Shown in pieces: positions 1 through 64,000 of a stretch of 64,000 nt of DNA. Under the pieces are notes generated by a model, which was not told the origin of the DNA, did not search any database, and saw only the letters and a list, made by a program, of their open reading frames with translations. Numbering within the stretch: the stretch's first letter is position 1; every line of letters begins with the position of its first letter. The stretch lies in the IMG/VR virus record IMGVR_UViG_3300033489_000001, positions 126,023-190,022 of that record; one strand, given 5' to 3'. The DNA is from a virus (Duplodnaviria; Heunggongvirae; Uroviricota; Caudoviricetes). The translations under genes and the position numbers were made by a program.

Positions 1-268
1 TGGAGTGAAAATAAAAATAAGCCGCAACGACAAGGGCAACAGCAAACCCTAAACCATATTTCAATCCCTGGAGCCTTGAGTAAGCCGCAAGGTTTCCCCC
101 ACAGCGGTTACATCTTATATTCTCATACTCTTCTATAAGTAAACTGCTTTTGCAATAAGGACAATTTGTATGAGCCATTGTTCACTTCCTTTACAACAAT
201 TCTATATTTAATGACACTACACCGGAAAAGGGTAAGTTTCAATAAGTTCGTTTATTTAAACGAACTGC

Positions 269-814
269 TCAGAGCTGTCTTAGAACTTCTTCTAGCTGTG
301 CAAGGGTAACCGGGCGATAATCCCAAGCGTCTACCCCCACATTAATCATGGGGGCACGAGAAGAAATCCTTTTGGGGCCATGTGTATGCCCGTGGATCAG
401 AACCTCGTTAGGGTCCAGCCTAACAGGATAGCGGTTTGAAGGAGGGTAGTTAGGATTTTTGTAAGGGTAATGACAAGCCCTGACCTTCCGGCCGCCGATT
501 TCTAAAAACAGTTCTCTCTTCACAACTTCTTCAAAACCTAACTTAGTCATGCGTGAAACGGATCGGTCATGGTTGCCAAGTATCAAAACCTTTCTTCCAT
601 TCAACCGACGCATAATCTCTTCGGCTTTGTCGAAGTGCATCAAAAAACAATCGCCAAGCCACAAACAGGGGTCCCGTGGGCCAACCATTTCATTGTAGTT
701 GGCGATCAAAGTCTCATTCATTTCTTCAACAGAACCGAAGGGCCTGTTTTCGTATTTGATGACGTTTGTATGCCCAAAGTGTGGGTCCGCGTAGAAGTAA
801 GAAAAACTTAGCAT
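269..814 (-). CDS. calcineurin-like metallophosphoesterase
   Basis: 181 aa; motifs DPHFGH, GDCF, LGNHD, HGHTHG typical of the metallophosphatase fold. Confidence 0.8.
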   Translation of the reverse strand: MLSFSYFYADPHFGHTNVIKYENRPFGSVEEMNETLIANYNEMVGPRDPCLWLGDCFLMHFDKAEEIMRRLNGRKVLILGNHDRSVSRMTKLGFEEVVKRELFLEIGGRKVRACHYPYKNPNYPPSNRYPVRLDPNEVLIHGHTHGPKRISSRAPMINVGVDAWDYRPVTLAQLEEVLRQL

Positions 815-818
815 TCGG

Positions 819-1061
819 CTATCTGATTTGGTAGCACTCGCCCCTAGACTGTCCTCCCTTTATCAAACACACACAACCATGCCCACAAGAACTAGCCCGA
901 ACACACGGGGCCGCAGAGCACGCCGCACAATGCCCTTTCGCGGGGACAGCCGCGTCACTGCCCAGTACAAGCATCGTGCCTATTAGAACCATTGTTACGA
1001 TAGAGAGGCTTCTCTTTCCTTTGGCTCTTTTACTTTCCACTTGACTATTCAGTCCTTTCAC
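819..1061 (-). CDS. hypothetical Cys-rich small protein
   Basis: 80 aa ORF, same strand as neighbours, several CxxC-like pairs. Confidence 0.4.
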   Translation of the reverse strand: MKGLNSQVESKRAKGKRSLSIVTMVLIGTMLVLGSDAAVPAKGHCAACSAAPCVRASSCGHGCVCLIKGGQSRGECYQIR

Positions 1062-1171
1062 CCGGCTCCTCGGTCACTTCTGCCCAGTAATCAAGCGCCG
1101 GTAGCGCCCCTTGACCAATTCCTGCCTTATTCACAGCATTGGCAATATTGGAACCTCTAACATCGGTTGTG

Positions 1172-1735
1172 TCACCATTGAGCCAATATAGGCGGTAATG
1201 TTTTAGTTTTATAGAATCCATACTTATTACTACACCGGAGAAAGGAAAAATTCAAGAATTTTTTACCTCCCACCCCTATTAACATTATTACAATGGCAGT
1301 GAAAAGTTCTAGTCCCTCGTATCCGGTGCGAACATCTCTTCGACAGAGGAATATAATTCTCTGTTTTGCCCCCTCAATGGGACGAAGAACCTCTTCCCCG
1401 TAGCCATATTCAATAACTTTGGCTATGGCATCATACACCATTCTTTCATGACTAAAAGTACGAGCATCTACCGGGTATTTTACAGGTATATCCGAAACAG
1501 CATAGAGGGGCGTTCCGTCACAGTCTCGTAAGTGCCCAACTACATAAAGCCTGCATTTACCCCTCAGGTCTACCTCAATTCTTTCTTCACACGAAGTTGA
1601 GTAAAGTTCCATTTCAACTTCTACGATAGTGCCAAGAGGGATCTTGTGCGTGCGGGCTAGATTATTCTCTCTAATGGTCTTGCCATTTTGTTCAACTAAG
1701 TCCCCAACAAAAACTACTCCAGGTATGTTTTGCAT
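1172..1735 (-). CDS. hypothetical protein
   Basis: 187 aa ORF; 3' end overlaps a conserved promoter motif. Confidence 0.5.
   Translation of the reverse strand: MQNIPGVVFVGDLVEQNGKTIRENNLARTHKIPLGTIVEVEMELYSTSCEERIEVDLRGKCRLYVVGHLRDCDGTPLYAVSDIPVKYPVDARTFSHERMVYDAIAKVIEYGYGEEVLRPIEGAKQRIIFLCRRDVRTGYEGLELFTAIVIMLIGVGGKKFLNFSFLRCSNKYGFYKTKTLPPILAQW
1222..1257 (-). promoter_or_regulatory. conserved promoter motif M1 (minus orientation)
   Basis: CATACTTATTACTACACCGGAG...ATTCAAG; reverse complement of TTGAAT-N18-AGTAAT. Confidence 0.55.
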
Positions 1736-1737
1736 AA

Positions 1738-1968
1738 CTAATTCAACGTCTCATCATAGGGTATGTCAACCGTTACTTTGCCCTCATCACATAGCGTCTG
1801 TATAATCTCTTCGCAAGTTATCAACAATTTGCCTGCTTCATTATAATGTTTAGCTCCCTTTTCTAAATGCTCAATTACAGATCTAACAAGAAGTGCAGGG
1901 TCCTCTGGCAATTGCTTGATTTGGACAGTCATAAAAATACCCACCTCTTCACTTGTGAAAACACTCAT
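1738..1968 (-). CDS. hypothetical protein
   Basis: 76 aa ORF in minus-strand operon. Confidence 0.45.
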   Translation of the reverse strand: MSVFTSEEVGIFMTVQIKQLPEDPALLVRSVIEHLEKGAKHYNEAGKLLITCEEIIQTLCDEGKVTVDIPYDETLN

Positions 1969-3397
1969 AGGCTTTCATAACACTCTCAACAGTTGCCTCA
2001 ACGGGCATACGTTCATCCGTATAACTATCTCTGCCCGCTTGGTCAGTCACGGCATCAATATACATGCCATGCGTTCCCTCAGTACGTCGGAGGAGGCGCT
2101 CATCAAAAACACCTTCAGGAACGCTCTTGGCTAAAGCCGTGTCAATGCCAACCCACCAAGCCTTCTTTACTAAGGGAGCCCAAACATCTACGTTGCTTTG
2201 AATAGGCGTCACCGGAGGCACATAACTAGACCCCCTACCGGATTCTTTATATCCAAGTAAAGTAAGCTTGATGCCTTCGTCATTACATAAATTGAGAATA
2301 GCTACGAACTCTTCGTCAGTAGCCGAACGCATTACATATTGTATACTGGCTAGCCCAAAAAATTCCGGCCGCGTTTTTTGTGATAGTTGATTAATCTCGT
2401 AGATGAAGTTCTTGACTTGCCCGACGTTATTGACAGAGTAAGCAAACCCGTGGTGATTCTTCACAATTAAATCAACGTGCTCAAAAAGCCACTTGAAATT
2501 CCGCGTGCTAAAATTGATCTTGAGGTCTACGTACCATTCTGCACTATGTTGAAGTATTCGCTCAAAATCAGGATGAAGAGTGGGCTCCCCACCGCCAATA
2601 GCAACTTCAAAAACTTGCATAAATTTAAGAGTCAACAACCATTGATCTACATTTACAGCGTGATCTCCTTGTAAACTGCTCCCCTGATAACAGAAGGCAC
2701 ATTCATATGGGCACCAGTCAGTGATTTTTAGATCAACCAACTCTGGCGAGTTGGCATAAAGTCTAGGCTTTGCATCATCTTTAAACGTCAGGGTTATCTT
2801 CTTCCCCGTGTGGGTATTAAACAGAACCCACCAATGCCCCTCTTGACGGCAAATCCATTCTTTATCGCTCACATCTTTCGGGATTTGAGAATACCAAAGA
2901 GGAGACTCAGTGCCTCCTAGATAAGCTCTCTGATAATCTTCACCTGAACCCTGATCATTTCCGCCAAGAATGACCACGTCATCCCGCAAAACGTAGTCCA
3001 ACATGTCTATGAAGAATTCCGGTGGAAATACTTTAGAGCCGTACCATCGGGGTATCAAAGGAACGGATTGGTGATCTATGTAACCTAAAGGCACATCTGC
3101 TATATGCACGTCAGCGGGTGTAACCTGAGCGATCATTGCTTCCATGGTGTGCTTATCATAATCGATCGGATCTTTTGTACCTAATATTCGTCCCGCAATC
3201 ACAGCCTTCATATAACTCAACTTGGCTGCCTTACTTGCCGCAATAAAAGGTTCCCACCCAAACTCACCCTCTTCGCATAAGTAGTCACTAGCAGGCTTCC
3301 AGCCAGGCTGGCGCATAGCGTTAGGTTGATAAACCACCACGCTATGCGTCGAACTGCTGTTGCAGGCAAACCCGTAACGTAAATTTGTTATTTTCAT
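1949..3397 (-). CDS. radical SAM domain protein
   Basis: 482 aa; CPYECAFCYQG (CxxxCxxC) cluster and GGGEPTLHP glycine-rich motif; N-terminal ~220 aa domain of unknown function. Confidence 0.8.
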   Translation of the reverse strand: MKITNLRYGFACNSSSTHSVVVYQPNAMRQPGWKPASDYLCEEGEFGWEPFIAASKAAKLSYMKAVIAGRILGTKDPIDYDKHTMEAMIAQVTPADVHIADVPLGYIDHQSVPLIPRWYGSKVFPPEFFIDMLDYVLRDDVVILGGNDQGSGEDYQRAYLGGTESPLWYSQIPKDVSDKEWICRQEGHWWVLFNTHTGKKITLTFKDDAKPRLYANSPELVDLKITDWCPYECAFCYQGSSLQGDHAVNVDQWLLTLKFMQVFEVAIGGGEPTLHPDFERILQHSAEWYVDLKINFSTRNFKWLFEHVDLIVKNHHGFAYSVNNVGQVKNFIYEINQLSQKTRPEFFGLASIQYVMRSATDEEFVAILNLCNDEGIKLTLLGYKESGRGSSYVPPVTPIQSNVDVWAPLVKKAWWVGIDTALAKSVPEGVFDERLLRRTEGTHGMYIDAVTDQAGRDSYTDERMPVEATVESVMKAYECFHK

Positions 3398-3417
3398 GTC
3401 TTGGAACTCATTTGATC

Positions 3418-3693
3418 TTACTTAACACCCTCCTCAAGAATTGACCGTGAAAGATCGAACATTGCCGAAGACGCCATCAATTGAGTTGCAAACGAAACGA
3501 GCATTTGGAACTGCTCCATCGGAATCTTTTCACGTTTCTTGTGTGCTTGTGCTATTACAGTAAGATGATCCCCCAGCGCCTTAATCAAATTCCCTCGATG
3601 AATTTCGGCCAAATTTGCCCGTGTGCCAAGAAGAGTAACCGTCTTGTCCGCTGTTGACTGTTTTCCCTCTGAACGTTTTTCTTTTGAAGCCAT
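3418..3693 (-). CDS. hypothetical protein
   Basis: 91 aa ORF. Confidence 0.45.
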   Translation of the reverse strand: MASKEKRSEGKQSTADKTVTLLGTRANLAEIHRGNLIKALGDHLTVIAQAHKKREKIPMEQFQMLVSFATQLMASSAMFDLSRSILEEGVK

Positions 3694-3814
3694 TTTGAGC
3701 CTCCCAATGAAATCTTATCCCCTCCTTATTACATCGAGGGGAGTTAAAATCCAAGGGCTCCTTTTGCCCTACAAATTCGGCTAGTTCTAATGGAGGTTCT
3801 AAAGAGATCCCGCT

Positions 3815-4195
3815 CTATTTGTCATGAACGCAGTAGTAAGGCATCCCTCCCGGCAACACTGACCACATAGCACGAGGAGCAAGACATTCTACTTTTCCGA
3901 TCCCCATCCCAAGAAGAAACAATTCTTCTATACGTTTATGGAAACCCGTCCACTGGTTACCTTGCTTGTCCGTGTCAGCTTGAAGAAAAGACCATCCGCC
4001 CCCGATAGACGCCTTGAACGGATCGGGAAGTTCACCAAGCATACTTTCGATTTCAGCCCGGTGCCCTTGCAACCGTTCCGGATGAAACCAAACGTTAGTA
4101 GTGATCCCCTCAATTTTGATAGGATCAGGAATCTCTTCCTTGTTTTTGCAAAGGCTGTCTTTGAAAATGTCTTCTAATTGGTTTGGATCTATCAT
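3815..4195 (-). CDS. hypothetical protein
   Basis: 126 aa ORF. Confidence 0.5.
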   Translation of the reverse strand: MIDPNQLEDIFKDSLCKNKEEIPDPIKIEGITTNVWFHPERLQGHRAEIESMLGELPDPFKASIGGGWSFLQADTDKQGNQWTGFHKRIEELFLLGMGIGKVECLAPRAMWSVLPGGMPYYCVHDK

Positions 4196-4260
4196 TCACA
4201 TTTACCTTTCATATCATCTTCATCTATTACTTCTTGAATCAACTGGGTTAATATCCCGTA

Positions 4261-4617
4261 CTAAAGATTGAAAGTTTTCAACATGCCTTGATGAAAGTCA
4301 GACTTGTGCATTTCATCAAGCATTGCAGCCTTTCGCTTCAAAGCTGTATCTATTGCGTCCCGCAAACCAATTCGTAGGTTAAGATCTAAAAAACAGCTCT
4401 CGTTATTAATCTCGGTTTTCGACTCCAAAAGAAAAGGCCAAGACAGAAGGTCAAAAGGCGTAAAGCCAGCTTCTTCCGCAGCTTTGATTATCGGTTTGAT
4501 TGCTGAAAAGTATTGCTCTGCTGTCATGTTCTTCTTTCGCCTTTCTACCCATCCCTCAATTAGCAAACGCACACTTAGCAACCCGAAAGATGACGTACAG
4601 TATGAGAAAGAGCACAC
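4261..4617 (-). CDS. hypothetical protein
   Basis: 118 aa ORF, strand-consistent; antisense ORF 4304-4639 rejected. Confidence 0.45.
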   Translation of the reverse strand: MCSFSYCTSSFGLLSVRLLIEGWVERRKKNMTAEQYFSAIKPIIKAAEEAGFTPFDLLSWPFLLESKTEINNESCFLDLNLRIGLRDAIDTALKRKAAMLDEMHKSDFHQGMLKTFNL

Positions 4618-4942
4618 CGAGCTGAGTGACCTTCCCTAATGTGTACCCCACCATCGCCCCAGACTTGGCCGCTTTTAGATTTCTTCTGATCATACCTTAC
4701 CTATCCTTTATTAATCCCTTTAGAGTAAGCCCCGGTTATTTCTCATGCCTCTACATCCAACCTAATACGTTCGCCGGTCCTAGTGTTGATCAACGTAAGG
4801 TAAAGGCAAAGGTCTAGCTCGCTGTTTACTCCTACCAATAAGAGGTCCTTACCCAAATCCGTAGTTGTGTAACACGAAGGTTGTTTTAGAGCAAACGTTC
4901 TACAATTGGCGGGATACGGCGGAAGAGGTACTTGTTTAATTT

Positions 4943-5389
4943 TCATACTTTTTTAGCGCTACGTTTCGGATTTTTTTCGCTCAGTAGAGTGTAGCCATAA
5001 GCATGGTAGGCGTACCCACTCATTCCGTTTACCCCAACAAGAATGTGCTCCAGTTTTACAGGCTCCCCGTGGAAAGCCGTTAGGTACTCTTGAAACCACC
5101 GGGCCGTCTTTCGCTTGGCCCCACTCCTATCGGCCGCCTCAGTAGCCTCAGTAGATATAATCCGGTCAGAATGATTGTAGAAAAGCCCCGCACGCTCCGA
5201 TCCAAAAACCGTCAACTTCTTGCCATGCTTGAACCGCTCATCCAAATAATGCGGGTCCAAATCGGGAAGCTCCTCGTCTAAATCCGTTTCGGTAATGGCA
5301 GGTTCTCGCTCTTGAAGATAGTAACCGCTACTCCAAGGATCTATCCCCATTGTGGTAGAAGTTGCTCTGCTCTTTTTCACTTTGTTCAT
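4943..5389 (-). CDS. hypothetical protein
   Basis: 148 aa ORF, 4-nt overlap with next gene. Confidence 0.5.
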   Translation of the reverse strand: MNKVKKSRATSTTMGIDPWSSGYYLQEREPAITETDLDEELPDLDPHYLDERFKHGKKLTVFGSERAGLFYNHSDRIISTEATEAADRSGAKRKTARWFQEYLTAFHGEPVKLEHILVGVNGMSGYAYHAYGYTLLSEKNPKRSAKKV

Positions 5390-5625
5390 TTTATTGCCTT
5401 CAGAAGCTTCTCCACGGGGAAATCTTTTATGTCCCCTGTCTCAATACAATACCTCTGTAAGGCTCCGGCTAAAGCCCATCCCTTGTCTGTAAGCCAAAAC
5501 ATGGGCCTTACGCTCGTTATCCAAGTAATCAGCCCAACTGCGACCTCAGTGTAAAGAAGAGCCGTAAGATGTGGCTCATCCCATAGCTCCGGGAGTATCA
5601 ACTCCCTTATTTCAGCATCAGTCAT
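5386..5625 (-). CDS. hypothetical protein
   Basis: 79 aa ORF downstream of promoter motif at 5725 and a 22-codon uORF. Confidence 0.5.
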   Translation of the reverse strand: MTDAEIRELILPELWDEPHLTALLYTEVAVGLITWITSVRPMFWLTDKGWALAGALQRYCIETGDIKDFPVEKLLKAIK

Positions 5626-5724
5626 AAAATTCCTTTCCCTTATACCTCACACGACTTATTTTGCTACCTCTAGCTTCCCCTTGAGCGCTCTGAGCCTGGC
5701 TCCGGTCCACAATTCAGTACCCAT

Positions 5725-5760
5725 ACTTATTACTACACCGAATAAAGAGGGATTTCAAGT
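5725..5760 (-). promoter_or_regulatory. M1 promoter motif
   Basis: TTATTACTACACCGAATAAAGAGGGATTTCAAG; followed by a 22-codon uORF. Confidence 0.5.
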
Positions 5761-5871
5761 TTTTTGTTCAAAGACGTCATAAATTAAAAAGCAGCAAAAT
5801 TAAAAGTGCTTCTGGCTTTTTTGGTGTAGAAGTTATTTCCCCTGTTATTTAGCTCTAACTGGAGATCAATC

Positions 5872-6897
5872 GTGTCAAACCAAGAATTGCTTACTCAATA
5901 CCAAGAGTTAACCGCCAAAATAAAGAAGCTCGAAGCCGCCGTGGAGCAGGTCAAGAAGATGCGTTCCGAAATAGCCAAAGCTCTTCTTGACGCAAATGGC
6001 AAAGATTATCTCTATGACCTTGGGGATGGAGCAAAATTATTCATTTCAGGGACCAAGAGCGGTACTTATTTCCTAGCCCCCAAAAAGTCCAAGGGGCAGA
6101 AGGATAAAACCGAAGGAGAGCCCACAGAAGCCGGGGAAGAGCCCACAGAAGTTAAAACCGAGCCTACAGCGGCCCCCGTCTCCGGTGGAGAAGCCAAGAA
6201 GCGGGGCCGGGGCAGACCGCCCCTCAAGCTCAAGAAAGTACTCATAGACGGTAAGATCGTTGAGATTCCGGTCACGGGCTCTGCCAAAGCCGCCCCTGGT
6301 CCAACAGAGAACTTGCCCCTCCATAAGCGTAACACGGAGCATCTTGAACGGAAAGCGGCCGGAACTCCGGCTGAGACCCCAAAAGAGACACCCCTATCTG
6401 CGAATCCCAAAGGACAAACGCCTGAAGCTAAAAAAGGGAACATTATCGAGGTTACAGCCACACTAAGACCGGCCTCTTCCGTTTCAATCCCCGAACCGGA
6501 ACCAAATGAAAAGACCCCCGACGTTCAAACCGAGCTAAGGCCCACGTCACACCCGGTTCTAAACGGTGATACGGCTTCTCTAGATATTCCTCCACAATCC
6601 CAGGCTTCCGCCCCAACAGAGAAGCCCTCGGTAGAAGCTGACTCAACCGGCAATATGGCTCCAATAACGCTTGATTCCTTTCCCCCAGTTGTCCACGTTG
6701 ATTCCCATACCATAGTTGCTTCCGCCGATACGGGAGATGTTACCATTGAGGAGGAGGATATCCTGGACTCTTCCAAAAGTGACTCTGAAGACCCTACGGA
6801 ACCCTCGGAAGACATTTCCAACGTGGCCCCCAATGAGCTACCCCAAGAGGAAGAAGACCCCCTAGCGGCGGCCCTAGCGAGTTTAGAAGTAGAATGA
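5872..6897 (+). CDS. acidic P/T/E-rich low-complexity protein with N-terminal coiled coil and AT-hook-like KKRGRGRPP
   Basis: 341 aa ORF with apparent GTG start after GGAGAT; extreme compositional bias. Confidence 0.5.
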   Translation: MSNQELLTQYQELTAKIKKLEAAVEQVKKMRSEIAKALLDANGKDYLYDLGDGAKLFISGTKSGTYFLAPKKSKGQKDKTEGEPTEAGEEPTEVKTEPTAAPVSGGEAKKRGRGRPPLKLKKVLIDGKIVEIPVTGSAKAAPGPTENLPLHKRNTEHLERKAAGTPAETPKETPLSANPKGQTPEAKKGNIIEVTATLRPASSVSIPEPEPNEKTPDVQTELRPTSHPVLNGDTASLDIPPQSQASAPTEKPSVEADSTGNMAPITLDSFPPVVHVDSHTIVASADTGDVTIEEEDILDSSKSDSEDPTEPSEDISNVAPNELPQEEEDPLAAALASLEVE

Positions 6898-6969
6898 CCC
6901 CTAAACTCGCATGTGCGCTTGACGCTGGAGCGGAACAGAGTTTTCTTGGTGGGGCTCGGCTACTAAGAT

Positions 6970-7203
6970 TTAGACCTGCTTAAGCGTCTTTTGAACCTGC
7001 TGAATTGAATCTTGAGCCCGCCTGACATAAACCATCGCCACTTTTGCCCATGTGTTAGCTTTCTGAGCATTTTCTTTAGCAGCCGCAAGCAACAGAATTA
7101 TTTTTTGCACTTCGGACATAGCGTTATACTTACCTTTCAATGAGCCTTTTTTTCTTACTCCGGCACTCTTTGCACTGGGGTTGATTTCGAAAAATATGGT
7201 CAC
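6970..7203 (-). CDS. hypothetical protein
   Basis: 77 aa ORF. Confidence 0.35.
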   Translation of the reverse strand: MTIFFEINPSAKSAGVRKKGSLKGKYNAMSEVQKIILLLAAAKENAQKANTWAKVAMVYVRRAQDSIQQVQKTLKQV

Positions 7204-7366
7204 CGGGTTTCATCCGGCGGAAACCGAACTCGGAAGCAGGTTTAATTTCTTCACACGAGGTGCAAATGGCCCCCATCCCGGTAAGCACTACAGTGAAGCC
7301 GTCGTAAGAAAACTCCACTCGGTTACGCTTCGGCGGTAGTATCTTTCTTACTTTGGGTCTTGACAT
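7130..7366 (-). CDS. Zn-ribbon small protein
   Basis: 78 aa, CxxC...CxxC. Confidence 0.4.
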   Translation of the reverse strand: MSRPKVRKILPPKRNRVEFSYDGFTVVLTGMGAICTSCEEIKPASEFGFRRMKPGDHIFRNQPQCKECRSKKKRLIER

Positions 7367-7436
7367 TTGTCTCCCTCTTCCATCCTTCGTATGTAGGCGT
7401 TATATTCACAATACTGAGCTTCGTGTGGAGGCATTT

Positions 7437-7658
7437 TTAACTCACCATTAGGCTCAAAACCACTTTCAGGAAGCGTGTCGGGTTTCTCTCATGCCACCAC
7501 TTCGTAATGTCTTCCCCACCATCATGTTTCAAAATGCGAACAGAGCTAACTTCAAAGTAGGTGGCTATAATTCGATTGACATTTGGCGGAACCGACGCGC
7601 GTCCGATGATTTGATTTGTTTCCCCTAGGCATATAAGGAATTCACGTTTTTTATTCAT
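7437..7658 (-). CDS. hypothetical protein
   Basis: 73 aa ORF. Confidence 0.4.
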   Translation of the reverse strand: MNKKREFLICLGETNQIIGRASVPPNVNRIIATYFEVSSVRILKHDGGEDITKWWHERNPTRFLKVVLSLMVS

Positions 7659-7691
7659 AAGACCCTTAGTACCTATCCCTGGGTCAGACGA

Positions 7692-8063
7692 TTAAGCTTT
7701 CCAACCCTTCGGCGGCGTCCAACCGGCCTCTAAAGCTTTCTTAGCCCATTCCGGAATCGGCTTTTTTTGCTTGATAGATTCTTTGATTGCTTTGAGCATC
7801 TTGGAAGCCGCCGTCCTGGAATCCCAATAAAATCCGAACGTGTCTATTTCAACACCCGCATCTTTGCACATCTTCTCCGCTATCCAACTCTCAAAAGTAT
7901 CTTCCGAGTCTTCCGGCGGAGTATCCGAGATGTTAGCTAACCCACTTTCACCTATGACCATCCCCAGGTCGCCCCAATCACCATCCTCTTCAGCAAGCTG
8001 CCACTGAATCCGGTATCCGTCTCCGCGTGCATTATCAACTACGATTAGTTTATCTTGTGCCAT
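7692..8063 (-). CDS. hypothetical acidic protein
   Basis: 123 aa; ATG immediately follows conserved promoter motif. Confidence 0.65.
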   Translation of the reverse strand: MAQDKLIVVDNARGDGYRIQWQLAEEDGDWGDLGMVIGESGLANISDTPPEDSEDTFESWIAEKMCKDAGVEIDTFGFYWDSRTAASKMLKAIKESIKQKKPIPEWAKKALEAGWTPPKGWKA

Positions 8064-8098
8064 ATCTATTACTACACCGGAGGGAGGAAAAATTCAAG
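8064..8098 (-). promoter_or_regulatory. M1 promoter motif
   Basis: CATATCTATTACTACACCGGAGGGAGGAAAAATTCAAG abutting ATG of 7692-8063. Confidence 0.7.
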
Positions 8099-8106
8099 TT
8101 TTTAAG

Positions 8107-8505
8107 TTAGACCCTGGAGGCATCAACCCAAATTCGGTGATCTTCATCGCCGTAAGTATAAAGCAGATCCAAGACCTCATCATACTCATCGGCGGTCGCG
8201 TCTTCCTTCTCAGCAAGGCACTTTAACTCATCAATGAGTGTGTCCAGCTCCGGGTCCGTAACGTAGGGGTTTTTAGTCAGCCGCCTGGCTACGATCTTCG
8301 CTACATCTTGGACGGTCATGGTTTTTTCCCGCAGCGCCGCGTGTAGATCTCCAACTTTTAGTACGGTTTTCCAGTTAGGCATTTGTTTTGAACTCCCTTC
8401 TTGACTTTCACTAGTGCGAGACCAGTTAGGTATTAGACACCCCTTGCTTAACGCGGGGATCCATCCCGCCAAATTCACAAGCCTCCCATGTCCGGCAAAA
8501 TCCAC
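8107..8505 (-). CDS. hypothetical protein (probable true start at internal Met near 8382)
   Basis: 132 aa ORF overlapping 8426-8614 in another frame. Confidence 0.4.
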   Translation of the reverse strand: MDFAGHGRLVNLAGWIPALSKGCLIPNWSRTSESQEGSSKQMPNWKTVLKVGDLHAALREKTMTVQDVAKIVARRLTKNPYVTDPELDTLIDELKCLAEKEDATADEYDEVLDLLYTYGDEDHRIWVDASRV

Positions 8506-8614
8506 ACAAATTCTTCTTGGCTAAACAAACACTGGGAAATTTCATCCCGATTGGAGTATCAGGCGAGTAGCAGGGATGCTTTGGTATGCGTTTTTGTTCT
8601 TTCTTGTTTCCCAT
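8426..8614 (-). CDS. hypothetical Cys-rich small protein
   Basis: 62 aa, ATG abuts promoter motif. Confidence 0.45.
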   Translation of the reverse strand: MGNKKEQKRIPKHPCYSPDTPIGMKFPSVCLAKKNLCGFCRTWEACEFGGMDPRVKQGVSNT

Positions 8615-8648
8615 ATCTATTACTACACCGGAGCGAGGAATAATTCAA
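8615..8648 (-). promoter_or_regulatory. M1 promoter motif
   Basis: Same consensus abutting ATG 8614. Confidence 0.65.
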
Positions 8649-8655
8649 GTTTTTA

Positions 8656-8874
8656 TTATGGGTCGGCGGCGGCCGGGGCGTAGTTATCGAAAGTCAGGAA
8701 GTTGTACGTCACAATTCCCAGTAAGGTTGCGTTTGGGTTTTGCTCTTTGAAGAGCTGGAGCACCCCGTCCTTTTGCGTGCCATGGGTATAAGCGTAATCG
8801 CCGTTCGGGTATGTACCGTAAGCAAGGTACATGAACCTTGGAATCTTCTTGAGATTGTCAATGAAATCGGTCAT
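8656..8874 (-). CDS. hypothetical protein
   Basis: 72 aa. Confidence 0.5.
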   Translation of the reverse strand: MTDFIDNLKKIPRFMYLAYGTYPNGDYAYTHGTQKDGVLQLFKEQNPNATLLGIVTYNFLTFDNYAPAAADP

Positions 8875-9081
8875 TTAGCACGCAACCATTAAGGCGAGTT
8901 GTTCCTCTTCTACTTGAGCTTGCGCCCGGCCTAAGTGAGCAACGATACGATTCCGATCTCTTTCCTCCATCACTGCAAGCTCATCGGGGCTTACATAGTC
9001 CGTCCGATGAATTACGGCTTGGCAATAATGCGAACGGTAACTAACTGTTCCGTCACTGTGTAGTATTGGTAAGTTCCTCAT
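8875..9081 (-). CDS. hypothetical protein
   Basis: 68 aa; GGGGAGG Shine-Dalgarno-like leader downstream of promoter motif. Confidence 0.55.
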   Translation of the reverse strand: MRNLPILHSDGTVSYRSHYCQAVIHRTDYVSPDELAVMEERDRNRIVAHLGRAQAQVEEEQLALMVAC

Positions 9082-9110
9082 ATTGACCTCCCCTTTGTTT
9101 TTCCTTCTAA

Positions 9111-9143
9111 CTATTACTACACCGGAGGAAGGATTAATTCAAG
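9111..9143 (-). promoter_or_regulatory. M1 promoter motif
   Basis: Consensus ~28 nt upstream of ATG 9081 with Shine-Dalgarno leader. Confidence 0.6.
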
Positions 9144-9162
9144 AATTTTCTACAACAAAATG

Positions 9163-9765
9163 TTACTGTGGCTTGTGGGACGTTAAAAACTCCTCTTTAT
9201 ATGATCTTAACTGCCCCGAGGATAGTCTTCCACTTTCGTAGTAAAAGTCCTTCAAGAAACGCTTCACTAGAGTAATGTAAGTTGGTTTACTTCGATGTAA
9301 GCCGAACATGCCGCATTCGGTTCTTGAAGCTTCCCGAGTGTGTTTCCCCCACACTTTATTAGAAGTGAGAAATAAAGCGTGGACCCAATCATCTTGTATC
9401 TCTAAAATAACCGCAAAATGCGTTTTTCCCCCATCATTGTGGACCGCGAAAGAACCCGCACCTATTTTTTGTAAGGGTAGCGGTTTAGAGTCTTCTACCG
9501 ATAACTCTTCAAGTTTTTTCGGTAATTGCTCAACAAATTCTTTCGATAGTTGCTCATTGGGTTTTACCAGTTTTCTAAACTTCTTTCGCAACTCTTGAGC
9601 CAAAGATAAGGCTTCTTCGCGGGTGGCTGCCCCCTCTTGTAAAATCACTACATCAGAAGGTATATTTAAGTCACCCTTTACAGTGACAAAAAGCCTTAAA
9701 TCCGAGCCTTTTCTCTGTACCCCACAAACGTAACTTACCGGCCACTCTTCTTTCCAACTCTGCAT
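9163..9765 (-). CDS. hypothetical protein
   Basis: 200 aa; ATG abuts promoter motif. Confidence 0.65.
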   Translation of the reverse strand: MQSWKEEWPVSYVCGVQRKGSDLRLFVTVKGDLNIPSDVVILQEGAATREEALSLAQELRKKFRKLVKPNEQLSKEFVEQLPKKLEELSVEDSKPLPLQKIGAGSFAVHNDGGKTHFAVILEIQDDWVHALFLTSNKVWGKHTREASRTECGMFGLHRSKPTYITLVKRFLKDFYYESGRLSSGQLRSYKEEFLTSHKPQ

Positions 9766-9800
9766 AATTACTACTACACCGGAGAACGGAGTAGTTCAAG
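9766..9800 (-). promoter_or_regulatory. M1 promoter motif
   Basis: Abuts ATG 9765. Confidence 0.65.
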
Positions 9801-9845
9801 AATTTTTAAGCCCCCTTCATTAACCTTGACGTGGGGCTCCGCCCT

Positions 9846-10127
9846 TCACGCTTGATGCCCGCACCTTCGGGCCATGTGAATTACTACCACCGGGCTACCA
9901 GATAGTGTCTCCGGGCTCCGTTTCACAAGGTCATCAAACTCGGCATTGTCCCACTCCCTCCACCTCTTGCCCGTTCGAATCTCATGGGCCTCTAGCGGAT
10001 CAAACTTCTGGTGCAGATCAGCAATGGCCGCCCGGTACTCGGTTGGGCTTTCATTTTCGCCAATGGACCGGTACTTCATCACCTCGGCTAGTTGGCGGAT
10101 TGTCTCGTCTTTGAAAGCGTCAGGCAT
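9846..10127 (-). CDS. hypothetical protein
   Basis: 93 aa. Confidence 0.45.
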   Translation of the reverse strand: MPDAFKDETIRQLAEVMKYRSIGENESPTEYRAAIADLHQKFDPLEAHEIRTGKRWREWDNAEFDDLVKRSPETLSGSPVVVIHMARRCGHQA

Positions 10128-10422
10128 TTGATTGCTCTCCTCTGTATTCCGGGGGCCACGGACGCTTACGGAACTCCATAGAATCTGAACCTGAATTGTA
10201 GGCTAAGTGACTCTCGATGGCTTTCCCATCCTCAATTACGATGATTGAATCGAGGTAGGAGAAGAAGAACACCCCTTCTTTTTCTGTGTGGCCGACCGGA
10301 CCACTGTAGCAATCTGGAATTAAATACTTCTCTCGCGCATCTCCCATGGTTTTTTCTCCTTGCCCACCTTCTTTAATGAGTGAGCCATCCCCCGTGTTCC
10401 CAACGCCCTTCCCCTTCGTCAA
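10120..10422 (-). CDS. hypothetical protein
   Basis: 100 aa. Confidence 0.45.
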   Translation of the reverse strand: MTKGKGVGNTGDGSLIKEGGQGEKTMGDAREKYLIPDCYSGPVGHTEKEGVFFFSYLDSIIVIEDGKAIESHLAYNSGSDSMEFRKRPWPPEYRGEQSNA

Positions 10423-10654
10423 TCAAGGCGGCCGTATGTTCGTCTTCTTCAAGCTCTCGGTTGATATGCCGAGCACTTACATCCATACGCTGACCAGCGG
10501 CGTCCAGGGCCTCTTGAGCCTTTCTGGTAGAATCCGCCAATCGGTCCAAGTCCGCTATCGCCTTTTTCATCGTGCGGATGACCGGCAAGGCTACCCCAAC
10601 CAGTATAAAAAGGCACAAGGCGAAAATAGCGAGTAGTGTTCCGTATGGTTGCAT
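10373..10654 (-). CDS. single-pass membrane protein
   Basis: 93 aa, N-terminal hydrophobic helix. Confidence 0.45.
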   Translation of the reverse strand: MQPYGTLLAIFALCLFILVGVALPVIRTMKKAIADLDRLADSTRKAQEALDAAGQRMDVSARHINRELEEDEHTAALIDEGEGRWEHGGWLTH

Positions 10655-10665
10655 TTGATCCCCTT

Positions 10666-10890
10666 TTAGTCGGATAATATGAAACCCTCAACTGCTAAAT
10701 GTTTGAGCTGCTTACGCACTTCGGCGGCTTCCGAGACCACAATCTCGTGAACCCACCAATATTGAGCAATGACGCCTAAAGCACAAGGTGCTCCGGCGGA
10801 TTTGAACCACATCTCCGCCACCTCTGGAGTCATTTTCATATCCCGGACAGCAATAGCTTTTAGCATTTCATTTAATTGAGTTCGGGTCAT
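10666..10890 (-). CDS. hypothetical protein
   Basis: 74 aa; ATG abuts promoter motif. Confidence 0.6.
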   Translation of the reverse strand: MTRTQLNEMLKAIAVRDMKMTPEVAEMWFKSAGAPCALGVIAQYWWVHEIVVSEAAEVRKQLKHLAVEGFILSD

Positions 10891-10925
10891 ATCTATTACT
10901 ACACCGGAGAGAGATTTAATTCAAG
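10891..10925 (-). promoter_or_regulatory. M1 promoter motif
   Basis: Abuts ATG 10890. Confidence 0.7.
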
Positions 10926-10991
10926 TTTATTTTTAGCTCGGAAATTCGAGGAGGTCATCAAATTAAAGTAAGCACACCTTAATGAGTGGGA

Positions 10992-11477
10992 CTATCGCCC
11001 ACACCCGTACTTGCACCCGGCCTGACAAGGAAGGCCCTGCATCATACGTTCTGTGGCTTCATCATCGGGAATTGGCCAACCATAGTGCTCACAAATGAAC
11101 TTGAGAACTGGGGCACCATATTGAGCATAGTTGTTTTCTCCTAAGAAGATAATTTGTGCTTCAACCTCGTCATCCCCGAGCAACCATGCCCATGCTTGCA
11201 TTTTATCCAGAGTTCGGCCAGCGCTTATGCCACGATGATCCTGACACTTCGGCCAGCCATATTGAGCCATGTAAATTCTAGCCTCCTCAAGAATATTTTC
11301 TCGCGTACACCCCAGGTGTCCGTCTTTGTCCCATTTTGTTTTTGTCACCGCTTGATCGGTCAGAAATTCTTTTGCAGCCTCAAACTCCAAGTAGCTGACT
11401 AAGACTTCCGGTTGAAAGCTTATCGTTTCTTTCATTTTTTCTCGAATTCGGAGCACGATCTCTTTTTGCGTTCTCAT
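10992..11477 (-). CDS. hypothetical protein
   Basis: 161 aa; partial promoter motif upstream. Confidence 0.55.
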   Translation of the reverse strand: MRTQKEIVLRIREKMKETISFQPEVLVSYLEFEAAKEFLTDQAVTKTKWDKDGHLGCTRENILEEARIYMAQYGWPKCQDHRGISAGRTLDKMQAWAWLLGDDEVEAQIIFLGENNYAQYGAPVLKFICEHYGWPIPDDEATERMMQGLPCQAGCKYGCGR

Positions 11478-11522
11478 GGTTTTCCCTTTTCCTAATGGAG
11501 AAGATTCAAGTTCTTGACTTTT

Positions 11523-12098
11523 TTAGACAGAGTACTCTACCACCTTGGCCGCATCCGCCTCGCAAATGGTTTTCCACTCGGCTTGAACGGCGTCTCTAAC
11601 CGAACGGATTCGGTCAAAAAAGCGTTCACAACCTTCTCCCCACCTCGTGGCATCTTCATCGGAATTCCCCTTCAGCTTACGAAAAGCTTCCCTCATTGCA
11701 CACTCGGCCGTAGCACACCGCTCAGCCACTTCTAAGTGGAGCTTGGCCGCAGCAATCCCTTCCAAGGTTGAACCACTAAAACTCGCCCATGACGGACGGC
11801 AACGGACAATAAGCCCTTCACGGCGGTCCCAACCCACAAAAACCTCCACGGAAATAGACATATAGAAGGCCACCTCTTGCTTGTAGGTGTATGTCAGGCC
11901 GCCAATTGAAGACACTTCCTTAAGCCGATGATCAAAACCCTGGTCTTCGTACAACTTTAACCACCTCGGATCGGCCTTCGTCGGATAAAATAGGTTGTAA
12001 AAGCCCGGCTCAAAATACCCGAAAGCCGTAACAAAAGCGTTCTCAATGACCGTAGCCACTACCTTGTCACTGAAATCCTTTACCGTCTTGTTAGACAT
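11523..12098 (-). CDS. hypothetical protein
   Basis: 191 aa; promoter motif plus Shine-Dalgarno-like leader. Confidence 0.65.
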   Translation of the reverse strand: MSNKTVKDFSDKVVATVIENAFVTAFGYFEPGFYNLFYPTKADPRWLKLYEDQGFDHRLKEVSSIGGLTYTYKQEVAFYMSISVEVFVGWDRREGLIVRCRPSWASFSGSTLEGIAAAKLHLEVAERCATAECAMREAFRKLKGNSDEDATRWGEGCERFFDRIRSVRDAVQAEWKTICEADAAKVVEYSV

Positions 12099-12150
12099 GA
12101 ATTTTTTCTCCTTCCCCTATTACTACACCGGAGGGAGGAAAAGTTCAAGG
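12099..12150 (-). promoter_or_regulatory. M1 promoter motif with short leader
   Basis: Consensus 18 nt upstream of ATG 12098. Confidence 0.6.
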
Positions 12151-12234
12151 AATTCTTAAAAATCCCCGCTTTTTTCTTTATTTATAAAGATCGCGGAAAT
12201 TATCACTCCCACCCTCTTTTCAAGATAAAAGCCC

Positions 12235-12903
12235 CTAATGCTTCCGGTGCATGTCTATGATCGACCGGAGAATAAACTTCAACTCCCTTATGTCCTTCAA
12301 AGAATGAGCATAAGGAATCAGATTTTGAAACTTTCGCTTGTCTTTCTCTATATCCCCTGGAGCCCACGCCGGATTGAGAACCATCCCCTCCCAATTAACC
12401 GAATCGTAAAGCTCTACTATATCAGCCTTTATCTTCGGCAGCTCCCTAATGAATCGCTCCGCAACTTCCTTATACCCCACCGCTAACCCTAGCATATCCC
12501 CAACCCGAGCTTGATCCCGCCTCTCCCTGAATAACCCCTGAATAGATGCTAACCCAGAAGCCCCCTCATCATATGAGGCCACAAACTCCTTAGCAGCATC
12601 CCCACGCTCAAAAAATCGGTCGCCAATGAATGGCCACCACGTTTTGAAAAGAAATCGACTCACCCCCCGTATATCAGCGTTCTTGCTCTTTTTAATAAGA
12701 AAAGTGCTGAAAATATCCTTCCCATCAACTCTATTAAAAGCTTCCTCTAATTCATTGAGCCGGTCACCAAGCTTCGCCGTCTCAGGCCCAACCCGCAATA
12801 TCTCGTCAGCTTTCATGAAGCGTGCCGCTACCCGTACATTAGATGCTGTTTCCATAACCCTAAGCGTACCATTAAATGAAAAATCTTGGCTTTTCGTTTG
12901 CAT
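12235..12903 (-). CDS. hypothetical protein
   Basis: 222 aa. Confidence 0.55.
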   Translation of the reverse strand: MQTKSQDFSFNGTLRVMETASNVRVAARFMKADEILRVGPETAKLGDRLNELEEAFNRVDGKDIFSTFLIKKSKNADIRGVSRFLFKTWWPFIGDRFFERGDAAKEFVASYDEGASGLASIQGLFRERRDQARVGDMLGLAVGYKEVAERFIRELPKIKADIVELYDSVNWEGMVLNPAWAPGDIEKDKRKFQNLIPYAHSLKDIRELKFILRSIIDMHRKH

Positions 12904-13139
12904 TTAATGGATTTCTAATACAACTTCAAAACAGACCCTAACAAAGGTCTACAGCTCTTTGAAAAAGATAAGCGGTTCTAAAGAAAGTCTTCCTTTAGGT
13001 AAAATCTGAAAAGCGAGAGCTGTTTGGAGAAGGTTTTATACCTTCGCCGATAATTGAAACGTCCAGAAATTACCGGCCCTAAAAAATTTCCGCTTTCTCA
13101 AAAACCCCTACACCATTTCAAAAAAGGGGTATCCCCCAC

Positions 13140-14500
13140 GAAAATCAAAGAGCCTATTTATAGCCTCTAGGTTCGTTTTTTCCTTCCGCCCACTAACGAG
13201 CGAAGCGAGTATCAGCCAAAAGCCGAGAGGAGCCTATTTATGTCCCACTCATAAAGAAAGTGGGCTTTCTTTGTAGCTGCACTCTATCCAAAAGAAGATA
13301 AAAATCAAACCGTTTATTTATCAAGATCCGTACTGGACCATATAATCTGCCCCCTAAGCGTCACCTCCAACCCTCCTTCCCGCTCACAAACCCCAAAAGT
13401 ACCCTGCCTCGTCTCTACCCCAACTACATCGTATACCCTGGAAAGTAATACGTTTTGCGTCGTTTCAATCGCTACTAAATGCTTACCGTCACCTATCCGT
13501 ATCTTCATGGCGTTCCCTCTCATATCTAGGTGAAAAGACCTATACCCCAAAATCCCCCTATCCGAAAATTTCAACCATAAAAAAATTCCGCCTCCCCCTG
13601 AAAACCTACCCCTTTCTAAAAAGACCCCCTCCCCTTTATCTCGCTCCCTATGTAACTCGCTAACGCTCAAACCTTTCCTTAAATGACCTTTCAGAATTCC
13701 TCCGTTTAAGACCATGCGTATACTGAATGTGCCAATTACGGATAATAGCAAATTTTAAAAAAATAATGAAGCGGTTTTCCCCAATTTTTACCGCAAATAT
13801 CTTTATAAATAAAGATGGGATTAATCCGAGTAAATGGTATGGATCTTGATCATATAGCAACTGTAGTTGATCAAATCAAGATCAGCATACAACGAGTAAA
13901 TGGCACGGATCTTGATGATATTACAACTGTAGTTGATCAAATCAAGATCGAGGAACAAGGGCGATGGCACGACTATGCCCCTTCGGGGCGGGTCAAGCCG
14001 TGGCCATAGTTGTTCGATGATCTTTATTTATAAAGACTGTAGGTCATTAAAATAAATAAGGCCGATCTTGATGATATTGCAACTGTAGTTGATATGATCA
14101 AGATCGCGGGGGCTTAAAAGAGGCGGTGGTATAAAGGGAAAAGGGCATAGTCAAGCCCCTTAGTATACCTCCGGCCCTTCGGGCCGGGCAAGAACCGGTG
14201 GGCATAGACCATGCCAAGGATTATTGAAACCGATCTTTATTTATAAAGATCAGAAAAAATAAATTGGCATGGATCTTTATTTATAAAGATGGGGGCTATT
14301 ATTTGAAGCCAAGCTTGTGTTGGGCCTCGTGCGGCATAGATACCGGCTCCGGGAGCCGGGTCAGGGCGGCCTCCGGCCGCCAAGGACTAAGGCATCTGGC
14401 TATAGGGCTACTGGTTTCTTGCCCCTACCATCTGGGCGATAGGCTAGGGGCTTCGGGGGCACTATGTTAAGGGCCTCGAGCCGGACGATGTCCTTCTGTA
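13140..14500. repeat. repeat-dense non-coding region A
   Basis: 3 copies of a 42 bp GATCTTGAT...ATCAAGATC palindrome (13842-13883, 13908-13949, 14055-14106), >=4 M2 palindromes, UUCG-loop GC hairpins; no convincing CDS. Confidence 0.7.
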
Positions 14501-14819
14501 ACTCTAGTTTGTTACTGATGGCTGCCACCTTCCGCCCCCGGTCATTGGAGACAGGTCCTTCCATGATTTGGTCTAGAGCAGTTACCGCTTGCTGGATGAA
14601 GTCCGTAAACTCCTCCAAGGTCCTTCTCTGCTTTAGGGCTTCACACCGCCACGCCTTAGCATCATCTAGGGGAATGTTTGGGTTTTTTCCTTTTAGTTTT
14701 TTTACGCATAGTTCTTTCGGTAGTATACTGACCTTTAGAGGAAGCTGTAAAGGCTGCCTCTGTAATTGAAACATGCGGACGCCCTGACCTGGAAGCCGCC
14801 CAAGAGCGATTGCCTTCAA
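14400..14819 (-). CDS. hypothetical protein
   Basis: 139 aa; 3' end runs into the repeat-rich region. Confidence 0.35.
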   Translation of the reverse strand: MKAIALGRLPGQGVRMFQLQRQPLQLPLKVSILPKELCVKKLKGKNPNIPLDDAKAWRCEALKQRRTLEEFTDFIQQAVTALDQIMEGPVSNDRGRKVAAISNKLELQKDIVRLEALNIVPPKPLAYRPDGRGKKPVAL

Positions 14820-14874
14820 CCTCCACTCTATGAAAAGCGTGGAGATTGAAGATTATTTTACCTTTTCAGAGAGT

Positions 14875-15507
14875 TTATTTACGCCTTTCTTTGGCTTCCC
14901 GACGCTCTCGAGCCTCAATCAAATCTCTGCCCCATGAGCCTTGCTCATCGCACCTTTTGCCATACCGGCGATGCAAGGTTTTCATAGTTTCTAAGTTATC
15001 ACCGCAAAGGTGATCCCAGATGTCGTACCACGCCGTATGGAATCTTTGGCCCTTAGCGGGTTTCCAAATCAAGGCATCCGCATGGACGATGGTTAGGACC
15101 TTCCCGGCTCTTTCGGCCACCTGGGACAGCCAGGTGCTTACTAACGTAATGACATCGGCATCTAGTTCTATCACGGTCACGCTTTGAACTTCGGGCGTTA
15201 AGAGACAGGCACGGGTCACCATACCAAGGCCTAAGCCAGCGATTAGAACATGCCCGTGGGCGCTTCTAATAAACCCCAGGTGGTCACTAATCTCATCCGG
15301 GGTATCGCTCATGACTACGCCCCGTTGAGTGTGGTAAAGCCCCGTATAAGTCCCCTCCGGCACCCCCCGGCCCCGGCTGCTACTAATGGCCGCTCGCAGC
15401 TCTTCAAACTTTGCCGCTTCTGCACTCACAGTAAACCGTCTGATGCTCCACTGCCCCAATTGCCCCACCGGTACGTCAACCTTATATTGGTCCGTGTATC
15501 GTTCCAT
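14875..15507 (-). CDS. class I SAM-dependent methyltransferase-like (spermidine-synthase-like fold)
   Basis: 210 aa; VLIAGLGLG glycine motif and VTVIELD acidic strand; ATG abuts promoter motif. Confidence 0.65.
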   Translation of the reverse strand: MERYTDQYKVDVPVGQLGQWSIRRFTVSAEAAKFEELRAAISSSRGRGVPEGTYTGLYHTQRGVVMSDTPDEISDHLGFIRSAHGHVLIAGLGLGMVTRACLLTPEVQSVTVIELDADVITLVSTWLSQVAERAGKVLTIVHADALIWKPAKGQRFHTAWYDIWDHLCGDNLETMKTLHRRYGKRCDEQGSWGRDLIEARERREAKERRK

Positions 15508-15542
15508 ATCTATTACTACACCGGAGGGGAGAATAATTCAAG
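15508..15542 (-). promoter_or_regulatory. M1 promoter motif
   Basis: Abuts ATG 15507. Confidence 0.7.
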
Positions 15543-15545
15543 TTT

Positions 15546-15974
15546 TTACGTCATTTTCTTGATATTTCGGGCTATAGCTTGAAACAGCAAGAAAGCTACC
15601 ATAAACCCCATGAAATTCCTAGGTTCAAGGAACACGCAGGAAAGAGCGTTAAGGGCCATCAAGCCAAGGTACAGGTAACCAGCCCATTTCTTCATGAACC
15701 ACATACCAACCACACAAATTGAGAGGAGTACTACTCCAATTATGATTAGTATGGGGGATAGTTGCAGTCTCTCCATTACAGATGCGTCGGCAACAGCAAA
15801 GCTAATAAGGAGTAGTACTGAGGCGACGACGCTAAGGATGCACACTACGGTCACTCCGAGTGGGCGTTCTAAAGTGCCTACCTTCTGCACTGGTGGGGCT
15901 CCTGGTTCAGGTGCAACTGTAGTAGTAGCTATGGGTTGGATTTCGGACGAATCATTTTTTTGTTCGTTGGGCAT
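15546..15974 (-). CDS. multi-pass membrane protein
   Basis: 142 aa, 3-4 hydrophobic helices; 3x18 bp tandem repeat upstream. Confidence 0.55.
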   Translation of the reverse strand: MPNEQKNDSSEIQPIATTTVAPEPGAPPVQKVGTLERPLGVTVVCILSVVASVLLLISFAVADASVMERLQLSPILIIIGVVLLSICVVGMWFMKKWAGYLYLGLMALNALSCVFLEPRNFMGFMVAFLLFQAIARNIKKMT

Positions 15975-16011
15975 ATCTTTATTTCCTCGTTTTTAGGTTA
16001 TTCTCTCTAAA

Positions 16012-16065
16012 TTATCTTTCCTAATGATGTTATCTTTCCTAATGATGTTATCTTTCCTAATGATG
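16012..16065. repeat. 3 perfect tandem copies of 18 bp TTATCTTTCCTAATGATG
   Basis: Directly upstream of minus-strand membrane-protein gene 15546-15974. Confidence 0.85.
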
Positions 16066-16094
16066 TTATTTTTTTGAATGCTTCGTGAGTTCAA

Positions 16095-16367
16095 TCATTT
16101 CTCTACCCCTTTGCTCTCGGTAAATGTGAAAGTACCATCATCTTGAGAGACATAACCCTTTACACGCTTACCTTTGATTATCCTGTAAGCGGGTATTGTA
16201 AAATAGGTGTCGGGTATTCCACAGCGCACGGCACGGATGATGTGATCAGCACAAAGGCACCTTGCTTTACGTGTCATGCCTCCCCTTGAATAGGCGGCTT
16301 CTTCAGATTGCACCCATGTGTTATTGAGCCCTTCTATAATGTATACTTTGTAAACCATGGGTTTCAC
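16095..16367 (-). CDS. hypothetical protein
   Basis: 90 aa. Confidence 0.5.
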   Translation of the reverse strand: MKPMVYKVYIIEGLNNTWVQSEEAAYSRGGMTRKARCLCADHIIRAVRCGIPDTYFTIPAYRIIKGKRVKGYVSQDDGTFTFTESKGVEK

Positions 16368-16675
16368 TCAAAGTAAAAGGCCGTTACGCGGGCGTTTTGA
16401 TAATCGTAAGGCTCATGATGAATGAGTACGCCATCCAGGTTCTTGTACTCTCCACGGGCTATGTTCCGCCACTTCTCTACGCGGGAACAGTTCTGAGCAA
16501 GTGCAAAGCCGATAGGGCTCGTGCTCTGTGTAAACCCGTAGACATAGCCGTTCTTTTCCAGGTGCTTCTCTGCCTCAACCTTCGAAGCGAAAATCTCCGC
16601 CTTTTGGATTTTCTTGCCCGCGATTTTGGCAATCTCTTCCGCCGCATTCCTAACTTTTTCTACTATGGTCGGCAT
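16364..16675 (-). CDS. hypothetical protein
   Basis: 103 aa; promoter motif upstream. Confidence 0.55.
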   Translation of the reverse strand: MPTIVEKVRNAAEEIAKIAGKKIQKAEIFASKVEAEKHLEKNGYVYGFTQSTSPIGFALAQNCSRVEKWRNIARGEYKNLDGVLIHHEPYDYQNARVTAFYFE

Positions 16676-16722
16676 ATCTAACTCCTTTCTTGTTACTACA
16701 CCGGAGGGGAGAATAATTCAAG
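16676..16722 (-). promoter_or_regulatory. M1 promoter motif
   Basis: Upstream of ATG 16675. Confidence 0.6.
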
Positions 16723-17018
16723 TTTTTAGAGAGCTTCTTGAGTGGCGGCAATACATTCAAGATGGCGGCCCACGGAGGGCAACGGATCCGTCCCCTCGTA
16801 ATGTTTACTGCCATCCTTACCATTTCGAATGTAGTCCGGCCGTCCAATCCTGAATAAAAGGCATTCAGGCCGACCGCTCACGCCGGTTCGAATTAAGAAA
16901 CGACATTTCCCACAAAAAGGTCCCGTGGCCTCTATCTTTAAACCATATACAGTTAAAAGAATCATCTAAATCTCCCTCAAAAATTGAGCTTTTCGATTAT
17001 ACCCCCGCCAGTATTCGT

Positions 17019-17237
17019 TTACTTTACGTCTACGTACTCAAACACCATCGCAAGCACGTCATCGTAGCTGCCTGCCGCTATAGCGCGATTTCTAAACTCT
17101 TGAGCTTTTTCTGCTTGCCCAGCACGCTTGAGTACATTGCTTACCCGGCCAATAATGGCAAATACGTTGCCGTCTTCACCTATCAATTTGCACACGGGCT
17201 TGGTTTCTGCATTTACATTTTGAGCATTTTGTTTCAT
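17019..17237 (-). CDS. hypothetical protein
   Basis: 72 aa; ATG abuts promoter motif. Confidence 0.6.
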   Translation of the reverse strand: MKQNAQNVNAETKPVCKLIGEDGNVFAIIGRVSNVLKRAGQAEKAQEFRNRAIAAGSYDDVLAMVFEYVDVK

Positions 17238-17270
17238 CTATTACTACACCGAGAGAAGGAATAATTCAAG
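17238..17270 (-). promoter_or_regulatory. M1 promoter motif
   Basis: Abuts ATG 17237. Confidence 0.7.
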
Positions 17271-17348
17271 TTTTTTAAGAATTTGCTTTGTACCCAGCTA
17301 ATGTTTAATGTAACTTAGCGGAGAGGGAATCTAAAAATTCCTCGATAA

Positions 17349-17459
17349 TTGAAATTGCCTAAGGTTTCTTTTATTATAAGCTGCTCATTAGGGGAGCCCC
17401 TGTCGCGTCTCATGGACCTCCCCCGATCCCGGACGCTCTGACGGGGCTCCCCTTTTTAT
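17349..17459 (+). ncRNA. candidate small structured RNA: promoter TTGAAA-N17-TATTAT, then long GC-rich hairpin with T5 tail
   Basis: -35 at 17349-17354, -10 at 17372-17377; imperfect stem GGGGAGCCCCTGTCGCGTC/GACGCTCTGACGGGGCTCCCC (17391-17452) then TTTTTAT. Confidence 0.4.
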
Positions 17460-17527
17460 CCGTATGAATGTTTTTGACTCTATAGGGGGCAAGGTCGGAT
17501 AAAAATTCTTCACTCAATTCTAAGAAC

Positions 17528-17561
17528 TTGAATTATTCTTTCCCCCGGTGTAGTAATAGTT
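17528..17561 (+). promoter_or_regulatory. M1 promoter motif (plus orientation)
   Basis: TTGAATTATTCTTTCCCCCGGTGTAGTAATAGTT then ATG 17562. Confidence 0.7.
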
Positions 17562-17894
17562 ATGCCAAATAACTATGGGGAGGTTGTAATGAGGGAAGAG
17601 AAACTTGTTGAGCGAAGAGGTAAGACAGACTGTGCCGACGAAGAAGTTCGCGTTCAAGTAACCAGGCTTGGGGATGATTACAAAGTGTCAATACAATCTA
17701 CCAAGACAATTTCGACCGTAACCGCGACTTCTAACAGTACGTTAGCACCTGCCTTCACCGCTGCTCTTAGGGCTGCCATCTTGCAAGGCATCAGCTTTTC
17801 TTCGGCTGTGATAACCACAAAACGTGCCTATCAAGCGGCCGGAAACGTGCTTTTTTCAGATGAGCCCTCTTATGACTGTTATAAAACAAGCTAA
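17562..17894 (+). CDS. hypothetical protein
   Basis: 110 aa; ATG abuts promoter motif. Confidence 0.6.
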   Translation: MPNNYGEVVMREEKLVERRGKTDCADEEVRVQVTRLGDDYKVSIQSTKTISTVTATSNSTLAPAFTAALRAAILQGISFSSAVITTKRAYQAAGNVLFSDEPSYDCYKTS

Positions 17895-18159
17895 AATAAG
17901 AATCAAGCCGGACGCCCAACGCTTAGAACAAGCTATTGTTATACATGAGGTATCCACTGGGTATTTGGCCCGTTTGGGCCGTCAAGAAATATCTCGTGAT
18001 TCAAGTCTTGACCGGGTTATGAAAGATGTGCAGTCATGGTGCAAAATAAGATGTGCGTCTAATTATCCCGAGATATACATTGTAAATCTTCCTAGTAGCA
18101 TTGCTTTACTTGACCCACAAGGCAATCAATTGACGGAATGGCGCATAAACTCTCATTAG
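17824..18159 (+). CDS. hypothetical protein
   Basis: 111 aa; may start at a later Met. Confidence 0.45.
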   Translation: MPIKRPETCFFQMSPLMTVIKQAKIRIKPDAQRLEQAIVIHEVSTGYLARLGRQEISRDSSLDRVMKDVQSWCKIRCASNYPEIYIVNLPSSIALLDPQGNQLTEWRINSH

Positions 18160-18172
18160 GAAAAAAGGAAAT

Positions 18173-18385
18173 ATGAAAAACTACATTACTCACGACGGAA
18201 AAACGGTATCGAGTGCAGAGGTACGAAGAGCAAGTGCAGAGGACCATTGTTGGAAGTGCGGTAAGCCCCTGGCAATCATCCGTAACAAGGATGCTTATGA
18301 CAGCATTGAAGAATGCATAGCTGACGGCCTAGATCCTAACAAGGAGTGCGGAGCCGCCTGTATAAATTGCGGAGCTGAATCCTAA
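18173..18385 (+). CDS. Zn-ribbon small protein
   Basis: 70 aa, CWKCG...CINCG. Confidence 0.5.
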   Translation: MKNYITHDGKTVSSAEVRRASAEDHCWKCGKPLAIIRNKDAYDSIEECIADGLDPNKECGAACINCGAES

Positions 18386-18470
18386 GCATCACTTTTTCCC
18401 CGGCGTCCGAATCTTAGTTTATTCTTCTTCAATCCCTCCTAGCTCAATTACATCTTACCTTCGAAAAAAC

Positions 18471-18545
18471 TTGAATTAATTCCCCCACCGGTGTAGTAAT
18501 AAAAGTAAAGTAAAATTCTACTAACAATCTAACAGGGAGATCAGT
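18471..18545 (+). promoter_or_regulatory. M1 promoter motif with ~45 nt Shine-Dalgarno-containing leader
   Basis: TTGAATTAATTCCCCCACCGGTGTAGTAAT. Confidence 0.6.
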
Positions 18546-19133
18546 ATGTCAAAGTCAGTGAAAGAGATAATTGAGGGACAGGTAGATGAACTTCGAGTAG
18601 CCACTATGGAAGTTCACAAAATACAGGAGGCCAGTGCCAAGCAGTTGGAAGGCGTAACTAAAGCGATAGGGGAGAGCCTCAAGTCCCCTATAAGGCGGAT
18701 GTGGGCCAAGTTGGCCGGTAAAGAAGCCACTCTTGCGCCTCTAGAAGAGATCGTGATGGACTTAGGGGAAGTTACGAATTCGTTAACGGAGTGTGTACAT
18801 GCCGTGGATTCGATAGAAGCGATCGGTCCCGGAAACATGCTGAAAGCCGTCACGGAAATTCATGAGGTGGCCGAAAGAAGCACGCTGCGGCTCAGGACCT
18901 TAACCTTAACCATGGAAGAAACTCTCAAGTCGCCCGTAGCGAAGTTAGCGGCCATGGCGACCGGGAAGAGGGCATTCTTCAACAAGCTGATTGACATAGA
19001 GAATAATCAAGCTTCGATCGTGGCTTGCCTAGCAGATTGCGTCAGCGGCGTGGCACAGATGAAGGAAGTTGCGGATGTGCAACGCGGAGTGACCTCCATT
19101 CCGGCTCCGGCCGCCGCCCAAGAGGGCAAGTAA
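18546..19133 (+). CDS. hypothetical protein
   Basis: 195 aa; promoter motif and GGGAG Shine-Dalgarno upstream. Confidence 0.65.
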   Translation: MSKSVKEIIEGQVDELRVATMEVHKIQEASAKQLEGVTKAIGESLKSPIRRMWAKLAGKEATLAPLEEIVMDLGEVTNSLTECVHAVDSIEAIGPGNMLKAVTEIHEVAERSTLRLRTLTLTMEETLKSPVAKLAAMATGKRAFFNKLIDIENNQASIVACLADCVSGVAQMKEVADVQRGVTSIPAPAAAQEGK

Positions 19134-19218
19134 AGCTAAACGTTTCCGGCTGGGGTGTGTCTCCCCCAGCCCAATTCGTGTTTCAAACAGAAATCCTATG
19201 TAGTCTGAGGTGCCTTAG

Positions 19219-19461
19219 ATGACAGATCACTTTTCCATTGGTAATGACGAACTTGAAAAGCTGCCCGAGGCGGAAGAGCTGGCTCAATGTCCGCGTTGCT
19301 TAGGCGTGCATCCCATCGTGTGGAGCACCGATCCCAAAGGGCAGCCAACTCGCGTCTTGGGGACCGTTCTATGTGAAGGAAAGCACTGGTTGGTGGCCGT
19401 GGCCGGGAAGTTAATACCACCCAACACATTCAAGAGCCCGAAGAGAGCCGCGACGGCCTGA
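19219..19461 (+). CDS. hypothetical protein
   Basis: 80 aa. Confidence 0.45.
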   Translation: MTDHFSIGNDELEKLPEAEELAQCPRCLGVHPIVWSTDPKGQPTRVLGTVLCEGKHWLVAVAGKLIPPNTFKSPKRAATA

Positions 19462-19469
19462 AGTAAGAG

Positions 19470-19787
19470 TTGAGTATGTCTAAAAAACCTGACGAAACAG
19501 TTAGAATGATCTGGATCTATCTCGAAGTAAAACGGCAGTTTCTAGAACTCAAGCGTACCGATCCCCGGTTGGATTGGAATTACCCTCCTACGCCTCCAGG
19601 AAAGGTCTACTTTCGCAAAGGCTATAACCCAAAGAGTGGATTTAATTATTGCTGCTGGGGCCATACCAAAGCCGAAGCGGCGGCCAAATACAATGAACTG
19701 TGGTTGAAACAAATCAAAGAGATCCAGGAACGAGCGGACAGAGAAATAGCCGAGCTACGAAAGCGGCTTGCAGCCGAAAACGTTTAA
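19470..19787 (+). CDS. hypothetical protein
   Basis: 105 aa. Confidence 0.5.
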   Translation: MSMSKKPDETVRMIWIYLEVKRQFLELKRTDPRLDWNYPPTPPGKVYFRKGYNPKSGFNYCCWGHTKAEAAAKYNELWLKQIKEIQERADREIAELRKRLAAENV

Positions 19788-19788
19788 G

Positions 19789-19989
19789 TTATGCCCTCAT
19801 GAAAAGAGCGTTCAACTCCGCCTTTAGGTCTTCCGTAGTAGGGGCCACACGACTGAAATCGTCCAAAAGGGCCAGCACTAACACAACGTCGATGGTGTTT
19901 ACAGTCACATCATACCCAAGCTCTTTGCAATATCGGGCGAAACGAACCTCAGTGGGATTTTTTGGGTCAATTTTCAGTATAGCTTCCAT
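19789..19989 (-). CDS. hypothetical protein (paralog of 30955-31155, shared YCKELGYD)
   Basis: 66 aa; ATG abuts promoter motif. Confidence 0.6.
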   Translation of the reverse strand: MEAILKIDPKNPTEVRFARYCKELGYDVTVNTIDVVLVLALLDDFSRVAPTTEDLKAELNALFMRA

Positions 19990-20024
19990 ATCTATTACTA
20001 CACCGGAGAGAGAAAAAATTCAAG
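19990..20024 (-). promoter_or_regulatory. M1 promoter motif
   Basis: Abuts ATG 19989. Confidence 0.7.
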
Positions 20025-20025
20025 T

Positions 20026-20268
20026 TTAAAGGCAGGGGTTTAGGTGTTTAAAGATAGAAAGCTGGCCGCCTTTTTTCTGTTGACAATACAGCTCGTTAGC
20101 GTGCCTTACGGCGACGGTTTTATTATTGAATCGCTGATCGGATTGCCCGGCCGGAGTGAAGACGCTCCACTTGGAATCATCCAAGCTAAGAATGAGATCG
20201 TAATAGAATCCGCCCCAAACGCGAGCTGTCAAACCCGTACGAGTCTTTTTCCAACTAAGCCGGTCCAT
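20026..20268 (-). CDS. hypothetical protein
   Basis: 80 aa; ATG abuts promoter motif. Confidence 0.55.
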   Translation of the reverse strand: MDRLSWKKTRTGLTARVWGGFYYDLILSLDDSKWSVFTPAGQSDQRFNNKTVAVRHANELYCQQKKGGQLSIFKHLNPCL

Positions 20269-20342
20269 ATCTATTACTACACTGAAAACCGAGAAAATTC
20301 AAGATCAAAAACTTGAATTATTCCCTTCTCCGGTGTAGTAAT
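20269..20342. promoter_or_regulatory. back-to-back divergent M1 promoter pair
   Basis: -35 elements form the inverted repeat ATTCAAGATCAAAAACTTGAAT; minus-side ATG 20268; plus side has no gene for ~200 bp. Confidence 0.65.
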
Positions 20343-20538
20343 AGAAGAGTACTAAGGACAAGTTAAACTTGAACGGGTGAGTCATTCTTAGTGACACAGA
20401 CAGCGTAGGGATGTGTATGATAATGATGACTGCTTCCTTACTAAATTGTGTTTTACCCTATAAGAAAACAAACTTGTGGTGTACAACTCTTTCTCACTCC
20501 CGGCTGTATTAAGGGATAACTTATGAAGGAATCTAGCA

Positions 20539-20727
20539 ATGTCTATAGCAATCTATGAAGAGGGACAAGAGATAGATCGAGTATCCGAAATGCCTAAAGC
20601 ATATGATGTAATAACGAACCGCTTAGAAGTAAGTTCCATACGCTTGCTGTTACAAGAAAACTTAGAACAAGGCGTTCGCTGGACCCATCAAGGCTCGGGT
20701 CGTTCTATTGAAGTGCTCTTCGAATAA
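20539..20727 (+). CDS. hypothetical protein
   Basis: 62 aa. Confidence 0.4.
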   Translation: MSIAIYEEGQEIDRVSEMPKAYDVITNRLEVSSIRLLLQENLEQGVRWTHQGSGRSIEVLFE

Positions 20728-20750
20728 CAAAAACCTAAGATCAGAAAAAG

Positions 20751-21044
20751 ATGAAAATAAACATCCTAAAAATAAATATCCTAAAAATATACCGCCGAAT
20801 CATAAAAGCTTCGATTCATAATAGGGGTGTACGATTAGTAAGGGACGACATTGTAAATTTAGGAATACGTTCCTTAGGCAAATCCGACGAAGTCTGGCAA
20901 AAGGTGTTTCAAGCTTACTTCCACTTAGAAGGAAAGCTCACTTTAACCAAGGAAGAAGTCGCCCACCTGGCCAAAACTATTGAACTACGAGACACCCTGA
21001 GGCCGCCCGCCATGAGAGGGAAGAGCCTGTGGCCGTTAGCCTAA
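20751..21044 (+). CDS. hypothetical protein
   Basis: 97 aa; 5' end contains a 17-nt direct repeat. Confidence 0.4.
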   Translation: MKINILKINILKIYRRIIKASIHNRGVRLVRDDIVNLGIRSLGKSDEVWQKVFQAYFHLEGKLTLTKEEVAHLAKTIELRDTLRPPAMRGKSLWPLA

Positions 21045-21078
21045 GCAAAGCGTAATATACTATCAAAGGAATTTTGAT

Positions 21079-21282
21079 ATGGGTGACATTACTATATTTT
21101 TCAAAGATGGCCACGTTATTGGCTCCTGCCCTGTTGGTCACGAACAGGAGTGGGTCCAGCCTGGGAAAGGTAGGGAATCACAGAGCTATAACTCTACTAA
21201 ACGCTCAACCGATGAATGTTGGCATAATTGGGCAAGGGCTCGTGTTCACGTATCTGAAGAAATAGCCCAACGGGAACTTTGA
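21079..21282 (+). CDS. hypothetical protein
   Basis: 67 aa. Confidence 0.35.
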   Translation: MGDITIFFKDGHVIGSCPVGHEQEWVQPGKGRESQSYNSTKRSTDECWHNWARARVHVSEEIAQREL

Positions 21283-21317
21283 CAGCTAAAGCCGTGTTTT
21301 AGCCACAACCAGTTCAT

Positions 21318-21391
21318 ATCTATTATTACAAAAAGAGAATAATTCAAAATCAAAAACTTGAATTATTCTCTTCTGCGGTGTAGTAATAGAT
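21318..21391. promoter_or_regulatory. back-to-back divergent M1 promoter pair
   Basis: ATTCAAAATCAAAAACTTGAAT; plus-side ATG 21392; minus side followed by only a 23-codon ORF. Confidence 0.65.
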
Positions 21392-21580
21392 ATGGCAAAT
21401 TCATGTCTATGCCCAGACGCACGAATGGTACACAAAATCCGTGAACTCTATACGGCCGTGACGTCTAATTGTGAGCAAGACCTTCAAAATCGCTGCCACA
21501 TTGGAACGTGGCTATGCCCTCTTTTTATAGAACCCCCTATAGTGATTGATGAGAGAAAAGAAGACCATGAAAAGGTATAA
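21392..21580 (+). CDS. hypothetical protein
   Basis: 62 aa; ATG abuts promoter motif. Confidence 0.55.
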   Translation: MANSCLCPDARMVHKIRELYTAVTSNCEQDLQNRCHIGTWLCPLFIEPPIVIDERKEDHEKV

Positions 21581-21800
21581 TTACCCTCTGGTTTGCAAAG
21601 CCACCTCGAGGGTTGGAAGCTGCCACATCAACCGGACGATCGGAGGCCAGGGGTTGTCTTACAACGAGGTCCTAAAGAAAATTACTATGGAGCGCGAGCG
21701 GGATATGCATGACATTCGGGAGTTTGAAGGTCAGATGTTGAGCATTCAAGACCTTACCGGCGCGGTGCATCAACGGAAGATTACACTAGACTTAGCTTGA
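21546..21800 (+). CDS. hypothetical protein
   Basis: 84 aa. Confidence 0.45.
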   Translation: MMREKKTMKRYNYPLVCKATSRVGSCHINRTIGGQGLSYNEVLKKITMERERDMHDIREFEGQMLSIQDLTGAVHQRKITLDLA

Positions 21801-21807
21801 GAAAAAC

Positions 21808-21841
21808 TTGAATTATTCTCTTCCTCGGTGTAGTAATAGAT
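21808..21841 (+). promoter_or_regulatory. M1 promoter motif
   Basis: Abuts ATG 21842. Confidence 0.7.
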
Positions 21842-22129
21842 ATGGGTAAAGACGAAAGAATTCCATTGAAGATTAAAGTGGGGGAGCTGTTTACCGGTCG
21901 CAAATCATTGCGTCCTTATAAGACCTGCTACAGCATAACGTCTACCTATATGGACGAAGTTTATACACACGGCTATCACGTTACCGCCGAATCCAAAACC
22001 GATATTACGATGGTGTTACGGGCGTTACTCATACGTCAAGGGACCACTTGGGCAGAAGCTAACAAACGGGCGGTGGCCGTTGCTAAAATGACTCCGACCA
22101 GCTGGGGCACCTATGATACCCTCTTGTAA
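21842..22129 (+). CDS. hypothetical protein
   Basis: 95 aa; ATG abuts promoter motif. Confidence 0.6.
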   Translation: MGKDERIPLKIKVGELFTGRKSLRPYKTCYSITSTYMDEVYTHGYHVTAESKTDITMVLRALLIRQGTTWAEANKRAVAVAKMTPTSWGTYDTLL

Positions 22130-22148
22130 AAAAGAAAGAATCTAACCG

Positions 22149-22445
22149 ATGGTTATAAAGTTTCGAGTAACAACCCATGACGGAGAAAATTATGTGGGGC
22201 CAATTCAAGGGAACGGCGGAAAGATAGGCAACTCCGCTCTTTACTTAGGATTGGCCGCCACCCGTGATATCGCTTTGAGGGACCTGCGTAAGCAAATTGG
22301 ACGGGCTAAAGACCATAGAAGCATACAGATCTACGAGCCTAAGCCGTTCCACGTGGCTATCTATCCGGACTACAGTGACGAGGGCGATGGAGAGCCCTTA
22401 GCTGTCAGTCTGCTCGATGATCACTTTGAACTAGCTCCGGAGTGA
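22149..22445 (+). CDS. hypothetical protein
   Basis: 98 aa. Confidence 0.5.
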   Translation: MVIKFRVTTHDGENYVGPIQGNGGKIGNSALYLGLAATRDIALRDLRKQIGRAKDHRSIQIYEPKPFHVAIYPDYSDEGDGEPLAVSLLDDHFELAPE

Positions 22446-22461
22446 GCCTAAAGGATAGGCG

Positions 22462-22845
22462 ATGGCTTACTGCAAACGCTCTGGATATTGCTGCATCATG
22501 TATGACGTAATTATTGCCATCGAAGAGCCAGATTGTCAGCTCGGACTTTATCACAAACCTACTGGCGTTCGTTGCCCGCACCTGAGCTTCGAGCCGGAAA
22601 CTGGAGACGCCGTCTGTGCTGTTCATGATGAACCTTGGTTCCCACAAACCCCGTGCTACTCTTTTAATAACCCGGACATTGATCCGGACGCCTGCTGTCA
22701 TAAAGGCGGCTGCCGCATTGGACCGTACGTAAGGGAAAAAGAAGGTGGCTGCTTAGCCGAGTTCATGCAAGTCCACTCTAAAGGTCAAGTTGAAAGGTTA
22801 GGTGCTTGGTCGGACTGGCAAGATGGCGTAGAAGAAGATGATTAA
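22462..22845 (+). CDS. Cys-rich hypothetical protein
   Basis: 127 aa, many Cys/His. Confidence 0.5.
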   Translation: MAYCKRSGYCCIMYDVIIAIEEPDCQLGLYHKPTGVRCPHLSFEPETGDAVCAVHDEPWFPQTPCYSFNNPDIDPDACCHKGGCRIGPYVREKEGGCLAEFMQVHSKGQVERLGAWSDWQDGVEEDD

Positions 22846-23040
22846 AACGCTTGGAGTTCAAAGCCCAAATTGTATCGATTGTCTCCTTTCTTTTAGGGAT
22901 TATAAGAAGCGTGCTCGTTGCAATCATCCCGAAGCCAATAGGATGAAAGTACGCATCTATTGGTCGGAGCCCCCGGAGAACTGCCCTCTAAGAAAAGGGC
23001 CTTTAATCATTAAACGGGTCTTCTAATTGGAGAAACACAG

Positions 23041-23232
23041 ATGACGCTCTTTGCAGTAATTTATGATAAACTCTTTCCTACATGTGATTGTTGCGGCAAA
23101 AAAGTGCTCAGATGGACTAAGCTTGTTGAATATACCCCTTGCATAATACGTGCTCATGGTTGTGGGCCTATTGATTATTTCAAAAGCAAGAAGCTTTGTT
23201 TGAGATGTAATAAATATTTTGAGTACTTTTAG
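23041..23232 (+). CDS. Zn-ribbon small protein
   Basis: 63 aa, CDCCGKK...CLRC. Confidence 0.4.
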   Translation: MTLFAVIYDKLFPTCDCCGKKVLRWTKLVEYTPCIIRAHGCGPIDYFKSKKLCLRCNKYFEYF

Positions 23233-23335
23233 ATTGTATTGGAAAGTCCTTCCTCCTAAGCGATGATAGTCCCGGCTCACTTGACCAAAACAGGCTTGTG
23301 GGCTATCCCCAAACAAATCTTAAGGAGTAAACTCA

Positions 23336-23692
23336 ATGCCTGAAGATAAAGACCTCGCCTACCGTCTTCAAAAAATAGTCTCTAATATCCCTGACCTCAA
23401 CTCCAGAGCTAAGATCTTCCTTGAACAGACGCTTATACCAACCCTAGAAGCCTTCATGGACCAAGACCTGGATTTCTTATCTATAGTGGCCCTGAGCCAT
23501 GACCTCGCCATTCAAGATTGGTTCCATACCGATTATGATAATGTCCTCTATGAAGCTTCCGGCCGCCTCCAAGCCATCGCTGGGCTACTATCCGCTTATG
23601 CCCTCCAGAGCGATATGAAGCCCTCTGAAGAAGATTGTGAAGCTTGCAACTGCCCTGATTGCTCTCCTACCGAAAAAGAGGGCGCTAACTAA
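23336..23692 (+). CDS. hypothetical protein (paralog of 27311-27652)
   Basis: 118 aa; shared RLQxIV...VQDWFH...YEASGRLQA...CxCPxCS...KEGAN. Confidence 0.55.
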   Translation: MPEDKDLAYRLQKIVSNIPDLNSRAKIFLEQTLIPTLEAFMDQDLDFLSIVALSHDLAIQDWFHTDYDNVLYEASGRLQAIAGLLSAYALQSDMKPSEEDCEACNCPDCSPTEKEGAN

Positions 23693-23707
23693 AAAAGGAG
23701 AGTACTC

Positions 23708-24112
23708 ATGACCTGTCATTACCCTACCCTATTAGCAGAAGCCGAAAGCAAACTCCTAAAACTTGGATGGGAAAAAACCAATGGCTCCTATTCTTCGGGT
23801 AAAGATAAAAGCATAGGTTACCCCCTAACCCTAGCTCTGGAAGCTGAAAGCAAACTCCTAACTCAAATGGTGCTCGACTTGAAAAACTTCGCCCCACAAG
23901 AACCCGCTTCCATAGAAAAGGTCAACACTACATATCAGCATGAGGATGTCCTTACACGCCTCCATAGCCTAGAACTCAGCATGGCCGCCCATAAACAACA
24001 AATAAGTAAGCTCGATACGTTTAGAGCAACCCTCCTTCAAGGAATAAAAGCGTCCCTCCTCCCGGATGCCCAAGAGTGGCTTGCAGAAGAAAACCCAAAG
24101 CCAAATAAATAA
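23708..24112 (+). CDS. KLGW-family protein (paralog family A)
   Basis: 134 aa; LxKLGW...Y...ALEAE motif shared with 27695, 35847, 36324, 38405, 39621. Confidence 0.55.
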   Translation: MTCHYPTLLAEAESKLLKLGWEKTNGSYSSGKDKSIGYPLTLALEAESKLLTQMVLDLKNFAPQEPASIEKVNTTYQHEDVLTRLHSLELSMAAHKQQISKLDTFRATLLQGIKASLLPDAQEWLAEENPKPNK

Positions 24113-25150
24113 ATAAATAGCCTCATCTTTATTTATAAAGATCCCTACCCTTTATTTATAGCCTCATCTTTATTTATAGCCTCTGGCTATTTTTTAATTT
24201 CAAAAATCCGTACCTCCCTATTTTTATAATTGGATAGCCGCAATAAATGGTACGGATCTTGATTTGATCAACTACAGTTGCTATATCATCAAGATGGGGC
24301 TATTTACTCTCTCTATTCCGATCTTGATTTGATCAACTACAGTTGCTATATCATCAAGATCCCTCGAACGACAATGGCATAACCTTTGCCCGGCCTTCGG
24401 GCCGGGCGTGGTGAGCCTTAGGTCACTCGAATATTCTTCCTATCTTTATTTATAAAGATCCTCATAATTATTTTCATCTTTATTTATAAAGATCCCACGT
24501 ATACACGAGCCATGCTCCGCCCCGTAGGGGCGGCTGGCATTGTCAATGTAAAATTCACATGCCTGCTGAATAAAATTGTCAGGCCGGAAATACCGTTACC
24601 ATTGTAATCTAACAGTGCGAAATCATTTATTGTTTTGTACAAGAACCATGCCAATATATTTTCCATATTTTCCAACCTTTTCAGAAAATAAGTTTACATT
24701 CTGACTGTACAGGATCTTGATAAATAGGGTTTTGAAAAATAGAAGTAATCAAATAAATTGGATCAATCTTTATAAATAAAGACAGGATGAATAATCTGAG
24801 GGTAATGGGGCTTACCCGGCCGGGCCTTCGGGGGGCACGGCAAGGTTATTCCCATTACCTAGACTACCGTAGAGTGGAAGGAGGTGCATAAGCGACAACC
24901 GAGGCATGGCCCTGGGGCTGGGTGATAAGGCTTAGGGCGTGTCATAGAGGCTTGGGGGCGGAATTGACGCTGTTACTAGTACTAGATAGGGTTTAGGGCG
25001 GGATTAGGGGATTGAGGGGGCTCTGATAGGGGTATGGAAGGCTTTAGGCAACCTTCTTGGAACAAAGGGGGGGGTTGATTAAATAAAAGGTCAAAGGCAA
25101 ACTAGCTTGGTGTTATTTAGAGATTGGAAAGAGCAAGGTTGAGAAAGGGA
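24113..25150. repeat. repeat-dense non-coding region B, inverted relative to region A, followed by a G-rich tract
   Basis: 42 bp palindromes in opposite orientation at 24255-24295 and 24311-24352, >=4 M2 palindromes, UUCG hairpins, TTAGGG-like G-runs at 24850-25090. Confidence 0.7.
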
Positions 25151-25160
25151 TAAAGTTGCT

Positions 25161-25427
25161 GTGTTCAGATTCCACATAAAGGATTACATAGGGCAAAGAG
25201 TCTGCGAGCACGTTAGACTAAAACTAGATTTTCCTACTGATGTACAAAATGCGGGTGAAAAGGTTAGGTACACCTTGGGTCACGAAGGAACTCAATGCTT
25301 CTGTAATTTGAGACTTCTTACGGGGCTTTCAGGGGAAGATTTGTTTCAAGCTTTAGAGGAGCTTAGGGACAAAGGAGTGGTTATTTTCTTAGGGGGGCCT
25401 TTTCGACTATTTAGTGGGAAAAGTTAG
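25161..25427 (+). CDS. hypothetical protein
   Basis: 88 aa ORF after G-rich tract. Confidence 0.3.
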   Translation: MFRFHIKDYIGQRVCEHVRLKLDFPTDVQNAGEKVRYTLGHEGTQCFCNLRLLTGLSGEDLFQALEELRDKGVVIFLGGPFRLFSGKS

Positions 25428-25643
25428 TTGGGAGATATGAATGACGCGGCGTAAGAAAGCTCCTCCTCCCCCTCTTGGCATCATTGTTCCCTATGTGAGT
25501 TTCCTTTACGCTATTGCCTGGGGCTTCTTTCTATCTTCGGGAGACGTGATTCTGTCCGACGTGTGGTTTTCATTATATGCCTAGGGAGCTTCCCCCTGCT
25601 TTGGGACAGCTTTTAAACTGGCTAGAGCATCCGCATAAAAGGG

Positions 25644-25678
25644 CATCTTTATTTATAAAGATAATTACGGGATTTTTT
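25644..25678 (+). promoter_or_regulatory. M2 palindromic motif ATCTTTATTTATAAAGAT + AATTACGGGATTTTT
   Basis: Second conserved upstream element class. Confidence 0.45.
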
Positions 25679-25734
25679 GAAATAAGGGAAGCTGAACCTT
25701 GATAGGCCAGGGTTCCGGTGTAATACTAGCTTGT

Positions 25735-25768
25735 GATCTTTATTTATAAAGATAATTACGGGATTTTT
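25735..25768 (+). promoter_or_regulatory. M2 motif
   Basis: Repeat of the 25644 element, ~70 nt upstream of ATG 25810. Confidence 0.45.
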
Positions 25769-25809
25769 GGGTTAGGCAGAGGTGCAGAATCTTTTCTTTT
25801 TTAGGAATT

Positions 25810-26196
25810 ATGAATACAAAGCGTCCTGATTGTTTAGCTTGTGGGGTATGTTGTTGGGCTATGGAAGAGGCCAAGCTACTGGATTCTTGGGGTCGGAAGC
25901 ACATTGTAGAGGTTCCCTGGAATGATCCTCACGCTTGGGTAGGGACTTACGGAGCCATTGAGACCAAGTGGCGAACGATGAAGGCTGGTCCTTTGAAAGG
26001 GCGGGAGATTCTTATTTGTGAAGCTTTACGAGGCTCGATGCTTCATCGAGTTAAATGCAGTATTTATGAAAAGAGGCCTTCGGTTTGTAAGGTGACTTTT
26101 CGGCCTGGGGACTTAGCATGTTTGAAGTTGAGGAGGAGGCTTGTAAGTGAAACATACAAGGTGTCTAGACAAGAAGACGCCACAAGAGGTCCTTGA
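25810..26196 (+). CDS. YkgJ-family CxxCxxCC zinc/iron-chelating domain protein
   Basis: 128 aa; CLACGVCC ... CSIYEKRPSVC pattern. Confidence 0.6.
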   Translation: MNTKRPDCLACGVCCWAMEEAKLLDSWGRKHIVEVPWNDPHAWVGTYGAIETKWRTMKAGPLKGREILICEALRGSMLHRVKCSIYEKRPSVCKVTFRPGDLACLKLRRRLVSETYKVSRQEDATRGP

Positions 26197-26334
26197 GGTT
26201 TTAGAGCCTTTAGAAAGCCTCCAGTTCCTATCTTAGATGAACAGAGCTAATCTTGGCTTTTCCGCCTATAAAGGCAAAGGGGAGCCATTTAGAGCAAGTG
26301 CTGGGCATTACGAAAGCGATTAGAAAGGAAAGAT

Positions 26335-26604
26335 ATGATTCCGAAACATCTTCTTCCGCGTACCGTGTTACTAGAAGTTGTCAACCACGAGGAGTACGTT
26401 GAATACGAATCTGAACTTGACCCTGACGGCAAACAAACTTTGAAGCGTAGCCTTGATGGCAAGCCCATTAAAATTGAAGGTTCCGAAACCGCTTTCCTTC
26501 ATTTGAAAGCCCTTGATGGTAAAATCATTCGAGCGCAGATCTCGCATGAAAATCTTGACAAAATCTTAGCTCTCAGATTTCCTGAAGACTTTGACAAGAA
26601 ATAA
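26335..26604 (+). CDS. hypothetical protein
   Basis: 89 aa. Confidence 0.45.
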   Translation: MIPKHLLPRTVLLEVVNHEEYVEYESELDPDGKQTLKRSLDGKPIKIEGSETAFLHLKALDGKIIRAQISHENLDKILALRFPEDFDKK

Positions 26605-26607
26605 AGG

Positions 26608-26636
26608 CTATTTATAAAGATAATTGCGGGCTTTTT
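26608..26636 (+). promoter_or_regulatory. M2 motif (half palindrome) + GGTGTAGAGCTATT
   Basis: Upstream of ATG 26668. Confidence 0.45.
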
Positions 26637-26667
26637 CGGTGTAGAGCTATTATGGAAGCTCCAAATT

Positions 26668-26937
26668 ATGACGAAAGACAAGTTTGAGACCTTAATGCGT
26701 GAGATCACTATAGCGAAGGCGAAGCTTGAAGCTGCTAATATGGCCGTAGATCGAATATGTCTTTCCGAGAAATACCTAGATGCCGTCCGTGGCCATCTAG
26801 GTCATTTTAAGAGAATTAATGGCAAACGGTCTTTACTTGGGTATCCGGTTTACAGGTCCTTGGGTTCTTACGTTAGGTCTTCGGCTAAATTTGGCAAGAA
26901 GGCCATGTATATAGAGTTTTCAGGGCTAGCGGATTAA
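26668..26937 (+). CDS. hypothetical protein (MTKDKFETLM paralog 1)
   Basis: 89 aa; tandem paralog of 26996-27265; palindromic promoter motif upstream. Confidence 0.55.
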   Translation: MTKDKFETLMREITIAKAKLEAANMAVDRICLSEKYLDAVRGHLGHFKRINGKRSLLGYPVYRSLGSYVRSSAKFGKKAMYIEFSGLAD

Positions 26938-26943
26938 TTCATG

Positions 26944-26995
26944 CATCTTTATAAATAAAGATATTTAGCGGGTTTTTGAGGTGTAGAGCTATTGC
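26944..26995 (+). promoter_or_regulatory. M2 motif + GGTGTAGAGCTATTGC -10-like box
   Basis: CATCTTTATAAATAAAGATATTTAGCGGGTTTTTGAGGTGTAGAGCTATTGC then ATG. Confidence 0.5.
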
Positions 26996-27265
26996 ATGAC
27001 AAAAGACAAATTTGAGACTTTGATGTCCGAGATAGCTAAGGCGAAGAGCAAGCTTGAAGCTGCTGATGTTCCGGTGGATCGTATATACATCACCAAGGAG
27101 TACCTAGATGCCATTCGTGGTTATGTAGGGCATTTAGAGAGGCTTGAGGGTAAGCCATCTTTATTTGGGCATCCGGTTTTTAGGGGGCCGGAATCGTTAG
27201 TTACCTCTTCGGCTAAGTTTGGCCTCCGGTGTGTGAAGATAGAGTTTTCGAGGCTAGAGGATTAA
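26996..27265 (+). CDS. hypothetical protein (MTKDKFETLM paralog 2)
   Basis: 89 aa; tandem paralog. Confidence 0.55.
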   Translation: MTKDKFETLMSEIAKAKSKLEAADVPVDRIYITKEYLDAIRGYVGHLERLEGKPSLFGHPVFRGPESLVTSSAKFGLRCVKIEFSRLED

Positions 27266-27272
27266 TTCCAGC

Positions 27273-27310
27273 CATCTTTATAAATAAAGATATTTAGCGG
27301 ATTTTTCAAG
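27273..27310 (+). promoter_or_regulatory. M2 motif
   Basis: Same palindrome before ATG 27311. Confidence 0.45.
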
Positions 27311-27652
27311 ATGACTAAAGACGAAGAACTAACCGTACGCCTCCAACAAATAGTCAAACGTATTCCTGAGCTTCCCCCTGGAGCCCAAGCCTTCATTGAA
27401 AGGAACATTTTACCGGCCTTGGAAGCCATCTTAAACGATGACCTAGCTTTCCTTGCTATCGTAGCTTTGGGTGAAAACACTACAGTCCAAGATTGGTTCC
27501 ACCTTGATATTGAGGGGGTCTTATATGAAGCCTCTGGCCGCCTCCAAGCTCTCTCTAATGCCCTTACCACCTGCGCTATGCATGTAGCCTTGAAAGACGA
27601 ACAGGAGCCTTGTGACTGCCCTGAATGCTCTAAAAAAGAGGGCGCTAACTAG
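27311..27652 (+). CDS. hypothetical protein (paralog of 23336-23692)
   Basis: 113 aa. Confidence 0.55.
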   Translation: MTKDEELTVRLQQIVKRIPELPPGAQAFIERNILPALEAILNDDLAFLAIVALGENTTVQDWFHLDIEGVLYEASGRLQALSNALTTCAMHVALKDEQEPCDCPECSKKEGAN

Positions 27653-27694
27653 ATCCCCTTATGGACAAAGGAGTTTTATGCCAGAGGATGATTT

Positions 27695-28081
27695 ATGATT
27701 AATCTCTTTAGGAAGGTTTTGTCTCTTTTCAAGCTTCGCCGGGTTACGATTGAAGAGTCTTTGAGCAATCCGGTTAGGAAGCCTCTTGAGGAAGGCTTCA
27801 CTGATAAAGCTCCTAACTGGCTCATAGCCCTAGAAGCCCATAACTTCCTAGTCCGGCAAGGTTGGATAAAGGACCAAGACTACTATCTTCCGCATAAAGA
27901 CGCCAAAATCCGATACCCTTTAATCAAGGCTCTGGAAACCGAAAGCGAACGCCTAACCGACTTAATCACCACGCTCAAAGAAGCCCCTGCATCCTTCGAT
28001 CCTAAGGACCCTCTTTCTTTAGAAGGGATTTTGGATCAAATAAACAAGTCGGTTGCGTTTCAATTACGGAAGAGATCTTAG
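27695..28081 (+). CDS. KLGW-family protein (divergent)
   Basis: 128 aa; YPLIKALETESERL resembles YPLTLALEAESKLL of 23708. Confidence 0.5.
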   Translation: MINLFRKVLSLFKLRRVTIEESLSNPVRKPLEEGFTDKAPNWLIALEAHNFLVRQGWIKDQDYYLPHKDAKIRYPLIKALETESERLTDLITTLKEAPASFDPKDPLSLEGILDQINKSVAFQLRKRS

Positions 28082-28113
28082 GATCACTCCCTAGTCTTCT
28101 CTAAGGCAATTAC

Positions 28114-28410
28114 ATGAAGCGTTATGTTATTCGGCAAGTTTTACTTCGGAGTGATGGGTTTGTAGGGGAGATGGTTATTATTAGGGAAGGTATTTCTACC
28201 CTACTGGAGAGGTATTTAATGCCGTCCAGGGGCGGTTCTATAGGTGCGGGCGATTTTTATGGGTGGGAGACTGAGGTAGAGGCTATTAAGGCGTTGGAGA
28301 GCTTTCTAAAGGCTAATCCGAAGGATTTAAGAGGTACAACCAAGTTTTATCTCGTTGAGATTGATTTTAGCGATAAGGGGAGGATTGATCGGGAGGTGCG
28401 GGAGATATGA
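28114..28410 (+). CDS. hypothetical protein (MKxYIIxQV paralog family B)
   Basis: 98 aa; paralogs at 29842 and 30674. Confidence 0.55.
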   Translation: MKRYVIRQVLLRSDGFVGEMVIIREGISTLLERYLMPSRGGSIGAGDFYGWETEVEAIKALESFLKANPKDLRGTTKFYLVEIDFSDKGRIDREVREI

Positions 28411-28712
28411 GTGCGAAGCCTAAGATTTACAAGTGCAAGGTAACGATTGAGTACATGGCTCTAGCTACATGTGAGAAAGACGCAATAGAGCTTGCTGAGG
28501 AAGCCGTTCGGACGGACGGCGTACATGGGGGCGTAGTAGCCGAGCCTTACCGAGGGGTAATGGCGGATGGTTGGAGCCTACCTTGTTTACTTTACCACCC
28601 GGCTATAATCATTAGCGGGAAGGAGTACGCCAAGGAAGACGAGATAGAACTTGGGGCTGCTCTTGAATTGCTGAAGGTTTCCGCCACCGTTATAACCAAG
28701 GAACAAGCATGA
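28407..28712 (+). CDS. hypothetical protein
   Basis: 101 aa, ATGA overlap with upstream gene. Confidence 0.5.
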   Translation: MSAKPKIYKCKVTIEYMALATCEKDAIELAEEAVRTDGVHGGVVAEPYRGVMADGWSLPCLLYHPAIIISGKEYAKEDEIELGAALELLKVSATVITKEQA

Positions 28713-28844
28713 CGAACGGTGAGTCCCACTCAATAAGTAGGTGGGCTTACTTTGATTTTGATGAACCTCATTCTGTAAAAGAAGATGAGGCATCAGCGGT
28801 TAATTTGTCTCAAGAAGGATAAAAGTCAAGAGGGACCTTTTGGC

Positions 28845-28881
28845 TTGAACTTCTCTTTTCTTCGGTGTAATAATAGGAGTT
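28845..28881 (+). promoter_or_regulatory. M1 promoter motif (variant TTGAAC / TAATAAT)
   Basis: Abuts ATG 28882. Confidence 0.55.
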
Positions 28882-29160
28882 ATGCTAGAAAAAGAGATAA
28901 GAGTAGAGATAGAGGAAGTTCTAAAAAGTCTACTAATGTCGGGGTGGCATAGGAAATTATTATCTTACCTTTTGTTTTTTATCAACTTGAGAGAGTACGT
29001 TGAAGAGCGGCCCTTACTATCGGCCATTGTTCTTCATGAAGGGGGCTCTGAGCCAGGGGTTGGATTTTTCAAGCTTGCGGAATTTCTGGATTTAGACTGT
29101 TCAGATCGTGTTAAGTTCCATAGCGAAGAGATGAAGCGAGTGATGGCTTATTGGCAGTAA
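28882..29160 (+). CDS. hypothetical protein
   Basis: 92 aa; ATG abuts promoter motif. Confidence 0.55.
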   Translation: MLEKEIRVEIEEVLKSLLMSGWHRKLLSYLLFFINLREYVEERPLLSAIVLHEGGSEPGVGFFKLAEFLDLDCSDRVKFHSEEMKRVMAYWQ

Positions 29161-29191
29161 GCAACATATCTTGTGAAAATAGGTACTTTCG

Positions 29192-29599
29192 TTGAGGGCT
29201 TGTGAAATGACAAACAAAAAGCAAGAGAAGGCATTTCCGCTCAAAAAAGGGCGAACTAAAAAACTTGATGGATCAAGCATAGTTTCTGGACCTTTAACAA
29301 AGGAGGGAGCAACTTTTTTCGCCTCAGTGCGAAGAGGCTATGCTGCAAGTGCTTGTTTAACTCCAAGTAAAAACAGAGTCCGAGTTGGTCTCATATCTCC
29401 TGGTGGTGAAACTAACTTAGCGTTGAGTGCTGAACAAGCTTTAAAGTTTGGCCAACAAATCATTGATTTGGCTAAAACTATGCTTCCTCAAGGAAACACT
29501 CTCAACTCCTCTTACAATGAAACGAAGGGCCAACCGCAAAAATCGGCGGCTTTGGAATGGATCAATAGTATTGATCCAGGATTTTTAGGTAACCCATGA
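29192..29599 (+). CDS. hypothetical protein
   Basis: 135 aa. Confidence 0.45.
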   Translation: MRACEMTNKKQEKAFPLKKGRTKKLDGSSIVSGPLTKEGATFFASVRRGYAASACLTPSKNRVRVGLISPGGETNLALSAEQALKFGQQIIDLAKTMLPQGNTLNSSYNETKGQPQKSAALEWINSIDPGFLGNP

Positions 29600-29659
29600 A
29601 ATTTCAGCGTCAATTCAGGCTTTTTTCTTTGCTTACCGGAGCACGGTGTTCCAGCATAA

Positions 29660-29845
29660 ATGAGTAACGAAGCTAAGGAGCGCCTCTTTTATCATCCTGA
29701 GTCCGATTGCGCGATGTTTTATACGGACGAAGAGGTTCGTCAATCAAATGACCTTGATTTCATGCAACTGGTAGAGGTCATTGAAGGCGATCCTATATAC
29801 CCGCGTGTGTACCAGCTTGCAATTAAAGGCACGGTAGCGAAATGA
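29660..29845 (+). CDS. hypothetical protein
   Basis: 61 aa. Confidence 0.45.
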   Translation: MSNEAKERLFYHPESDCAMFYTDEEVRQSNDLDFMQLVEVIEGDPIYPRVYQLAIKGTVAK

Positions 29846-30099
29846 AATCCTTCATTATAAGACGGGTTGAGAAGGACGAAAAGGGGAGGGAAGGAGAGAG
29901 GTTTTTATCCCCTCTTGCAGACTATCGGGGGCAGCATCCTGACTTTCCTGGTTGGGTGACCGAAGCTGAAGCTCTTGAAGCGTTGAAGGTGTATTTACGA
30001 GCTTTGCCAGGCGGGGGTATTGATGAGAGGAAGCGTTATCGTTTCATTCTAGTTGCGGTGTACGTTACCCGGACGGATCGAGACGTAAGGGAGCTTTAG
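29842..30099 (+). CDS. hypothetical protein (family B paralog)
   Basis: 85 aa. Confidence 0.55.
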   Translation: MKSFIIRRVEKDEKGREGERFLSPLADYRGQHPDFPGWVTEAEALEALKVYLRALPGGGIDERKRYRFILVAVYVTRTDRDVREL

Positions 30100-30105
30100 G
30101 GGTCT

Positions 30106-30366
30106 ATGCCTACTGTGATTATAACGAAAGAGGAGTCGTTGAAGGTAGAGACGTGGGAGTTTACTTGCTACGATCACACTTTATGTCTTGACAGTTACAG
30201 GTGCGAAAGACGCAAGACTGCTAGGCATAAGTTTAGGCTTGCGTCTCGATATGATTCTAGTGACCGGCGTGGGTACGCTCAATCGTTAAGGGCTCCCTAC
30301 CTTCCTTTAGAGATTGCGGCTGAGGCCTTAGATAAGTTCCGGGGTTCCCTTTTTATTGGAGTTTGA
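30106..30366 (+). CDS. hypothetical protein
   Basis: 86 aa. Confidence 0.45.
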   Translation: MPTVIITKEESLKVETWEFTCYDHTLCLDSYRCERRKTARHKFRLASRYDSSDRRGYAQSLRAPYLPLEIAAEALDKFRGSLFIGV

Positions 30367-30677
30367 AAATGACCGAATGTTCAGATTGCACCTTGGATTG
30401 CGATATGCGTTCCGATCGAATTGGCAAGGGGGAGTTCAAGATTAGGGGCCAGCATAACGGAATCATAGATAAGGTCACTCCCACGGATCTGTACTATGAT
30501 CTGAATGTTGGAAGACCTCTTTCCTATGACCTTAGAGATCTTTCTGTTGCGGATAAAGAGAAAGCGGTTGTAGGGGCTAAATTCAGGATGTGTTTTGGTG
30601 TTTATGATAGTCCATCGGGCCAGCGTATGTTTGTAAATACGTTTAGGTTTCTACCAACAGACATTGGAAGCCCATGA
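30363..30677 (+). CDS. hypothetical protein
   Basis: 104 aa. Confidence 0.45.
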   Translation: MKMTECSDCTLDCDMRSDRIGKGEFKIRGQHNGIIDKVTPTDLYYDLNVGRPLSYDLRDLSVADKEKAVVGAKFRMCFGVYDSPSGQRMFVNTFRFLPTDIGSP

Positions 30678-30958
30678 AATCTTACATTATAAAGCAAGTT
30701 GAGCGAGAGGAAGAAGCGGCTAAAGTCCAAGAGGAGGGCCTCTTTACGAGAATACCCGCCATACCTCGTGGGGATCGATATTTCATACCGAACGAAACGT
30801 ATCATGAAGAGCATCCAGGTTCCTATGGATGGGAAACTCAAGAGGACGCTCTTGAGTTCTTTGAGAGGTATTTAAAGGAACTTGAGCTGTCAGGTGGGAG
30901 GGATAAGTTCCGATACTTTTTGGTAGAGGTTACCTGGGAGGATTTGAGGGAAGTTTGA
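30674..30958 (+). CDS. hypothetical protein (family B paralog)
   Basis: 94 aa. Confidence 0.55.
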   Translation: MKSYIIKQVEREEEAAKVQEEGLFTRIPAIPRGDRYFIPNETYHEEHPGSYGWETQEDALEFFERYLKELELSGGRDKFRYFLVEVTWEDLREV

Positions 30959-31155
30959 AGCTTTTAGTAAAAATAAACGGGAATAACCATACGCAAGTTA
31001 AGTTTGAGGCTTACTGCAAAGAGCTAGGTTATGATCTTTCCCACATAAGTTATGCTGAATTGGAGCAACTTATAGAGAAGTTTTGCAAAGCGGCTCCTGA
31101 CGGGTATGATGTAACGAGGTATCGTTTACTCGTTTTAGCTTGGGACCCTACGTGA
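30955..31155 (+). CDS. hypothetical protein (paralog of 19789-19989)
   Basis: 66 aa. Confidence 0.5.
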   Translation: MKLLVKINGNNHTQVKFEAYCKELGYDLSHISYAELEQLIEKFCKAAPDGYDVTRYRLLVLAWDPT

Positions 31156-31188
31156 GATGATTTTACAGACATAAATGGAGAACCTTTA

Positions 31189-31386
31189 ATGATACAAATT
31201 GAAATAGATAAAGGTCAATCGTATATCAAGTGTAACGGGGAGCTGGTTGGTTTCTTTTCCACTTTTATTGTAAGCGGGGACAAATGTTATGCCTTGGCAA
31301 ATGTGACTGTTGATAGTAAGGGATACCCTTGCATACCCGAAGCACTTAAAACGTTTGCCGCATTGTTGGAGAAAGAGGGGGTTTAG
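31189..31386 (+). CDS. hypothetical protein
   Basis: 65 aa. Confidence 0.45.
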   Translation: MIQIEIDKGQSYIKCNGELVGFFSTFIVSGDKCYALANVTVDSKGYPCIPEALKTFAALLEKEGV

Positions 31387-31561
31387 GTATACTATATGCT
31401 TCCTAGCGATTCAGTGACGCTCAAAGGAAAAGAAATCCCCAAAGAAACGATAATTGAAATATAAATTCAGGCGTTTTCTTTATTTCCATTGGTATTTTTT
31501 CATCCGGTGTATAAAGGCCGGTGTAGTATTTTCCACAAATTCAAGAGGAGATTAGAATCAG

Positions 31562-32449
31562 ATGAAGATGAGATTTTTTTCTATAGTAGCGGTACTTAGT
31601 TTCTTAGGATTACTGGGGTGTGCTCAAGACGTACCGCAAGCGCACAAGGGCCAGATGTTTGGCAAGACTGGGCCACTCTGTCTTTGGCAAGGGACGGTTG
31701 GTCTCAACGGGCCGGTAGTTGAACCGGGGACGCACTTTACGGGTTACTATGACGAGATCAAACTTTTAGAGTGTGGTGAGAAGACAATAAAGGAGCCTTT
31801 GACGGCTTTGACCAAGGACAACGTTCAGTTTTCCTTGGATGTCTACATTCGCTATAATCCCAATTGTACTGACCTTGCGGCCGTGCAGTTTTTACTAGCG
31901 AGGATAGCGCCTAAGGATGAGGGCAGCCGAACGATAACGGCCATACAGGTATACGAGACTTACGTACGCCCAGTCATAGGCGAAGCGGTACGTGAGGCGG
32001 TACAGCCAATTATAGCCAACGACATAAATGACAAGCGGGACGCTATATTTGCTTCAATTCGAAAGAAGTTCAGTGACGCTCTTAATCAGCATAAGCCCCT
32101 ACTTGTTATCACGTCGATCAACCTTTCTAATCTCAACCCTCCATCCGGGGTTTTGACGGCTAACACGAACCGAGCCTTGCAAGCGATTTACAAAGATACA
32201 GCCATAGCGGAACGGGAAGCGGTAAACGCTCAATTTGACACTGCGGTAATACGTAACAAGTTAGCGGAGCAAGAAGGTAAGAATGAGGCCATCCGGATTG
32301 ACAAGATAGGATCGGCGCTTCAACGCAATCCTGAGTATTTGCAGTACGATTTACAGCAAAGGATGCAGGGGATTTACAAGACGGCCGGGGAAAAGGGCAA
32401 TATGATTATTGCGGCTCCGAGCCCTCAGGTTATCATAAACCGCAAGTAG
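31562..32449 (+). CDS. SPFH/band-7 domain lipoprotein
   Basis: 295 aa; signal peptide with LLGC lipobox; VVEPGTHF and TKDNVQFSLDVYIRY resemble SPFH core. Confidence 0.6.
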   Translation: MKMRFFSIVAVLSFLGLLGCAQDVPQAHKGQMFGKTGPLCLWQGTVGLNGPVVEPGTHFTGYYDEIKLLECGEKTIKEPLTALTKDNVQFSLDVYIRYNPNCTDLAAVQFLLARIAPKDEGSRTITAIQVYETYVRPVIGEAVREAVQPIIANDINDKRDAIFASIRKKFSDALNQHKPLLVITSINLSNLNPPSGVLTANTNRALQAIYKDTAIAEREAVNAQFDTAVIRNKLAEQEGKNEAIRIDKIGSALQRNPEYLQYDLQQRMQGIYKTAGEKGNMIIAAPSPQVIINRK

Positions 32450-32478
32450 GTTTTCAAAACTAATACTTAGGAGGGATT

Positions 32479-33090
32479 GTGAAATCATTCGAGGTTTCGA
32501 GATTTTTAAAACTATCTACCGCTTGCCTACTTGTTTTCGTGTTCTGTAGTGGTGAAAGTGGCTGCGATGATACTTCTGAAATCAAGAAAGCGAACAGTGC
32601 TAAGATAGAGCAGGTTAATAACTTGCTCGTAAAGCAACCAGCAACAACAGTAAAATTCTCCATGGATCGTTATATACTGAACGAGAGAAATGTCAGGTTC
32701 AACGATCCAAACAAGATGTGCTACCTTTACGTCGTTATGAGTGATGGGACTTGGTTGAAGGTTACTATTGTAGGTAAGGTAACAAGCACAAGTAAGAGGT
32801 TAAGCTCACCTACTATGGAATACTCAGTGTATGGGAACAACAATCCCCTTGGTCCAGCACCAGATGATATGGGAGTGTTTGGTGAGTCTGTCGGTGCGCA
32901 TGTTGGACTAACAACGATTGGCAGTATGATTGAATTCGGAGGTTTTATTTCTTACATCTATTCCGAAGTACCCCTTCCTTTTACTGGTCTTGCTAAACAG
33001 ATAGTCGAGATCAAAGTTGAGGCAAGTCAGGAAGAAAGAACAGAAATGATGCGCAAACTCGAGGATCTAAAAAAGAGGGCGAAACAATGA
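32479..33090 (+). CDS. secreted protein or lipoprotein
   Basis: 203 aa; N-terminal signal peptide with Cys at mature N-terminus. Confidence 0.55.
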   Translation: MKSFEVSRFLKLSTACLLVFVFCSGESGCDDTSEIKKANSAKIEQVNNLLVKQPATTVKFSMDRYILNERNVRFNDPNKMCYLYVVMSDGTWLKVTIVGKVTSTSKRLSSPTMEYSVYGNNNPLGPAPDDMGVFGESVGAHVGLTTIGSMIEFGGFISYIYSEVPLPFTGLAKQIVEIKVEASQEERTEMMRKLEDLKKRAKQ

Positions 33091-33476
33091 AAACTTTAGG
33101 CTTAGCCTTCGCTGTTATTTTGGGCATCATAGCTCTTGTTGCACTCGGCTTGGTGTGCAGAAGTTATGACACAGCCAATAAGATGGCTGACAGGACAGTC
33201 TTCAACGCTGACCAGCATGTTTGGAGCTATGAGGAATTCTACAAAAAGTATAACGCTTACGTTGTGTATCAAAAACAAGTTGCTGACGCGGAGGCTAGTA
33301 TAAAAGAATATGATTCTAAGGGAATTACTGGAAGTGCCGAGAGAGATAATCTGGTAATGACCCGTGAGGGCTCAAAGCAGATGATGAACCGAATCGCTAT
33401 GGATTATAACGCCATGTCCCAAATCGCCTATCAGAAGATTTGGAAGGGAAAAGGGCTTCCTGAGAAGTTGGAATAG
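33087..33476 (+). CDS. membrane-anchored hypothetical protein
   Basis: 129 aa; N-terminal TM helix. Confidence 0.5.
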   Translation: MKTLGLAFAVILGIIALVALGLVCRSYDTANKMADRTVFNADQHVWSYEEFYKKYNAYVVYQKQVADAEASIKEYDSKGITGSAERDNLVMTREGSKQMMNRIAMDYNAMSQIAYQKIWKGKGLPEKLE

Positions 33477-33487
33477 GGGACAATAGT

Positions 33488-33832
33488 TTGGAAGCTCAAA
33501 AAGTGACTAAAGAGACAACTGCGATTATGACCGGGATAGACCCTGTTGAGGCGGTACGCCTCAGGTATGCCATTCCAGCGATGGAAAAGACAAAGCAAGA
33601 ATGGGCAATAACACTTAGATTCGCAGTGTGGTGCCTTAGCCTTGTACTTATTCCATTACTTACGTTGGTTATTATTCCGGTTATTACAAAGATACAAACA
33701 GCGGAAAAAATTGCCATAACAATGATCTGGGCGTTAGCTGGGATTTGGATTGCACATGATCTCTTTGATATTGTAAAACTGTTGTTAGATCGCATCTGCC
33801 CACAAAAGAAATCAATTACCAATGATTTATAA
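33488..33832 (+). CDS. multi-pass membrane protein
   Basis: 114 aa. Confidence 0.45.
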   Translation: MEAQKVTKETTAIMTGIDPVEAVRLRYAIPAMEKTKQEWAITLRFAVWCLSLVLIPLLTLVIIPVITKIQTAEKIAITMIWALAGIWIAHDLFDIVKLLLDRICPQKKSITNDL

Positions 33833-34136
33833 AGCGTATTTAGTTCAAGAAGGCGGCGGTTGTGACTATACAATTGGTTGTGGAGTTAGGGTAATGGATT
33901 TAAAGGTGACTACGCTTGAGCAAGCCGTCACTGAGCTAGAGGGAATTGTGAAAGACTTCACTGCCGAGAGTAGTTTACAGTCCGCTGAGGTTTTTGCAAT
34001 TGAGGAAGTAGTGGCGGTAGACACTAAACGTATTTATGCAGATCTCGCACGTGAGCGTCAAAGGAAGATTGAAATAAGACAGGAAGCCTCAGACCGATTG
34101 GAGTATGCCAGGCTCAAGGCGAAGTTTGGGGGTTAG
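33822..34136 (+). CDS. hypothetical protein
   Basis: 104 aa. Confidence 0.45.
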   Translation: MIYKAYLVQEGGGCDYTIGCGVRVMDLKVTTLEQAVTELEGIVKDFTAESSLQSAEVFAIEEVVAVDTKRIYADLARERQRKIEIRQEASDRLEYARLKAKFGG

Positions 34137-34144
34137 GAGGGTTA

Positions 34145-34339
34145 TTGATGTATTGTTCAGAAGATGTCGAGTGTGCAAGGAGAAATGAATGTGAACACGA
34201 AGAGATGAAACGGCGGGAGGAACTTAAATATAGTCCGACTTACGATAACGCTGGGCCATTTACAATTATTTGGGGTATTGTTGTTACAGTATCCATAGTT
34301 ATAATCGCTATTGGTATGATTTATGATTTCTTAAAATAG
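34145..34339 (+). CDS. small C-terminally anchored membrane protein
   Basis: 64 aa. Confidence 0.4.
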   Translation: MMYCSEDVECARRNECEHEEMKRREELKYSPTYDNAGPFTIIWGIVVTVSIVIIAIGMIYDFLK

Positions 34340-34385
34340 ATAGGTTTGATAGATCTTTTCACTTTTTAACATCCACAGAGGTTCC

Positions 34386-34691
34386 TTGAAAAGAATGATA
34401 ACAATATCTGATGAGCTTTTTGCTTGTCCCGCTCCGGAAGCTGCGGTTGATTTAGTGATTAATCAACTAAGGGGGTCATTGCCCACCCCTATTGATGACG
34501 ATGTAAAAGGAGTTATAAAAAAGAGTTTTCTATTAGGGGTAGCATACGAAAAAAATAAGAAAACGGACAAAGGTTATATAGAGGGGTTAGAGCTTCAAGT
34601 AAGCAAAAGCGATCCAGACCATGAAGTTCACATAGCTCCGGGCCGGTGTTATAGCGATGATGATGAGACAATACTAGAGAGCGAGACTTAG
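34386..34691 (+). CDS. hypothetical protein
   Basis: 101 aa. Confidence 0.4.
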   Translation: MKRMITISDELFACPAPEAAVDLVINQLRGSLPTPIDDDVKGVIKKSFLLGVAYEKNKKTDKGYIEGLELQVSKSDPDHEVHIAPGRCYSDDDETILESET

Positions 34692-34706
34692 CTTACGGTC
34701 ACTCTT

Positions 34707-34907
34707 ATGAAAAAAGGGGAGAATGGTCTTGATAAGGGGGCTGTATCTCACAATACGTGGTACAATGTTTGGTTTGTCTACAATCCGATTGACAGGCTCT
34801 ATGCTGGTTTACTGAGCCTTAGCCCTTATACCCCTGAGCTTCCTCCAGGTTATACCAAGAAGAGGCGGCTTGGGCACTTCTATCCGCCGAAAAAGCGGGA
34901 GGCATAA
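34707..34907 (+). CDS. hypothetical protein
   Basis: 66 aa. Confidence 0.35.
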   Translation: MKKGENGLDKGAVSHNTWYNVWFVYNPIDRLYAGLLSLSPYTPELPPGYTKKRRLGHFYPPKKREA

Positions 34908-34912
34908 TTTAT

Positions 34913-35143
34913 ATGTCGACTCCTTATCAACTTGAATTGATGAGGCACGCCCTTGGGATGGCTTCAAAGCATCCGGGGTATCGTAATTACTTTGACGCCG
35001 AACCGGGTGGCGAAGACAATAGGCAATGGGCCTTGTTGGTAAAGGAGGGTTTAGCAGTTGTTACTCGTGAACCTTCCGACCTTTTCCCAGGCAGGATTTA
35101 TGCGGTAAGCGATGCAGGTAAGAAAACTTTATTTCCACAATAG
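34913..35143 (+). CDS. hypothetical protein
   Basis: 76 aa. Confidence 0.4.
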   Translation: MSTPYQLELMRHALGMASKHPGYRNYFDAEPGGEDNRQWALLVKEGLAVVTREPSDLFPGRIYAVSDAGKKTLFPQ

Positions 35144-35153
35144 AGGGCTCTAC

Positions 35154-35351
35154 TTAAGGAGTTTCGTATCCTACAATTCCTTTGCAGTTTTCGCAGATAA
35201 GGGCGCAATAGGTCTGCGGTTTTCGAAGCCAGAATGTCCTTTTGGATCTTTGTACAATGCCCCGTAAAAAAGGTTTGAAGGGGGCCTTACATTTTGGGCA
35301 GTTTTTTAACGGCACCGGAGCGTTTAGCAGTTGTTGGTACTCAATTGGCAT
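35154..35351 (-). CDS. Zn-ribbon small protein
   Basis: 65 aa; CPKC...CENC. Confidence 0.4.
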   Translation of the reverse strand: MPIEYQQLLNAPVPLKNCPKCKAPFKPFLRGIVQRSKRTFWLRKPQTYCALICENCKGIVGYETP

Positions 35352-35362
35352 TGCTCATTTCA

Positions 35363-35761
35363 CTATGGTCTTAGGTCGTTCTTTACTTTTTCAATTATAG
35401 GTAAAGCTTCTTGCCAAGCTAGGGCCAAATCGAGACACATTTTACTTGCTCGTGGTGGTAGGTCATTAATCATCCCTTTGGGGAGCTTATTGAGATACTG
35501 TTCATGTGCAACTTTTTCCGCTATAATTAATCTTGCGTTTTCTTTGGTCAGCTTTTCAACCTGGCTTTTGGATGCTTTCAGCTCTGCGGTTAGTTTTACT
35601 ATTTGGGCTTGTTGGGCTTTTTGCAGTGTCATTGCTTCATTGTGGGCATCGTAAGATCCAATAGTGTAAAGTCCAAAGCAAAATCCACATGCTAGAATAG
35701 CAAAAACCAGCTTATAGCTTGTAGAAGTTTCCATTGCACTTCCTTTGGCTTGATCTTTCAA
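35363..35761 (-). CDS. membrane-anchored coiled-coil protein
   Basis: 132 aa. Confidence 0.5.
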   Translation of the reverse strand: MKDQAKGSAMETSTSYKLVFAILACGFCFGLYTIGSYDAHNEAMTLQKAQQAQIVKLTAELKASKSQVEKLTKENARLIIAEKVAHEQYLNKLPKGMINDLPPRASKMCLDLALAWQEALPIIEKVKNDLRP

Positions 35762-35846
35762 TTTTTTGCACGATAGTTTTAGCCCAAAGGCGGCTTCCCA
35801 GCTTGTAAAAAAGCGATGTAACTTTACACCGATTTGAGCTTAGAGT

Positions 35847-36293
35847 ATGGAAAAGTTGAAACTCAATCCCTTAATAATTGAGGCCAAAGAGATTTTAGTC
35901 CGGCTTGGATGGGAAAAGGCCGGAGATTACTACCTCTTGGGAGGTAATCCAAGAACTCATTATCCCTTATTGGCAGCCCTAGAAGCCGAGAAAGAACGTT
36001 TGGCTGACCTGATTCGAGGGATAAAAGGCGGAGCCAACCAAGAGGCAGCTAGTGCGGCTGATGAGCAATGTCGTAAGGATCTTGAGCAAAAGATAGCCCT
36101 AATTGAGATGGAAAGAAACCATCCTCTTCATAGGTTGCAAAGACAATTTGAAACCGCATTGAGGGCATTAGCGAAGAGGTTTAAAGGTTTGCCCCCGACT
36201 TTGCTGCCCTTAGAAAAAGATCTTCCTTTTGATGAGAACAACCCTACGAGAATATCTGATATACCTATTCCTAAGGAGGCCAGAAAAGGCTGA
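35847..36293 (+). CDS. KLGW-family protein
   Basis: 148 aa; LVRLGWEKAGDYYLLGG...LAALEAEKERL. Confidence 0.55.
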   Translation: MEKLKLNPLIIEAKEILVRLGWEKAGDYYLLGGNPRTHYPLLAALEAEKERLADLIRGIKGGANQEAASAADEQCRKDLEQKIALIEMERNHPLHRLQRQFETALRALAKRFKGLPPTLLPLEKDLPFDENNPTRISDIPIPKEARKG

Positions 36294-36323
36294 CCCAAGC
36301 TTTATTGAAGAAAGATCAAAAGA

Positions 36324-36848
36324 ATGACAAATGAAAATAAGGCAAGTGACAGTTTTGAATTCGTGGCTTTCCACATACTAACCAAGTTAGGCTGGCAACA
36401 AGAAGGGGAATATTATACTCTTGGGGGAGGGGATTTCTGCACGGTAAGCGATGCCTTAAGGCAAGAAGCTCAACGGTTGTTAGATCTTGCCAAGGCGTTA
36501 GAAAAGCCAAAGGGTAATGTTTTTATTCCTCAAGAAGATAAACAAGAGTCGATAGAGTTCACTCAATTTTTGCTACCTAATGGGCGTCGTGAGCAGGTTC
36601 GCATTCCGGTTGATAAAGAGATCTATGGTCTTGCTTCGCAACTAACTACCAAGGGATATCGTTTTGAGATAGAAGTCCTTAGGACGGGGCATGTGTCTAT
36701 GGAGGTATGCCGAGAGACGGAAGAGGGGGAAGCAGAGGTTTTGGCTAACGAGATAGTTCCTAACGGCCCCGAAATACCAGAGGCCGTTAACCGGATGATT
36801 CGATCGGCTACGACAGCATTAAAATCCAAAGCACTTCAAATGCAGTAA
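36324..36848 (+). CDS. KLGW-family protein
   Basis: 174 aa; LTKLGWQQEGEYYTLGG. Confidence 0.55.
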   Translation: MTNENKASDSFEFVAFHILTKLGWQQEGEYYTLGGGDFCTVSDALRQEAQRLLDLAKALEKPKGNVFIPQEDKQESIEFTQFLLPNGRREQVRIPVDKEIYGLASQLTTKGYRFEIEVLRTGHVSMEVCRETEEGEAEVLANEIVPNGPEIPEAVNRMIRSATTALKSKALQMQ

Positions 36849-37037
36849 TCCAAAACGAAGCGTACTATTGGCTGTTTGCTTGTGGGCATTTTTTAAGTTC
36901 ACAATAAACTTTTGAACGTCACTAAAATCCCGCATCGTTACTTGAATATCGGTTGTAGCCGCACCTAATCGTCTTACTATGTTCTCGGTCATCTTTATTG
37001 GATTGGGCAAGTCTTTTGAAGGTTTCATTATGTGCTT

Positions 37038-37256
37038 CTAGGTTAGTTCTAGCGTTGCAGTTTCCAGGTCATACCCTATTACAGAATCTTTTGTGTAACG
37101 AATCAAACCACGGGCTATGAGGACGTCTCGAGCCCTACCCAGTTCGGTGAAGCCATAGCCGGTTTCCATGGAAACCTGGACTAAGCTAGAGATAGAATAT
37201 CTCAAGATGTTTTCGTATAAGAGGAGGGTTATTTTTTGTTCTTTAGTTAGCCACAT
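37038..37256 (-). CDS. possible winged-helix DNA-binding protein
   Basis: 72 aa; helix-turn-helix-like GFTELGRARDVLIARGLI. Confidence 0.35.
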   Translation of the reverse strand: MWLTKEQKITLLLYENILRYSISSLVQVSMETGYGFTELGRARDVLIARGLIRYTKDSVIGYDLETATLELT

Positions 37257-37257
37257 A

Positions 37258-37557
37258 CTAAACAGATTTACGAATAAATAATTTTAGAACTGCCAATTCC
37301 CGAGCAACACCACGACCGAGTCTGTTCTCATGTTGAATGAGAGTATCGAAAGTAGCGGTGATAAGGTCTTTTAAGTTTCTGACTGCCTCGTCTGCGGTTT
37401 CTCCAAAAGCAGTCAAGTTTGCATCCCAGAAATCTGCTCGAAACTCATTTTCGTAGGGCTGAACGGTAACTTGAATTGGCTTGATAACCTCTAGGTTCTC
37501 CGCTGGGGCCATCGTAGTAAAGCTCACAATAAGCGAAGTGTTTGAGTCATGGAGCAT
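37258..37557 (-). CDS. hypothetical protein
   Basis: 99 aa. Confidence 0.45.
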   Translation of the reverse strand: MLHDSNTSLIVSFTTMAPAENLEVIKPIQVTVQPYENEFRADFWDANLTAFGETADEAVRNLKDLITATFDTLIQHENRLGRGVARELAVLKLFIRKSV

Positions 37558-37595
37558 GAGCGGGAGCCTTTTAAAAGTGTACTTACATTTAAATT

Positions 37596-37820
37596 TTAGA
37601 CTATCACTCGGTCTCTTACTACTGAGAACAGTTCATGTAGTTGGACTGCATATTCTAGTTCGTCATTGTCACAAATGCGAAGGGCAATAAGCTTTGGGTG
37701 ATGCCCGCGATGCATGACAGGTTGACAGTATTTCCAGCAAATGTGGGGCTCGCCTTTGACCTGATTTTGTTCGGTTGGATCTAAGTGAGGGCAGTTAGGT
37801 TTACAGTATCTTGCAGTCAT
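37596..37820 (-). CDS. Cys/His-rich small protein
   Basis: 74 aa. Confidence 0.4.
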   Translation of the reverse strand: MTARYCKPNCPHLDPTEQNQVKGEPHICWKYCQPVMHRGHHPKLIALRICDNDELEYAVQLHELFSVVRDRVIV

Positions 37821-38083
37821 TTTAGTCTCGGATCATGGAGTTCTTTAGAAGCACATTTACTTCCGTAATAGCCGTAGTAGGGGCAGCTTATGCATCTTAT
37901 AGCTATCTGGAATATTCTCAGGTGCTTTTTTGCAAATATCATGCCCATGCCGGTACATGCGGTCCAAGACAGTATCCAGACTTCGCCTGGTAGGACTTGG
38001 GGATTGAAAAACGGATAGACAACCCACAGAACTGGGATGAGTAACCCTAGGATAAAGAAGTAATGGTGTGTTCTACTGGTCAA
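37817..38083 (-). CDS. small membrane protein
   Basis: 88 aa. Confidence 0.4.
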   Translation of the reverse strand: MTSRTHHYFFILGLLIPVLWVVYPFFNPQVLPGEVWILSWTACTGMGMIFAKKHLRIFQIAIRCISCPYYGYYGSKCASKELHDPRLK

Positions 38084-38404
38084 AAGGAGTCTAGTTTTTC
38101 TTTGGCTAATACGTGAGCCCGTTGAGTGATGGGAGCATCTTCAGGACTTGGATAGAACCATTTTGGAAAGGTCCATTTCAATTACAGGAGAGACCTAAGT
38201 CTCTCCCTGATCTTCCCTAAAGGAAGGTTCACTTGATTCCTTAAGTTTTTTACTACAACAAGGATTAATGCTGTAAACCCAATAAACTTGCTTTTTCAAG
38301 GAGCAACTAAACTAGGTTTAGTCCGAGATCAATAGTTTGAATGAAGATGTATAAGAGGTCAAGAGCAACTTTTCCGGTGTATCTAAGGGGATAAGGAGCA
38401 TTCT

Positions 38405-39313
38405 ATGGCACATCTTGGGGACAAAGTTTTAGGTGATCCCATTGCACGGGCTGTTGATTCTCTGACCAAACTTGGGTGGAAGAGCGATAATAACTATCGT
38501 TATTATATGCCCTTAGCGTACGGCCAACTAACCCGAACATATACCATTAGGGACGCTTTAGAGATTGAAGCACAGTTCCTTTTAGGTTTACGAGAGCAAA
38601 TTGAGGGATTAAAGGAAAAGGATGTCCCTCCTAGTGGTTCAGCCGAAGAGTCTGCTACCAATCTAGAGAAAACGTTACCTAAAGACCTCCTAGCGGCTCT
38701 TAGAACGATTTTTAGCCGGTTGGTGGAGTTAGAGGCTTACAAGGAAACCGCCGTTGGGATTACGAATAAATTGATAGAGCGATCACAGTACTTTGAGCGT
38801 AAGCTTTCGGAATCTGAGTCAAAAGCCGAGACTCCTGAACCTTCTGGTAGTTCCAAAGAAGACCCCGCCACCAAGTTAAAGGACGAGCGATTGGAGCACC
38901 TTAAGAAAAAGGCACAAGAAACGTTAGAGAAGTTGGGGTGGAAAAGAGATGGGGATTGGTATCATATGCTCTGGCGGGAAGGTTTCCCCAGTTATCCCCC
39001 CTACTCACCTGTATCTGCTTTAATTTTTGAGAAAGATCAGATAATCAATTTATTAACGGCCTTCGAATCGCTTTCCAAGTCTCCTGAATCCTCTACTGGT
39101 TCAGAAGAATCTTCTGTCCCTCCTATTAGCCCCAAGGAAACGCTCCCTATCAATAAGCTAGAGGATATGATATCCGAAACCCTTCTACAGACTCTCAGAG
39201 GAAATAGGCCTGGTTGCACGGAGTGGGAAAAACAAGCAGCGTTAGAGGAAGTACTAGGGGAGCTTTATAGCCGAAGTTTCAATTACAGGAGAGATCCTAA
39301 GATCCCTCCCTAA
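38405..39313 (+). CDS. KLGW-family protein with two KLGW modules
   Basis: 302 aa; LTKLGWKSDNNY and LEKLGWKRDGDWY modules; S/E-rich linker. Confidence 0.6.
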   Translation: MAHLGDKVLGDPIARAVDSLTKLGWKSDNNYRYYMPLAYGQLTRTYTIRDALEIEAQFLLGLREQIEGLKEKDVPPSGSAEESATNLEKTLPKDLLAALRTIFSRLVELEAYKETAVGITNKLIERSQYFERKLSESESKAETPEPSGSSKEDPATKLKDERLEHLKKKAQETLEKLGWKRDGDWYHMLWREGFPSYPPYSPVSALIFEKDQIINLLTAFESLSKSPESSTGSEESSVPPISPKETLPINKLEDMISETLLQTLRGNRPGCTEWEKQAALEEVLGELYSRSFNYRRDPKIPP

Positions 39314-39620
39314 TCTTTCCTAAGAGAAAGGTTCACTTGATTCCTCAAGTTTTTTACTACAGCAAGGATTAGTGCTGCAAACCCAATAAACTTGTTTTTC
39401 AAGGAGCAACTAAACCAAAGTTTAGTCCGAGATCAAAAGCCTGAATTAAGGTAAAGGAAAAGTCAAGAGTACCTTTTGTGTAAAGTCTAAGGTGTACCTA
39501 TATCAACGGTGTAAACATTTTCTATAGATCCATGCCTGTCTTTTCTTTGACTCTGAGAAAGACTTAACGAAGGATACAGATCCTACATTTCACAAAGGGC
39601 AATGGAGATAAGGACTAGTT

Positions 39621-40382
39621 ATGGCTTACCCTTATGACAAAATTATTTGTGATCCTCTAAAGTGGGCTAGACTTTATCTGTTTAAGTTGGGTTGGACACA
39701 AAACGGTGATGAGTATTACATAGAGCCCGACCAACTTCAAGGAAGGACATATAAGCTTCGGGAGGCGTTAGAGATTGAGGCGGAGTTTCTTTTACGCTTA
39801 CGGAAGCAGCTTATGCCGGATTTGTGTGCAAAGCCCCATGATTCAGAGGAGGAAGAAACTAAAGGCAACCTAGAGGCTCCTGAGCCAATGCCTGGCACTA
39901 TGGAACTAGCTTGCACTCAAGCTCAATCTGTCTTGTCTAAATTGGGTTGGGCAGTACGTGGTGACCGTTACTATGTACCGGGGGATCCGCTTAATTCTAA
40001 ACGAAATTTTTCAATTGAGGGAGCTTTAGAAAGGGTCAAGTTGATGATAATCAATTTACAGAAGGCTTTTGGACCTCTCCCTGTATCTTTTATTAAAGAC
40101 GTTCCAGATGCTTTTAAAGTTATAGAATTAGAGGAACTTTCTCACCCTAAAGACAAACCCGGTAGGAAGAAAGTGAAGCTTACCGGAGCGGCCGAAGGTG
40201 GAAGGACTATTGTTGCGGGTCAATGTGCAATGGTAAGCGACTTCCGAACTTGCGGAGAGAAGTGTCCATTTTTTTATGTGACGGAAAGCCGGGGAGCTAC
40301 GGTAGTGGAGTTACGTTGCGTTTCGGCATCCGATCCAACTCTCTTAGATGTAGAGGGTTTCGTGCCTATTACGGAGAAATAG
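39621..40382 (+). CDS. KLGW-family protein with two KLGW modules
   Basis: 253 aa; LFKLGWTQNGDEYY and LSKLGWAVRGDRYY modules; upstream ~120 bp duplicated from 38.2 kb. Confidence 0.6.
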   Translation: MAYPYDKIICDPLKWARLYLFKLGWTQNGDEYYIEPDQLQGRTYKLREALEIEAEFLLRLRKQLMPDLCAKPHDSEEEETKGNLEAPEPMPGTMELACTQAQSVLSKLGWAVRGDRYYVPGDPLNSKRNFSIEGALERVKLMIINLQKAFGPLPVSFIKDVPDAFKVIELEELSHPKDKPGRKKVKLTGAAEGGRTIVAGQCAMVSDFRTCGEKCPFFYVTESRGATVVELRCVSASDPTLLDVEGFVPITEK

Positions 40383-40603
40383 ACTACCTTATACGGCTGG
40401 TTGTACTTGTCAAAATGACAGCTAATTACGATGAGAGTATTCAAGATTGGGATGAAGAGGTACAGGGCTGGCAATTAATATGGTACCTATTAATTGATAT
40501 AGCTTTGAACGCCGATAAGCTACCGAAAGAGGAAGTTATTAGGCAATCGCAGGCTTGGCGTTCATTTTTAAAGTTGTCTTTCAATTGCTAAATGAAGTGA
40601 GTC

Positions 40604-40834
40604 ATGGCCATAGGCGAAACAATTCAAATAACTCATGAGAACGTCTATCAATGCCGTGACGCCTTAGGGGAGCTAGAGAAGCGGACAGATGAGTTTGCTA
40701 AGATGACCCGGCGGTATCCGATTGAGTGTGAGTTCGCGGGTTATAGGTTCGTGTTCGCAAATAGAGGGGATATAAATTCTCTTATCTCTACGCTCAAAGG
40801 CAAGGTTGAGAGGTACTTAAAATGTCTAGATTGA
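40604..40834 (+). CDS. hypothetical protein
   Basis: 76 aa. Confidence 0.45.
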   Translation: MAIGETIQITHENVYQCRDALGELEKRTDEFAKMTRRYPIECEFAGYRFVFANRGDINSLISTLKGKVERYLKCLD

Positions 40835-41031
40835 TACCTAGCGCTCGGTACTCAAATGAGTGTCTTACAGAGTATCGCCCTTGGGCGACGGATTTACAGC
40901 AATGGCAAAGGCTATGGTACCAATTGTTTGCGTTGGCTTTAAACCCTGATGGGATTCCTCAGGAAGAGGTTGCTCGACTTATGGACAGTGTTTATTGGAC
41001 CCTAGGTGTAAGGTTTGGTTGTTGGTGTTAG
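40822..41031 (+). CDS. hypothetical protein
   Basis: 69 aa. Confidence 0.4.
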   Translation: MSRLIPSARYSNECLTEYRPWATDLQQWQRLWYQLFALALNPDGIPQEEVARLMDSVYWTLGVRFGCWC

Positions 41032-41366
41032 AAGACTTAATCCTGAGGGAGAAGGTTAAAGGGTGGCTTATGCTGACAATCCAAGGAAATTGCTCTGTTT
41101 GCGGTTCATATCATTCCGGAACTGGCCTTTGTTATGGAACTAGTTTTTATCATAGTTTGACTGCTCTTCCGACCTATATTTATGGGCCTAAGATCAATTT
41201 GGTTATTACCCCAACTCGTTACGGGTACGTCCCGGAGTATGAGCCGTGTCCGAGTTGTTATGGGACGGGTATCTGTACTTATTTGACTACGAACATTTGG
41301 GACCCCATACCTTGTTTCATGTGCAGTGGAAGCGGGCGGAGGTTCGTTAGGTGGAAACCTCTATGA
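40995..41366 (+). CDS. Cys-rich putative Zn-binding protein
   Basis: 123 aa; multiple CxxC. Confidence 0.45.
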   Translation: MDPRCKVWLLVLEDLILREKVKGWLMLTIQGNCSVCGSYHSGTGLCYGTSFYHSLTALPTYIYGPKINLVITPTRYGYVPEYEPCPSCYGTGICTYLTTNIWDPIPCFMCSGSGRRFVRWKPL

Positions 41367-41644
41367 TGTTTACGTCATCGGTGGGGACAATAGGGATAAA
41401 AGTTAGAGTTCCTGCTTATGGTTGTGTTGGTTGTCAATTCTTAGGAAAAAGATTCTTTGGATTACAACGAGTATGCCGTCTTGGTAAGCCACAAAAGTTG
41501 GTAACATTCACCAAATTCAATCTAACGATATTTTACCATGATGGGAGAAAGAAACCTCTCGTTATAGTGGAAACAGAATCTTGTAAAGAACGAAAACGTA
41601 ATTCAGGCGAGCTATTTGAATTTCCTCCTCAACGTAAGAATTAG
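41351..41644 (+). CDS. hypothetical protein
   Basis: 97 aa. Confidence 0.4.
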   Translation: METSMMFTSSVGTIGIKVRVPAYGCVGCQFLGKRFFGLQRVCRLGKPQKLVTFTKFNLTIFYHDGRKKPLVIVETESCKERKRNSGELFEFPPQRKN

Positions 41645-41654
41645 CTAGAAACTT

Positions 41655-42098
41655 ATGCCTATTTTTTCCCTCACTCCCCGGCAAAGGAAAGCTTTTGAAG
41701 TTCTTACCTGGCTTCACTCAGTTGATGATTCTTCTCGTAGAACAGGGCGTTCTTTCGTGATGGCCTTGAGCCTTCTTCATGAGATGGTAGTTACTCAACG
41801 TTACCACTGGATTGATATTGTTGACCATGTTGCAACCCATGGGAGTAATAACTTTCTAAAAGAAGGCGTTCTTCAAATAGCAGAGGGCCTTGGAATTTTT
41901 TCAAGTATTGAGCAAAACAGAACTAGTGTAGCTAGGATACGGATACGGCCTGGTTATCAAATTCCTCCGGAAGTTATAGAGGCTCTTACAGTGTTTGGAA
42001 ATATAGCAGAAACGGTTCCTATGTTTCCAACTCCCGAGCAGGAAGCTTTAGAACCTAAGAGGACTCTATGGGATTGTCTTACGGAGGAAGAGGACTAA
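41655..42098 (+). CDS. hypothetical protein
   Basis: 147 aa. Confidence 0.5.
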   Translation: MPIFSLTPRQRKAFEVLTWLHSVDDSSRRTGRSFVMALSLLHEMVVTQRYHWIDIVDHVATHGSNNFLKEGVLQIAEGLGIFSSIEQNRTSVARIRIRPGYQIPPEVIEALTVFGNIAETVPMFPTPEQEALEPKRTLWDCLTEEED

Positions 42099-42329
42099 AT
42101 GGAGATGGTTGAGTGTCCAGCTTTACACGCTCGAATTACATTAGCCTCTTGCATCAACCGATGGTGTTTAGCAAATGAACTATGGAGTAATAAGAATGGG
42201 TACAAAAAGGATTTACGATACTTAGTTAAGTACGGTTGTTCTAAGTGTGAACTAGGAGAAGAAAGAAGAGGTCTCGCACTAAAAGCTGGCAAACAAATCT
42301 TGAAGCGAAAGTATCTAAGTAATCTGTAG
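42099..42329 (+). CDS. Zn-ribbon small protein
   Basis: 76 aa. Confidence 0.45.
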   Translation: MEMVECPALHARITLASCINRWCLANELWSNKNGYKKDLRYLVKYGCSKCELGEERRGLALKAGKQILKRKYLSNL

Positions 42330-42370
42330 GTATTGGGTATAAACAATTCGGAAAGAAAAGAAGGAGTTTT

Positions 42371-42625
42371 ATGAAGCAATTCAAGTTTGCGTTAGGTGAA
42401 TTGGTGAAGGATAGAGTAACTGGTTTTTCGGGCGTGGTAGTATGTCAATCCACGTACTTAACAGGATGCTTGCGGTATTCTATTCAATCGCAAAAACTGG
42501 AAAAGGGAGTGCCCACTGATTGGGTACAGCTTGATGAAGACCAGTTAGTTTCGTTGAAAAAGAATATAGATCTCAAAGTGAAAACCCCCGCTGGTCCTCC
42601 TAGATTCGAAGCTGAAAGAAGATAA
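42371..42625 (+). CDS. hypothetical protein
   Basis: 84 aa. Confidence 0.45.
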   Translation: MKQFKFALGELVKDRVTGFSGVVVCQSTYLTGCLRYSIQSQKLEKGVPTDWVQLDEDQLVSLKKNIDLKVKTPAGPPRFEAERR

Positions 42626-42656
42626 GGATATAAACTCACAAAAAAGAGTAAGAGCG

Positions 42657-42884
42657 ATGTCACTAGCTGAAGAAGCAATGGAAGGGTACTGTTGTAGTCG
42701 TTGTGGGACGAAGTTTATAGCTCCGCACGGCTACCCAGTACTCTGTAAAAGCTGTTACCAGTGGGTCCCGCTCATTAAAGAAGGCGGGCTTACTTTGATT
42801 GATGAACCTTACTCTGTAAAAGAAGGTAAGGCATCAAGTAGGCAATGTCCCTCAAAAAGAATGAAAGTCAAGGTATTCTCATGA
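42657..42884 (+). CDS. Zn-ribbon small protein
   Basis: 75 aa; CCSRCG...CKSC; 3' end overlaps conserved non-coding-like block. Confidence 0.4.
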   Translation: MSLAEEAMEGYCCSRCGTKFIAPHGYPVLCKSCYQWVPLIKEGGLTLIDEPYSVKEGKASSRQCPSKRMKVKVFS

Positions 42885-43687
42885 AACCGATAGTTCTAAT
42901 GCGATCTTCTTTAGCCGAACAAGCTGAAAAAGAAGAAGCAGAGCGCCACTTTCAGGTTATAGAAAGGCGAACGCTAATCCCTTCCAACCGGTTGGTCATT
43001 TGCCGGTATTCGGCATTACCTTACTACAAAGAGTTAGAAGAGGATGTCAAAGAATTGGGTAGTCAACTGATCAACAGTTACAACCAACACTTGTTCGTAG
43101 CAGACATGAAGAACTGGTACCCTATATTGGAAGAGTATACCCCTATGACATGGTTTACTCTTGCAGAAGTTCCTTATGGAAGCGGCCCATTTGTTTTGAA
43201 AGGAGCTACTAACTCAAAAAAGAATCAATTTTTCACTCATATGTTTGCCAAAGATAAGCGGGAGGCAATCGAGGTTTTTGGCCGTTTAAGCGATGATGGT
43301 TTTGTGGGTTACCAATCTATTTATATTAGACAATACGCTCGTTTAAGGAAGTTATGTGCCCCAATCACGTCTAACTCTCCGCCGGTCAGTGAGGAGTACC
43401 GGTTCTTCGTTCTGGATGGCCGGATTCTATGCGGGGGCTTTTATTGGAGCGAGTACTTAGATGCTATCCCTGAGAAAGAACAGATAGGGATCAACCAGGT
43501 GCCACTTAACTTCTTGCAAGAAGTTGTCGATTTAGTAGCACCTCACATTCGTTTTTTTGTGCTAGACGTGGCTCGAAGGTTCGATGATCATTGGATCGTA
43601 ATTGAGTTGAATGACGGACAGCAATCTGGTTTATCTTCTATTTCGCTCGCTGAGCTTTATGCCCCCTTAGCGGCTATGCTGGCCTAA
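42845..43687 (+). CDS. ATP-grasp fold enzyme-like protein (probable start at Met 42881)
   Basis: 280 aa; PFVLKGATNS...VGYQSIYIRQY...RFFVLDGRIL...FFVLDVARRFDDHWIVIELNDGQQSG resembles ATP-grasp nucleotide-binding core. Confidence 0.5.
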   Translation: MSLKKNESQGILMKPIVLMRSSLAEQAEKEEAERHFQVIERRTLIPSNRLVICRYSALPYYKELEEDVKELGSQLINSYNQHLFVADMKNWYPILEEYTPMTWFTLAEVPYGSGPFVLKGATNSKKNQFFTHMFAKDKREAIEVFGRLSDDGFVGYQSIYIRQYARLRKLCAPITSNSPPVSEEYRFFVLDGRILCGGFYWSEYLDAIPEKEQIGINQVPLNFLQEVVDLVAPHIRFFVLDVARRFDDHWIVIELNDGQQSGLSSISLAELYAPLAAMLA

Positions 43688-43758
43688 GCTTTTGATAACT
43701 AGACTAGAGGAGTGAACGGGTTTTTTCTATATTACAAATCTAACAAAAGAGGTGACTT

Positions 43759-44721
43759 ATGAGCAATACAAACACTGAAAGACCGCAAGATTTGCTGATC
43801 TATTATGGTTGGTTGAACTCTTTCAACTCAGTCATTAACGGTTGGAGTAATGAGCAGGTTGCTCAGGATATGGCTAAGTATTCGTTGATCGTTCTAGGCG
43901 ATGGCATTCAAGATCCAACGCATGGTGATTATGCTAATTCTTCAATCATTATCCCGCGTATTATGGAACTAAATCCCCATACCCAAATATTTGGGTATGT
44001 TACGGTTAAGCAAGCCCTCACTTCTTTCCAAACCAAGGTTGACCAATGGAACTTGCTAAAGGTTGCGGGCATCTTTATGGACGAAGCAGGTTACGATTAT
44101 GGAACCACACGTATTGTCTTTAACACACTTGTTGACTTCGTTCACGGACGCTCTAAAGCCAACAAATGCTTTGTGAATGCGTGGAATATGGATCACATAC
44201 TCGGAAAAACGGAAGACCCGAGCTACCCAAATTCCATTTGGAACTCCACACTAACCGGATCGCATCTAAACCACGAGGATTGGTACTTGTTAGAAAGCTT
44301 CCCTATCAATACAGCGGCATATGCCGGTAGTTCCGGGTATGAGCCGGTAGCCGATTGGTTCGCACGTGGTCAAAAGGCGAGCCAAAAGAGAACTAAATAC
44401 AGGATCAATATCGCTTCCGTAGGCGTAATTGATAACACAGCTCCTAATGCTCAAACGTTGTTCGATTTTCAGTTCACTTCGGCTATGATGTTCCAGCATC
44501 AAGCTAACGGCTCAAGTGATATAAATTATGGAGCTGGAAGCGCTGTGGTTACATTCTGGACTAGGCCGGACATCTTAGGTCTTGGGAAAGTAACTAGGAA
44601 CGTCCCTCAAGTAGTTGTTGATGCTAGCAACCCAAATGTCTATCTAAAGTACACAGAGTTTGGACGGCTTAGTGCTGACTTTAGTCCAAGTGCTCAGAAT
44701 AGTTCCATAGAGAGTTGGTAG
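43759..44721 (+). CDS. hypothetical protein
   Basis: 320 aa. Confidence 0.55.
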   Translation: MSNTNTERPQDLLIYYGWLNSFNSVINGWSNEQVAQDMAKYSLIVLGDGIQDPTHGDYANSSIIIPRIMELNPHTQIFGYVTVKQALTSFQTKVDQWNLLKVAGIFMDEAGYDYGTTRIVFNTLVDFVHGRSKANKCFVNAWNMDHILGKTEDPSYPNSIWNSTLTGSHLNHEDWYLLESFPINTAAYAGSSGYEPVADWFARGQKASQKRTKYRINIASVGVIDNTAPNAQTLFDFQFTSAMMFQHQANGSSDINYGAGSAVVTFWTRPDILGLGKVTRNVPQVVVDASNPNVYLKYTEFGRLSADFSPSAQNSSIESW

Positions 44722-44847
44722 AGGTCATTAATGACCCTCGTCGATCCGAAAATGGGTTTATAAGAAAGAATCGACTTAAACGCGCGTGTTTGGATCGACG
44801 AGGTGTCCTAATCTTAGTAGTAAAAAATAAATATTATGGATAGATAA

Positions 44848-45243
44848 ATGGTCAAGCGCGTATTAATCTGTGGATCGAGAAATTTTTCAAACAAGACAGT
44901 CATTGAAAACATTATGAAAGGCTTCCTCTCTGATACGGTCATCATTCAAGGTGGGGCTAGAGGAGCCGACGCTTTAGCTAAAGAGATAGCTAAAGCCCTT
45001 CACTTGACTTGCGTGGAGTATCCCGCTGATTGGGCTAAGCATGGCAAAGCTGCGGGGGCTATTCGTAACGCGCAAATGCTGAAGGAAGGCAAGCCTAATA
45101 TTGTCTACGCTTTTTATGAGGTTTATGGGAATAGCCCTGGCACGAGGGACATGGTAACTAAAGCTGAAAAAGCCAAGATTTGTGTCTACGAGTATTCCTC
45201 AGAGGGACCTATAAGCGTTAGCAATTCGGGGAGTGTCTTATGA
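44848..45243 (+). CDS. SLOG-superfamily (DUF2493/YpsA-like) protein
   Basis: 131 aa; ICGSRNF...VIIQGGARGADALA...HGKAAGAIRN pattern. Confidence 0.6.
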   Translation: MVKRVLICGSRNFSNKTVIENIMKGFLSDTVIIQGGARGADALAKEIAKALHLTCVEYPADWAKHGKAAGAIRNAQMLKEGKPNIVYAFYEVYGNSPGTRDMVTKAEKAKICVYEYSSEGPISVSNSGSVL

Positions 45244-45428
45244 GTGCTGAATACTCTGATTGGACCGATGATTCACCAAAGTGTGAATGTGGTCGTCCGT
45301 TATTTGATATTGGAGAACTTCCGATTTTTGACTCTTCTGGGAAGGCAATAGTAAAATGTGACTATTGTGGGCATCCTTACAGCATTGTGCTCAGCATATC
45401 TGTGAGCTATAGCGCGATGAGACTGTGA
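45240..45428 (+). CDS. Zn-ribbon small protein
   Basis: 62 aa; CECG...CDYCG. Confidence 0.4.
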   Translation: MSAEYSDWTDDSPKCECGRPLFDIGELPIFDSSGKAIVKCDYCGHPYSIVLSISVSYSAMRL

Positions 45429-45443
45429 GACAAGAGTCAAGAA

Positions 45444-45737
45444 ATGAAGGCTATTGAGTACGCCAAAAGATTTAAAGACGCCGAAATCCCTTACGATGAA
45501 TTAGATATCATTGTGATGGATTTCATTAGGGAGTCCAAAATCCTCATCAAAGCTCGTAACTGTCAAAGTGATTCTGGTTTAATTTCAATCATCAAAGAAC
45601 TGGATGACAAGTACAGAACCTTTGTGAGACTAACGGGGGATAAGAGGTTGAAACCTAATGGTTTCGTTGCCCTAGTAGGTAAAATGAGTGAGATTGATTT
45701 TGAATCACTCCCCAACAAGCGTACCTCCAATGGGTAG
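45444..45737 (+). CDS. hypothetical protein
   Basis: 97 aa. Confidence 0.45.
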   Translation: MKAIEYAKRFKDAEIPYDELDIIVMDFIRESKILIKARNCQSDSGLISIIKELDDKYRTFVRLTGDKRLKPNGFVALVGKMSEIDFESLPNKRTSNG

Positions 45738-46112
45738 TTCGACGGGATCGGCAGTATACACATAATCGGCAGAGTATTTGTATATGTCTCCGTTGTACCC
45801 GCAAAAATAGCCTTCATTGTCTTTTAGCAAGTGATTACGGCAATACTGAAGCTCATATTCCGAGTGTTTTAATTTCGCTCTTAGACGGGATACTTCCAAG
45901 TTTTTTAGTTGTTGTTCCCGGCAGTACGTGAGCTGTTTTCTCACTTCTCTCAGTCTCATATTTAGACTGGACACTTCCAATTGTAATCCGACAACGGTAA
46001 CCGTAATAGATATCAGACAGCCTGCAACAAGCACCCACGGGGGTATCTTACTTACTAGTTTTCGGAACGTTACCATTTTTCCCCTTGGCTTATTCGAGTA
46101 CGGGTTAAGCAA
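45705..46112 (-). CDS. membrane-anchored coiled-coil protein
   Basis: 135 aa. Confidence 0.45.
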   Translation of the reverse strand: MLNPYSNKPRGKMVTFRKLVSKIPPWVLVAGCLISITVTVVGLQLEVSSLNMRLREVRKQLTYCREQQLKNLEVSRLRAKLKHSEYELQYCRNHLLKDNEGYFCGYNGDIYKYSADYVYTADPVELPIGGTLVGE

Positions 46113-46225
46113 TCCGGAGTCTCCTTAGATACACCATTCATTTTTATCATTAGGTTTAGCTCGTGAATTGTTTTTTAGTGCTACTAAGAAAAGGTAGGCA
46201 TTTCAAATGAATCTTAGTAGTCTTT

Positions 46226-46585
46226 ATGTACTGGCCTTTTGAATGGGATGGGTCTAAGAACTTTTCTATTCCTTTTTATGAGGGGGACGTGGAGAAGCTT
46301 GAGACTACTAGTTTAATTGTCAAGCGTAGATGCGTGGGGCTTTTGAATAGGCTCTTTAGGAATTCCTTTTTAGTTCCTAGTTCAATCAAGAGTTTGCCCG
46401 GCGGGATCCTTTGTTTTATTTATGTTTACCGGACACGGTTGTTGATGGTAGAGATTTGTGAAGATGGGTACACTTCTTTAATCGTGACCGAAGGTGAAGA
46501 TCAAAGGGTCATTCACAAGGAATCCATGGTGGGGGCAGATTTAGAGCAGGCGATGAAGATTTTGGCTAATGGGTTGCGTTCTTAG
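46226..46585 (+). CDS. hypothetical protein
   Basis: 119 aa. Confidence 0.4.
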   Translation: MYWPFEWDGSKNFSIPFYEGDVEKLETTSLIVKRRCVGLLNRLFRNSFLVPSSIKSLPGGILCFIYVYRTRLLMVEICEDGYTSLIVTEGEDQRVIHKESMVGADLEQAMKILANGLRS

Positions 46586-46589
46586 AGAT

Positions 46590-46835
46590 TTATGTAGCTT
46601 CGTCATCACCAGCCGATGTTCCGTAATGAGGCTTTTCTTTTGGGCAATTATGTTTACGTGCCCATAGAATACCCTCTTCAAACATCATTATTGATATCTC
46701 AGAAAGCAGGGCCGTAATTTCTTTGTTAAGATTTATACATGTTGCTGCCACAAATTTTCGAATGAGATCTGAAGCTGCTTCTGCGTCAGAACAACTTTGT
46801 AAACCATTAATCAAAAGTTTTCTAGGAATACTCAT
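46590..46835 (-). CDS. hypothetical protein
   Basis: 81 aa. Confidence 0.4.
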   Translation of the reverse strand: MSIPRKLLINGLQSCSDAEAASDLIRKFVAATCINLNKEITALLSEISIMMFEEGILWARKHNCPKEKPHYGTSAGDDEAT

Positions 46836-46993
46836 TTTTTATCTTGCTCTGTGTCTCGTTCTAAAAAAGTTGGTGAGCTAGTTATGTTGGCTAAAAAGGT
46901 ACTGAAAGAATTCATAAGAGTCAAGAAGCGCAAGCTCCCTTTCTAATGGTTTTATCTTTTAACTCTTAGAAATGATCCTTAGGAAAAATTCTC

Positions 46994-47302
46994 ATGCCTA
47001 TTTCAGAAACAAGGGTGAGGTGTATCGACCTCATCAACAAATTTTATGAGGAGAATGGCCTCTCACCGTCCTCCGTTGGAACTTTTAATATAGGAGATGA
47101 TAAAGAAGGAGGTTTTTGTCTCACATATAATTACAAAACGGACCAAGTAGACCGATCGCTTATAATTGAGGTTTACGATGACGGGGACGTTGCGGTAATC
47201 GTGATTGATAACCTAATAAAAACGACTATTTACAATGAAGATATAATCGAAATGAATTTTGAAAAGGCAATTTTTCAATTTATTGGAAAAGAAAGGTTGT
47301 AG
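46994..47302 (+). CDS. hypothetical protein
   Basis: 102 aa. Confidence 0.45.
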   Translation: MPISETRVRCIDLINKFYEENGLSPSSVGTFNIGDDKEGGFCLTYNYKTDQVDRSLIIEVYDDGDVAVIVIDNLIKTTIYNEDIIEMNFEKAIFQFIGKERL

Positions 47303-47304
47303 CT

Positions 47305-47991
47305 TTGCCAAAAAATGATGTAGAAAATATAATTGGTGAATTGTCTTTAGCTTTTATTGATTCTTCTTTATATGTATTAGGCCTGAGAGATTCTTACACA
47401 TCTAGTCATTGTGCGAATGTAGGCATGATATCCGCGAAGATAGCCCAGAATATGGGACTTTCGGATGAGTTTTCTGAAGAGATAGCTCTAGCGGGTAGGG
47501 CTCACGATATTGGTAAGATTGTTTGGCCCGATCGTTGTTTTACGGATGCCAAATTAGAAGACCTTTGTGACTGTAAGCTTTTGATGGCAGAGCATCCAAC
47601 TTACAGCAAGGCTTATTTGTGTAAAGCTTTGGAGCCTTTGTATCGTGACAAATGCAAGCCTAGGTGGGTGCATTGGGTGTGGTTGCATCATTGGGGGTAC
47701 AGTGAAGAGTTTCATAAGAATCCAAAACCAAGCGATGTCACTTCTCAAGTACATTTGGATGAGGAGTTCGAGTTAGGTTTCTGTATACTTCATGTGGCAG
47801 ATGCTTTTCACGCGGGGACCTCTGTACGAAAGTATCGAGGTGCTGATCCAAAGGATGTTAGAGTTGTGTTAGATGAGTTGATAACCGGGAGTGGGACTAA
47901 TTACAACCCGGAAGTTGTCGCACAAATGCTAAAAATGGAGAAATGGTTAAACGGAGTATGTGATTACAACAACCGAGGTAGGGTATCATGA
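47305..47991 (+). CDS. HD-domain phosphohydrolase, HD-GYP-like with degenerate GYP motif
   Basis: 228 aa; H...GRAHDIGKI and HVADAFHAGTSVRKYRG resemble HD-GYP; WLHHWGYSE in place of HHExxDGxGYP. Confidence 0.6.
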   Translation: MPKNDVENIIGELSLAFIDSSLYVLGLRDSYTSSHCANVGMISAKIAQNMGLSDEFSEEIALAGRAHDIGKIVWPDRCFTDAKLEDLCDCKLLMAEHPTYSKAYLCKALEPLYRDKCKPRWVHWVWLHHWGYSEEFHKNPKPSDVTSQVHLDEEFELGFCILHVADAFHAGTSVRKYRGADPKDVRVVLDELITGSGTNYNPEVVAQMLKMEKWLNGVCDYNNRGRVS

Positions 47992-48239
47992 ATCTTTTGT
48001 GTCCAAAAATAATCTGTGCTGGCGAGATGAAACAAAACGGCGGCGGTAGGCACATATGCAAAAAATGTGGACTAGAGGTTGGGGATCAAGACGATTGGTG
48101 GAATAAGGCAGAACAGTTTCAAAAAGAAGCCTGTATTAAAGTCTTAGGCCAATCTAACGGGAAAAACGGTACAGGGAAAAGATCCTCTAATCCTTCCAAA
48201 CCCTCTAGACCTTCCCGTCCTACTACTATCCCCGTTTAA
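47988..48239 (+). CDS. Zn-ribbon protein with basic/Pro-rich tail
   Basis: 83 aa. Confidence 0.45.
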   Translation: MNLLCPKIICAGEMKQNGGGRHICKKCGLEVGDQDDWWNKAEQFQKEACIKVLGQSNGKNGTGKRSSNPSKPSRPSRPTTIPV

Positions 48240-48250
48240 TTTTAATCCCC

Positions 48251-48538
48251 TTAGCTATCATCATCCATTTGCGGCCTGTAATCAGGATCCCGGTAGCCAC
48301 GATTTTCTCCAAACTTTTTCTTGAGCCTCTCTTGTCTAGGACCAAGAACATCCCAATTGTATTTAGTCCCCGGCCGCTCAGAGATTGTTACCCATGTGGC
48401 ACAAGAATCAATGGTGATAGTTTGAACACGGACCTTACCCCCTTGAAAGTCATGACGGCCGTAACTTAAATAGGCAGAAGTGTCCACGTATATTTCATCG
48501 CCAACATTGGGGATTGGAATTCTTTTATCACTAGGCAT
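48251..48538 (-). CDS. hypothetical protein
   Basis: 95 aa. Confidence 0.45.
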   Translation of the reverse strand: MPSDKRIPIPNVGDEIYVDTSAYLSYGRHDFQGGKVRVQTITIDSCATWVTISERPGTKYNWDVLGPRQERLKKKFGENRGYRDPDYRPQMDDDS

Positions 48539-48725
48539 TCACTACCTCCAATTCTACGTCGGTTACCGTTGATTCGTGGTGGGCACATTCTTCACATAGG
48601 TACCAACCATTCCCTAAACAATCAGGCACATTGCCTAGGATTGATTCTGGGGTAAAAGATTCGCAAGCATCTTCTACAGACACTCTCTTAGGGAAGGCAT
48701 ATGTCGCTCTACGATAGCAGCTCAT
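48531..48725 (-). CDS. Cys-rich small protein
   Basis: 64 aa. Confidence 0.4.
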   Translation of the reverse strand: MSCYRRATYAFPKRVSVEDACESFTPESILGNVPDCLGNGWYLCEECAHHESTVTDVELEVVNA

Positions 48726-48897
48726 GGAGTTACCTCTTCTTACGATGGAGCCTAGTCAGACCTTTTATGAAAGGGTTGTCCGTTTCTTTCGCCTGCGGGG
48801 GGCATTGTGCCTGTAGTCAAGATTGTACTGACCATGCCTAAAGCACGGAGCTGTCTGTTTTCTATTCTGAGTAACTCTATTAATTCTGATTGAGGCA

Positions 48898-49236
48898 TTA
48901 GTTTTTACCCTGGTTGTTAAAGCAAACAAGGCAGATAATCCTTACTTTGTTTTTGAGTTGGGCTCGTTGGGCGAGAATCTCCTGACTAGAAGGGGAAATG
49001 CTGATTTTGTTTTTACAGATTTCACAAACTCCGGTGGTTGATCCTTCAACAATCGCCGGGTCCCCTTCCACATGTCGCAAATACAGCATGATAAGAGGTT
49101 TTGAGTTTTCAACAAGTTCTTCCGTGCTCTTAACTCTTACGCCTAATTGACCCAACCTTTCACGAATTTTGTTCTCAATTAGTTCTTTCGTTGCGTCTTC
49201 TTCTGTTTTGGTGCGATCCATTATAGTCCTCTCCAT
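48898..49236 (-). CDS. hypothetical protein
   Basis: 112 aa; CxxC pairs. Confidence 0.45.
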   Translation of the reverse strand: MERTIMDRTKTEEDATKELIENKIRERLGQLGVRVKSTEELVENSKPLIMLYLRHVEGDPAIVEGSTTGVCEICKNKISISPSSQEILAQRAQLKNKVRIICLVCFNNQGKN

Positions 49237-49517
49237 TTGGATCTAGGCTTGGACGCTGGATAGTTAAGATCTCCCGGTAGTAGAATCACCAGGTCTTTAC
49301 ACTTACTATTCCCAGTTGTTCGTACGGTATGAATGCGTCCGCCTTTTTGTGGCTGATCTAAAGTCACTGAAACGTAGTCTTTTGTTCTTTGTTGCATATT
49401 GACTTGTTCTATGAGGGTAGCCGTGTTTTCGTAACGTCCACCTAATTTTTTAAGTACTCCGTCTTCATCAGCGTAGTACCATTTTCGTAAACTAACAGTC
49501 ATACTGGATCGTGTCAT
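49221..49517 (-). CDS. hypothetical protein
   Basis: 98 aa. Confidence 0.45.
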   Translation of the reverse strand: MTRSSMTVSLRKWYYADEDGVLKKLGGRYENTATLIEQVNMQQRTKDYVSVTLDQPQKGGRIHTVRTTGNSKCKDLVILLPGDLNYPASKPRSKWRGL

Positions 49518-49540
49518 TGGAGAGCTTGGGCTATAGCTTT

Positions 49541-50323
49541 TTACTCAGCCATAACCTTCCGCAGAGCTTTCTTATTGAAACCGTTTGAAGAAGACCAACA
49601 GTGCCTATCGTCAACATCCCAATTCAAGTTGTAAATACTGCTTTCATTTTCAGCATACAGTTCCCCGTTTGCTTCAACAATTGCGGCGGATATTAGACCC
49701 CCGAATAAAGATTGGAACACAACCTCAGTCCCAGGTTTCAAGGTTCTATCTTTAATGGGGCCTTCAAACTTAAGCTGCTTGAGATAGTTGTTCCATTCCT
49801 CTTCGGTCTTCGGCTTTGGTAGGTCAGGTTTATGGTAAACCTCTACGCCTTGATAATTCCGTACATAGAAGCCCACTTCTTCTGATGTGTGGCTTGGTTC
49901 TTGCTGGAGAGTACCTACAGGAGTAAGATCTCCTCCGTAAGGAGACCTTACCGAAACCTCAGCGCCTAGTTTAAAGCATATATCTTCATCCGGTTCTTGA
50001 GACTTTTTTGGTGCAGGTATAACCTCGATTAATCCACGTGGGGGCAGTACGCCAACATATTTGAGCGGTGCGGTTACGTAGTTTTCTTTTGAGCTGGACA
50101 TTTGTTCTTCGGGAGCTAAGACCCAAAACCAAGATGGATCCCATTTGTCATCAACATCAATGAGGGAATGGTCGTCAAAAGTCGTTAAGATGTTCCAGCC
50201 ATTTTTAGTGTCCACATGGCCGGTCCCAGAAATCCATTTGGCTGCTTTAGAGGGGTCGGGCCTAAGGATCACTATGTTCGCCCACTTATTAATGGTCAAT
50301 CTAGGATCAGTCGAATTCCACAT
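49541..50323 (-). CDS. hypothetical protein
   Basis: 260 aa. Confidence 0.55.
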   Translation of the reverse strand: MWNSTDPRLTINKWANIVILRPDPSKAAKWISGTGHVDTKNGWNILTTFDDHSLIDVDDKWDPSWFWVLAPEEQMSSSKENYVTAPLKYVGVLPPRGLIEVIPAPKKSQEPDEDICFKLGAEVSVRSPYGGDLTPVGTLQQEPSHTSEEVGFYVRNYQGVEVYHKPDLPKPKTEEEWNNYLKQLKFEGPIKDRTLKPGTEVVFQSLFGGLISAAIVEANGELYAENESSIYNLNWDVDDRHCWSSSNGFNKKALRKVMAE

Positions 50324-50339
50324 ATCTGTTTCTCCAAAA

Positions 50340-50639
50340 TTAAATCAGGCCACGCTTTCTGCCCCAAGCGAGCCACGCCTCAACCGCCTCAGTAAAGTTA
50401 GCCCCTGGTGGGACCGGATCTTCCCCGGTAATGGATTTAAGTGCCCAAAACCAGTGATCTGGTTGTCTCTGCAATTCTGCGAGGATAAGAGGAACTACGT
50501 CAGGCCCCAGCGCAATGATTTGTTGGTATGCAGGATGTCGAACAATACGCTCTAGCATGGATTGAGCGGCTGTATTGTGCTTCCAACTATTGGTTAACAG
50601 CCTAAATTCCTCCTCTAAGCTTTTGAGCGGCGGTGTCAT
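50340..50639 (-). CDS. hypothetical protein
   Basis: 99 aa. Confidence 0.45.
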   Translation of the reverse strand: MTPPLKSLEEEFRLLTNSWKHNTAAQSMLERIVRHPAYQQIIALGPDVVPLILAELQRQPDHWFWALKSITGEDPVPPGANFTEAVEAWLAWGRKRGLI

Positions 50640-50643
50640 TACA

Positions 50644-51531
50644 TTAATCAGTCCACATGACCCCGTTGCTCCCTAGCGCCCCACTGACCTCGTTGTTGCG
50701 TACTACTTCCCGCCATTGGCTGAAGGAAACGGTCTTGTGATCCTTATGACGAACCTTGCCTCGGATGAACACTTTTCTTTGCCGTACAGGAACTTGTCCC
50801 TTTTCGCTTCCGAGTGCGTTAAACTGGTCGCTGATATGAATCAGCTCATCGGCCGTGTGTGGATTGCCTTGCCGTCCCATGAACTTGCCGATGGACTGCT
50901 TGGGTTGAATGACCACTTTGTTGACCTTTAGTAGCTCCTCAAGGGTTTCCCGTTGCTCCCTCGTTGTTTCTAGGAAGAAATACTCGCCTTGCCGATCAAT
51001 GGAGGAGCCCCTTCTTTGGCCTTCTGCTAGTTGGATGCTTTTTCCTAAGAGCCTTCGAGCTTCTTCTACCGTGGTAGCCGGGCCGGTCAATTGAGCAATG
51101 AACAGTTGCCGTTCATCAACCCCCATCAAGAAATAGCGGGTAGCTTTAGGAGTGAAGCGCCTAAGAACAATGGTAGCTTTTTTTAGTTCAACCACATCCC
51201 TATTTGTTAAATTGTGTTCCGTTAGAAACTCTGGTAACCATCCCTTTTTTCTTTGCACGGATCTTATAGAAAGCTCTTCATGGAACTCTTGTTCGCCTTC
51301 TTTCACCAGAAGGACTAGTTGTCTTCGCTTTTTATCCGTGCCCCGAACTTGAAGGGTAGTTTCTTTTCCAGGATAGATCCGAAACCACTCTTCTCGGAGG
51401 GCATAATTTCTACGAGATCTTTGAATGTCAATTTGGACAATGTTTTCCATTCCGCGTCCAGTGCGGATAGGGTCGATCAAAACTTTCAAGACTAGACCGG
51501 CCTTTTTGAAGGCATTAATTAAACTTTCCAT
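50644..51531 (-). CDS. hypothetical protein
   Basis: 295 aa. Confidence 0.55.
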   Translation of the reverse strand: MESLINAFKKAGLVLKVLIDPIRTGRGMENIVQIDIQRSRRNYALREEWFRIYPGKETTLQVRGTDKKRRQLVLLVKEGEQEFHEELSIRSVQRKKGWLPEFLTEHNLTNRDVVELKKATIVLRRFTPKATRYFLMGVDERQLFIAQLTGPATTVEEARRLLGKSIQLAEGQRRGSSIDRQGEYFFLETTREQRETLEELLKVNKVVIQPKQSIGKFMGRQGNPHTADELIHISDQFNALGSEKGQVPVRQRKVFIRGKVRHKDHKTVSFSQWREVVRNNEVSGALGSNGVMWTD

Positions 51532-51610
51532 TGTACCTGCTCCAATTGGTAACCAGTGATATTACACCGATTTTTTAGAGCGTCCAACGAAATATTAAAT
51601 AGACGGCTTT

Positions 51611-52042
51611 CTAGTCGGACCAAATTTCTGGCCTAATTTCGAATGGGTCTACATCAACATTTGTGCTCTCAGCAAGCCGTAACGCCTTCCTAGCGCCCTC
51701 CAATTGCTCTTCTAATATTTTGATTTGACTACGCTTGCGTGCTTTGAAGGAGATTAGAGCTTCTTCTTTGGTCAAACAGGCGAACTTCTTTCGGGATTCA
51801 AATAGAACAAAACGTTTTAAGTGAGTAAATTTACTTATCAAGATCCAAACGCCTTTTGCCGTTTGTTTGAATACCGGGAATTCTCTTAGTTCTAGCTGTA
51901 CACTGCACCCTGGAATAGGATCATCCCACTCGTCCACGCCTAGGGAGTAGCGGACTTCTTCATACCTGTATAGGTACCCATCGTGTTTTTGGAGAAGGTG
52001 ATCCCAAAGAGTTTTAGGTTCTTCTTGCTCGGTTTCTGTCAT
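51611..52042 (-). CDS. hypothetical protein
   Basis: 143 aa. Confidence 0.5.
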   Translation of the reverse strand: MTETEQEEPKTLWDHLLQKHDGYLYRYEEVRYSLGVDEWDDPIPGCSVQLELREFPVFKQTAKGVWILISKFTHLKRFVLFESRKKFACLTKEEALISFKARKRSQIKILEEQLEGARKALRLAESTNVDVDPFEIRPEIWSD

Positions 52043-52060
52043 CCCAAGTTAGCTTCTTTT

Positions 52061-52564
52061 TCAGTATGGATCGCGAGATATAAGGATCGCTGGCCATATC
52101 CAAATACCTACGCCAAGGATAAAGACAAACCAATATTTCGTCCACATATAATCATCAGCAGGATTAGGTAACTCACGGATGGTTCCGCGAATATCGCTCA
52201 AAGCAACTTGGTACGCCGTTTCGTTTTTAGAGATATCCTTGATAGATTGCAACCGTTCTAAAATTCGGTTCAAAGCCTTGTAATGAAGAGCGAGGTCGTT
52301 GGCCGGAGTTGTAAAAACCAACGCGAAGTGCCCTGTGGTCATCTCCCTAGTCTCTAAGTTATGCTTGAGTTTCGAAAGGTACTCAACCATGTCTTCCCGA
52401 TCAGCAGCTACTTGAGCACGGTCTATCAAGGCATCCGTGTCATAATTGAGGCTATACCAGGTTGGAGTTATAAATAATACTACTAAAACCGTAACAATTG
52501 ACGAAACAATCAATGCAATTTTCATTTGAGAAAAACTTTTTCTTCGCCGTTTAGAGGGTTCCAT
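52061..52564 (-). CDS. two-TM membrane protein
   Basis: 167 aa; hydrophobic helices at both ends. Confidence 0.5.
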   Translation of the reverse strand: MEPSKRRRKSFSQMKIALIVSSIVTVLVVLFITPTWYSLNYDTDALIDRAQVAADREDMVEYLSKLKHNLETREMTTGHFALVFTTPANDLALHYKALNRILERLQSIKDISKNETAYQVALSDIRGTIRELPNPADDYMWTKYWFVFILGVGIWIWPAILISRDPY

Positions 52565-52692
52565 AGTGGCAAGCAGAATGGTTCATCTTTATGCTTATTA
52601 CACCGAAAATTTTAATGTGTCAAGTAAAGGTTTTTTCTGGTGTAACTAGCTTTTATCTTTATTGGATCTAGTATACCTAAAGCGAGAAACAA

Positions 52693-53211
52693 ATGACCAC
52701 AGAAACACAAACGAAAAAGACGAAAAATCGTAAAAGTCCATTTAAAGTTCTTACTAATAACCAACGTATTTTAGAGGAATTCAAGAAGAGATCACCGGAC
52801 GTCTGGTTTAATTTTGATGAGATAAACTCTTGGGCCTTTATCTCTGGCTTAAGTGCTGCTGTTAAGTCCGGTATTTTGCTCAAACTAACACAAGATGGTT
52901 TCCTTGAACGGAGAACAAAACTAAGGGGTATTGAGGGGCGGCACCCTTACGAGTACAGGTTCCGTAAAGGATCTATTCGGAATGCAAGCTATTACTTACG
53001 TCTACCTTATTCGCGAGTTTTTGTTCCAGAAGAATCTGGGGGTTTTTCTACAAGGATTTTAGAATTCCCTGGTTGTTTTTCTGAAGGCGAGACCTTAGAA
53101 GAAGCCTACAAGAATTTAGAGGAAGCAGCACGGTGCTGGTTGAATGCTTGCATTGCACAAGGTACTGCTATTCCTCTCCCCGGCATCCCCTGTTTTACTC
53201 GTATCCCCTAA
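52693..53211 (+). CDS. HicB-like (UPF0150) domain fusion protein
   Basis: 172 aa; C-terminal EFPGCFSEGETLEEAYKNLEEAARCWL typical of HicB antitoxin fold; basic N-terminal domain. Confidence 0.5.
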   Translation: MTTETQTKKTKNRKSPFKVLTNNQRILEEFKKRSPDVWFNFDEINSWAFISGLSAAVKSGILLKLTQDGFLERRTKLRGIEGRHPYEYRFRKGSIRNASYYLRLPYSRVFVPEESGGFSTRILEFPGCFSEGETLEEAYKNLEEAARCWLNACIAQGTAIPLPGIPCFTRIP

Positions 53212-53275
53212 TCCTTTAGGAAAAACAACATTCGTCTAATGTAAGCCCCTTTTATGGAGGAAAACGTATACCCTT

Positions 53276-53473
53276 ATGAGTCTATTGGACATACTAATAG
53301 TTTTAGTGATCGTGGGTGTAGTCCTGCATTTAGTTAATACGTATATACTCATGGCTCCTCAGATAAAAAAGATACTAAACTTTGTTGTTATACTCTTTGT
53401 ATGCTTATGGTTATTACAAGAGTTTGGGCTTCTCAATTCACTTGGAATCATTCACGTCGGGCAACATCGGTAG
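53276..53473 (+). CDS. small two-TM membrane protein
   Basis: 65 aa. Confidence 0.4.
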   Translation: MSLLDILIVLVIVGVVLHLVNTYILMAPQIKKILNFVVILFVCLWLLQEFGLLNSLGIIHVGQHR

Positions 53474-53620
53474 CGAAGTACGCTTTATAGAACGAGGCAA
53501 AAAAGTTTCCTCTTGACTTACTTCGCCCTTCTTGATACTCTTTTTGCTGGCTCTCAACGGTGAGCTTAAAAACTAAACGAGGTTGCGTTTGTAACCCAAC
53601 CTCGTAAAAAAGGAGTTCTT

Positions 53621-54244
53621 ATGTCAAACAATACCTCTATAACGGGGGAAATGTCTATTTTTGATTTTAGTTCGAATTTATCCATAAAGCCATCCTGTGT
53701 TTTGCAGGACAATTGTTGTCCAGAAAGAGTCTTTCACGATAAAAAAGTCAAAGATTTGCTAGACTGGACACCCACAAGCCTAGCCAAATTGAAAAATATG
53801 GGTAGAAAAAGTGTAAGAGAAATTCAAGAGGAATTGGCTAAGCATGGTTTGAAATTGAAAGAGGATCTTATTGAAGTAGTGGAACCCCCTCCTAAACAGT
53901 CAGCACAACTGCCCCCTATGCTCCAAAATGAAATGCTCTACGCCCTGACTTCGGCTGTTTTGAATGCTTTGGCGCTATCTGGCGAACCACAAATCTACAG
54001 CGACGTAGCCCCTATAATTGGCTACTACCATCGCGATCGAAACTTTCATATTCAGCTAGGGCGTTCTTTACGGGAAGATCATGCTAACGGCCGCCCTTTA
54101 CGGGCTTCTTTGGTTATAAACAAAGCCTTAGGTATGCCAGGTGATGCTTATTTTAAGGTGTGCCGGGAACTTGGCTATGTTATTCCGTCCGGAGATGAAG
54201 CTACATTTTGGGCCGAACAACTCAAGCGTCTTGAGAAAATTTGA
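53621..54244 (+). CDS. protein with RNA polymerase alpha-subunit C-terminal-domain-like HhH module
   Basis: 207 aa; VKDLLDWTPTSLAKLKNMGRKSVREIQEELAKHGLKL aligns with rpoA alpha-CTD (L..S.R..N.L...NLGKKSLTEIK..L...GL.L). Confidence 0.5.
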   Translation: MSNNTSITGEMSIFDFSSNLSIKPSCVLQDNCCPERVFHDKKVKDLLDWTPTSLAKLKNMGRKSVREIQEELAKHGLKLKEDLIEVVEPPPKQSAQLPPMLQNEMLYALTSAVLNALALSGEPQIYSDVAPIIGYYHRDRNFHIQLGRSLREDHANGRPLRASLVINKALGMPGDAYFKVCRELGYVIPSGDEATFWAEQLKRLEKI

Positions 54245-54252
54245 GTTTTGTC

Positions 54253-54300
54253 TTGAATTGTTTCTTTTGCCGGTGTAGTAATAGGGGGAAGAGGTAAAAG
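54253..54300 (+). promoter_or_regulatory. M1 promoter motif with Shine-Dalgarno leader
   Basis: TTGAATTGTTTCTTTTGCCGGTGTAGTAATAGGGGGAAGAGG. Confidence 0.65.
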
Positions 54301-55164
54301 ATGCACGTTCAACACGTGGTGTATGGTACCTTATCCGTAAATCTTGAGCCAGATATTACGGTTTTTGTCGGCCTTGAAGGCAAGACTCGGCTTTTAAGGG
54401 GTATCCATGAAGCTGTCCAAAGCCCTGACAAAAAAGTGTGGAACTGGGGAGAAATAAAACCAGAAAATCCTGACGTTTTGAAGCCCTTACTGCTTGACGT
54501 TGATCGCGCTAGGGACACTGGTTTCTATAATGAAAAATCGTTGAACTATTTACAACAGGCTGTTGCTAAAGCTGGCTTCCAACGGGGGCTTACGTTTTTT
54601 CCCACAGAGGAAGGAGTTAAGGTAGCCTTCAACGCATCCGAAGACGGGCAAGCACACTTACGGGTTATTTTCACAAGAATTGCCGAACATCTGTTCTCAT
54701 TGTTTGGAGACCAAAATCCGTTAGATGGTTACGCCCTTGTTCTCATCAATGAACTCGAGCTGTTGTTGCATCCCAAATTTCAATACAACCTTTTACCAAA
54801 ACTCAAGACCACTTTTCCAAAAGTTCAGTTTGTAGTTTCAACTAACTCGCCTTTGATTATATCCACCGTAGACGCTCGTTGTTTGAGGATTATAGAAGAT
54901 GAGAAGGTCTATTCTGTTGGTAGGTACACCTATGGACGTGACGCTAATTCTTTGCTGATTGAGGTTTTTGGTGCTCCAAATAGACCCGTAGAGATTGAGA
55001 AAAAGATTGACAACATTTCTCGGCTTATTGACAGAAATAAGTTAGAGGAGGCCAAGAAAGGCTTAGCCGAGTTGGAATCTATAGTTGGGCCTCACGACTC
55101 GGAAGTCTTGCGTATTAATACGCTTCTGCATTTTCTCGAAGACGATGGAGAATCACAAACATGA
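54301..55164 (+). CDS. AAA_21/ABC-type ATPase-like protein with degenerate Walker A/B
   Basis: 287 aa; C-terminal LVLINELELLLHP...QFVVSTNSPLII matches the AAA_21 signature (ilLiDEPE..LHP...QfiiTTHSP) but has N for D; N-terminal P-loop reduced to VGLEGKT. Confidence 0.6.
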   Translation: MHVQHVVYGTLSVNLEPDITVFVGLEGKTRLLRGIHEAVQSPDKKVWNWGEIKPENPDVLKPLLLDVDRARDTGFYNEKSLNYLQQAVAKAGFQRGLTFFPTEEGVKVAFNASEDGQAHLRVIFTRIAEHLFSLFGDQNPLDGYALVLINELELLLHPKFQYNLLPKLKTTFPKVQFVVSTNSPLIISTVDARCLRIIEDEKVYSVGRYTYGRDANSLLIEVFGAPNRPVEIEKKIDNISRLIDRNKLEEAKKGLAELESIVGPHDSEVLRINTLLHFLEDDGESQT

Positions 55165-55448
55165 GCGGCGGGCATTACGATTATGCACACGGCTATGTCA
55201 GTGACATGGCGGAGACTGTAGAAAAAGAGGCCAGTCACCATGTGGTGTGGGATGTTGGTGCATCTGGAAAAGAGAGCCTAGAGCCTCGTTCTCCTGAGGA
55301 AACAAAAGACCGCCTAGAGATGGCCGAAACATTAAAACGGGCTGCTGAGGCTATGCGGGCGTTGGAATGGTACGATTCCGGAGACAGTGGGGATTGGGAA
55401 GCCGTGAAGGCTGCTTTCAGGCACCTTACCTGTCCGGTCAAAAGTTAG
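55161..55448 (+). CDS. hypothetical acidic protein
   Basis: 95 aa; ATGA overlap suggests translational coupling with the ATPase-like gene. Confidence 0.45.
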   Translation: MSGGHYDYAHGYVSDMAETVEKEASHHVVWDVGASGKESLEPRSPEETKDRLEMAETLKRAAEAMRALEWYDSGDSGDWEAVKAAFRHLTCPVKS

Positions 55449-55706
55449 ATGGAGACTTTATTGACAATATTACGCTATATAGGACAAGGAGTACAAAACA
55501 TATTCCTGTTTCTACTGTTTTGGACTTTTCTGATTGATGTGGTGGGTATAGTTGTAGCTTTCTGCTTCAATAAGACTAAGCCTCCAGCGTTACTTGTTAA
55601 AGTGATGAGTACTTCTGTTATGGCCTTGGCATTATTTGGCTGTTTGTGCATCTTTTTCCATTTAGAGGGTATAGCCAAGTGGTAGTCTTAAACAGGTGAG
55701 CTTGCG

Positions 55707-56096
55707 TTGCGAGATATGAAACCCAACGTTTTATTAGTTGAGCGGCTCCGTCCCATGTGGGATCCGATGGAAGCTATCGGTTTCACACCGGACCTCTCAC
55801 AGATCGAACAGGTGGAACCCTTGCTGATGTTTCGTGAGCGACGTGGTCCTGTATACCATAGGAGACGCATCCGATACTTCATGGATTGCTTACGTAGGGG
55901 TCAAGAATTGGAACCCATTAATGTAGACAATTTTTGCGAAGGCGGATGTATCTATCCAACGCCGATTGTACTTGACGGAAACCATCGCTTCATAGCAGTG
56001 ATCCTTATGAAACAAGAAACGATTGAAGCTGACTATGGGGGCCGCGTTGACTTGTTACGTTACTTGGAAGGTAAGCGTAGAAATCCCCCTCTATAA
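55707..56096 (+). CDS. ParB/Sulfiredoxin-like nuclease-fold domain protein
   Basis: 129 aa; IVLDGNHRFIA matches the ParB-N DGxHR motif. Confidence 0.5.
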   Translation: MRDMKPNVLLVERLRPMWDPMEAIGFTPDLSQIEQVEPLLMFRERRGPVYHRRRIRYFMDCLRRGQELEPINVDNFCEGGCIYPTPIVLDGNHRFIAVILMKQETIEADYGGRVDLLRYLEGKRRNPPL

Positions 56097-56119
56097 GTTG
56101 AGGGAAAGGAGTGTAAAAG

Positions 56120-56470
56120 GTGTCTGATTGCATTTTACTTGAGCAAGATGGTATTGTTAATCTTGATTTTAGTGGAAAGAGTATTGTACTCGAAATACCA
56201 AGAGCGGAGCTGGTCGAGGGAAAGGTCTTTGACAAGTCTAATCCCACATACGATGAGACAATAAGGCTGTGGGTATCAGGCGATAGAATCTACGTTCTGC
56301 ATCTATTCGGTCATGACAGGGCATGGCCAAATACTGTGTATGAATTTCCTCTTGAGCAACCACCTAAACCAACGTATGGCTCAGCGCTAACTCAACCACT
56401 ATGCTGTACCCAACTTTGTGCTTGGCTAGCTCAAGGAAAAGGGATCCCTTCTGCGGCTAAGGAACAATAG
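56120..56470 (+). CDS. hypothetical protein
   Basis: 116 aa. Confidence 0.45.
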   Translation: MSDCILLEQDGIVNLDFSGKSIVLEIPRAELVEGKVFDKSNPTYDETIRLWVSGDRIYVLHLFGHDRAWPNTVYEFPLEQPPKPTYGSALTQPLCCTQLCAWLAQGKGIPSAAKEQ

Positions 56471-56830
56471 AAAAATGACAACAAAGCTATTAATCTACGT
56501 AGTGGTGCCAATACTTTGTGGGGCATTATATATCGTAGTTATGTTTCATTTGGGATACTAAAAGAGTCAGGAAGGGTATGCCAAAGCGTAATAAAAAACT
56601 GCCTCCACTCCCTGAAACAATTCCTACGGCTCTCTTATCCGATCCGGAGTTCCGGATTCGGGTCAAACGGCGGGTAGGACCTTCTTTCGGGGAATGGTTA
56701 GTTGTAGAAGACGTGTTGAATGCAACGTTGATTGTATTGAGAACAGCTCCCCCTAGATAAACCTGACCCATGGGCTCCAAAAAAGTAAGAAATGAGTTGT
56801 GATGATTAACCCAGTTCATATCGATTTAAC

Positions 56831-56864
56831 TTGAATTTTTCTCTTTTCCGGTGTAGTAATAAGT
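56831..56864 (+). promoter_or_regulatory. M1 promoter motif
   Basis: Abuts ATG 56865 (DUF262 gene). Confidence 0.7.
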
Positions 56865-57398
56865 ATGGGAAAGTTCACTTACGAGTCTATTGATAGATTT
56901 CCACAAGCCCATTACGAAATTGATTTGGATTGGGACTACTTAGAGGAATGGTTAGAAAGCCAAAAGAATACCAGGATACCTGAAAGTGGGATTGACCTTG
57001 ACCCTGATTTTCAGCGGGCTCACGTTTGGACACCGGAGCAACAAGTAAGTTACGTGGAGTTTATCCTTCGTGGGGGAGAGTCGGGCCGGGTGCTTTATTG
57101 GAACCACCCAAACTGGCAAGGAAGCTTCAAAGGCTATCTTACCTTAGTTGACGGAAAACAGCGCCTGGAGGCTGTAAGGGCGTTTCTGCGGAACGAAATT
57201 CCTGCTTTCGGTAGTCTACTAAAAGACATGGAGTCAAGATTTTTAAGAAAAACTGGTTCTGGTTTCAAAATGCGGATCGCTAGGCTCAAAACTCGTAAGG
57301 ACGTTCTGAACTGGTACCTCATGATCAACTCCGGCGGAACGCCGCATACCTCGGAAGAGTTAGATCGCGTGCGGGAGCTACTGAAAAAAGAAGCGTAA
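56865..57398 (+). CDS. DUF262 (GmrSD N-terminal, ParB-like NTPase/nuclease superfamily) stand-alone domain protein
   Basis: 177 aa; DLDPDFQRAHVW...ILRGG...LVDGKQRLEA matches the DUF262 DxxPxYQR / (I/V)DGQQR motifs; no DUF1524/HNH partner; ATG abuts promoter motif. Confidence 0.65.
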   Translation: MGKFTYESIDRFPQAHYEIDLDWDYLEEWLESQKNTRIPESGIDLDPDFQRAHVWTPEQQVSYVEFILRGGESGRVLYWNHPNWQGSFKGYLTLVDGKQRLEAVRAFLRNEIPAFGSLLKDMESRFLRKTGSGFKMRIARLKTRKDVLNWYLMINSGGTPHTSEELDRVRELLKKEA

Positions 57399-57402
57399 AA
57401 AT

Positions 57403-57588
57403 ATGAAAATCACCGATGAGAAAGATCTGAAAATCATCCGAGAGGCTTTGATTCAATATTCCCGGACAATGGAAGTAAAAGAAAGAACAAGCACCCCAAA
57501 AGAGAAGAAAGAGTGTGAGGAAACAGGCAGCCGCATCGAAAATCTATTAGCGGAAATCCATTTTGCTTTCTCTGGCAGAAAACCGTAA
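57403..57588 (+). CDS. hypothetical protein
   Basis: 61 aa. Confidence 0.35.
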   Translation: MKITDEKDLKIIREALIQYSRTMEVKERTSTPKEKKECEETGSRIENLLAEIHFAFSGRKP

Positions 57589-57618
57589 AGGAGAGGGTTT
57601 ACAACCTCAAACCGGCAT

Positions 57619-57765
57619 ATGAAAACGTCCAAATCAGTCAAGCCCCCTAGTCCTTGTACTAAGTGTGGGCTCGCCAAGAATAAGAGCCAATGTGCCCTTT
57701 ATAAGAACGGCGATTGCTGGTTCCAAACCGAAGATTCTGACCATAGCCCTAAAGGGAAAGATTAA
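57619..57765 (+). CDS. tiny Zn-ribbon protein (48 aa, below ORF-track cutoff)
   Basis: Manually translated: MKTSKSVKPPSPCTKCGLAKNKSQCALYKNGDCW... Confidence 0.3.
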   Translation: MKTSKSVKPPSPCTKCGLAKNKSQCALYKNGDCWFQTEDSDHSPKGKD

Positions 57766-57927
57766 ATGGCTAGAAAACTAAAAGAGGAAAGAGGATGTGA
57801 AACGTGTGGCGAACAGACAAGTTTTATCTATGTCTGCCACCGCTGTGGCAGAGAGGGATGTGATAATTGTATGCCAGGAGGCACCGGGGTTATGTGCCCA
57901 AAATGTGAAGAAGCGGAAGAAGACTGA
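57766..57927 (+). CDS. tiny Zn-ribbon protein (53 aa, below ORF-track cutoff)
   Basis: Manually translated: MARKLKEERGCETCGEQTSFIYVCHRCGREGCDNCMPGGTGVMCPKCEEAEED; starts on the codon after the previous stop. Confidence 0.35.
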   Translation: MARKLKEERGCETCGEQTSFIYVCHRCGREGCDNCMPGGTGVMCPKCEEAEED

Positions 57928-57960
57928 GTGGGCTTAGCTAAGAAATCTTTCGCAAAATCT

Positions 57961-57993
57961 TGAATTAATTCCTTCCCCGGTGTAGTAATAGTT
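57961..57993 (+). promoter_or_regulatory. M1 promoter motif
   Basis: Abuts ATG 57994. Confidence 0.7.
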
Positions 57994-58758
57994 ATGGAAA
58001 ACAATCTTAAAGCCACCATCCAAGACCTCATCCCGAAGCAACGTACGTTGAACGCGGCCGTTGAAAAAGGGGCTGCTCTAATTGAAGAACTTGAAGCGAA
58101 AATAGATGAGATAGTTAGAAAGAAACTTAGGACGGTCTACGCTACGGTTGACTATGGCGTCTTCTTTAAAATGGGTTTTCGTTCGGCAACTTGGCAACCC
58201 AAAGTGGAGATCAAGGGCGTCATTAATGGTGGCGGGATTTTCATCAAGGTACAGGGGCAATGGGTGTACCATATGGGGCATGAGGCCTATGGTAAAATCT
58301 ATCCTCACAGAATACGAAATAGGGCTATTCTTTTTGAGGTGCAAAAGCTTGAAGCGGCTTGCGCTGAACTAACTGAAGAGTTAGGTATCCCGGTTGTTAT
58401 CCAAGATCATGGGCTGGCGGAAGTGAAAGAGGACGAGTTGCGTACGGTGGATGACCTCCTGGTAAAGCATACCCACGGTAAAGTATTGGCCCAAGGAAAA
58501 GTTTGGTATACTGGATGGGACATAGCGGATGAGTGGGTCTTACTTCAAGATGAGGTGGGCATTCACGTCTACTTCAGCACCAACGGCCATGGATTTGGGT
58601 TTGACAGTTATGTGGCCCCCGGTGAAGATCTAACCGCCTTTGCGGACTTCCTACAACAAGAAAATAATAAGTTTCCGTCCGAGATCAAGAATCATCTGTT
58701 GACCTCGGAAGAACGTGGGCATACAACATTCTGCAAAGCGCTTTCATCCGATGGATAA
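57994..58758 (+). CDS. hypothetical protein
   Basis: 254 aa; ATG abuts promoter motif. Confidence 0.6.
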   Translation: MENNLKATIQDLIPKQRTLNAAVEKGAALIEELEAKIDEIVRKKLRTVYATVDYGVFFKMGFRSATWQPKVEIKGVINGGGIFIKVQGQWVYHMGHEAYGKIYPHRIRNRAILFEVQKLEAACAELTEELGIPVVIQDHGLAEVKEDELRTVDDLLVKHTHGKVLAQGKVWYTGWDIADEWVLLQDEVGIHVYFSTNGHGFGFDSYVAPGEDLTAFADFLQQENNKFPSEIKNHLLTSEERGHTTFCKALSSDG

Positions 58759-59200
58759 AGTTACACTCAGCCGATATACCCTATGGTTGGCCAGTTTTGA
58801 TAAGTGGTGCCGATCTTGGAACATAGATAGAAAGACTGGCCTTATTGTACTGGAAATTATCAGCAAGCTAGATGACGAGGGGCTCAGTCTTTTAAAATGG
58901 ACTGAGGTTCTTGTTTACCTTGAGCACCTCAAAAAAGACGAGCAATACGCAAGGAGAGACGAGGGGGCCGAAGTGAACACAGAGGGGGACTTTCAAAAAG
59001 GTGACCATCTCCGGGTTATGAAAGCCGTTCCTAAAGCGCCGGGTATAAGAGCACTAAAAGAGGGGGAGATAGTTGAATTTGTCCAATACTCTTCTGAGGA
59101 CAAGCAAATATCCCTGGTTGATTGTGAAACAGAGGATAGTGAATTGGCATTCACTTCTAAATATGTACCCACAGAATCCTTGGAGAAAGTTGTGGAATGA
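58715..59200 (+). CDS. hypothetical protein
   Basis: 161 aa. Confidence 0.45.
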   Translation: MGIQHSAKRFHPMDKVTLSRYTLWLASFDKWCRSWNIDRKTGLIVLEIISKLDDEGLSLLKWTEVLVYLEHLKKDEQYARRDEGAEVNTEGDFQKGDHLRVMKAVPKAPGIRALKEGEIVEFVQYSSEDKQISLVDCETEDSELAFTSKYVPTESLEKVVE

Positions 59201-59661
59201 AGAAAGAGTCAAACCCAAACTTCCCTATAGGGTCCCGCGTGGAACTAAAGCCGCACCTTGACAGTTGGATGCGCGGTGACCGGTATGGAGACGTAATAGG
59301 TTACAGGCCCGAATTTATTCGAGTTAAACTAGATAAATCCAAAGAGACACGGCTTTTCAAAGAAGAGGACCTTACGCTGGTTCCGGAATCTATGCAAGGT
59401 TTATTGAGCGTATTGAATGAGATATCTGCTGCTGAAAAAACAGGGGTAGATGCTTTGATTAAAGGAGACATGGACACGTTCAGTTCCGTGAATCAAAGTA
59501 TGAAGGACTTCAACGAGCGAGGAGTTGAAGCTGTTCACGCGCTGCTTGTTGAGCATCCGGAGCTTAGGCCCAATGGGTACGTTCCGGTCCCACTTATTAA
59601 AGAAGGTGGGCTTACTTTGGAAGAGGAAAAGATCATAGCCAAGAAAAGGGTAACTTTGTGA
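59197..59661 (+). CDS. hypothetical protein
   Basis: 154 aa; 3' end carries the conserved GGTGGGCTTACTTTG element. Confidence 0.5.
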   Translation: MKKESNPNFPIGSRVELKPHLDSWMRGDRYGDVIGYRPEFIRVKLDKSKETRLFKEEDLTLVPESMQGLLSVLNEISAAEKTGVDALIKGDMDTFSSVNQSMKDFNERGVEAVHALLVEHPELRPNGYVPVPLIKEGGLTLEEEKIIAKKRVTL

Positions 59662-60443
59662 CCGTGACCCTACGAGAAAACTATATCCAAGCCTTGAAAA
59701 GGCTTCCTATCCTCCGTCCTACGCCGGATGATGTGGCTCAGTTTTGCCCTTATTTACCGAGAGATATCATCGAAAACTTTTTAGCCGAAGGAGGGTACCT
59801 AACTTGTCCCCCTCTCAGGGTTCAGGATGCATTTCAAATCATCTCTTATGACAAAGACACTGGATGGCTCAATTATAACTTTGCGAGCCGTTTACAAGAT
59901 AGCTGGCTTCAAGCGTATGATAAAGAAGCTGTCAAGTTTGCAAATGATTATTGGCCAGCGGAGTTGATCGAAGACAATTGGGATGATATCCTTACCCTTT
60001 CTATTCAAGATCCTACTGACCTAAATCAGAACGGGAGCCCCAAAACAAAAACAAATCTCTATGTCTGTTTCAATCGTCCTTTTGGGGCCTTGATGGCTGA
60101 TTTGACTGAGCCTACAAGCGTGTTGATGGACAAAGCTATATGTGTAATGTCTCTTGATTCGTTTGTATACCGGGAACTCAAAGGGAGTCGGGGAGGGTAT
60201 GCTGATAACTGTTGCGCTTATTGTGGGCATGGTCTTAGTTTGGACGGGTGCCGTGGCTGCGGGCATAAGTTTACGGACAATGGAACTCGACACGGTTGGG
60301 GTACGCCCCTCTCACAAATGATGGTTGGCTTTCTTCAAGAACATGGCTTTACATTTAAACAAGGCCCAGAGATTGCCTGGAAACTCGAGGCAGAAAAATA
60401 TAAGGAACAAATAGAGAGAATAACCGCACGGATTGAGCTATAG
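59658..60443 (+). CDS. hypothetical protein with C-terminal Cys cluster
   Basis: 261 aa; CCAYCGHGLSLDGCRGCGHKF. Confidence 0.55.
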   Translation: MTVTLRENYIQALKRLPILRPTPDDVAQFCPYLPRDIIENFLAEGGYLTCPPLRVQDAFQIISYDKDTGWLNYNFASRLQDSWLQAYDKEAVKFANDYWPAELIEDNWDDILTLSIQDPTDLNQNGSPKTKTNLYVCFNRPFGALMADLTEPTSVLMDKAICVMSLDSFVYRELKGSRGGYADNCCAYCGHGLSLDGCRGCGHKFTDNGTRHGWGTPLSQMMVGFLQEHGFTFKQGPEIAWKLEAEKYKEQIERITARIEL

Positions 60444-60898
60444 GGGTTTTACATAGCAAAAGCTTACACGTCCCACACAATAAGGAGGTGGGTTTACTTT
60501 GATAGCATTGCAGAATCCAAGTGGTTAGCCTCTGTTCTGGAGAAAGTGTAAATTTTCCAATCACTGACTGAAAATTTCTTTTGAACGAAAGATAGCACAT
60601 GAAATACAAAATATGGATCGAAGGTTATAGGGCCACCGGAGGTCCCGCTCATTAAGTAGGCGGGTTTACTTTGAGTTCTTTATCTTATCGCTACTGTAGT
60701 TGATCAAATCAAGATGGGAATGGAGTCTAAGAATCATGACTTTTAATCATAGCCTGATCCTAGAGCAACCGTCTATGCTGTGCCTATCCCCCCTAGGCGC
60801 TCGGATGTGTGTAGCTCGATTGGGCTATGATTCAAGATCATGAGCCAATTTTCCAATCATTGATGGGAGACTTAGGACTATAACTGAGCAGAAAGCCA

Positions 60899-61507
60899 AT
60901 GAAACCGTTAGTGCAGCAATACCTTTTACTCAAAAAGAATTACGTGGACTATTACATTTTGGTTACTTGGCCAAAAAAGTTTATAGTAAAGAAAGATGGG
61001 GACATAGAACCTGTACCTAAAGTGCTTACTCCAAAACAACAGAAAATTCTAGATACCTCAAATGAAGCCATGGATTTCTTAGCTTCTAAGATGTCGTGTG
61101 AAGAAAGGTATCTTGCTGGCATTCCTAGAGGAGTTTATATGAGGGCGGAAGCTAAAGCATTACTCAAAGAATTACTTTGTCACCATAGAGTAGTAACCAA
61201 GCAAGACCCCCTTGAAAAAAATCTCATCATATCCCAGTACTTGATTTTTTATGGTGTGCTCTGTTCTAGAATTGGAGCACCTTGGTTGACACTTAGAATT
61301 GGCTCATTCTTGATGGAAATAGCTGAATGGTGTGCTGCAATGGGTTATCCGGCATTGAATGCTCTAGCGGTAAATCATGAAACAGGTTATCCTGATAGTA
61401 GTTATGATGGAGCCGGGGGATTTAAACTAAAGGATTGGGACAAAGAAGTTGAAAGGGTCATTCGGTTCACAAGCTATCCGATTGATCCTCCAGAAACAAT
61501 CAAGTAG
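60899..61507 (+). CDS. hypothetical protein
   Basis: 202 aa. Confidence 0.5.
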   Translation: MKPLVQQYLLLKKNYVDYYILVTWPKKFIVKKDGDIEPVPKVLTPKQQKILDTSNEAMDFLASKMSCEERYLAGIPRGVYMRAEAKALLKELLCHHRVVTKQDPLEKNLIISQYLIFYGVLCSRIGAPWLTLRIGSFLMEIAEWCAAMGYPALNALAVNHETGYPDSSYDGAGGFKLKDWDKEVERVIRFTSYPIDPPETIK

Positions 61508-61575
61508 GCAGAAGGTTACCTCAGTTCTCGCAGTCCCACACCTTAAAGAAGATGGGCTTACTTTGCTCGCTTAGT

Positions 61576-62952
61576 TTACCTAAGCTCCTTCATAATCTCG
61601 GTCACTTCCGGCGGTAGAGATTCCCCTAACATGTACAAAGAAAAAGCTTCGGCGAAATTCTCTAGCCAGCCCTTTTTAGCATAAGGGGTCACGGCGATAG
61701 GCTCACGAATAATCTTGTCCGTTCGTATCGTGATGTCCGCCTCGGAAGATAAAGCCATCCCATCCCGGAGAGCTTTACGGTTTGTCTCACTAGGGTCCTT
61801 CAAGAACTCTTGGGAAAGATCCCTGAGCTTAGGTCCATTTTTGTGAATGAGGTACTTTAGATATCGGGTAAGTAGGTCTGATTGTATGACCTTTTTACCT
61901 TGTGCTTGTGCCTCAGCAATTGCTAAAAACTCATCGGCCAGCTTAGCTCTGGTGACCTTGTCAAACACGATGGTGTCATAAACCGGGTTGACTGACAGCG
62001 CCCAAAAAGCGTCCCTTTGCCCTTTATCTTTCCAAAACTTGTGTGCGTAGCGGTGTCCGAACTCATGGCACAAAGAACGAACATCTCCCACCGTCTTTGA
62101 CGCCCGCAACCCAAGTTGTATGGTGTCTTGTCCGGCCACGTAAGAAGCAACCCCGCCTGACACCGTCCGGTTGATGTAAACCTTGCCGTAAAGTAGCTGG
62201 GAGAACTTGGGACGAATCGCTTCAGCGGCTTTATCTAAAGCCTCTAGGCAGTCCTTCATTTTGGGGCCAGACACACCCGGCATGGGTATGATGGTAAAGT
62301 CACCATGGGGGAACTCAGAGCCTTCAGCATTGACTTTACCGTCTAACCAAGAGGCTTCTCGAGCGAGTGCCTCAAAACGATTGATCAAACCATGTGGGAC
62401 AGGCCCCTCTGTTAGGTACTTGGGTAAAGATCGGCGAAGATCTTTGGCCTCTCTGATGATTTTTCTAACCTTATTTTGGATTTGGGGGCCTAGAGCGTAA
62501 AACCATTCGGCTTCCAAAACGATGGCATACCCTATTTCGGCTTCTACCTCTCCCACCTCTAGAAAGGTCCAGAAATCGTCCAGAGCTTTGATGGCTGCCT
62601 CTACATTGCCTTTTCGTAGTGAGGCCGCTCCAGCGTCCATAAGGCTGCCAAGATTACGTTTGGAGGTCAGGTAACGGGAGGCAACCCGTATGGCCGCCTC
62701 TGCCCTTGCCCTTTCAGCAATAGCCTTTTCCTTTACGTCGGCTCTCCAGATACGATACAGGCCTAAGACTTTGTTTTTCTTTCTGCCTTTGGGGATTGGT
62801 TCTATCTCGATCGTGGGGTTGCCATATTGATCAGCCCCAAAACCTACTACCCGGCCCCGATGGTTCTTCCATTTTCCGTAAAGAACTTCAGTTCCTATTG
62901 AGAAATAGGATGAGGCGAACCTCTTGAGAACTCTTAGTGCGGGGGTGTCCAC
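61576..62952 (-). CDS. HExxH zinc-metallopeptidase-motif protein
   Basis: 458 aa; LCHEFGHRYAHKFW contains HExxH; divergent from the adjacent repeat array. Confidence 0.6.
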   Translation of the reverse strand: MDTPALRVLKRFASSYFSIGTEVLYGKWKNHRGRVVGFGADQYGNPTIEIEPIPKGRKKNKVLGLYRIWRADVKEKAIAERARAEAAIRVASRYLTSKRNLGSLMDAGAASLRKGNVEAAIKALDDFWTFLEVGEVEAEIGYAIVLEAEWFYALGPQIQNKVRKIIREAKDLRRSLPKYLTEGPVPHGLINRFEALAREASWLDGKVNAEGSEFPHGDFTIIPMPGVSGPKMKDCLEALDKAAEAIRPKFSQLLYGKVYINRTVSGGVASYVAGQDTIQLGLRASKTVGDVRSLCHEFGHRYAHKFWKDKGQRDAFWALSVNPVYDTIVFDKVTRAKLADEFLAIAEAQAQGKKVIQSDLLTRYLKYLIHKNGPKLRDLSQEFLKDPSETNRKALRDGMALSSEADITIRTDKIIREPIAVTPYAKKGWLENFAEAFSLYMLGESLPPEVTEIMKELR

Positions 62953-63004
62953 ACTAAGAAGGGATGCAAAAGGAGTTTCTTAATGGCTCGTTGTTTGTTT
63001 GTTT

Positions 63005-64000
63005 ATTTCAATTACAGAGGGAAGGATTACCTCCCCTCCTTATTAAGCATAATAGAATGTCGAGAGTCATTTCAATTTCAGGGGGAGAATTACTCTCCCT
63101 CCTTTTGCTCCCCTCCTTCTGAGTGCTTTGAGTAGTGATGGTTTCAATTACAGAGGAAGAATTACTCTTCCTCCTTATGTGCGTCTCTTACAACAGACAC
63201 GTATGGCGTTTCAATTACAGAGGAAGAGTAATTCTTCCTCCTCCTTCGGCTACTGAGGACAATTGTCAGTTGCCAATTAGTTTCAATTTCAGAGGGATAT
63301 TTACTATCCCTCCTTGGGTGAGCTATCCATGCCGGTGTTCAATTACGTTGCAATTACAGAGGAAGAATTACTCTTCCTCCTTACAGATAACAAGCTTCGT
63401 CCACATTGCCTTGGTTGTTTCAATTCCAGAGAGAGTAAATATCCCTCTCCTTTAAGTATATTTTAACTATCGAAGGGTCGCAAGATCTGGGATTTCAATT
63501 CCGGAGGGAGAATTACTCTCCCTCCTTGCACTCGAGCGGATGCCGTGAGGGTTCTTTTGTTTCAATTTTAGAGAGATATTTACTATCCCTTCTTCTATTG
63601 CAAACGATATTACTTGTTACGGCGATCTCCGGTTTCAATTACAGAGGAAGAGGTATCCCTTCCTCCTTTACTCTATTCTAAAAGTTGAGCCAATGCATTA
63701 TTTCAATTTCAGAAGGAGAATTACTCTCCTTCCTTGCTCGTCAAAATGGATATGCGCTCTAAATCGATACTTGTTTCAATTACAGAGGAAGAGAAACCCT
63801 CCCTCCCTCCCTCCCTCCCTCCCTCTGGTAGATAAATCCTATAGTCTTTCCGGAATATTTTCTTTTCAATTACAGAGGAAGAGGTACCTCTTCCTCTCTC
63901 TTGGGTAATGTAAGAGCGTCCTCGATTGGTGTTTCAATTCCAGAGGGAGAATTACTCTCCCTCCTTAAGTTAGGAGTTGAGCGAGCTAGGCGGGAAGGGT
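63005..64000 (+). CRISPR. CRISPR-like array: >=14 degenerate ~36 bp hairpin repeats with 29-39 bp unique spacers, truncated by window end
   Basis: Consensus (G)TTTCAATTNCAGAGGAAGAATTACTCTTCCTCCTT; period 65-75 bp; stems covary; no cas genes in window. Confidence 0.45.
63797..63821. repeat. (CCCT)6 microsatellite inside one array repeat
   Basis: ccctccctccctccctccctccctc. Confidence 0.9.

Follow-up and report, generated by a model that had tools for sequence, protein, structure and literature searches.

A locally repeated palindrome flanking the early-gene island of a huge phage is a candidate operator

What role does a palindrome play that recurs, with and without a promoter beside it, in the non-coding DNA around a phage early-gene island? 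The locus lies in a window of 64,000 nt, the whole stretch of DNA analyzed here, from a phage genome of ~411 kb. The phage also bears CRISPR. We found 13 sites that match the AT-rich, 18-bp palindrome ATCTTTAT-WW-ATAAAGAT at ≤2 mismatches, against an expectation of 0.00 from 100 shuffles, confirming the original prediction of a real, repeated element. The sites start at 12174, 13799, 14020, 14233, 14273, 24125, 24442, 24476, 24766, 25645, 25736, 26945 and 27274. A half copy at 26604 brings the palindrome copies to 14, of which 7 carry a tail (composite copies) and 7 are bare. All of them are non-coding and fall between 12.17 and 27.29 kb, a single 15-kb stretch of the genome; there are none elsewhere in the window, nor in the 9.7 kb of contig that flank it on the left or the 9.0 kb on the right. 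Nine copies lie outside 25644-27310, the interval of the original prediction, which had anticipated at least eight. The half-site core TCTTTAT is invariant in 26/26 half-sites, and the outermost base deviates three times. The central WW is TT or AA and bears no relation to tail orientation. The copies occupy at least three unrelated sequence contexts.

The tail sets the composite copies apart. It is a one-sided 15-nt sequence, AWTTA(G)CGG(G)-N-TTTTT. Searching for the form AWTTRSNGGNTTTT gave 5 matches where 0.24 were expected, every one of them attached to a palindrome. The tail points with transcription in 7/7 copies, outward from a central 10-kb island, and the composite copies are mirror-symmetric about the center between two repeat-rich regions, A and B. 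A GGTGYAR box occurs 16-54 nt downstream, on the tail side, in 5/7 composite copies (background 0.033 per 90 nt) and near 0/7 bare copies when both sides are checked. At the palindrome-tail junction, a -10-like hexamer (GATAAT or GATATT) is found in 6/7 composite copies and in none of the bare ones. All seven composite copies have a purine at position 23 from the palindrome start. The composite copies and the promoter enclosed by two of them are as follows.

12158..12191, minus strand: composite copy; palindrome 12174-12191, tail AAAAGCGGGGATTTTT
13783..13816, minus strand: composite copy bordering region A on its outer side; degenerate tail ATTTGCGGTAAAAATT
25645..25677, plus strand: composite copy; palindrome 25645-25662, tail AATTACGGGATTTTT; 54 nt ahead of the GGTG box in the promoter at 25699-25729
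25699..25729, plus strand: predicted main-type promoter (TTGATA, 12 nt, GGTGTAATACTAG) with identical composite copies on both sides
25736..25768, plus strand: composite copy that begins ~4 nt after the predicted start of the promoter at 25699-25729
26604..26651, plus strand: half copy; the palindrome is represented by its right 13 nt (26609-26621), ahead of the tail (26622-26636) and GGTGTAGAGCTATT (26638-26651)
26945..26993, plus strand: composite copy with box; composite 26945-26977, GGTGTAGAGCTATT 26980-26993
27274..27306, plus strand: composite copy between genes, separated by 8 nt from the stop codon of 26996-27265 and by 4 nt from the ATG of 27311

The original prediction described five plus-strand genes preceded by the element. 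There are five plus-strand elements within 25645-27306, but only four genes stand directly behind them (25810, 26668, 26996 and 27311): two elements precede gene 25810, and none precedes gene 26335. Nor is the palindrome whole in all five, as the 26604 element retains only its right 13 nt. The downstream box said to follow in several cases, GGTGTAGAGCTATT, is present, but in two cases that belong to one tandem gene duplication. The remaining copies were placed in A and B with no gene behind them. This description leaves out 12174 and 13799, which are composite and on the minus strand, the former upstream of the promoter of gene 11523-12098.

Our best explanation, to which we give a probability of about 45%, is that a single sequence-specific DNA-binding protein, encoded by the phage and probably dimeric, recognizes the palindrome and controls outward transcription flanking the 10-kb early-gene island. 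Such a protein would control initiation at the first transcription units that face outward on either side of the island. It would do so through the composite form, in which the palindrome is fused to the oriented tail beside GGTGTAG-type cores in three arrangements. The reading of the site as the operator of a dimeric protein, part of the original prediction, fits the sequence: the half-site is invariant, the symmetry two-fold and the WW center unoriented, the arms do not covary and any hairpin would be negligible. The tail, above all its T-run, plays no assigned part in an operator model.

In the first arrangement, the site takes the place of the -35 region. GGTGTAGAGCTATT has GGTGTAG in common with the main promoter box, but the family-type -35 hexamer is absent from the two copies that carry it; GATAAT or GATATT holds the slot of the main-family TTGAAT at 26604 and 26945 (GATATT, within the palindrome, at 26945). 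GGTGTAGAGCTATT starts 16 and 17 nt past the palindrome at these two copies (box starts 26638 and 26980). The ATG of gene 26996 follows GGTGTAGAGCTATT by 2 nt, a box-to-ATG distance within 1 nt of that of the leaderless main family, and the 26604 element begins on the final nucleotide of gene 26335-26604, within its stop codon. If transcription starts 15 nt after the first G of GGTG, by analogy with the leaderless main family, the palindrome centers would lie at about -40.5 (26604) and -41.5 (26945). Bound protein could then activate by serving in place of -35 recognition or repress by blocking it. The leaderless promoter type is clade-wide, and the palindrome is a sharply local second cis-element beside it.

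Sites that replace a -35 element are familiar from activators such as CRP and FNR at class II promoters (-41.5), phage Mu Mor and C (near -43.5) and lambda cI at PRM. The 26604 and 26945 copies are similar in that a dyad covers the -35 region at the predicted centers, the downstream core is kept and the family -35 hexamer is absent. Unlike class II activator sites, they are the only two copies with this geometry over a GGTGTAG core, with starts placed by analogy; and because they are tandem duplicates, the geometry counts in effect as one event. Class II-type centering is not seen in the other five composite copies, and the palindrome also occurs at about +5 to +22, at -68.5, at -78.5 and in gene-less arrays.

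The second arrangement is the pair at 25645 and 25736. These copies are identical at 33/33 positions (25645-25677 and 25736-25768) in unrelated flanks, and their centers are 91 bp apart, bracketing the complete promoter at 25699-25729. A GGTGCAGAAT box lies at 25781, 27 nt downstream of the 25736 copy, followed by gene 25810. Repressor operators can have auxiliary sites, as in lac O1 and O3, which are 92 bp apart, or in lambda-type operator clusters. The 25645/25736 pair resembles the lac arrangement in its spacing around a complete promoter, a geometry typical of looping or roadblock repression, and close palindrome pairs in regions A and B, with spacings of 34 and 40 bp, are reminiscent of the lambda-type clusters. 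Unlike classical operators, the sites described here have a one-sided tail. In the third arrangement, the site would act from upstream of a complete promoter. The 12174 copy precedes the GGTG box of the complete main-family promoter of gene 11523-12098 by 44 nt and has its center at about -68.5.

The palindrome can thus be upstream of the GGTGYAR promoter core, over it or downstream of it. By geometry, it overlaps the core promoter or start at 25736 (~4 nt past the predicted start) and at 26604 and 26945 (over -35). The proposal of a distinct promoter class suits 26604 and 26945 and, weakly, 25736, but not 12174 and 25645, which are upstream of complete promoters, or 27274, which is a palindrome-tail copy without a -10-like box/GGTGTAG core, 19 nt before an ATG.

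We considered whether the element could be a functionless repeat that spread recently through local duplication and gene conversion. The copies are all local, and both the 25645/25736 pair and the copies at 26604, 26945 and 27274, which flank tandem genes, are clearly duplicates. Yet 27274-27306 differs from 26945-26977 at 1/33 positions (97% identical), whereas the tandem paralogues that these elements flank, genes 26668 and 26996, differ at 9/26 fourfold-degenerate sites (35%). The elements are therefore conserved in excess of neutral sites. The confinement to non-coding DNA, the range of contexts and the strict coupling of tail to transcription also make this explanation extremely improbable. 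Some of the near-identity between copies could nevertheless stem from recent duplication or gene conversion instead of selection.

A promoter activity intrinsic to the palindrome was also considered. A phage-specific sigma factor or RNA polymerase would then recognize the palindrome as a promoter element that lacks a -35, and transcription would start in the tail at the conserved purine, ~6 nt downstream. The T4 late promoter, for comparison, consists of TATA-like TATAAATA at -10 and is read by a gp55-like sigma factor. TATAAAGA is present on both strands of every copy and TATAAATA on the plus strand in 4 copies, and the junction hexamer and position 23 purine, which are features of composite copies, point the same way. 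The exact TATAAATA octamer, however, is on the sense strand in 2/5 plus-strand composite copies, and in the 83 kb that we examined of the ~411-kb genome we found neither an additional sigma factor nor a further subunit of RNA polymerase. The symmetry of the element leaves transcription without a direction, there are no genes for the bare copies in A and B to drive, a start at 27274 would leave a 17-nt leader lacking a ribosome-binding site, and the GGTGTAG core after two copies would be redundant. We regard an autonomous promoter as very unlikely. Two more conventional assignments were rejected: a sigma-70 promoter with GATAAT as its -10 has no -35 at 16-18 nt in any copy, and a MerR-type spacer operator has no -35 at 19-20 nt.

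The element might instead act in the transcript, as a stem-loop/promoter cassette whose weak hairpin and following U-run attenuate or terminate read-through out of the gene before it or mark the RNA for processing or stability; such cassettes could also serve as recombination points at which small ORFans are shuffled and duplicated. Several features are in keeping with this alternative. The palindromes at 24125, 26604, 26945 and 27274 start 0-12 nt past stop codons, the tail ends in T5 and always follows transcription, and both tandem paralogues, 26668 and 26996, are flanked by the element. In the phage genome, canonical intrinsic terminators are under-represented, and the 12174 copy forms an extended stem with U5 behind it (-14.2 kcal/mol, z -2.67). 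The T4-type PeSL provide a precedent: they are repeated intergenic composites of stem-loop and promoter that start at the upstream stop codon, vary in stem-loop position relative to -35/-10, border small ORFan genes and are linked to duplication (PMC2839356, PMC4122927). The palindrome shares this variable position, as in PeSL subclasses (PMC2839356).

The folding properties do not fit a transcript element well. The palindrome hairpin reaches only -3.5 kcal/mol, with 7 pairs of which all but one are A-U, and z-scores are about 0 in 5/7 contexts. The T5 run is 10-11 nt from the stem rather than directly after it, and there is no conserved lower stem below the hairpin. The arms are invariant instead of covarying, and we found no compensatory changes between them. 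The 26604 half copy cannot form a hairpin, yet it retains tail and box. Seven copies in A and B have neither tail nor flanking genes. PeSL stems, moreover, are GC-rich, sequence-variable, proven terminators (PMC2839356, PMC4122927), whereas the stem here is an invariant, very weak AT palindrome that is also present without a promoter. On balance, the sequence features favor a protein-binding site over an RNA hairpin, and we consider a role in the transcript unlikely. Other RNA or recombination elements were rejected. The weak AT fold and T-run spacing rule out a canonical intrinsic terminator, and a terminator scan did not pick up the element; nut-like boxA/boxB would have the wrong order and too many copies; and core-site similarity to integron attC is absent. 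Rfam searches at gathering and permissive thresholds, together with a tRNA search, gave no matches.

Among protein-bound sites, the stoperators of Cluster A mycobacteriophages are also numerous copies of one repressor site, in short intergenic gaps and oriented with transcription (PMC9283540, PMC6550527). A stoperator, however, is an asymmetric site of 13 bp to which a monomer binds, and stoperators are dispersed genome-wide (PMC9283540, PMC6550527). The site described here is palindromic, has orientation in its tail alone and, within the 83 kb examined, is restricted to 12.17-27.29 kb.

Half of the copies (7/14) are in regions A and B, where they are accompanied by a second type of element.

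13842..14106, no strand assigned: three 41-bp interrupted palindromes, GATCTTGAT-N23-ATCAAGATC, in region A
14020-14037, 14233-14250 and 14273-14290, no strand assigned: bare copies in region A, most of them flanked by GATC
24125-24142, 24442-24459, 24476-24493 and 24766-24783, no strand assigned: bare copies in region B, from the palindrome scan
24166-24178, no strand assigned: half copy in region B
24255-24295 and 24320-24361, no strand assigned: partners, in region B, of the 41-bp interrupted palindromes

The arms of the 41-bp elements differ by one base from the palindrome half-site, and the arm ATCTTKAT is common to both. The 41-bp elements show a 65-66-bp periodicity. GATC is enriched 7-fold in region A and 3.7-fold in B, and long, stable GC hairpins adjoin the bare copies (z -3.9 to -4.4). 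We take the GATC-flanked copies (GATCTTTATTTAT) to resemble the E. coli oriC 13-mer GATCTnTTnTTTT. Because the bare copies are in ordered arrays with 41-bp elements, GATC clusters and GC hairpins, they look like primary functional sites, and the suggestion in the original prediction that they are decoy or titration sites finds no support. If our preferred reading of the palindrome as an operator is right, the bare copies would bind the same protein, with a role there in an origin, in partition or as a reservoir.

These features raise the possibility that the palindrome is primarily an origin or partition element (an initiator or centromere-binding site, or an AT-rich unwinding element), that A and B are its true home and that the gene-proximal copies are secondary. 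Clustered AT-rich repeats and GATC agree with this, as do the mirror symmetry of the composite copies and the cumulative GC-skew minimum of the 83-kb span, which falls at about 17.3 kb, between A and B. The skew switch coincides with the gene-orientation switch, however, so the skew may be due to transcription. In the 83 kb examined, we saw no gene for an initiator, helicase loader or ParA/ParB, and an origin role leaves the oriented tail and the association with promoter cores unexplained. We therefore doubt that replication or partition is the primary function. Gene-proximal copies of an origin element could, for example, serve autoregulation or couple early transcription to replication.

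The two element types could also be united. One orphan protein would read ATCTTKAT at 2-bp and 23-bp spacing, organize A and B as origin- or centromere-like regions and switch leaderless promoters by replacing -35 recognition. We consider this quite unlikely. If true, it would describe a replication-coupled transcription switch that has no characterized counterpart in jumbo phages.

We searched for the binding protein and for related genomes that bear the motif. Among 100 ORFs, Pfam, PHROGs and NCBIfam gave no match to HTH, RHH or ParB-type domains near the sites, and structure models of ORFs 26996 and 25161 (pLDDT 64 and 40) had no fold match. Orphan proteins could still bind the palindrome despite these negative profile searches. 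Scans of viral contigs with two forms of the composite, the double palindrome and the main promoter gave no match, nor did a motif scan of metagenome contigs; genome contigs scanned with the bare palindrome gave only single chance matches in unrelated, AT-rich genomes. Homologue searches with genes 27311 and 12235 each returned only the query itself. A radical-SAM protein leads to relatives on contigs of about 400 kb, and the 20-kb radical-SAM loci retrieved from them are not syntenic and have no palindrome. Fragments of the same phage in other assemblies are 100% identical and thus provide no population variation. The motif sequence is absent from papers in a literature search. Because these searches returned neither a binding protein nor a motif-bearing related genome, we infer the mechanism proposed here from the arrangement of the sites.

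A repeated operator-like site is a well-defined and fairly ordinary kind of feature and introduces no new concept. Very little of the gene regulation of huge phages has been mapped, and this element marks the borders of an early-gene island and of two origin-like regions. The palindrome is useful for annotation and for the design of pull-down or reporter experiments. If its binder is found, the palindrome would provide an entry to the early-to-later switch, and possibly to the replication origin, of a lineage represented only in metagenomes.

The palindrome is a real, strongly non-random and locally confined cis-element. This 18-bp AT-rich element, ATCTTTAT-WW-ATAAAGAT, occurs at 13 sites with at most two mismatches, versus none in shuffled sequence, and an additional copy at 26604 is reduced to its right 13 nt. 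All copies, named here by start position, are non-coding and lie within 12,174-27,291; the remaining 49 kb of the window and 9.7 kb plus 9.0 kb of flanking contig contain none. The TCTTTAT core is identical in 26 of 26 half-sites. At the centre stands TT or AA but neither AT nor TA, and three deviations in the outermost bases are all uncompensated. Composite copies carry a tail, A-W-T-T-A-(G)-C-G-G-(G)-N-T5, on one side of the palindrome only, and all five matches to the tail motif in the window (0.24 expected) are joined to a palindrome. The other copies, and the regions that contain the bare ones, are:

12174 and 13799, minus strand: composite copies with looser versions of the tail
13.8-14.4 kb and 24.1-24.9 kb: seven bare copies, in regions A and B respectively
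13,790-14,400: region A, repeat-rich and non-coding, on one flank of a 10-kb island whose genes are small and divergent
24,110-24,900: region B, repeat-rich and non-coding, on the other flank of the island

The absence of sites from shuffles, the tie between tail and palindrome and the two copy forms show that the original prediction was right in substance, although details need correction. It placed five palindrome elements before five genes; five elements can be counted, but the one at 26604 is only a half copy and only four genes are directly served. The remaining copies, held to be gene-less, include two gene-associated composites on the opposite strand.

In all seven composite copies the tail is oriented in the direction of transcription. 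Gene orientation diverges at ~17.3 kb, so on both flanks the tails point outward from the 10-kb central island. Across the 83-kb span, cumulative GC skew also reaches its minimum at this divergence point. Five of the seven composite copies are followed, on the side of the tail, by a GGTGYAR core at a distance of 16-54 nt (background 0.033 per 90 nt), and we found none on either side of the bare copies. An intergenic 18-bp tandem repeat, TTATCTTTCCTAATGATG, with an iteron-like look (16,012-16,073; 3.4 copies, 97% identity), is located ~1.2 kb from the skew minimum and orientation switch.

The main promoter family has the consensus AAAAAC-TTGAAT-N13-GGTGTAGTAATAG (also written TTGAAT-N13-GGTGTAGTA(A/G)TAG):

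8078, 15522, 17547, 21827 and 57979: main-family promoters across the window
L129 8916 and L132 2519: further examples on retrieved contig loci

The ATG usually stands 2 nt behind the box, and the mRNAs of these genes are therefore probably leaderless. The same promoter type and arrangement recur in related ~400-kb contigs, whose G+C varies from 48 to 56%, so the main promoter is a clade-wide signal.

In copies 26604 and 26945, GGTGTAGAGCTATT follows the end of the palindrome at 16 and 17 nt respectively, and a GATAAT or GATATT junction occupies the exact position of the main-family TTGAAT. The box, predicted to follow in "several" cases, stands behind these two copies only. At 26945 an ATG follows the box with the spacing of leaderless main-family genes. 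If the start point is assumed by analogy, the palindrome centres would fall at -40.5 (26604) and -41.5 (26945), a class-II-like geometry that represents one duplicated event. Behind the GGTGTAGAGCTATT box at 26638, an 11-codon mini-ORF (26,652-26,687) starts precisely where a leaderless gene would and overlaps the start of gene 26668 out of frame; this 16-nt insertion is missing from paralogue 26996. A complete main-type promoter (TTGATA, 12 nt, GGTGTAATACTAG) is flanked by copies 25645 and 25736, which are identical at 33 of 33 positions and separated by 91 bp; copy 25736 begins ~4 nt past the predicted start of the promoter. Copy 12174 is centred near -68.5 relative to the predicted start of a complete promoter. 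At 27274, an ATG lies 19 nt further on with no core whatever between. An autonomous TATA-like promoter used by a phage sigma factor is a very unlikely reading of the element.

We compared DNA and RNA readings of the element. The palindrome can form a hairpin of -3.5 kcal/mol whose 7 pairs are almost entirely A-U, and in five of seven contexts the fold z-score is ~0. Between stem and T-run lie 10-11 nt, and the contexts folded share no conserved lower stem. An RNA-level, PeSL-like cassette would fit copy 12174, the only one with a terminator-like fold of respectable strength (-14.2 kcal/mol, z -2.67), but is unlikely overall: the hairpin is weak, the arms never covary, and half copy 26604 retains tail and core where folding is impossible. 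These features speak for a symmetric protein that reads the sequence.

Between paralogues 26668 and 26996, 35% of fourfold-degenerate sites have diverged, whereas the 33-nt elements behind them differ at 1 position, which indicates selection on the element, or at least active homogenisation. A repeat without function is highly improbable. Paralogous gene sets flank region B (22,462-24,112 versus 25,810-28,081; pairs 23336/27311, 23708/27695 and probably 22462/25810), and in the left set the genes are not separated by any copy of the palindrome.

Regions A and B hold palindrome copies, 41-bp interrupted palindromes and long GC-rich hairpins (UUCG/UNCG loops, z -3.9 to -4.4), arranged in the same left-to-right order. 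The 41-bp element, GATCTTGAT-N23-ATCAAGATC, occurs three times in A and twice in B at 65-66 bp spacing, and its arms differ from the palindrome half-site by one base. A and B share, in inverted orientation, a 109-bp double unit with 89% identity, and GATC enrichment is 7-fold in A and 3.7-fold in B. These ordered arrays are not obviously the decoy or titration sites that had been proposed. A and B, which have no Rfam match, may represent an origin, a centromere or ncRNA genes. A primary role of the element in replication or partition is unlikely, given the outward-directed tails and adjoining promoter cores.

Other repeats were noted in the window. Mirror-image G-rich tracts on the outward-transcribed strand lie just outside B (24,900-25,100, G-rich on +) and A (13,000-13,650, C-rich on +); among their repeats are GGCTTAGGGCG and GGTTTAGGGCGGGATTAGGGG. 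A small second repeat, (C)CTATTTATAGCCTC, at 13,150-13,240 and 24,145-24,195, has TTTATTTATA in common with the palindrome's left part; its stretch at 24176-24195 folds into a short hairpin with T6 behind it. An isolated partial 41-bp element (...CTGTAGTTGATCAAATCAAGAT) lies at 60,682-60,715, in a 450-nt intergenic region distant from A and B.

The window corresponds to ~159,287-223,286 of the 411,476-bp metagenomic contig ENA ERZ27256988 k141_5351839, also present as a 411,618-bp JGI contig and fragmented Logan contigs. Most genes are orphans. The genome is that of a huge phage, based on matches of several ORFs to phage-only PHROG families, jumbo-phage relatives of a radical-SAM protein, and a cas cluster with a CRISPR array:

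53,621-54,244: ORF with a bacterial RNA-polymerase alpha C-terminal domain (alpha-CTD; Pfam E = 4.6e-7)
From ~63.2 kb: type I-C cas cluster and CRISPR array

The alpha-CTD domain in a phage protein points to a bacterial host; this ORF could also modulate recognition of UP-type AT-rich elements. The array (window ~63,200-64,000, then ~4.4 kb further outside, L125 5346-9750) has at least 60 repeats, each ~36-37 nt long, with a period of ~72 nt, ending in ...CTGTAATTGAAAC, and variable stems with compensatory changes. The adjacent cas genes (L125 1-4931) are type I-C-like: Csd1/Cas8c, Cas7 and a Cas3-like helicase.

The palindrome belongs to a known kind of element, the phage operator or regulatory cassette. 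Profile searches of the ORFs and structure models of candidates identified no palindrome-binding protein, and scans of three sequence collections plus protein searches found no related genome carrying the motif. We tentatively propose (probability roughly 45%) that the phage encodes a dimeric protein which recognises the palindrome and regulates the GGTGTAG-type promoters that head the outward transcription units. The dimer would stand in for -35 recognition at two sites, and cores without a -35 argue for activation by the bound protein. The complete promoter bracketed by paired sites, which would permit looping or a roadblock, argues for repression. As with lambda cI, the protein may both activate and repress, and the same dimer would also load on regions A and B.

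Follow-up and report, generated by a model that had tools for sequence, protein, structure and literature searches.

A 33-nt repeat with sharp edges recurs nine times in the genome of a huge phage, positioned at gene ends and running in the direction of the adjacent genes, with sense-strand hairpins that are retained through compensatory changes and with one copy lying precisely at a junction where a related phage carries other genes. The repeat family is real, statistically robust, and lineage-specific. In kind it is known, namely a regulatory gene-end hairpin repeat in a plastic region of a large phage; the sequence family itself is new. As to its function, we infer that the unit acts in RNA, attenuates transcription or defines 3′ ends, and mediates recombination. 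The reading that we tentatively place first, and that we regard as plausible though short of probable, is that of a gene-end RNA hairpin resembling the promoter-early stem-loop (PeSL) cassettes of T4-like phages (Arbiol et al., 2010, PMC2839356; Comeau et al., 2014, PMC4122927), which would serve as a leaky attenuator or 3′-end signal and would also occur at mosaic junctions.

The source genome and the distribution of the repeat

The window, i.e., the whole 64-kb stretch of DNA that was analyzed, covers approximately 159–223 kb of a 411,476-bp metagenomic contig (ENA ERZ27256988:k141_5351839) and comes from a huge phage of an unsampled lineage. It is dense with small ORFs, few of which have a Pfam match; the families recovered include radical SAM, SPFH, R2K ATP-grasp, HD, GmrSD_N, and HicB, and most ORFs flanking the copies of the repeat belong to no Pfam family. 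To the right of the window's end there is a CRISPR-like array together with cas-family genes. The nearest GenBank phage is a 485-kb uncultured one (LR745208.1), with 47% amino-acid identity on one protein, and 40 kb of this distant relative yielded no copy with either an HMM or a covariance model of the unit. Exact scans with the unit pattern gave no matches in IMG/VR and none in GTDB genomes, and the 32 matches in JGI metagenomes are all chance hits in which the loop is lacking. The BLAST comparison that the preliminary description had proposed for the longer block around copy 1 returned only a chance match among GenBank phages, a megablast search of 16 kb against phages found no match, and an IMG/VR search for loci encoding the R2K protein found none. 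At gathering thresholds Rfam had no match in the whole window, nor any at E≤5 in 28600–28900, and only a single chance-level match in 60400–60950; a tRNA scan likewise matched the unit to no tRNA. Contigs of the Logan run SRR10376092, considered as a second strain, are 100% identical to the window and represent the same sample, and are hence uninformative on variation.

The six motif copies noted earlier were all recovered (at 28733, 42776, 59598, 60480, 60652, and 61544, with at most three mismatches; none in 100 shuffles). The repeat is therefore as real as first described, but its extent of about 25 nt was too short, the unit beginning 10 nt further 5′ and measuring 33 nt: GTCCCRC, a loop of 11–12 nt (..TAARNAG), and GYGGGYTTACTTTG. 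The pattern GTCCCRC-N11-12-GYGGGYTTACTTTG has six exact matches against none expected. Across the full copies, column identity is about 0.2 before GTCCC, 1.0 from its G, and about 0.3 after CTTTG; the unit is sharply delimited in the alignment of the copies, with unrelated sequence to either side. Repeat finding, together with an HMM and a covariance model of the unit, added copies 7, 8, and 9, giving nine copies in the 64-kb window (seven full ones on the plus strand and two decayed ones on the minus strand) against a chance expectation of zero. The search covered the window and the approximately 15 kb flanking it in the 411-kb genome, and within these flanks neither model found a further copy. 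Conservation lies at the level of nucleotides rather than of protein, as had been surmised: the copies fall in differing reading frames, with a 1-nt indel, the majority are non-coding, and a homolog of one of the ORFs concerned lacks the encoded peptide in a related phage (see below). The most conserved positions are unpaired, viz., AAG.A in the loop and UUACUUUG in the tail, and they are at least as conserved as the stem.

Gene context of the individual copies

Copy 1 (28723..28755 (+)) lies 11 nt past the stop of gene 28407-28712 and consists of a first hairpin, H1 (CCCAC/GTGGG), and the tail CTTACTTTGA. It is followed by a second hairpin, H2 (28759..28795 (+); TGATG-AA-CCTCAT, loop TCTGTAAAAGAAG, ATGAGG-CATCA), whose loop is nearly identical to that of H1, by a block tail common to copies 1 and 2 (28796..28830 (+), ending with AAAGTCAAG), and by a member of a promoter-like repeat family (28845..28881 (+); TTGAAC-N18-AATAAT, then AGGAG) that precedes gene 28882. 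With this family member, copy 1 makes up a composite that runs from stop codon through hairpins and promoter to start codon. Copy 2 (42765..42797 (+), CCCGC/GCGGG) is read in frame in ORF 42657-42884 as VPLIKEGGLTL; it too is followed by an H2 (42800..42836 (+); TGATG-AA-CCTTAC, loop TCTGTAAAAGAAG, GTAAGG-CATCA), in which two pairs are compensated relative to copy 1, and by a block tail (42837..42880 (+)) that reaches the ATG of the R2K ATP-grasp gene at 42881. The start codon of this gene overlaps the preceding stop as ATGA in the window and as TGATG in the distant relative, and in a close relative the ATG follows the stop without a gap (TAAATG); this may be why block 2 stays open in frame. 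Copy 3 (59587..59619 (+)) lies in frame within the last 25 codons of ORF 59197-59661. The two ORFs 42657-42884 and 59197-59661 thus share an identical peptide, as the preliminary description had it, and the shared segment is longer than was claimed, namely VPLIKEGGLTL.

Copies 3 to 6 are interleaved with small genes between 59.5 and 61.6 kb, in the order copy 3, a 261-aa gene, copy 4, an 18-codon ORF, copy 5, a 202-aa gene, and copy 6. Copy 4 (60470..60502 (+)) is situated 27 nt past the stop of gene 59658-60443, and its loop is a perfect Shine-Dalgarno-like UAAGGAGGUG. In copy 5 (60642..60674 (+)) the TAA of the loop is the stop of the 18-codon ORF (60600-60656), and 3 nt beyond the unit there is a copy of a 39-nt repeat otherwise found at 13.8–14.1 kb. 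Copy 6 (61533..61565 (+)) is placed 26 nt past the stop of gene 60899-61507, within the 68 nt between that gene and the convergent gene 61576-62952. Copy 7 (13242..13274 (+)), a variant with the tail CTTTCTTTG, resides in a 1.5-kb gene-poor stretch and is the sole copy lacking a co-oriented gene end upstream. The two minus-strand copies are decayed: copy 8 (10964..10992 (−)) is degenerate, with a 4-nt loop deletion, begins at the last base of the TAG of gene 10992-11477(−), and has a promoter-family member downstream (10930-10894(−)); copy 9 (10362..10386 (−)) retains the hairpin only (CUCAC/GUGGG, with a U.G pair), its tail having been replaced, and its loop TAA is the stop codon of gene 10373-10654(−).

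Eight of the nine copies accordingly lie 0–27 nt past an upstream stop, contain the stop, or fall within the last codons of an ORF, which fits the earlier proposal of a cis-acting nucleic-acid element tied to gene 3′ ends. The same fraction runs in the direction of the local genes, including both minus-strand copies among minus-strand genes; it is this co-orientation, rather than the uniform plus orientation first reported, that holds. Downstream of copies 1 and 8 there is a repeat of the promoter-like family (AAAAACTTGAAT..CCGGTGTAGTAATAG) that is abundant in the window, with a start codon after it. Across the unit family as a whole nothing is conserved 3′ of the tail, and after copies 2, 3, and 9 the next gene is only 84, 39, and 15 nt away, respectively, which leaves no space for a new promoter.

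Folding and compensatory change

The core fold originally suggested (AAGUAGG-YGGG-CUUACUU) did not survive comparison of the copies, its central pair being mismatched in 7 of 10 sequences and the fold as a whole performing no better than shuffles. In its place, the H1 fold CCCRC/GYGGG, extended by a U.G pair and by a G-C pair across a bulge, has 93% of its cells paired as against 37–52% in slid controls. It contains one covarying pair, A-U in seven sequences and G-C in two, and in copy 9 pairing is kept through a U.G. With 10 sequences, 33–41 of 500 shuffles reach the observed covariation values, such that the covariation of H1 is suggestive, not conclusive.

The block shared by copies 1 and 2 was borne out in all its parts, i.e., about 110 nt with a second hairpin, a 13-nt loop (UCUGUAAAAGAAG), and two compensatory pairs. 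Of 24 predicted pairs in these approximately 110 nt, three are compensated and none is broken. In H2 (11 bp with an AA bulge) pairing is maintained through two double changes that alter the encoded residues (Y to H, and GK to DE), and these changes therefore speak for selection on pairing and not on protein. Although their stems are unrelated, H2 and H1 display nearly identical loops (UCAUUAAAGAAG in H1; shared pattern UC..UAAA(A)GAAG), a likeness that comes from a regex-plus-stem scan, MAFFT not having aligned the stems in one register. The folding energy of the block is −35.9 and −31.3 kcal/mol for the sense strand of the two blocks, versus −26.4 and −27.4 kcal/mol for the antisense strand, and G.U pairs occur on the sense strand only. 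The compensated stems, the better sense fold, and the sense-only G.U pairs are, taken together, better accounted for by a sense-strand RNA that folds than by a site in double-stranded DNA. The unit hairpins by themselves are modest, with stems of 4–7 bp, loops of 8–12 nt, and energies of −3.6 to −8.6 kcal/mol.

Related phages and a mosaic junction

The run ERR14794643 contains a phage approximately 88% identical in nucleotide sequence, represented by short contigs, in which two of the loci could be compared. On one contig (L040) the ortholog of copy 3 (1054–1087, GTCCCACTCATTGAAGAAGGCGGGCTTACTTTG) differs at 3 of 33 positions, two of the differences being synonymous in the frame of the ORF. 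Its TAA has become TGA and the covarying pair is broken to A.C. An indel right after this ortholog shifts the frame, and the protein tail is not conserved, so that the conserved protein effectively ends at the motif. The in-frame copy 3 hence evolves largely as coding sequence. Synonymous-only variation had been named in the preliminary description as speaking for a recent duplication rather than a functional element, and this holds in part: copies 2 and 3 and the ortholog of copy 3 vary mostly at synonymous positions, but the other six copies are left unexplained by it.

At the second locus (contig L047), the homolog of the 75-aa ORF that contains copy 2 (P0019) is 89% identical up to ..CKSCYQW and unrelated beyond. 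It diverges exactly at the motif, and the peptide VPLIKEGGLTL is absent. In DNA sequence, homology is lost at the motif's first base (42765) and picks up again at the R2K start codon, an ATG (42881), such that a 115-nt block in the window corresponds to 1,080 nt with three genes in the relative. As homology breaks at both of its edges, the block constitutes a discrete module that sits at a mosaic junction and can be replaced, and the peptide common to the two ORFs is a by-product of an ORF reading into it. The suggestion that the element might be a recombination core fits this arrangement, copy 2's block lying exactly at a replacement junction; the motif itself is absent from the relative at that junction, which leaves recombination between copies of the motif a hypothesis. 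Homologs of the 261-aa gene occur in bacterial and other phage contigs, and those contigs lack the motif according to both the HMM and the covariance model. A homolog of this gene adjoins a bAvd gene; a diversity-generating retroelement was considered and rejected, there being no reverse transcriptase among the 79 window ORFs in Pfam searches and the differences between the blocks not being adenine-specific.

A proposed gene-end RNA hairpin and its rivals

In the PeSL-like reading that we favor tentatively, the 33-nt unit would be a lineage-specific gene-end cassette that acts in the transcript. The sense RNA would form a short GC-rich hairpin (CCCRC/GYGGG, 5–7 bp) with a purine-rich loop of 9–12 nt, directly followed 3′ by the pyrimidine- and U-rich tail YUUACUUUG. 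At the end of an accessory gene this arrangement might serve for leaky termination or attenuation and provide a structure that defines or protects the 3′ end, insulating one small transcription unit from the next, whereas copies read by ribosomes (2 and 3) would probably be inactive. Being direct-orientation 33-nt repeats between single accessory genes, the copies could at the same time furnish natural joints for gene gain, loss, and replacement. Among the observations that weigh against this reading are the copy 3 ortholog with its broken pair and lost TAA, and the position of copies 2, 3, and 9, where strong termination would silence downstream genes that have no space for a promoter of their own.

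Among the earlier suggestions, a simple intrinsic terminator is doubtful in view of the weak hairpins, large loops, interrupted U-tract, and negative scores. With our own re-implementation of a d'Aubenton-Carafa-type score, the copies range from −21 to −101, the trp attenuator and lambda tR2 scoring about +25 to +30. The tail YUUACUUUG has 5–6 U in 9 nt with an AC interruption, and its nT value, by the same re-implemented formula, is 1.45–3.2 versus about 4.6 in the reference terminators. A generic terminator scan flagged copy 3 only, and the region shows no enrichment of generic terminator-like sites. By classical scores, then, the unit is a poor intrinsic terminator. Conservation of the unpaired loop and tail is not something that a terminator requires, and hints at a specific trans-acting partner.

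Such a partner is the core of a serious rival, in which the unit would be a binding site for a phage or host factor (an RNA-binding protein or small RNA) reading the loop and tail. It could control mRNA processing, antitermination read-through, or stability, by a logic like that of boxB/N, Cas6-CRISPR repeats, or SLBP-histone stem-loops. The conserved unpaired loop and tail (AAG.A and UUACUUUG), the nearly identical 12–13-nt loop displayed on the unrelated stems of H1 and H2, a hairpin too weak for an autonomous terminator, and the sharp edges of the unit all agree with it. We nevertheless consider it rather unlikely: the Pfam search of the 79 window ORFs offers no RNA-binding family, no candidate binding protein came to light, Rfam has no match, the copy 3 ortholog tolerates both a TAA-to-TGA change in the loop and a broken pair, and the loop conservation could merely reflect common descent of the copies. 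The sharp edges and unrelated flanks would also suit an element of recombination or mobility at the level of DNA (a miniature mobile unit, or a site for site-specific or short-homology recombination) with hairpins formed in single-stranded DNA; it would land at or join gene 3′ ends, its closest analogies being attC, REP, and IS200/IS605-type ends. Truncated coding sequences fused to the 5′ edge (the ORF of copy 2 and the 18-codon ORF of copy 5), the swap of the block exactly at its own edges in the related phage, and the cassette-like copies around single genes with a patchy distribution (including the 261-aa homologs in bacterial contigs without the motif) are in its favor. Yet a Pfam search of the 79 window ORFs brought up neither an integrase nor a transposase, nor any HUH/Y1 enzyme or homing nuclease, the sequence around the copies is free of target-site duplications, terminal inverted repeats, and attC core sites, the G.U pairs and better sense-strand fold indicate RNA, and orientation tracks gene direction on both strands; we accordingly rate this reading as less likely, with a small probability.

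A promoter for phage-specific transcription, of a middle or late class, either T7-like and contiguous or N4-like and hairpin-based, and driving the downstream gene, is also less likely and receives a slightly smaller share of our confidence. A contiguous, highly conserved, asymmetric, and sharp-edged element with a co-oriented start codon 15–230 nt downstream in eight of nine copies is what one would look for; some downstream genes, e.g., the R2K, 261-aa, and 202-aa genes, are preceded by no promoter-family repeat, and phage promoters commonly overlap the 3′ end of the upstream ORF. However, copy 6 faces a convergent gene, at copies 1 and 8 a promoter-family member already stands between the motif and the gene, the distance of 15 to 230 nt to the start codon is variable, and neither downstream conservation nor a −10-like element is seen. 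A sigma-70 or MotA-box promoter inside the motif was rejected, no −10-like element being conserved at any spacing. Compensatory stems, G.U pairs, and an H2 duplicate of the loop on another stem are, moreover, unexpected in a double-stranded promoter. N4 hairpin promoters have a 5–7-bp stem, a 3-nt loop, and a transcription start about 11 nt downstream, and the unit, with its loop of 9–12 nt, departs from this design.

We regard it as very unlikely that the unit is a translation signal, in which the TAA and the SD-like loop and 3′ arm (UAAGGAGGUG and variants) would couple neighboring genes through stop/re-initiation or ribosome pausing. TAAGNAGGYG does match the anti-SD complement at 8–10 of 10 positions (perfectly in copy 4), the TAA is a real stop in copy 9 and in the small ORF of copy 5, and the start and stop codons before R2K overlap in the window and in the distant relative (ATGA, TGATG) and abut in the close one (TAAATG). 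But ORFs from the conserved TTG span 1–29 codons and are not conserved, the distance to the actual start codons varies, copy 9 is equipped with a separate SD of its own, and the TAA is lost in the copy 3 ortholog. The explanation as a coding motif, by which VPLIKEGGLTL would be a shared C-terminal peptide of paralogs and the remaining copies decaying pseudogene fragments, we reject as having next to no likelihood. The same 11 residues are encoded by two ORFs with differences that are all synonymous, but seven of the nine copies either do not code or lie in another frame with a 1-nt indel, the related phage has a homolog of the 75-aa ORF that departs from it precisely at the motif and is devoid of the peptide, the changes in the H2 stem are non-synonymous yet compensatory, and the two proteins have nothing else in common.

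Implications

A further and more far-reaching reading, which we hold to be improbable, is that of a gene-end code read by a dedicated phage factor, or of a minimal mobile 33-nt element that targets gene 3′ ends. The code would consist of a conserved 12-nt loop on interchangeable stems beside the conserved tail UUACUUUG; candidates for the factor would be a phage protein that binds or processes RNA, or else an antisense RNA made from copy 7, whose placement is odd. The factor would define mRNA 3′ ends or gate read-through to the next accessory gene. Were either version true, it would amount to a regulatory or mobility system without a described counterpart in huge phages. These phages carry hundreds of small genes of unknown function, whose expression and exchange are almost unexplored, and a discrete gene-end unit would help in delimiting transcription units, spotting recently swapped cassettes, and seeking the factor that reads it. 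The PeSL-like behavior, if real, would extend modular gene shuffling to an unrelated huge-phage lineage. Conserved regulatory repeats are common in large phages, and in this light the finding is solid but unsurprising, its function being inferred.

Comparison with known systems

With intrinsic terminators the unit shares a GC-rich stem followed by a U-rich tract, a gene-end site, an orientation with transcription, and, in one case, a location between convergent genes. It differs in its loop of 8–12 nt (versus 3–8 nt), its weak hairpin, interrupted U-tract, and negative scores, in having a sequence-conserved loop and tail, and in that some copies lack space for a downstream promoter; the stable GC-rich stem with a 3–8-nt loop that marks such terminators is not present in the unit. 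The lambda nut sites offer a parallel in their short GC-rich hairpin with a purine-rich conserved loop and an adjacent single-stranded pyrimidine-rich box, which act in the transcript. The boxB hairpin has a GNRA-like 5-nt loop and boxA the consensus CGCUCUUUA; in contrast, the unit's loop is 9–12 nt and its tail CUUACUUUG does not match boxA. Moreover, nut sites occur twice per genome, downstream of early promoters, whereas the unit has nine copies at gene ends, some of them upstream of promoters. The stoperators of cluster A mycobacteriophages are likewise numerous, asymmetric, conserved, and transcription-oriented sites in short intergenic gaps or overlapping stops. They are, however, 13–14-bp double-stranded repressor sites without a hairpin, whereas the compensatory stems and G.U pairs of the unit indicate a folded single strand.

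REP/BIME and attC elements are comparable as short imperfect palindromes at gene or cassette 3′ ends, whose structure is kept via compensatory change, and which are linked to mRNA 3′-end protection (REP) and cassette exchange (attC). Unlike these, the unit is of low copy number and has a single orientation relative to genes; Pfam searches of the 79 window ORFs find neither a RAYT transposase nor an integron integrase (IntI), and the GTAG (REP) and GTTRRRY (attC) cores are absent from the motif sequence.

The closest likeness is to the PeSLs, which have the layout of a stop codon, a stem-loop, an early promoter, and SD/ATG, with stem-loops that have been shown to terminate transcription (PMC2839356), and to which indels between close relatives of T4-like phages map (PMC2839356; PMC4122927). 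The differences are several. The conserved unit is here the hairpin and tail, not the promoter: no sigma-70-like early promoter is contained in the repeat, only copies 1 and 8 precede the TTGAAY-N17-18-TAGTAAT family, and six of the nine copies are without a recognizable promoter. The loop is large (9–12 nt) and sequence-conserved, the polyG/polyC stems of PeSLs are stronger than the stem of the unit, and two copies lie inside reading frames. PeSL stem-loops are known to terminate and their copies to recombine to mini-circles, whereas termination by the present unit and recombination between its copies are proposals. Given this, the lack of a promoter at most copies, and the lack of sequence homology to PeSLs, we do not claim membership in that class. 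Common to the two are the form of a short repeat among the accessory genes of a large phage, a stem-loop, proposed as a terminator or attenuator, between the stop of a small ORF and the next start, and copies in direct orientation that flank single ORFs of unknown function. Copies 1 and 8 display the full layout of stop codon, stem-loop, promoter-like repeat, and SD/ATG. Lastly, insertions, deletions, and replacements between close relatives coincide with the repeats in PeSLs, and the same may apply here: of the two comparable loci, copy 3 is conserved in place, and at copy 2 the breakpoints fall exactly at the edges of the block, the relative having no motif at that junction.

A CRISPR-like array and other repeat families around the gene-end motif

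At the right end of the window, a 36-nt hairpin repeat (GTTTCAATTACAGAGGAAGAATTACTCTTCCTCCTT) recurs at least 44 times in an array that begins at 63006, runs to 64000 and continues into the adjoining sequence L038 (12105-15000), covering about 3 kb with a unit period of 67-75 nt. The array is followed by genes for a 771-aa ResIII helicase and a Cas7-family protein, which gives it the look of a CRISPR locus carried by the phage. Its repeats are unusual in being only 60-90% identical to each other, and their hairpin arms vary with compensation (GAGGAAGA/TCTTCCTC, GAGGGAGA/TCTCCCTC, GAGGGATA/TATCCCTC).

A promoter-like family, AAAAACTTGAATTATTCYCTYCYCCGGTGTAGTAATAGATATG, is represented by about 20 sites lying upstream of many genes on both strands, e.g., 8103-8067(-), 17522-17558(+), 21802-21838(+), 28839-28875(+), and 56825-56861(+). 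The spacing of only 4-5 nt between its -10-like TAGTAAT and the ATG implies that the mRNAs of the genes behind it would be leaderless or nearly so. An analogous family (AAAAAGTTGYC..CGTGCCGATAGGGGGTGTA) is found in the distantly related uncultured phage LR745208.1. Many copies of a near-palindrome, ATCTTTATTTATAAAGAT (or ..TATAAATA..), which includes in either orientation the T4-late-promoter-like octamer TATAAATA, occur in 12172-14289 and 24123-27290. The latter region contains three tandem 89-aa ORFs (26335-27265; starts at 26335, 26668, and 26996); the second and third have in common a 228-nt repeat with 73% identity, and each follows a palindrome of the TATAAATA type.

Neighborhoods of individual motif copies

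Motif copy 7 (13242-13274) is located in a gene-poor stretch of 1.5 kb (12904-14400) with 66-nt tandem units, several GC-rich tetraloop hairpins (e.g., gccccTTCGggggc and ccggcccTTCGggccgg), and a 39-nt repeat (TCTTGATSATAT..CAACTGTAGTTGATCAAATCAAGAT) that is present three times here and a fourth time at 60677. This stretch could be a source of non-coding RNA or a replication origin. Between motif copy 5 (60642-60674) and the gene starting at 60899, a long inverted repeat (ATCATGACTTTTAATCATAGCC ... GGCTATGATTCAAGATCATGA; 60736-60845) forms a predicted hairpin of about 110 nt, and a 17-nt repeat, AATTTTCCAATCAYTGA, is placed about 50 nt 5' of both the 60600 and 60899 start codons.

Accessory proteins are also encoded near the motif copies. 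Homologs of the 261-aa protein (59658-60443), 37-46% identical to it, are encoded in metagenome contigs of bacteria and in another phage-like contig (loci L041 and L042). One of these homologs is named after Candidatus Yanofskybacteria, and another bacterial homolog, or the same one, is encoded near a gene for the DGR accessory protein bAvd in its contig. A search for a Pfam match to the 202-aa protein (60899-61507) returned none; its residues 81-198 fall into a widespread family whose members are stand-alone proteins about 120 aa long, with 133 cluster representatives at E<=0.001.

A further hairpin, GCCCT-CTAAGAAA-AGGGC, followed by CTTTAATC (22983-23000), is located toward the end of ORF 22838-23026 and loosely resembles both the 33-nt motif and the lambda boxB element (GCCCUGAAAAAGGGC).

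Follow-up and report, generated by a model that had tools for sequence, protein, structure and literature searches.

A predicted PtuA-derived pseudo-ATPase and candidate defence decoy in an accessory-gene block of an apparent giant phage

Results

The interval described here belongs to a stretch of 64,000 nucleotides (the window) of a source genome that looks like a giant phage of ~411 kb. Gene calls on the source contig place eight plus-strand genes in it (Table 1). An earlier note had described four adjacent plus-strand genes; its ORFs are real and their coordinates are correct, but the interval holds twice as many genes. The start of gene E is an ATG situated 9 nt inside the TTG ORF listed for it.

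Table 1. Genes and promoter-like motif copies of the interval and its downstream flank (positions in the window)
Feature	Position	Strand	Description
Gene A	53621-54244	+	207 aa
Promoter-like motif	54253..54282	+	TTGAAT-N12-CGGTGTAGTAAT; upstream of gene B, one of 22 copies
Gene B	54301-55164	+	287 aa, PtuA derivative
Gene C	55161-55448	+	95 aa, acidic, predicted helical
Gene D	55449-55685	+	78 aa, hydrophobic, two putative membrane helices
Gene E	55716-56096	+	126 aa, stand-alone ParB/Srx-fold protein
Gene F	56120-56470	+	116 aa
60-aa gene	56578-56760	+	gene call on source contig
Promoter-like motif, second copy	56831..56860	+	ends 4 nt before the gene G ATG
Gene G	56865-57398	+	177 aa, stand-alone DUF262 (GmrSD_N) protein
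Promoter-like motif, third copy	57960..57989	+	start of next transcription unit

Rather than being a single system, the interval belongs to an extended block of small accessory genes that all run in the same direction. Within the window a 30-nt promoter-like motif is present in 22 copies where 0.06 would be expected, and repeats of this one strong sigma-70-like motif drive the block; expression early in infection is the best reading. The claim that each of the four genes has its own promoter holds for genes B and G, both preceded by a copy of the motif, but not for gene A, with only a weak TTGACT-17-TACTCT upstream, nor for gene E, which lacks a motif copy and follows gene D after 30 nt. Between the motif and the gene B ATG lies an 18-nt leader with a Shine–Dalgarno-like stretch, GGGGGAAGAGG, and the motif is also kept 5′ of the gene B homologue in the related contig L006. 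The gene G transcript is probably leaderless. The third copy precedes a 254-aa gene at 57994.

The alpha-CTD-like HhH module ascribed to gene A is genuine, while as a mimic of RNA polymerase alpha the protein is at most a candidate. Pfam RNA_pol_A_CTD matches at 29.9 bits (cutoff 23.8, E = 4.6e-7), and phmmer aligns residues 28-80 to the E. coli alpha-CTD and scores alpha-CTD chains of the PDB at 2e-3; with the NCBIfam rpoA models only the C-terminal 40 residues are matched. The protein consists of an N-terminal alpha-CTD-like HhH domain (about residues 28-83) and, at the C terminus, an orphan domain of about 120 aa for which no PDB relative was found. No relatives of gene A were found in phage records, IMG/VR or JGI metagenomes and, judged from its sequence, it would be an orphan DNA-binding-type protein. 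Residues 28-83 align with E. coli alpha 265-315 and keep N268, C269, G296, K298 and S299, residues with roles described in the UP-element literature. The position of R265, the key UP-element contact of the RpoA alpha-CTD, is occupied by Leu. Unlike RpoA, gene A has no alpha N-terminal domain, and its alpha-CTD-like domain is instead fused to the orphan domain.

Gene B is a homologue of PtuA, which serves as the ATPase in Septu and in type I-A retrons. It matches the PtuA models of PADLOC (2.3e-44) and NCBIfam (1.2e-32) as well as PtuA chains in the PDB (1.8e-19), and its AF2 model (pLDDT 87.3) superposes on PtuA, with the top 50 Foldseek matches being PtuA throughout (best TMq 0.70-0.75). The Pfam AAA_21 match, in contrast, stays below threshold (21.7 vs 27), and the actual family of this protein, described earlier as AAA_21-type ATPase-like, is PtuA. 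The ABC/Rad50-like fold of this head is common to PtuA of Septu (PDB 8EE4/8EEA) and of the type I-A retrons Ec78/Eco7 and Ec83 (e.g. 9NNB, 9KJX, 9E8Z). Over the lobe that runs from the signature to the H-loop, the linker and the C-terminal domain (CTD) of three helices, the proteins align with 30-47% identity (residues about 100-284); the C-terminal helices (230-285) are modelled with a pLDDT of about 93-98 through residue 280. PtuA is, however, 380-550 aa long and gene B only 287 aa, a central region of roughly 130 aa or longer being absent, including the coiled-coil/helical insert. In architecture it is a compact head of the ABC type in which the motifs are disabled, followed by an intact linker and three-helix CTD.

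The P-loop of gene B is two residues shorter than that of PtuA (GLEGKT in place of GxNGxGK[ST]) and lacks the invariant Walker A Asn, the Walker B Asp is changed to Asn (VLINE in place of VLIDE) and the H-loop His likewise (STNSP in place of STHSP). Also missing are the signature Ser and, within the ELHLHP segment, the first His; both the cross-protomer Asn and the cross-protomer His of PtuA are absent. The degeneracy of Walker A and B reported in the earlier note is in register, and no intact Walker A was found in another register of gene B. Among 90 full-length PtuA homologues, against which these losses were scored, the N26-equivalent is Asn in 100%, D150 Asp in 99%, H155 His in 99%, H182 His in 100% and S114 Ser in 98%. 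Gene B matches 30 of the 48 conserved ATPase-core columns (family minimum 75%), whereas in the PtuB-binding linker and three-helix CTD it matches 13 of 13 (Fisher p = 0.0066); nine further conserved columns are deleted. This combination of losses is confined to gene B and its one close relative among the 154 nearest cluster representatives. On the strength of these residues gene B would be a PtuA-derived, catalytically disabled pseudo-ATPase. It may still bind nucleotide, since the P-loop Lys-Thr and the Walker B Glu are kept.

A single close relative of gene B was found among 1.84 billion cluster representatives. Since the clade consists of only two known sequences that are 88% identical, conservation tests on gene B are shallow, and it is for this pair that we calculated a dN/dS of 0.17, both overall and across all three gene segments, with a dS of 0.37; the N-terminal 110 codons gave 0.13. 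These values point to purifying selection. They argue against gene B being a decaying leftover of a phage-carried Septu or retron I-A cassette with no present function, as its deletions and motif losses, together with the occurrence of complete cassettes in phages (PQ189325.1), might suggest. The ORF is intact, its start and dedicated promoter are conserved in both known copies and the C-terminal module has been kept selectively and perfectly, all of which makes such decay very unlikely.

The small ORF following gene B, gene C, is acidic and its start overlaps gene B by ATGA, as reported. Its status as a partner is unsupported because a homologue (P0157) on a different phage-like contig has nothing PtuA-like next to it. 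Gene C falls in a small phage family (phrog_6724), and no similarity to PtuB or any PDB chain was found. Gene D is absent from L006, while gene F, with a dN/dS of 0.35 against L006, has no detectable relatives beyond that contig.

Gene E has the ParB/Srx fold with the DGNHR motif attributed to it: its AF2 model reaches a pLDDT of 94.2 and the top 50 PDB matches in Foldseek are ParB/Srx proteins throughout (Noc, sulfiredoxin, ParB, PadC, KorB, SbnI, SerK, Osa). The core fold is the same as in this superfamily, including the N-domains of ParB and Noc, although TM-scores are low (0.37-0.54) and Pfam ParBc is not matched. D, H and R are invariant in 52 aligned relatives, with a DG(N/W)HR consensus, and the motif takes the position of the ParB/Srx nucleotide-binding loop. 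Unlike ParB, gene E has neither HTH nor dimerisation domain and no ParA partner. It represents an unnamed family of small proteins with at least 259 members, in none of which a Pfam domain was found; hhalign aligns it in register with the short-DUF262 family (E = 2.3e-4) and it matches phrog_1033 at 3e-3. No partition or replication genes, an association considered in the earlier note, were found beside the ParB-like genes.

Gene G is, as proposed, a DUF262 protein (Pfam GmrSD_N/DUF262, 1.1e-11) devoid of DUF1524, and no DUF1524 or HNH nuclease partner was found in the window. It matches phrog_1583 (3e-25) and PADLOC NsnA (1.3e-9), and its family profile matches BrxU-type DUF262 structures (3e-5). 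The QR..VW, DGKQR and N..GG motifs are intact, in columns invariant in the family. The deposited phage genomes with short DUF262 proteins of this type number 278, those of cultured T4-like phages among them, and 46 IMG/VR loci have such proteins too; the phage proteins of phrog_1583, for example ORF187 of Escherichia phage Phi1 and ORF165 of Ralstonia phage RP13, are 28-50% identical to gene G. The domain and its motifs, QR..VW, DG(K/Q)QR and N..GG, are shared with these phage proteins and with the N-domains of GmrSD, BrxU and SspE, which, in contrast to gene G, carry an effector domain, be it DUF1524/HNH or another.

With their signature motifs kept and their families widespread among phages, genes E and G are not degenerate; the description of the encoded proteins as catalytically degenerate applies to gene B only. 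Genes E and G most likely act by binding or hydrolysing nucleotides, in the service of the phage itself.

Discussion

Could the four flagged genes constitute a new system for defence or nucleic-acid targeting, as in the first option of the earlier note? They are co-directional and tightly packed, and their domain families recur in defence systems. However, gene A has no relatives and gene B only one, gene G opens its own transcription unit, no nuclease partner was found in the window, no shared neighbour family turned up at the loci of gene G homologues (46 from IMG/VR and two from phage records), and gene E homologues were missing from all 46 IMG/VR loci. Nothing was conserved in the neighbourhood survey save an occasional E-to-G adjacency in some gut-phage contigs. 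A single four-gene system is thereby already largely refuted and we consider it highly improbable.

Between genes E and G there is a loose linkage that does not extend to gene B. The two might form the functional core of the interval, a ParB/Srx-type nucleotide-binding pair working in phage DNA metabolism, in DNA modification or as an NTP-gated DNA clamp, next to which gene B would be an unrelated neighbour with another role. The same E-to-G order exists in distant gut-phage contigs (MT835469.1, and L063 and L065, where the two are directly adjacent), the motifs are invariant in both families, a 485-kb phage (LR745208.1) has tandem DUF262 paralogues and a DNA methyltransferase lies two genes away from ORF187 of Phi1. 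The pairing is nevertheless not obligate, being absent in L060, L061/L062, L064 and all 46 IMG/VR loci carrying gene G, and both proteins lack the HTH DNA-binding domain of a true ParB, with ParA absent as well. Such a core is conceivable, but on the unlikely side.

Both the residues lost from gene B and the part it retains can be placed on the known PtuA-PtuB structures. In retron-Eco7 PtuA, H400/H402 of one protomer are bonded by N95 and E396 of the other; the N95A, E396A, H400A and E396Q mutations abolish defence, D395A causes the complex to dissociate, and PtuA-PtuA contacts are made via the coiled-coil domain (PMC12673091). PtuB is an HNH nuclease whose C-terminal domain is clamped in the solved complexes by the PtuA linker/CTD module: it is sandwiched by the three-helix CTD (PMC12673091), one PtuB being held by a pair of PtuA C-terminal extensions (PMC12819146).

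Gene B is a plausible decoy because it is a disabled PtuA copy that is intact only in the part gripping PtuB. We tentatively favour, as possible though short of probable, an accessory block that is not one system but includes, in gene B, a decoy candidate of PtuA origin directed at Septu or retron I-A. Early in infection gene B would bind host PtuB, or cap PtuA:PtuB assemblies, via its retained C-terminal module. Predicted to be incapable of forming the nucleotide-stabilised head-to-head dimer or a higher-order assembly, it would for that reason act as a dominant-negative decoy and disarm Septu or retron I-A immunity. The suggestion that the locus encodes anti-defence decoys is thus well motivated for gene B, with its selective loss of ATPase and dimer residues, its complete PtuB-binding columns and purifying selection, but not for genes E and G, with their intact motifs and large phage families. 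Unlike PtuA systems, gene B has no adjacent PtuB, RT or ncRNA; its genome is phage-like and the promoter in front of it is of an early type. No PtuB homologue was found in the 64-kb window of the 411-kb contig, in contrast to the full phage-borne system of PQ189325.1, in which a full-length ATPase adjoins PtuB. On the other hand, PtuB is held by the two CTDs of a PtuA dimer and a non-dimerising protein might bind it weakly.

Gene B could instead be a non-catalytic scaffold or regulator of a phage-owned B-C-D-E-F module used in inter-phage competition or host takeover, with gene E, for example, as effector instead of the HNH PtuB. Genes B, C, E and F stand behind one promoter motif with none in between and have the same order in L006, and some ParB/Srx proteins are nucleases, such as Osa, which has the best TM-score to gene E (0.54). 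The synteny tells little, however, because L006 is only about 12% diverged. A PtuA-like neighbour was seen in none of six sampled loci of the large gene E family, the gene C homologue of another phage contig exists without gene B, and the gene E model has no helical domain like that of the PtuB CTD bound by the PtuA CTD. We regard a module of this kind as rather unlikely.

Returning to the decoy, gene B would have the same target system as the known anti-Septu/anti-retron-I-A factors, phage tRNA-Tyr, Rad, Anhur and Svarog (PMC11555353, PMC13096335, 10.1101/2024.06.14.598830). The tRNA-Tyr acts by replenishment of cleaved tRNA, and direct interaction of Anhur and Svarog with Septu proteins is not reported (10.1101/2025.06.06.658234). 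No report of a PtuA-derived inhibitor was found in the literature, Rad, Anhur and Svarog being compared by description only.

Not every 'mini' PtuA form is dead, since in P0005, another short relative, Walker A is intact. In the closest full-length relative (P0006) the H-loop residue is already Asn and the genes downstream encode a membrane protein and a UvrD-like helicase, not PtuB; the gene B lineage may therefore have quit the PtuB partnership before it was truncated.

Organization of the interval and its promoters

Small, tightly packed genes, all on the plus strand, fill the block 52693-61507, of which the interval 53621-57398 forms part; eight genes were called across the interval.

Features of the interval and copies of the promoter-like motif (window coordinates)
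Feature	Position	Strand	Description
A	53621-54244	+	called gene; alpha-CTD-like HhH
B	54301-55164	+	called gene; PtuA-derived
C	55161-55448	+	called gene; small, acidic
D	55449-55685	+	called gene; hydrophobic
E	55716-56096	+	called gene; ParB/Srx fold
F	56120-56470	+	called gene; no relatives beyond L006
60-aa gene	56578-56760	+	called gene
G	56865-57398	+	called gene; stand-alone DUF262
Motif copies	1226-1255 ... 20273-20302	-	promoter-like
Motif copies	17528-17557 ... 28845-28874	+	promoter-like
Motif copies	54253, 56831, 57960	+	promoter-like

The window belongs to a 411-kb metagenomic contig (ENA ERZ27256988 k141_5351839). An alternative genetic code as the cause of the many short ORFs was rejected because the standard code yields a coherent gene set in the window; no tRNA genes were found in it. 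Among the 82 other window ORFs with a length of 90 aa or more, about 12 match a PHROG family and about 6 a Pfam family (phosphoesterase, methyltransferase, radical SAM, SPFH, R2K ATP-grasp, YAcAr SLOG, HD). Since no housekeeping genes occur among the window ORFs and G has its best relatives in the 485-kb 'uncultured phage' LR745208.1 and in viral contigs whose length is 300-620 kb, we infer that the source element is a huge phage, although the 64-kb window holds no structural genes. At the DNA level, 53000-58000 matched none of 50,697 phage records.

A 30-nt promoter-like motif, TTGAAT-N12-CGGTGTAGTAAT, was first spotted by eye in intergenic regions and then confirmed by a scan, which gave 22 copies in the window where 0.06 would be expected; each copy points the same way as the genes around it. 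Exactly 4 nt separate the motif from an ATG in 13 of the 22, a spacing that suggests leaderless mRNAs. B, G and a 254-aa gene at 57994 each have a copy in front of them; that of B is separated from the gene by an 18-nt leader containing a Shine–Dalgarno-like stretch and is conserved in the related contig L006, which is about 12% diverged. The proposal in the earlier note that each of the four flagged genes has its own promoter thus holds for B and G, but upstream of A there is merely a weak TTGACT-17-TACTCT and E has no motif at all. A generic sigma-70 scan returned no plus-strand site and missed every motif copy, a null result that is misleading given the existence of a phage-specific motif. 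The arrangement implies putative transcription units consisting of B-C-D-E-F, perhaps with the 60-aa gene, then of G with three tiny genes, and then of the next block. At 53580-53611 (+), a 9-bp inverted repeat (ACGAGGTTG / CAACCTCGT) with an A-run behind it lies immediately 5′ of the Shine–Dalgarno sequence and start codon of A. It does not satisfy the T-run rule for a terminator on either strand and may therefore be a 5′-UTR structure.

B is a shortened member of the PtuA family

Against Pfam, B has no match above threshold: AAA_21 and AAA_15 score below it, over the last 50 profile positions alone. PADLOC models of PtuA, the ATPase that accompanies the HNH nuclease PtuB in Septu and type I-A retrons, match residues 123-284 (2.3e-44), and the NCBIfam PtuA model matches residues 103-276 (1.2e-32), with 113.5 bits against an equivalog cutoff of 500. 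The PDB matches obtained with phmmer are solely PtuA chains, from Septu and retrons Ec78/Eco7 and Ec83 (best 1.8e-19). An AlphaFold2 model built from 68 sequences (pLDDT 87.3, pTM 0.82) was compared with known structures, as the earlier note had recommended, and the best 50 Foldseek matches in the PDB were all PtuA, with top TM scores of 0.70-0.75 normalised to B. B is firmly placed in the PtuA family, with an ABC/Rad50-type ATPase head fold.

Among 1.84 billion cluster representatives we found 7,548 relatives of B but a single close one, P0002, which is 88% identical and carried on a 2.4-kb contig. The remaining relatives are 380-460 aa long, 30-47% identical and alignable just over residues ~100-284 of B, and sequences of its kind number two. 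Further searches of IMG/VR, and of JGI metagenomes with a profile of B and P0002, added none; species-representative genomes gave a best match of 41% over partial length, in diverse phyla and without a clue to the host, and BFVD viral structures gave just generic ABC folds with TM <0.5. The closest full-length relative, P0006 (L058 144-2601), has intact Walker A and B motifs, and downstream of it a small membrane protein and then a UvrD-like helicase stand in place of PtuB; it may represent a PtuA-like lineage working without PtuB. P0005, a 278-aa mini PtuA-like protein from an AT-rich phage-like contig (L007 2809-3645), is a second, independent short form, with DD instead of DE in Walker B, an H-loop Asn and no HNH neighbour.

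With phmmer no PtuB homologue was detected in any ORF of the 64-kb window, and those window ORFs that were run against PADLOC gave none either. This locus is unlike the complete cassette of Vibrio phage PE001, where an RT, a 541-aa ATPase and PtuB lie side by side. The small acidic gene C does overlap B by ATGA, and the earlier note saw it as a partner of B. As a PtuB-CTD-like partner it was rejected: it has no similarity to PtuB, and its homologue P0157, on another phage-like contig (L008 8001-8369), has no PtuA-like neighbour. C and P0157 have the family ends MSGGHYDY... and ...EAMRALEWYDSGDSGDWE in common, between which P0157 carries a CxxC...CxxC zinc-ribbon-like insertion, labelled RPC12/RpoP in one source.

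B has lost the ATPase motifs and kept the C-terminal module

The motifs of B were compared in an alignment with 90 full-length homologues. Its P-loop reads GLEGKT against the family consensus GxNGxGK[ST], with two residues deleted and the Walker A Asn, which makes the cross-dimer bond and is 100% conserved in the 90 homologues, missing. The Walker B segment is VLINELELLLHP where the family has hhhhDE followed by ELHLHP: the Asp (99% conserved) is replaced by Asn150, next to a retained Glu151, and the first His of ELHLHP (99%) by Leu155, the second being kept. The H-loop is STNSP instead of TTHSP, its His (100%) having become Asn182, and the signature is SEDGQ against LSxGE, whose Ser is 98% conserved in the family. 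Since B contains no other G-x4-GK[ST], Walker A is not intact in any register, and the degeneracy of both Walker motifs that the earlier note had read from the sequence is upheld. One four-sequence MAFFT run placed 'ITVFVGLEGKT' on an internal strand; this was rejected in favour of the P-loop register on the basis of HMMER, a 93-sequence alignment and the beta-beta-beta-loop-helix topology of the model.

A further loss concerns the stretch that separates the P-loop helix from the signature lobe: ~130 residues (48-178) of the full-length PtuA homologue P0003 lack a counterpart in B. The missing region spans the position of the coiled-coil domain, and where the helical insert would be the model of B has low-confidence loops alone (residues 41-62). 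The C-terminal helices (230-244, 248-262 and 267-285) are modelled with a pLDDT of ~93-98 through residue 280. With conserved columns defined by a conservation of 80% or more in the PtuA family, B agrees at 13 of 13 positions of the linker and C-terminal domain and at only 30 of 48 in the ATPase part; there the lowest value in the family is 75%, and B lacks a further nine conserved columns. Retention differs between the two parts (Fisher p = 0.0066).

In the PtuA of retron-Eco7, N95 and E396 bond to H400/H402 on the partner protomer, defence is lost in the N95A, E396A, H400A and E396Q mutants, D395A causes the complex to dissociate, and the coiled-coil domain links PtuA dimers (PMC12673091). 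The linker and three-helix C-terminal domain constitute the binding site for the PtuB CTD (PMC12673091), one PtuB being clamped by two PtuA C-terminal extensions in a nine-helix bundle (PMC12819146). Judged from the alignment, the part retained by B is exactly this PtuB-clamping region. A decaying pseudogene might also have lost catalytic residues, but we rejected this explanation because dN/dS against the L006 relative is 0.17 (dS 0.37) and the N-terminal 110 codons are likewise constrained (0.13).

A possible dominant-negative role for B

A dominant-negative decoy derived from PtuA is the best-supported idea for B, its basis being computation and two sequences. Made from a strong, early-type promoter, B would use the retained clamp to bind the PtuB of the host or to cap PtuA-PtuB assemblies, but could join in neither the nucleotide-stabilised dimer nor the coiled-coil-mediated assembly on which defence depends. 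Established for B are its homology to PtuA, the selective pattern of loss and retention, the purifying selection on it and its promoter; we infer both the binding to PtuB and an anti-defence activity. That B should be the first phage inhibitor of Septu or type I-A retron immunity to have evolved from the defence's own ATPase subunit, a dead mini-PtuA that titrates PtuB or caps PtuA-PtuB through its C-terminal clamp, is a possible but doubtful proposition. Several observations call for caution. P0006, the nearest full-length relative, already has Asn in the H-loop and the helicase instead of PtuB; the short P0005 keeps an intact Walker A; and B itself still has Lys-Thr in its P-loop and Glu in Walker B. 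A non-dimerising B may also clamp PtuB poorly.

Septu and the PtuAB-bearing retrons are now well understood structurally, and tRNA-Tyr, Rad, Anhur and Svarog are the factors known to act against Septu. The phage escapes known so far consist of tRNA-Tyr replenishment or of proteins whose mechanism is not established, and we found no published PtuA-derived inhibitor in the literature. A virus-encoded, subunit-derived dominant negative would, if true, be a new counter-defence route for the Septu/PtuAB-retron family, and B would be a natural minimal PtuB-binding module of use in dissecting how PtuA restrains or licenses PtuB. The hypothesis is specific and cheap to test, directly with the Septu and Ec78 assays already available in E. 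coli. B also illustrates a search strategy, namely to look for phage-encoded defence homologues with decayed catalytic columns and one perfectly conserved interface.

E and G belong to separate phage families

The anti-defence decoys envisaged in the earlier note fit B but neither E nor G, which are not degenerate since their signature motifs are intact. G scores 45.7 bits against Pfam PF03235 (gathering score 33.2), and its QR..VW, DGxQR and N..GG motifs (residues 50-55, 96-100 and 155-158) are mostly invariant or nearly so in 35 relatives; the DUF262 domain of G is complete and carries each of its three signature motifs. In GmrSD, BrxU and SspE this domain is fused to DUF1524 (His-Me finger) or another nuclease domain, whereas the 177-aa G is DUF262 alone and the genes downstream encode only 61, 48 and 53 aa, in agreement with the lack of a DUF1524/HNH partner reported earlier. 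The G family occurs in 278 deposited phage genomes, cultured Krischvirus phages among them. In Escherichia phage Phi1 (L148 2388-3953) its member ORF187 lies two genes downstream of the DNA methyltransferase ORF189 and upstream of an Alt-like ADP-ribosyltransferase, neighbours that point to an early host-takeover region, and Phi1 gives a tractable model for the short-DUF262 family. The 485-kb LR745208.1 (L011 5932-7317) carries tandem DUF262 paralogues of 191 and 269 aa, the second with an N-terminal extension of ~100 aa.

The E family comprises at least 259 small proteins, and no Pfam match was obtained with 52 of its members. The AlphaFold2 model of E (pLDDT 94.2) has ParB/Srx proteins as its best 50 Foldseek matches in the PDB (best E-value 8.8e-3, prob 0.99, TM 0.37-0.54), and D87, H90 and R91 are invariant. 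On this model E has the ParB/Srx core fold with a conserved nucleotide-loop motif, though the TM scores are modest. In a profile-profile comparison with the short-DUF262 family, DGNHR aligned in register on DGKQR (E-value 2.3e-4, probability 45%). ParB partition proteins have an HTH, a C-terminal dimerisation domain, ParA and parS, in contrast to the 126-aa E, which is the core alone and has no ParBc Pfam match. A partition role, raised in the earlier note as an objection, was looked for, and no ParA-like gene is present among the window ORFs. G is a member of a phage family of known-unknown function, and so, less certainly, is E.

The earlier note also considered that the flagged genes might form a new nucleic-acid-targeting system. 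We clustered 1,819 ORFs, taken from 48 loci with a homologue of G (L010, L011 and 46 loci of IMG/VR) and from a 13-kb stretch of the window, and found no shared neighbour family beyond antisense artefacts. With an E-family HMM, the window and MT835469.1 (L010) were the only places where E was found near G. Among sampled E-family loci, an E-family protein is directly followed by a 176-177-aa DUF262 protein in two gut-phage contigs (L063 4001-5037 and L065 4001-5038), and the pairing is absent from four others (L060, L061, L062 and L064); in L010 (4796-6414) two small genes lie between. The order in L063, L065 and L010 is that of the window, at only 36-41% identity. Synteny of B-C-E-F was seen solely in L006. 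The E-G link is thus weak and non-obligate, neither gene is linked to A or B, and the single-system reading was rejected. The ParB-like, DUF262 and AAA_21-like genes co-located here are not a system, the first two representing large, intact phage families of unassigned function.

Other genes of the interval and its surroundings

The alpha-CTD-like domain of A has support: it scores 29.9 bits against Pfam PF03118 (gathering cutoff 23.8), with just profile positions 34-66 of 67 aligned, and aligns to the E. coli alpha-CTD. Of the six DNA-binding residues of the UP-element '265 determinant', five are kept and R265 is replaced by Leu. The similarity argues for a genuine alpha-CTD-like HhH domain. 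A is an orphan, as no relatives were found in phage records, IMG/VR or JGI metagenomes and its C-terminal 120 residues have no PDB sequence match. The sole IMG/VR match was discarded as a chance local one inside a giant RNA polymerase beta/beta′ fusion; the 192-kb contig that carries it (L146 2-5857) has an ORF spanning 1,951 aa or more, an apparent beta/beta′-like fusion with an intein-like insertion. By sequence, neither C, E and F nor the C-terminal half of A had a PDB match. D is a small hydrophobic protein that is not present in L006.

The gene at 52693-53211 (+) encodes a HicB-like antitoxin domain (residues 106-165) behind an N-terminal extension of ~100 aa, with no HicA gene beside it; it could be an orphan antitoxin against toxin-antitoxin defences. 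Homologues of E or G in L063-L065, and in the LR745208.1-type contigs L011, L020 and L021, also have a HicB-like gene ~3 kb away. YAcAr (SLOG-family), HD-domain and radical-SAM proteins are likewise encoded in the window, at 44848-45243 and 47305-47991 (+) and at 1949-3397 (-), the radical-SAM protein having weak, prokaryotic-viperin-like PADLOC matches. YAcAr/SLOG, HD and radical-SAM/viperin-like genes are of kinds that handle nucleotide signals and are often tied to phage-host conflict.
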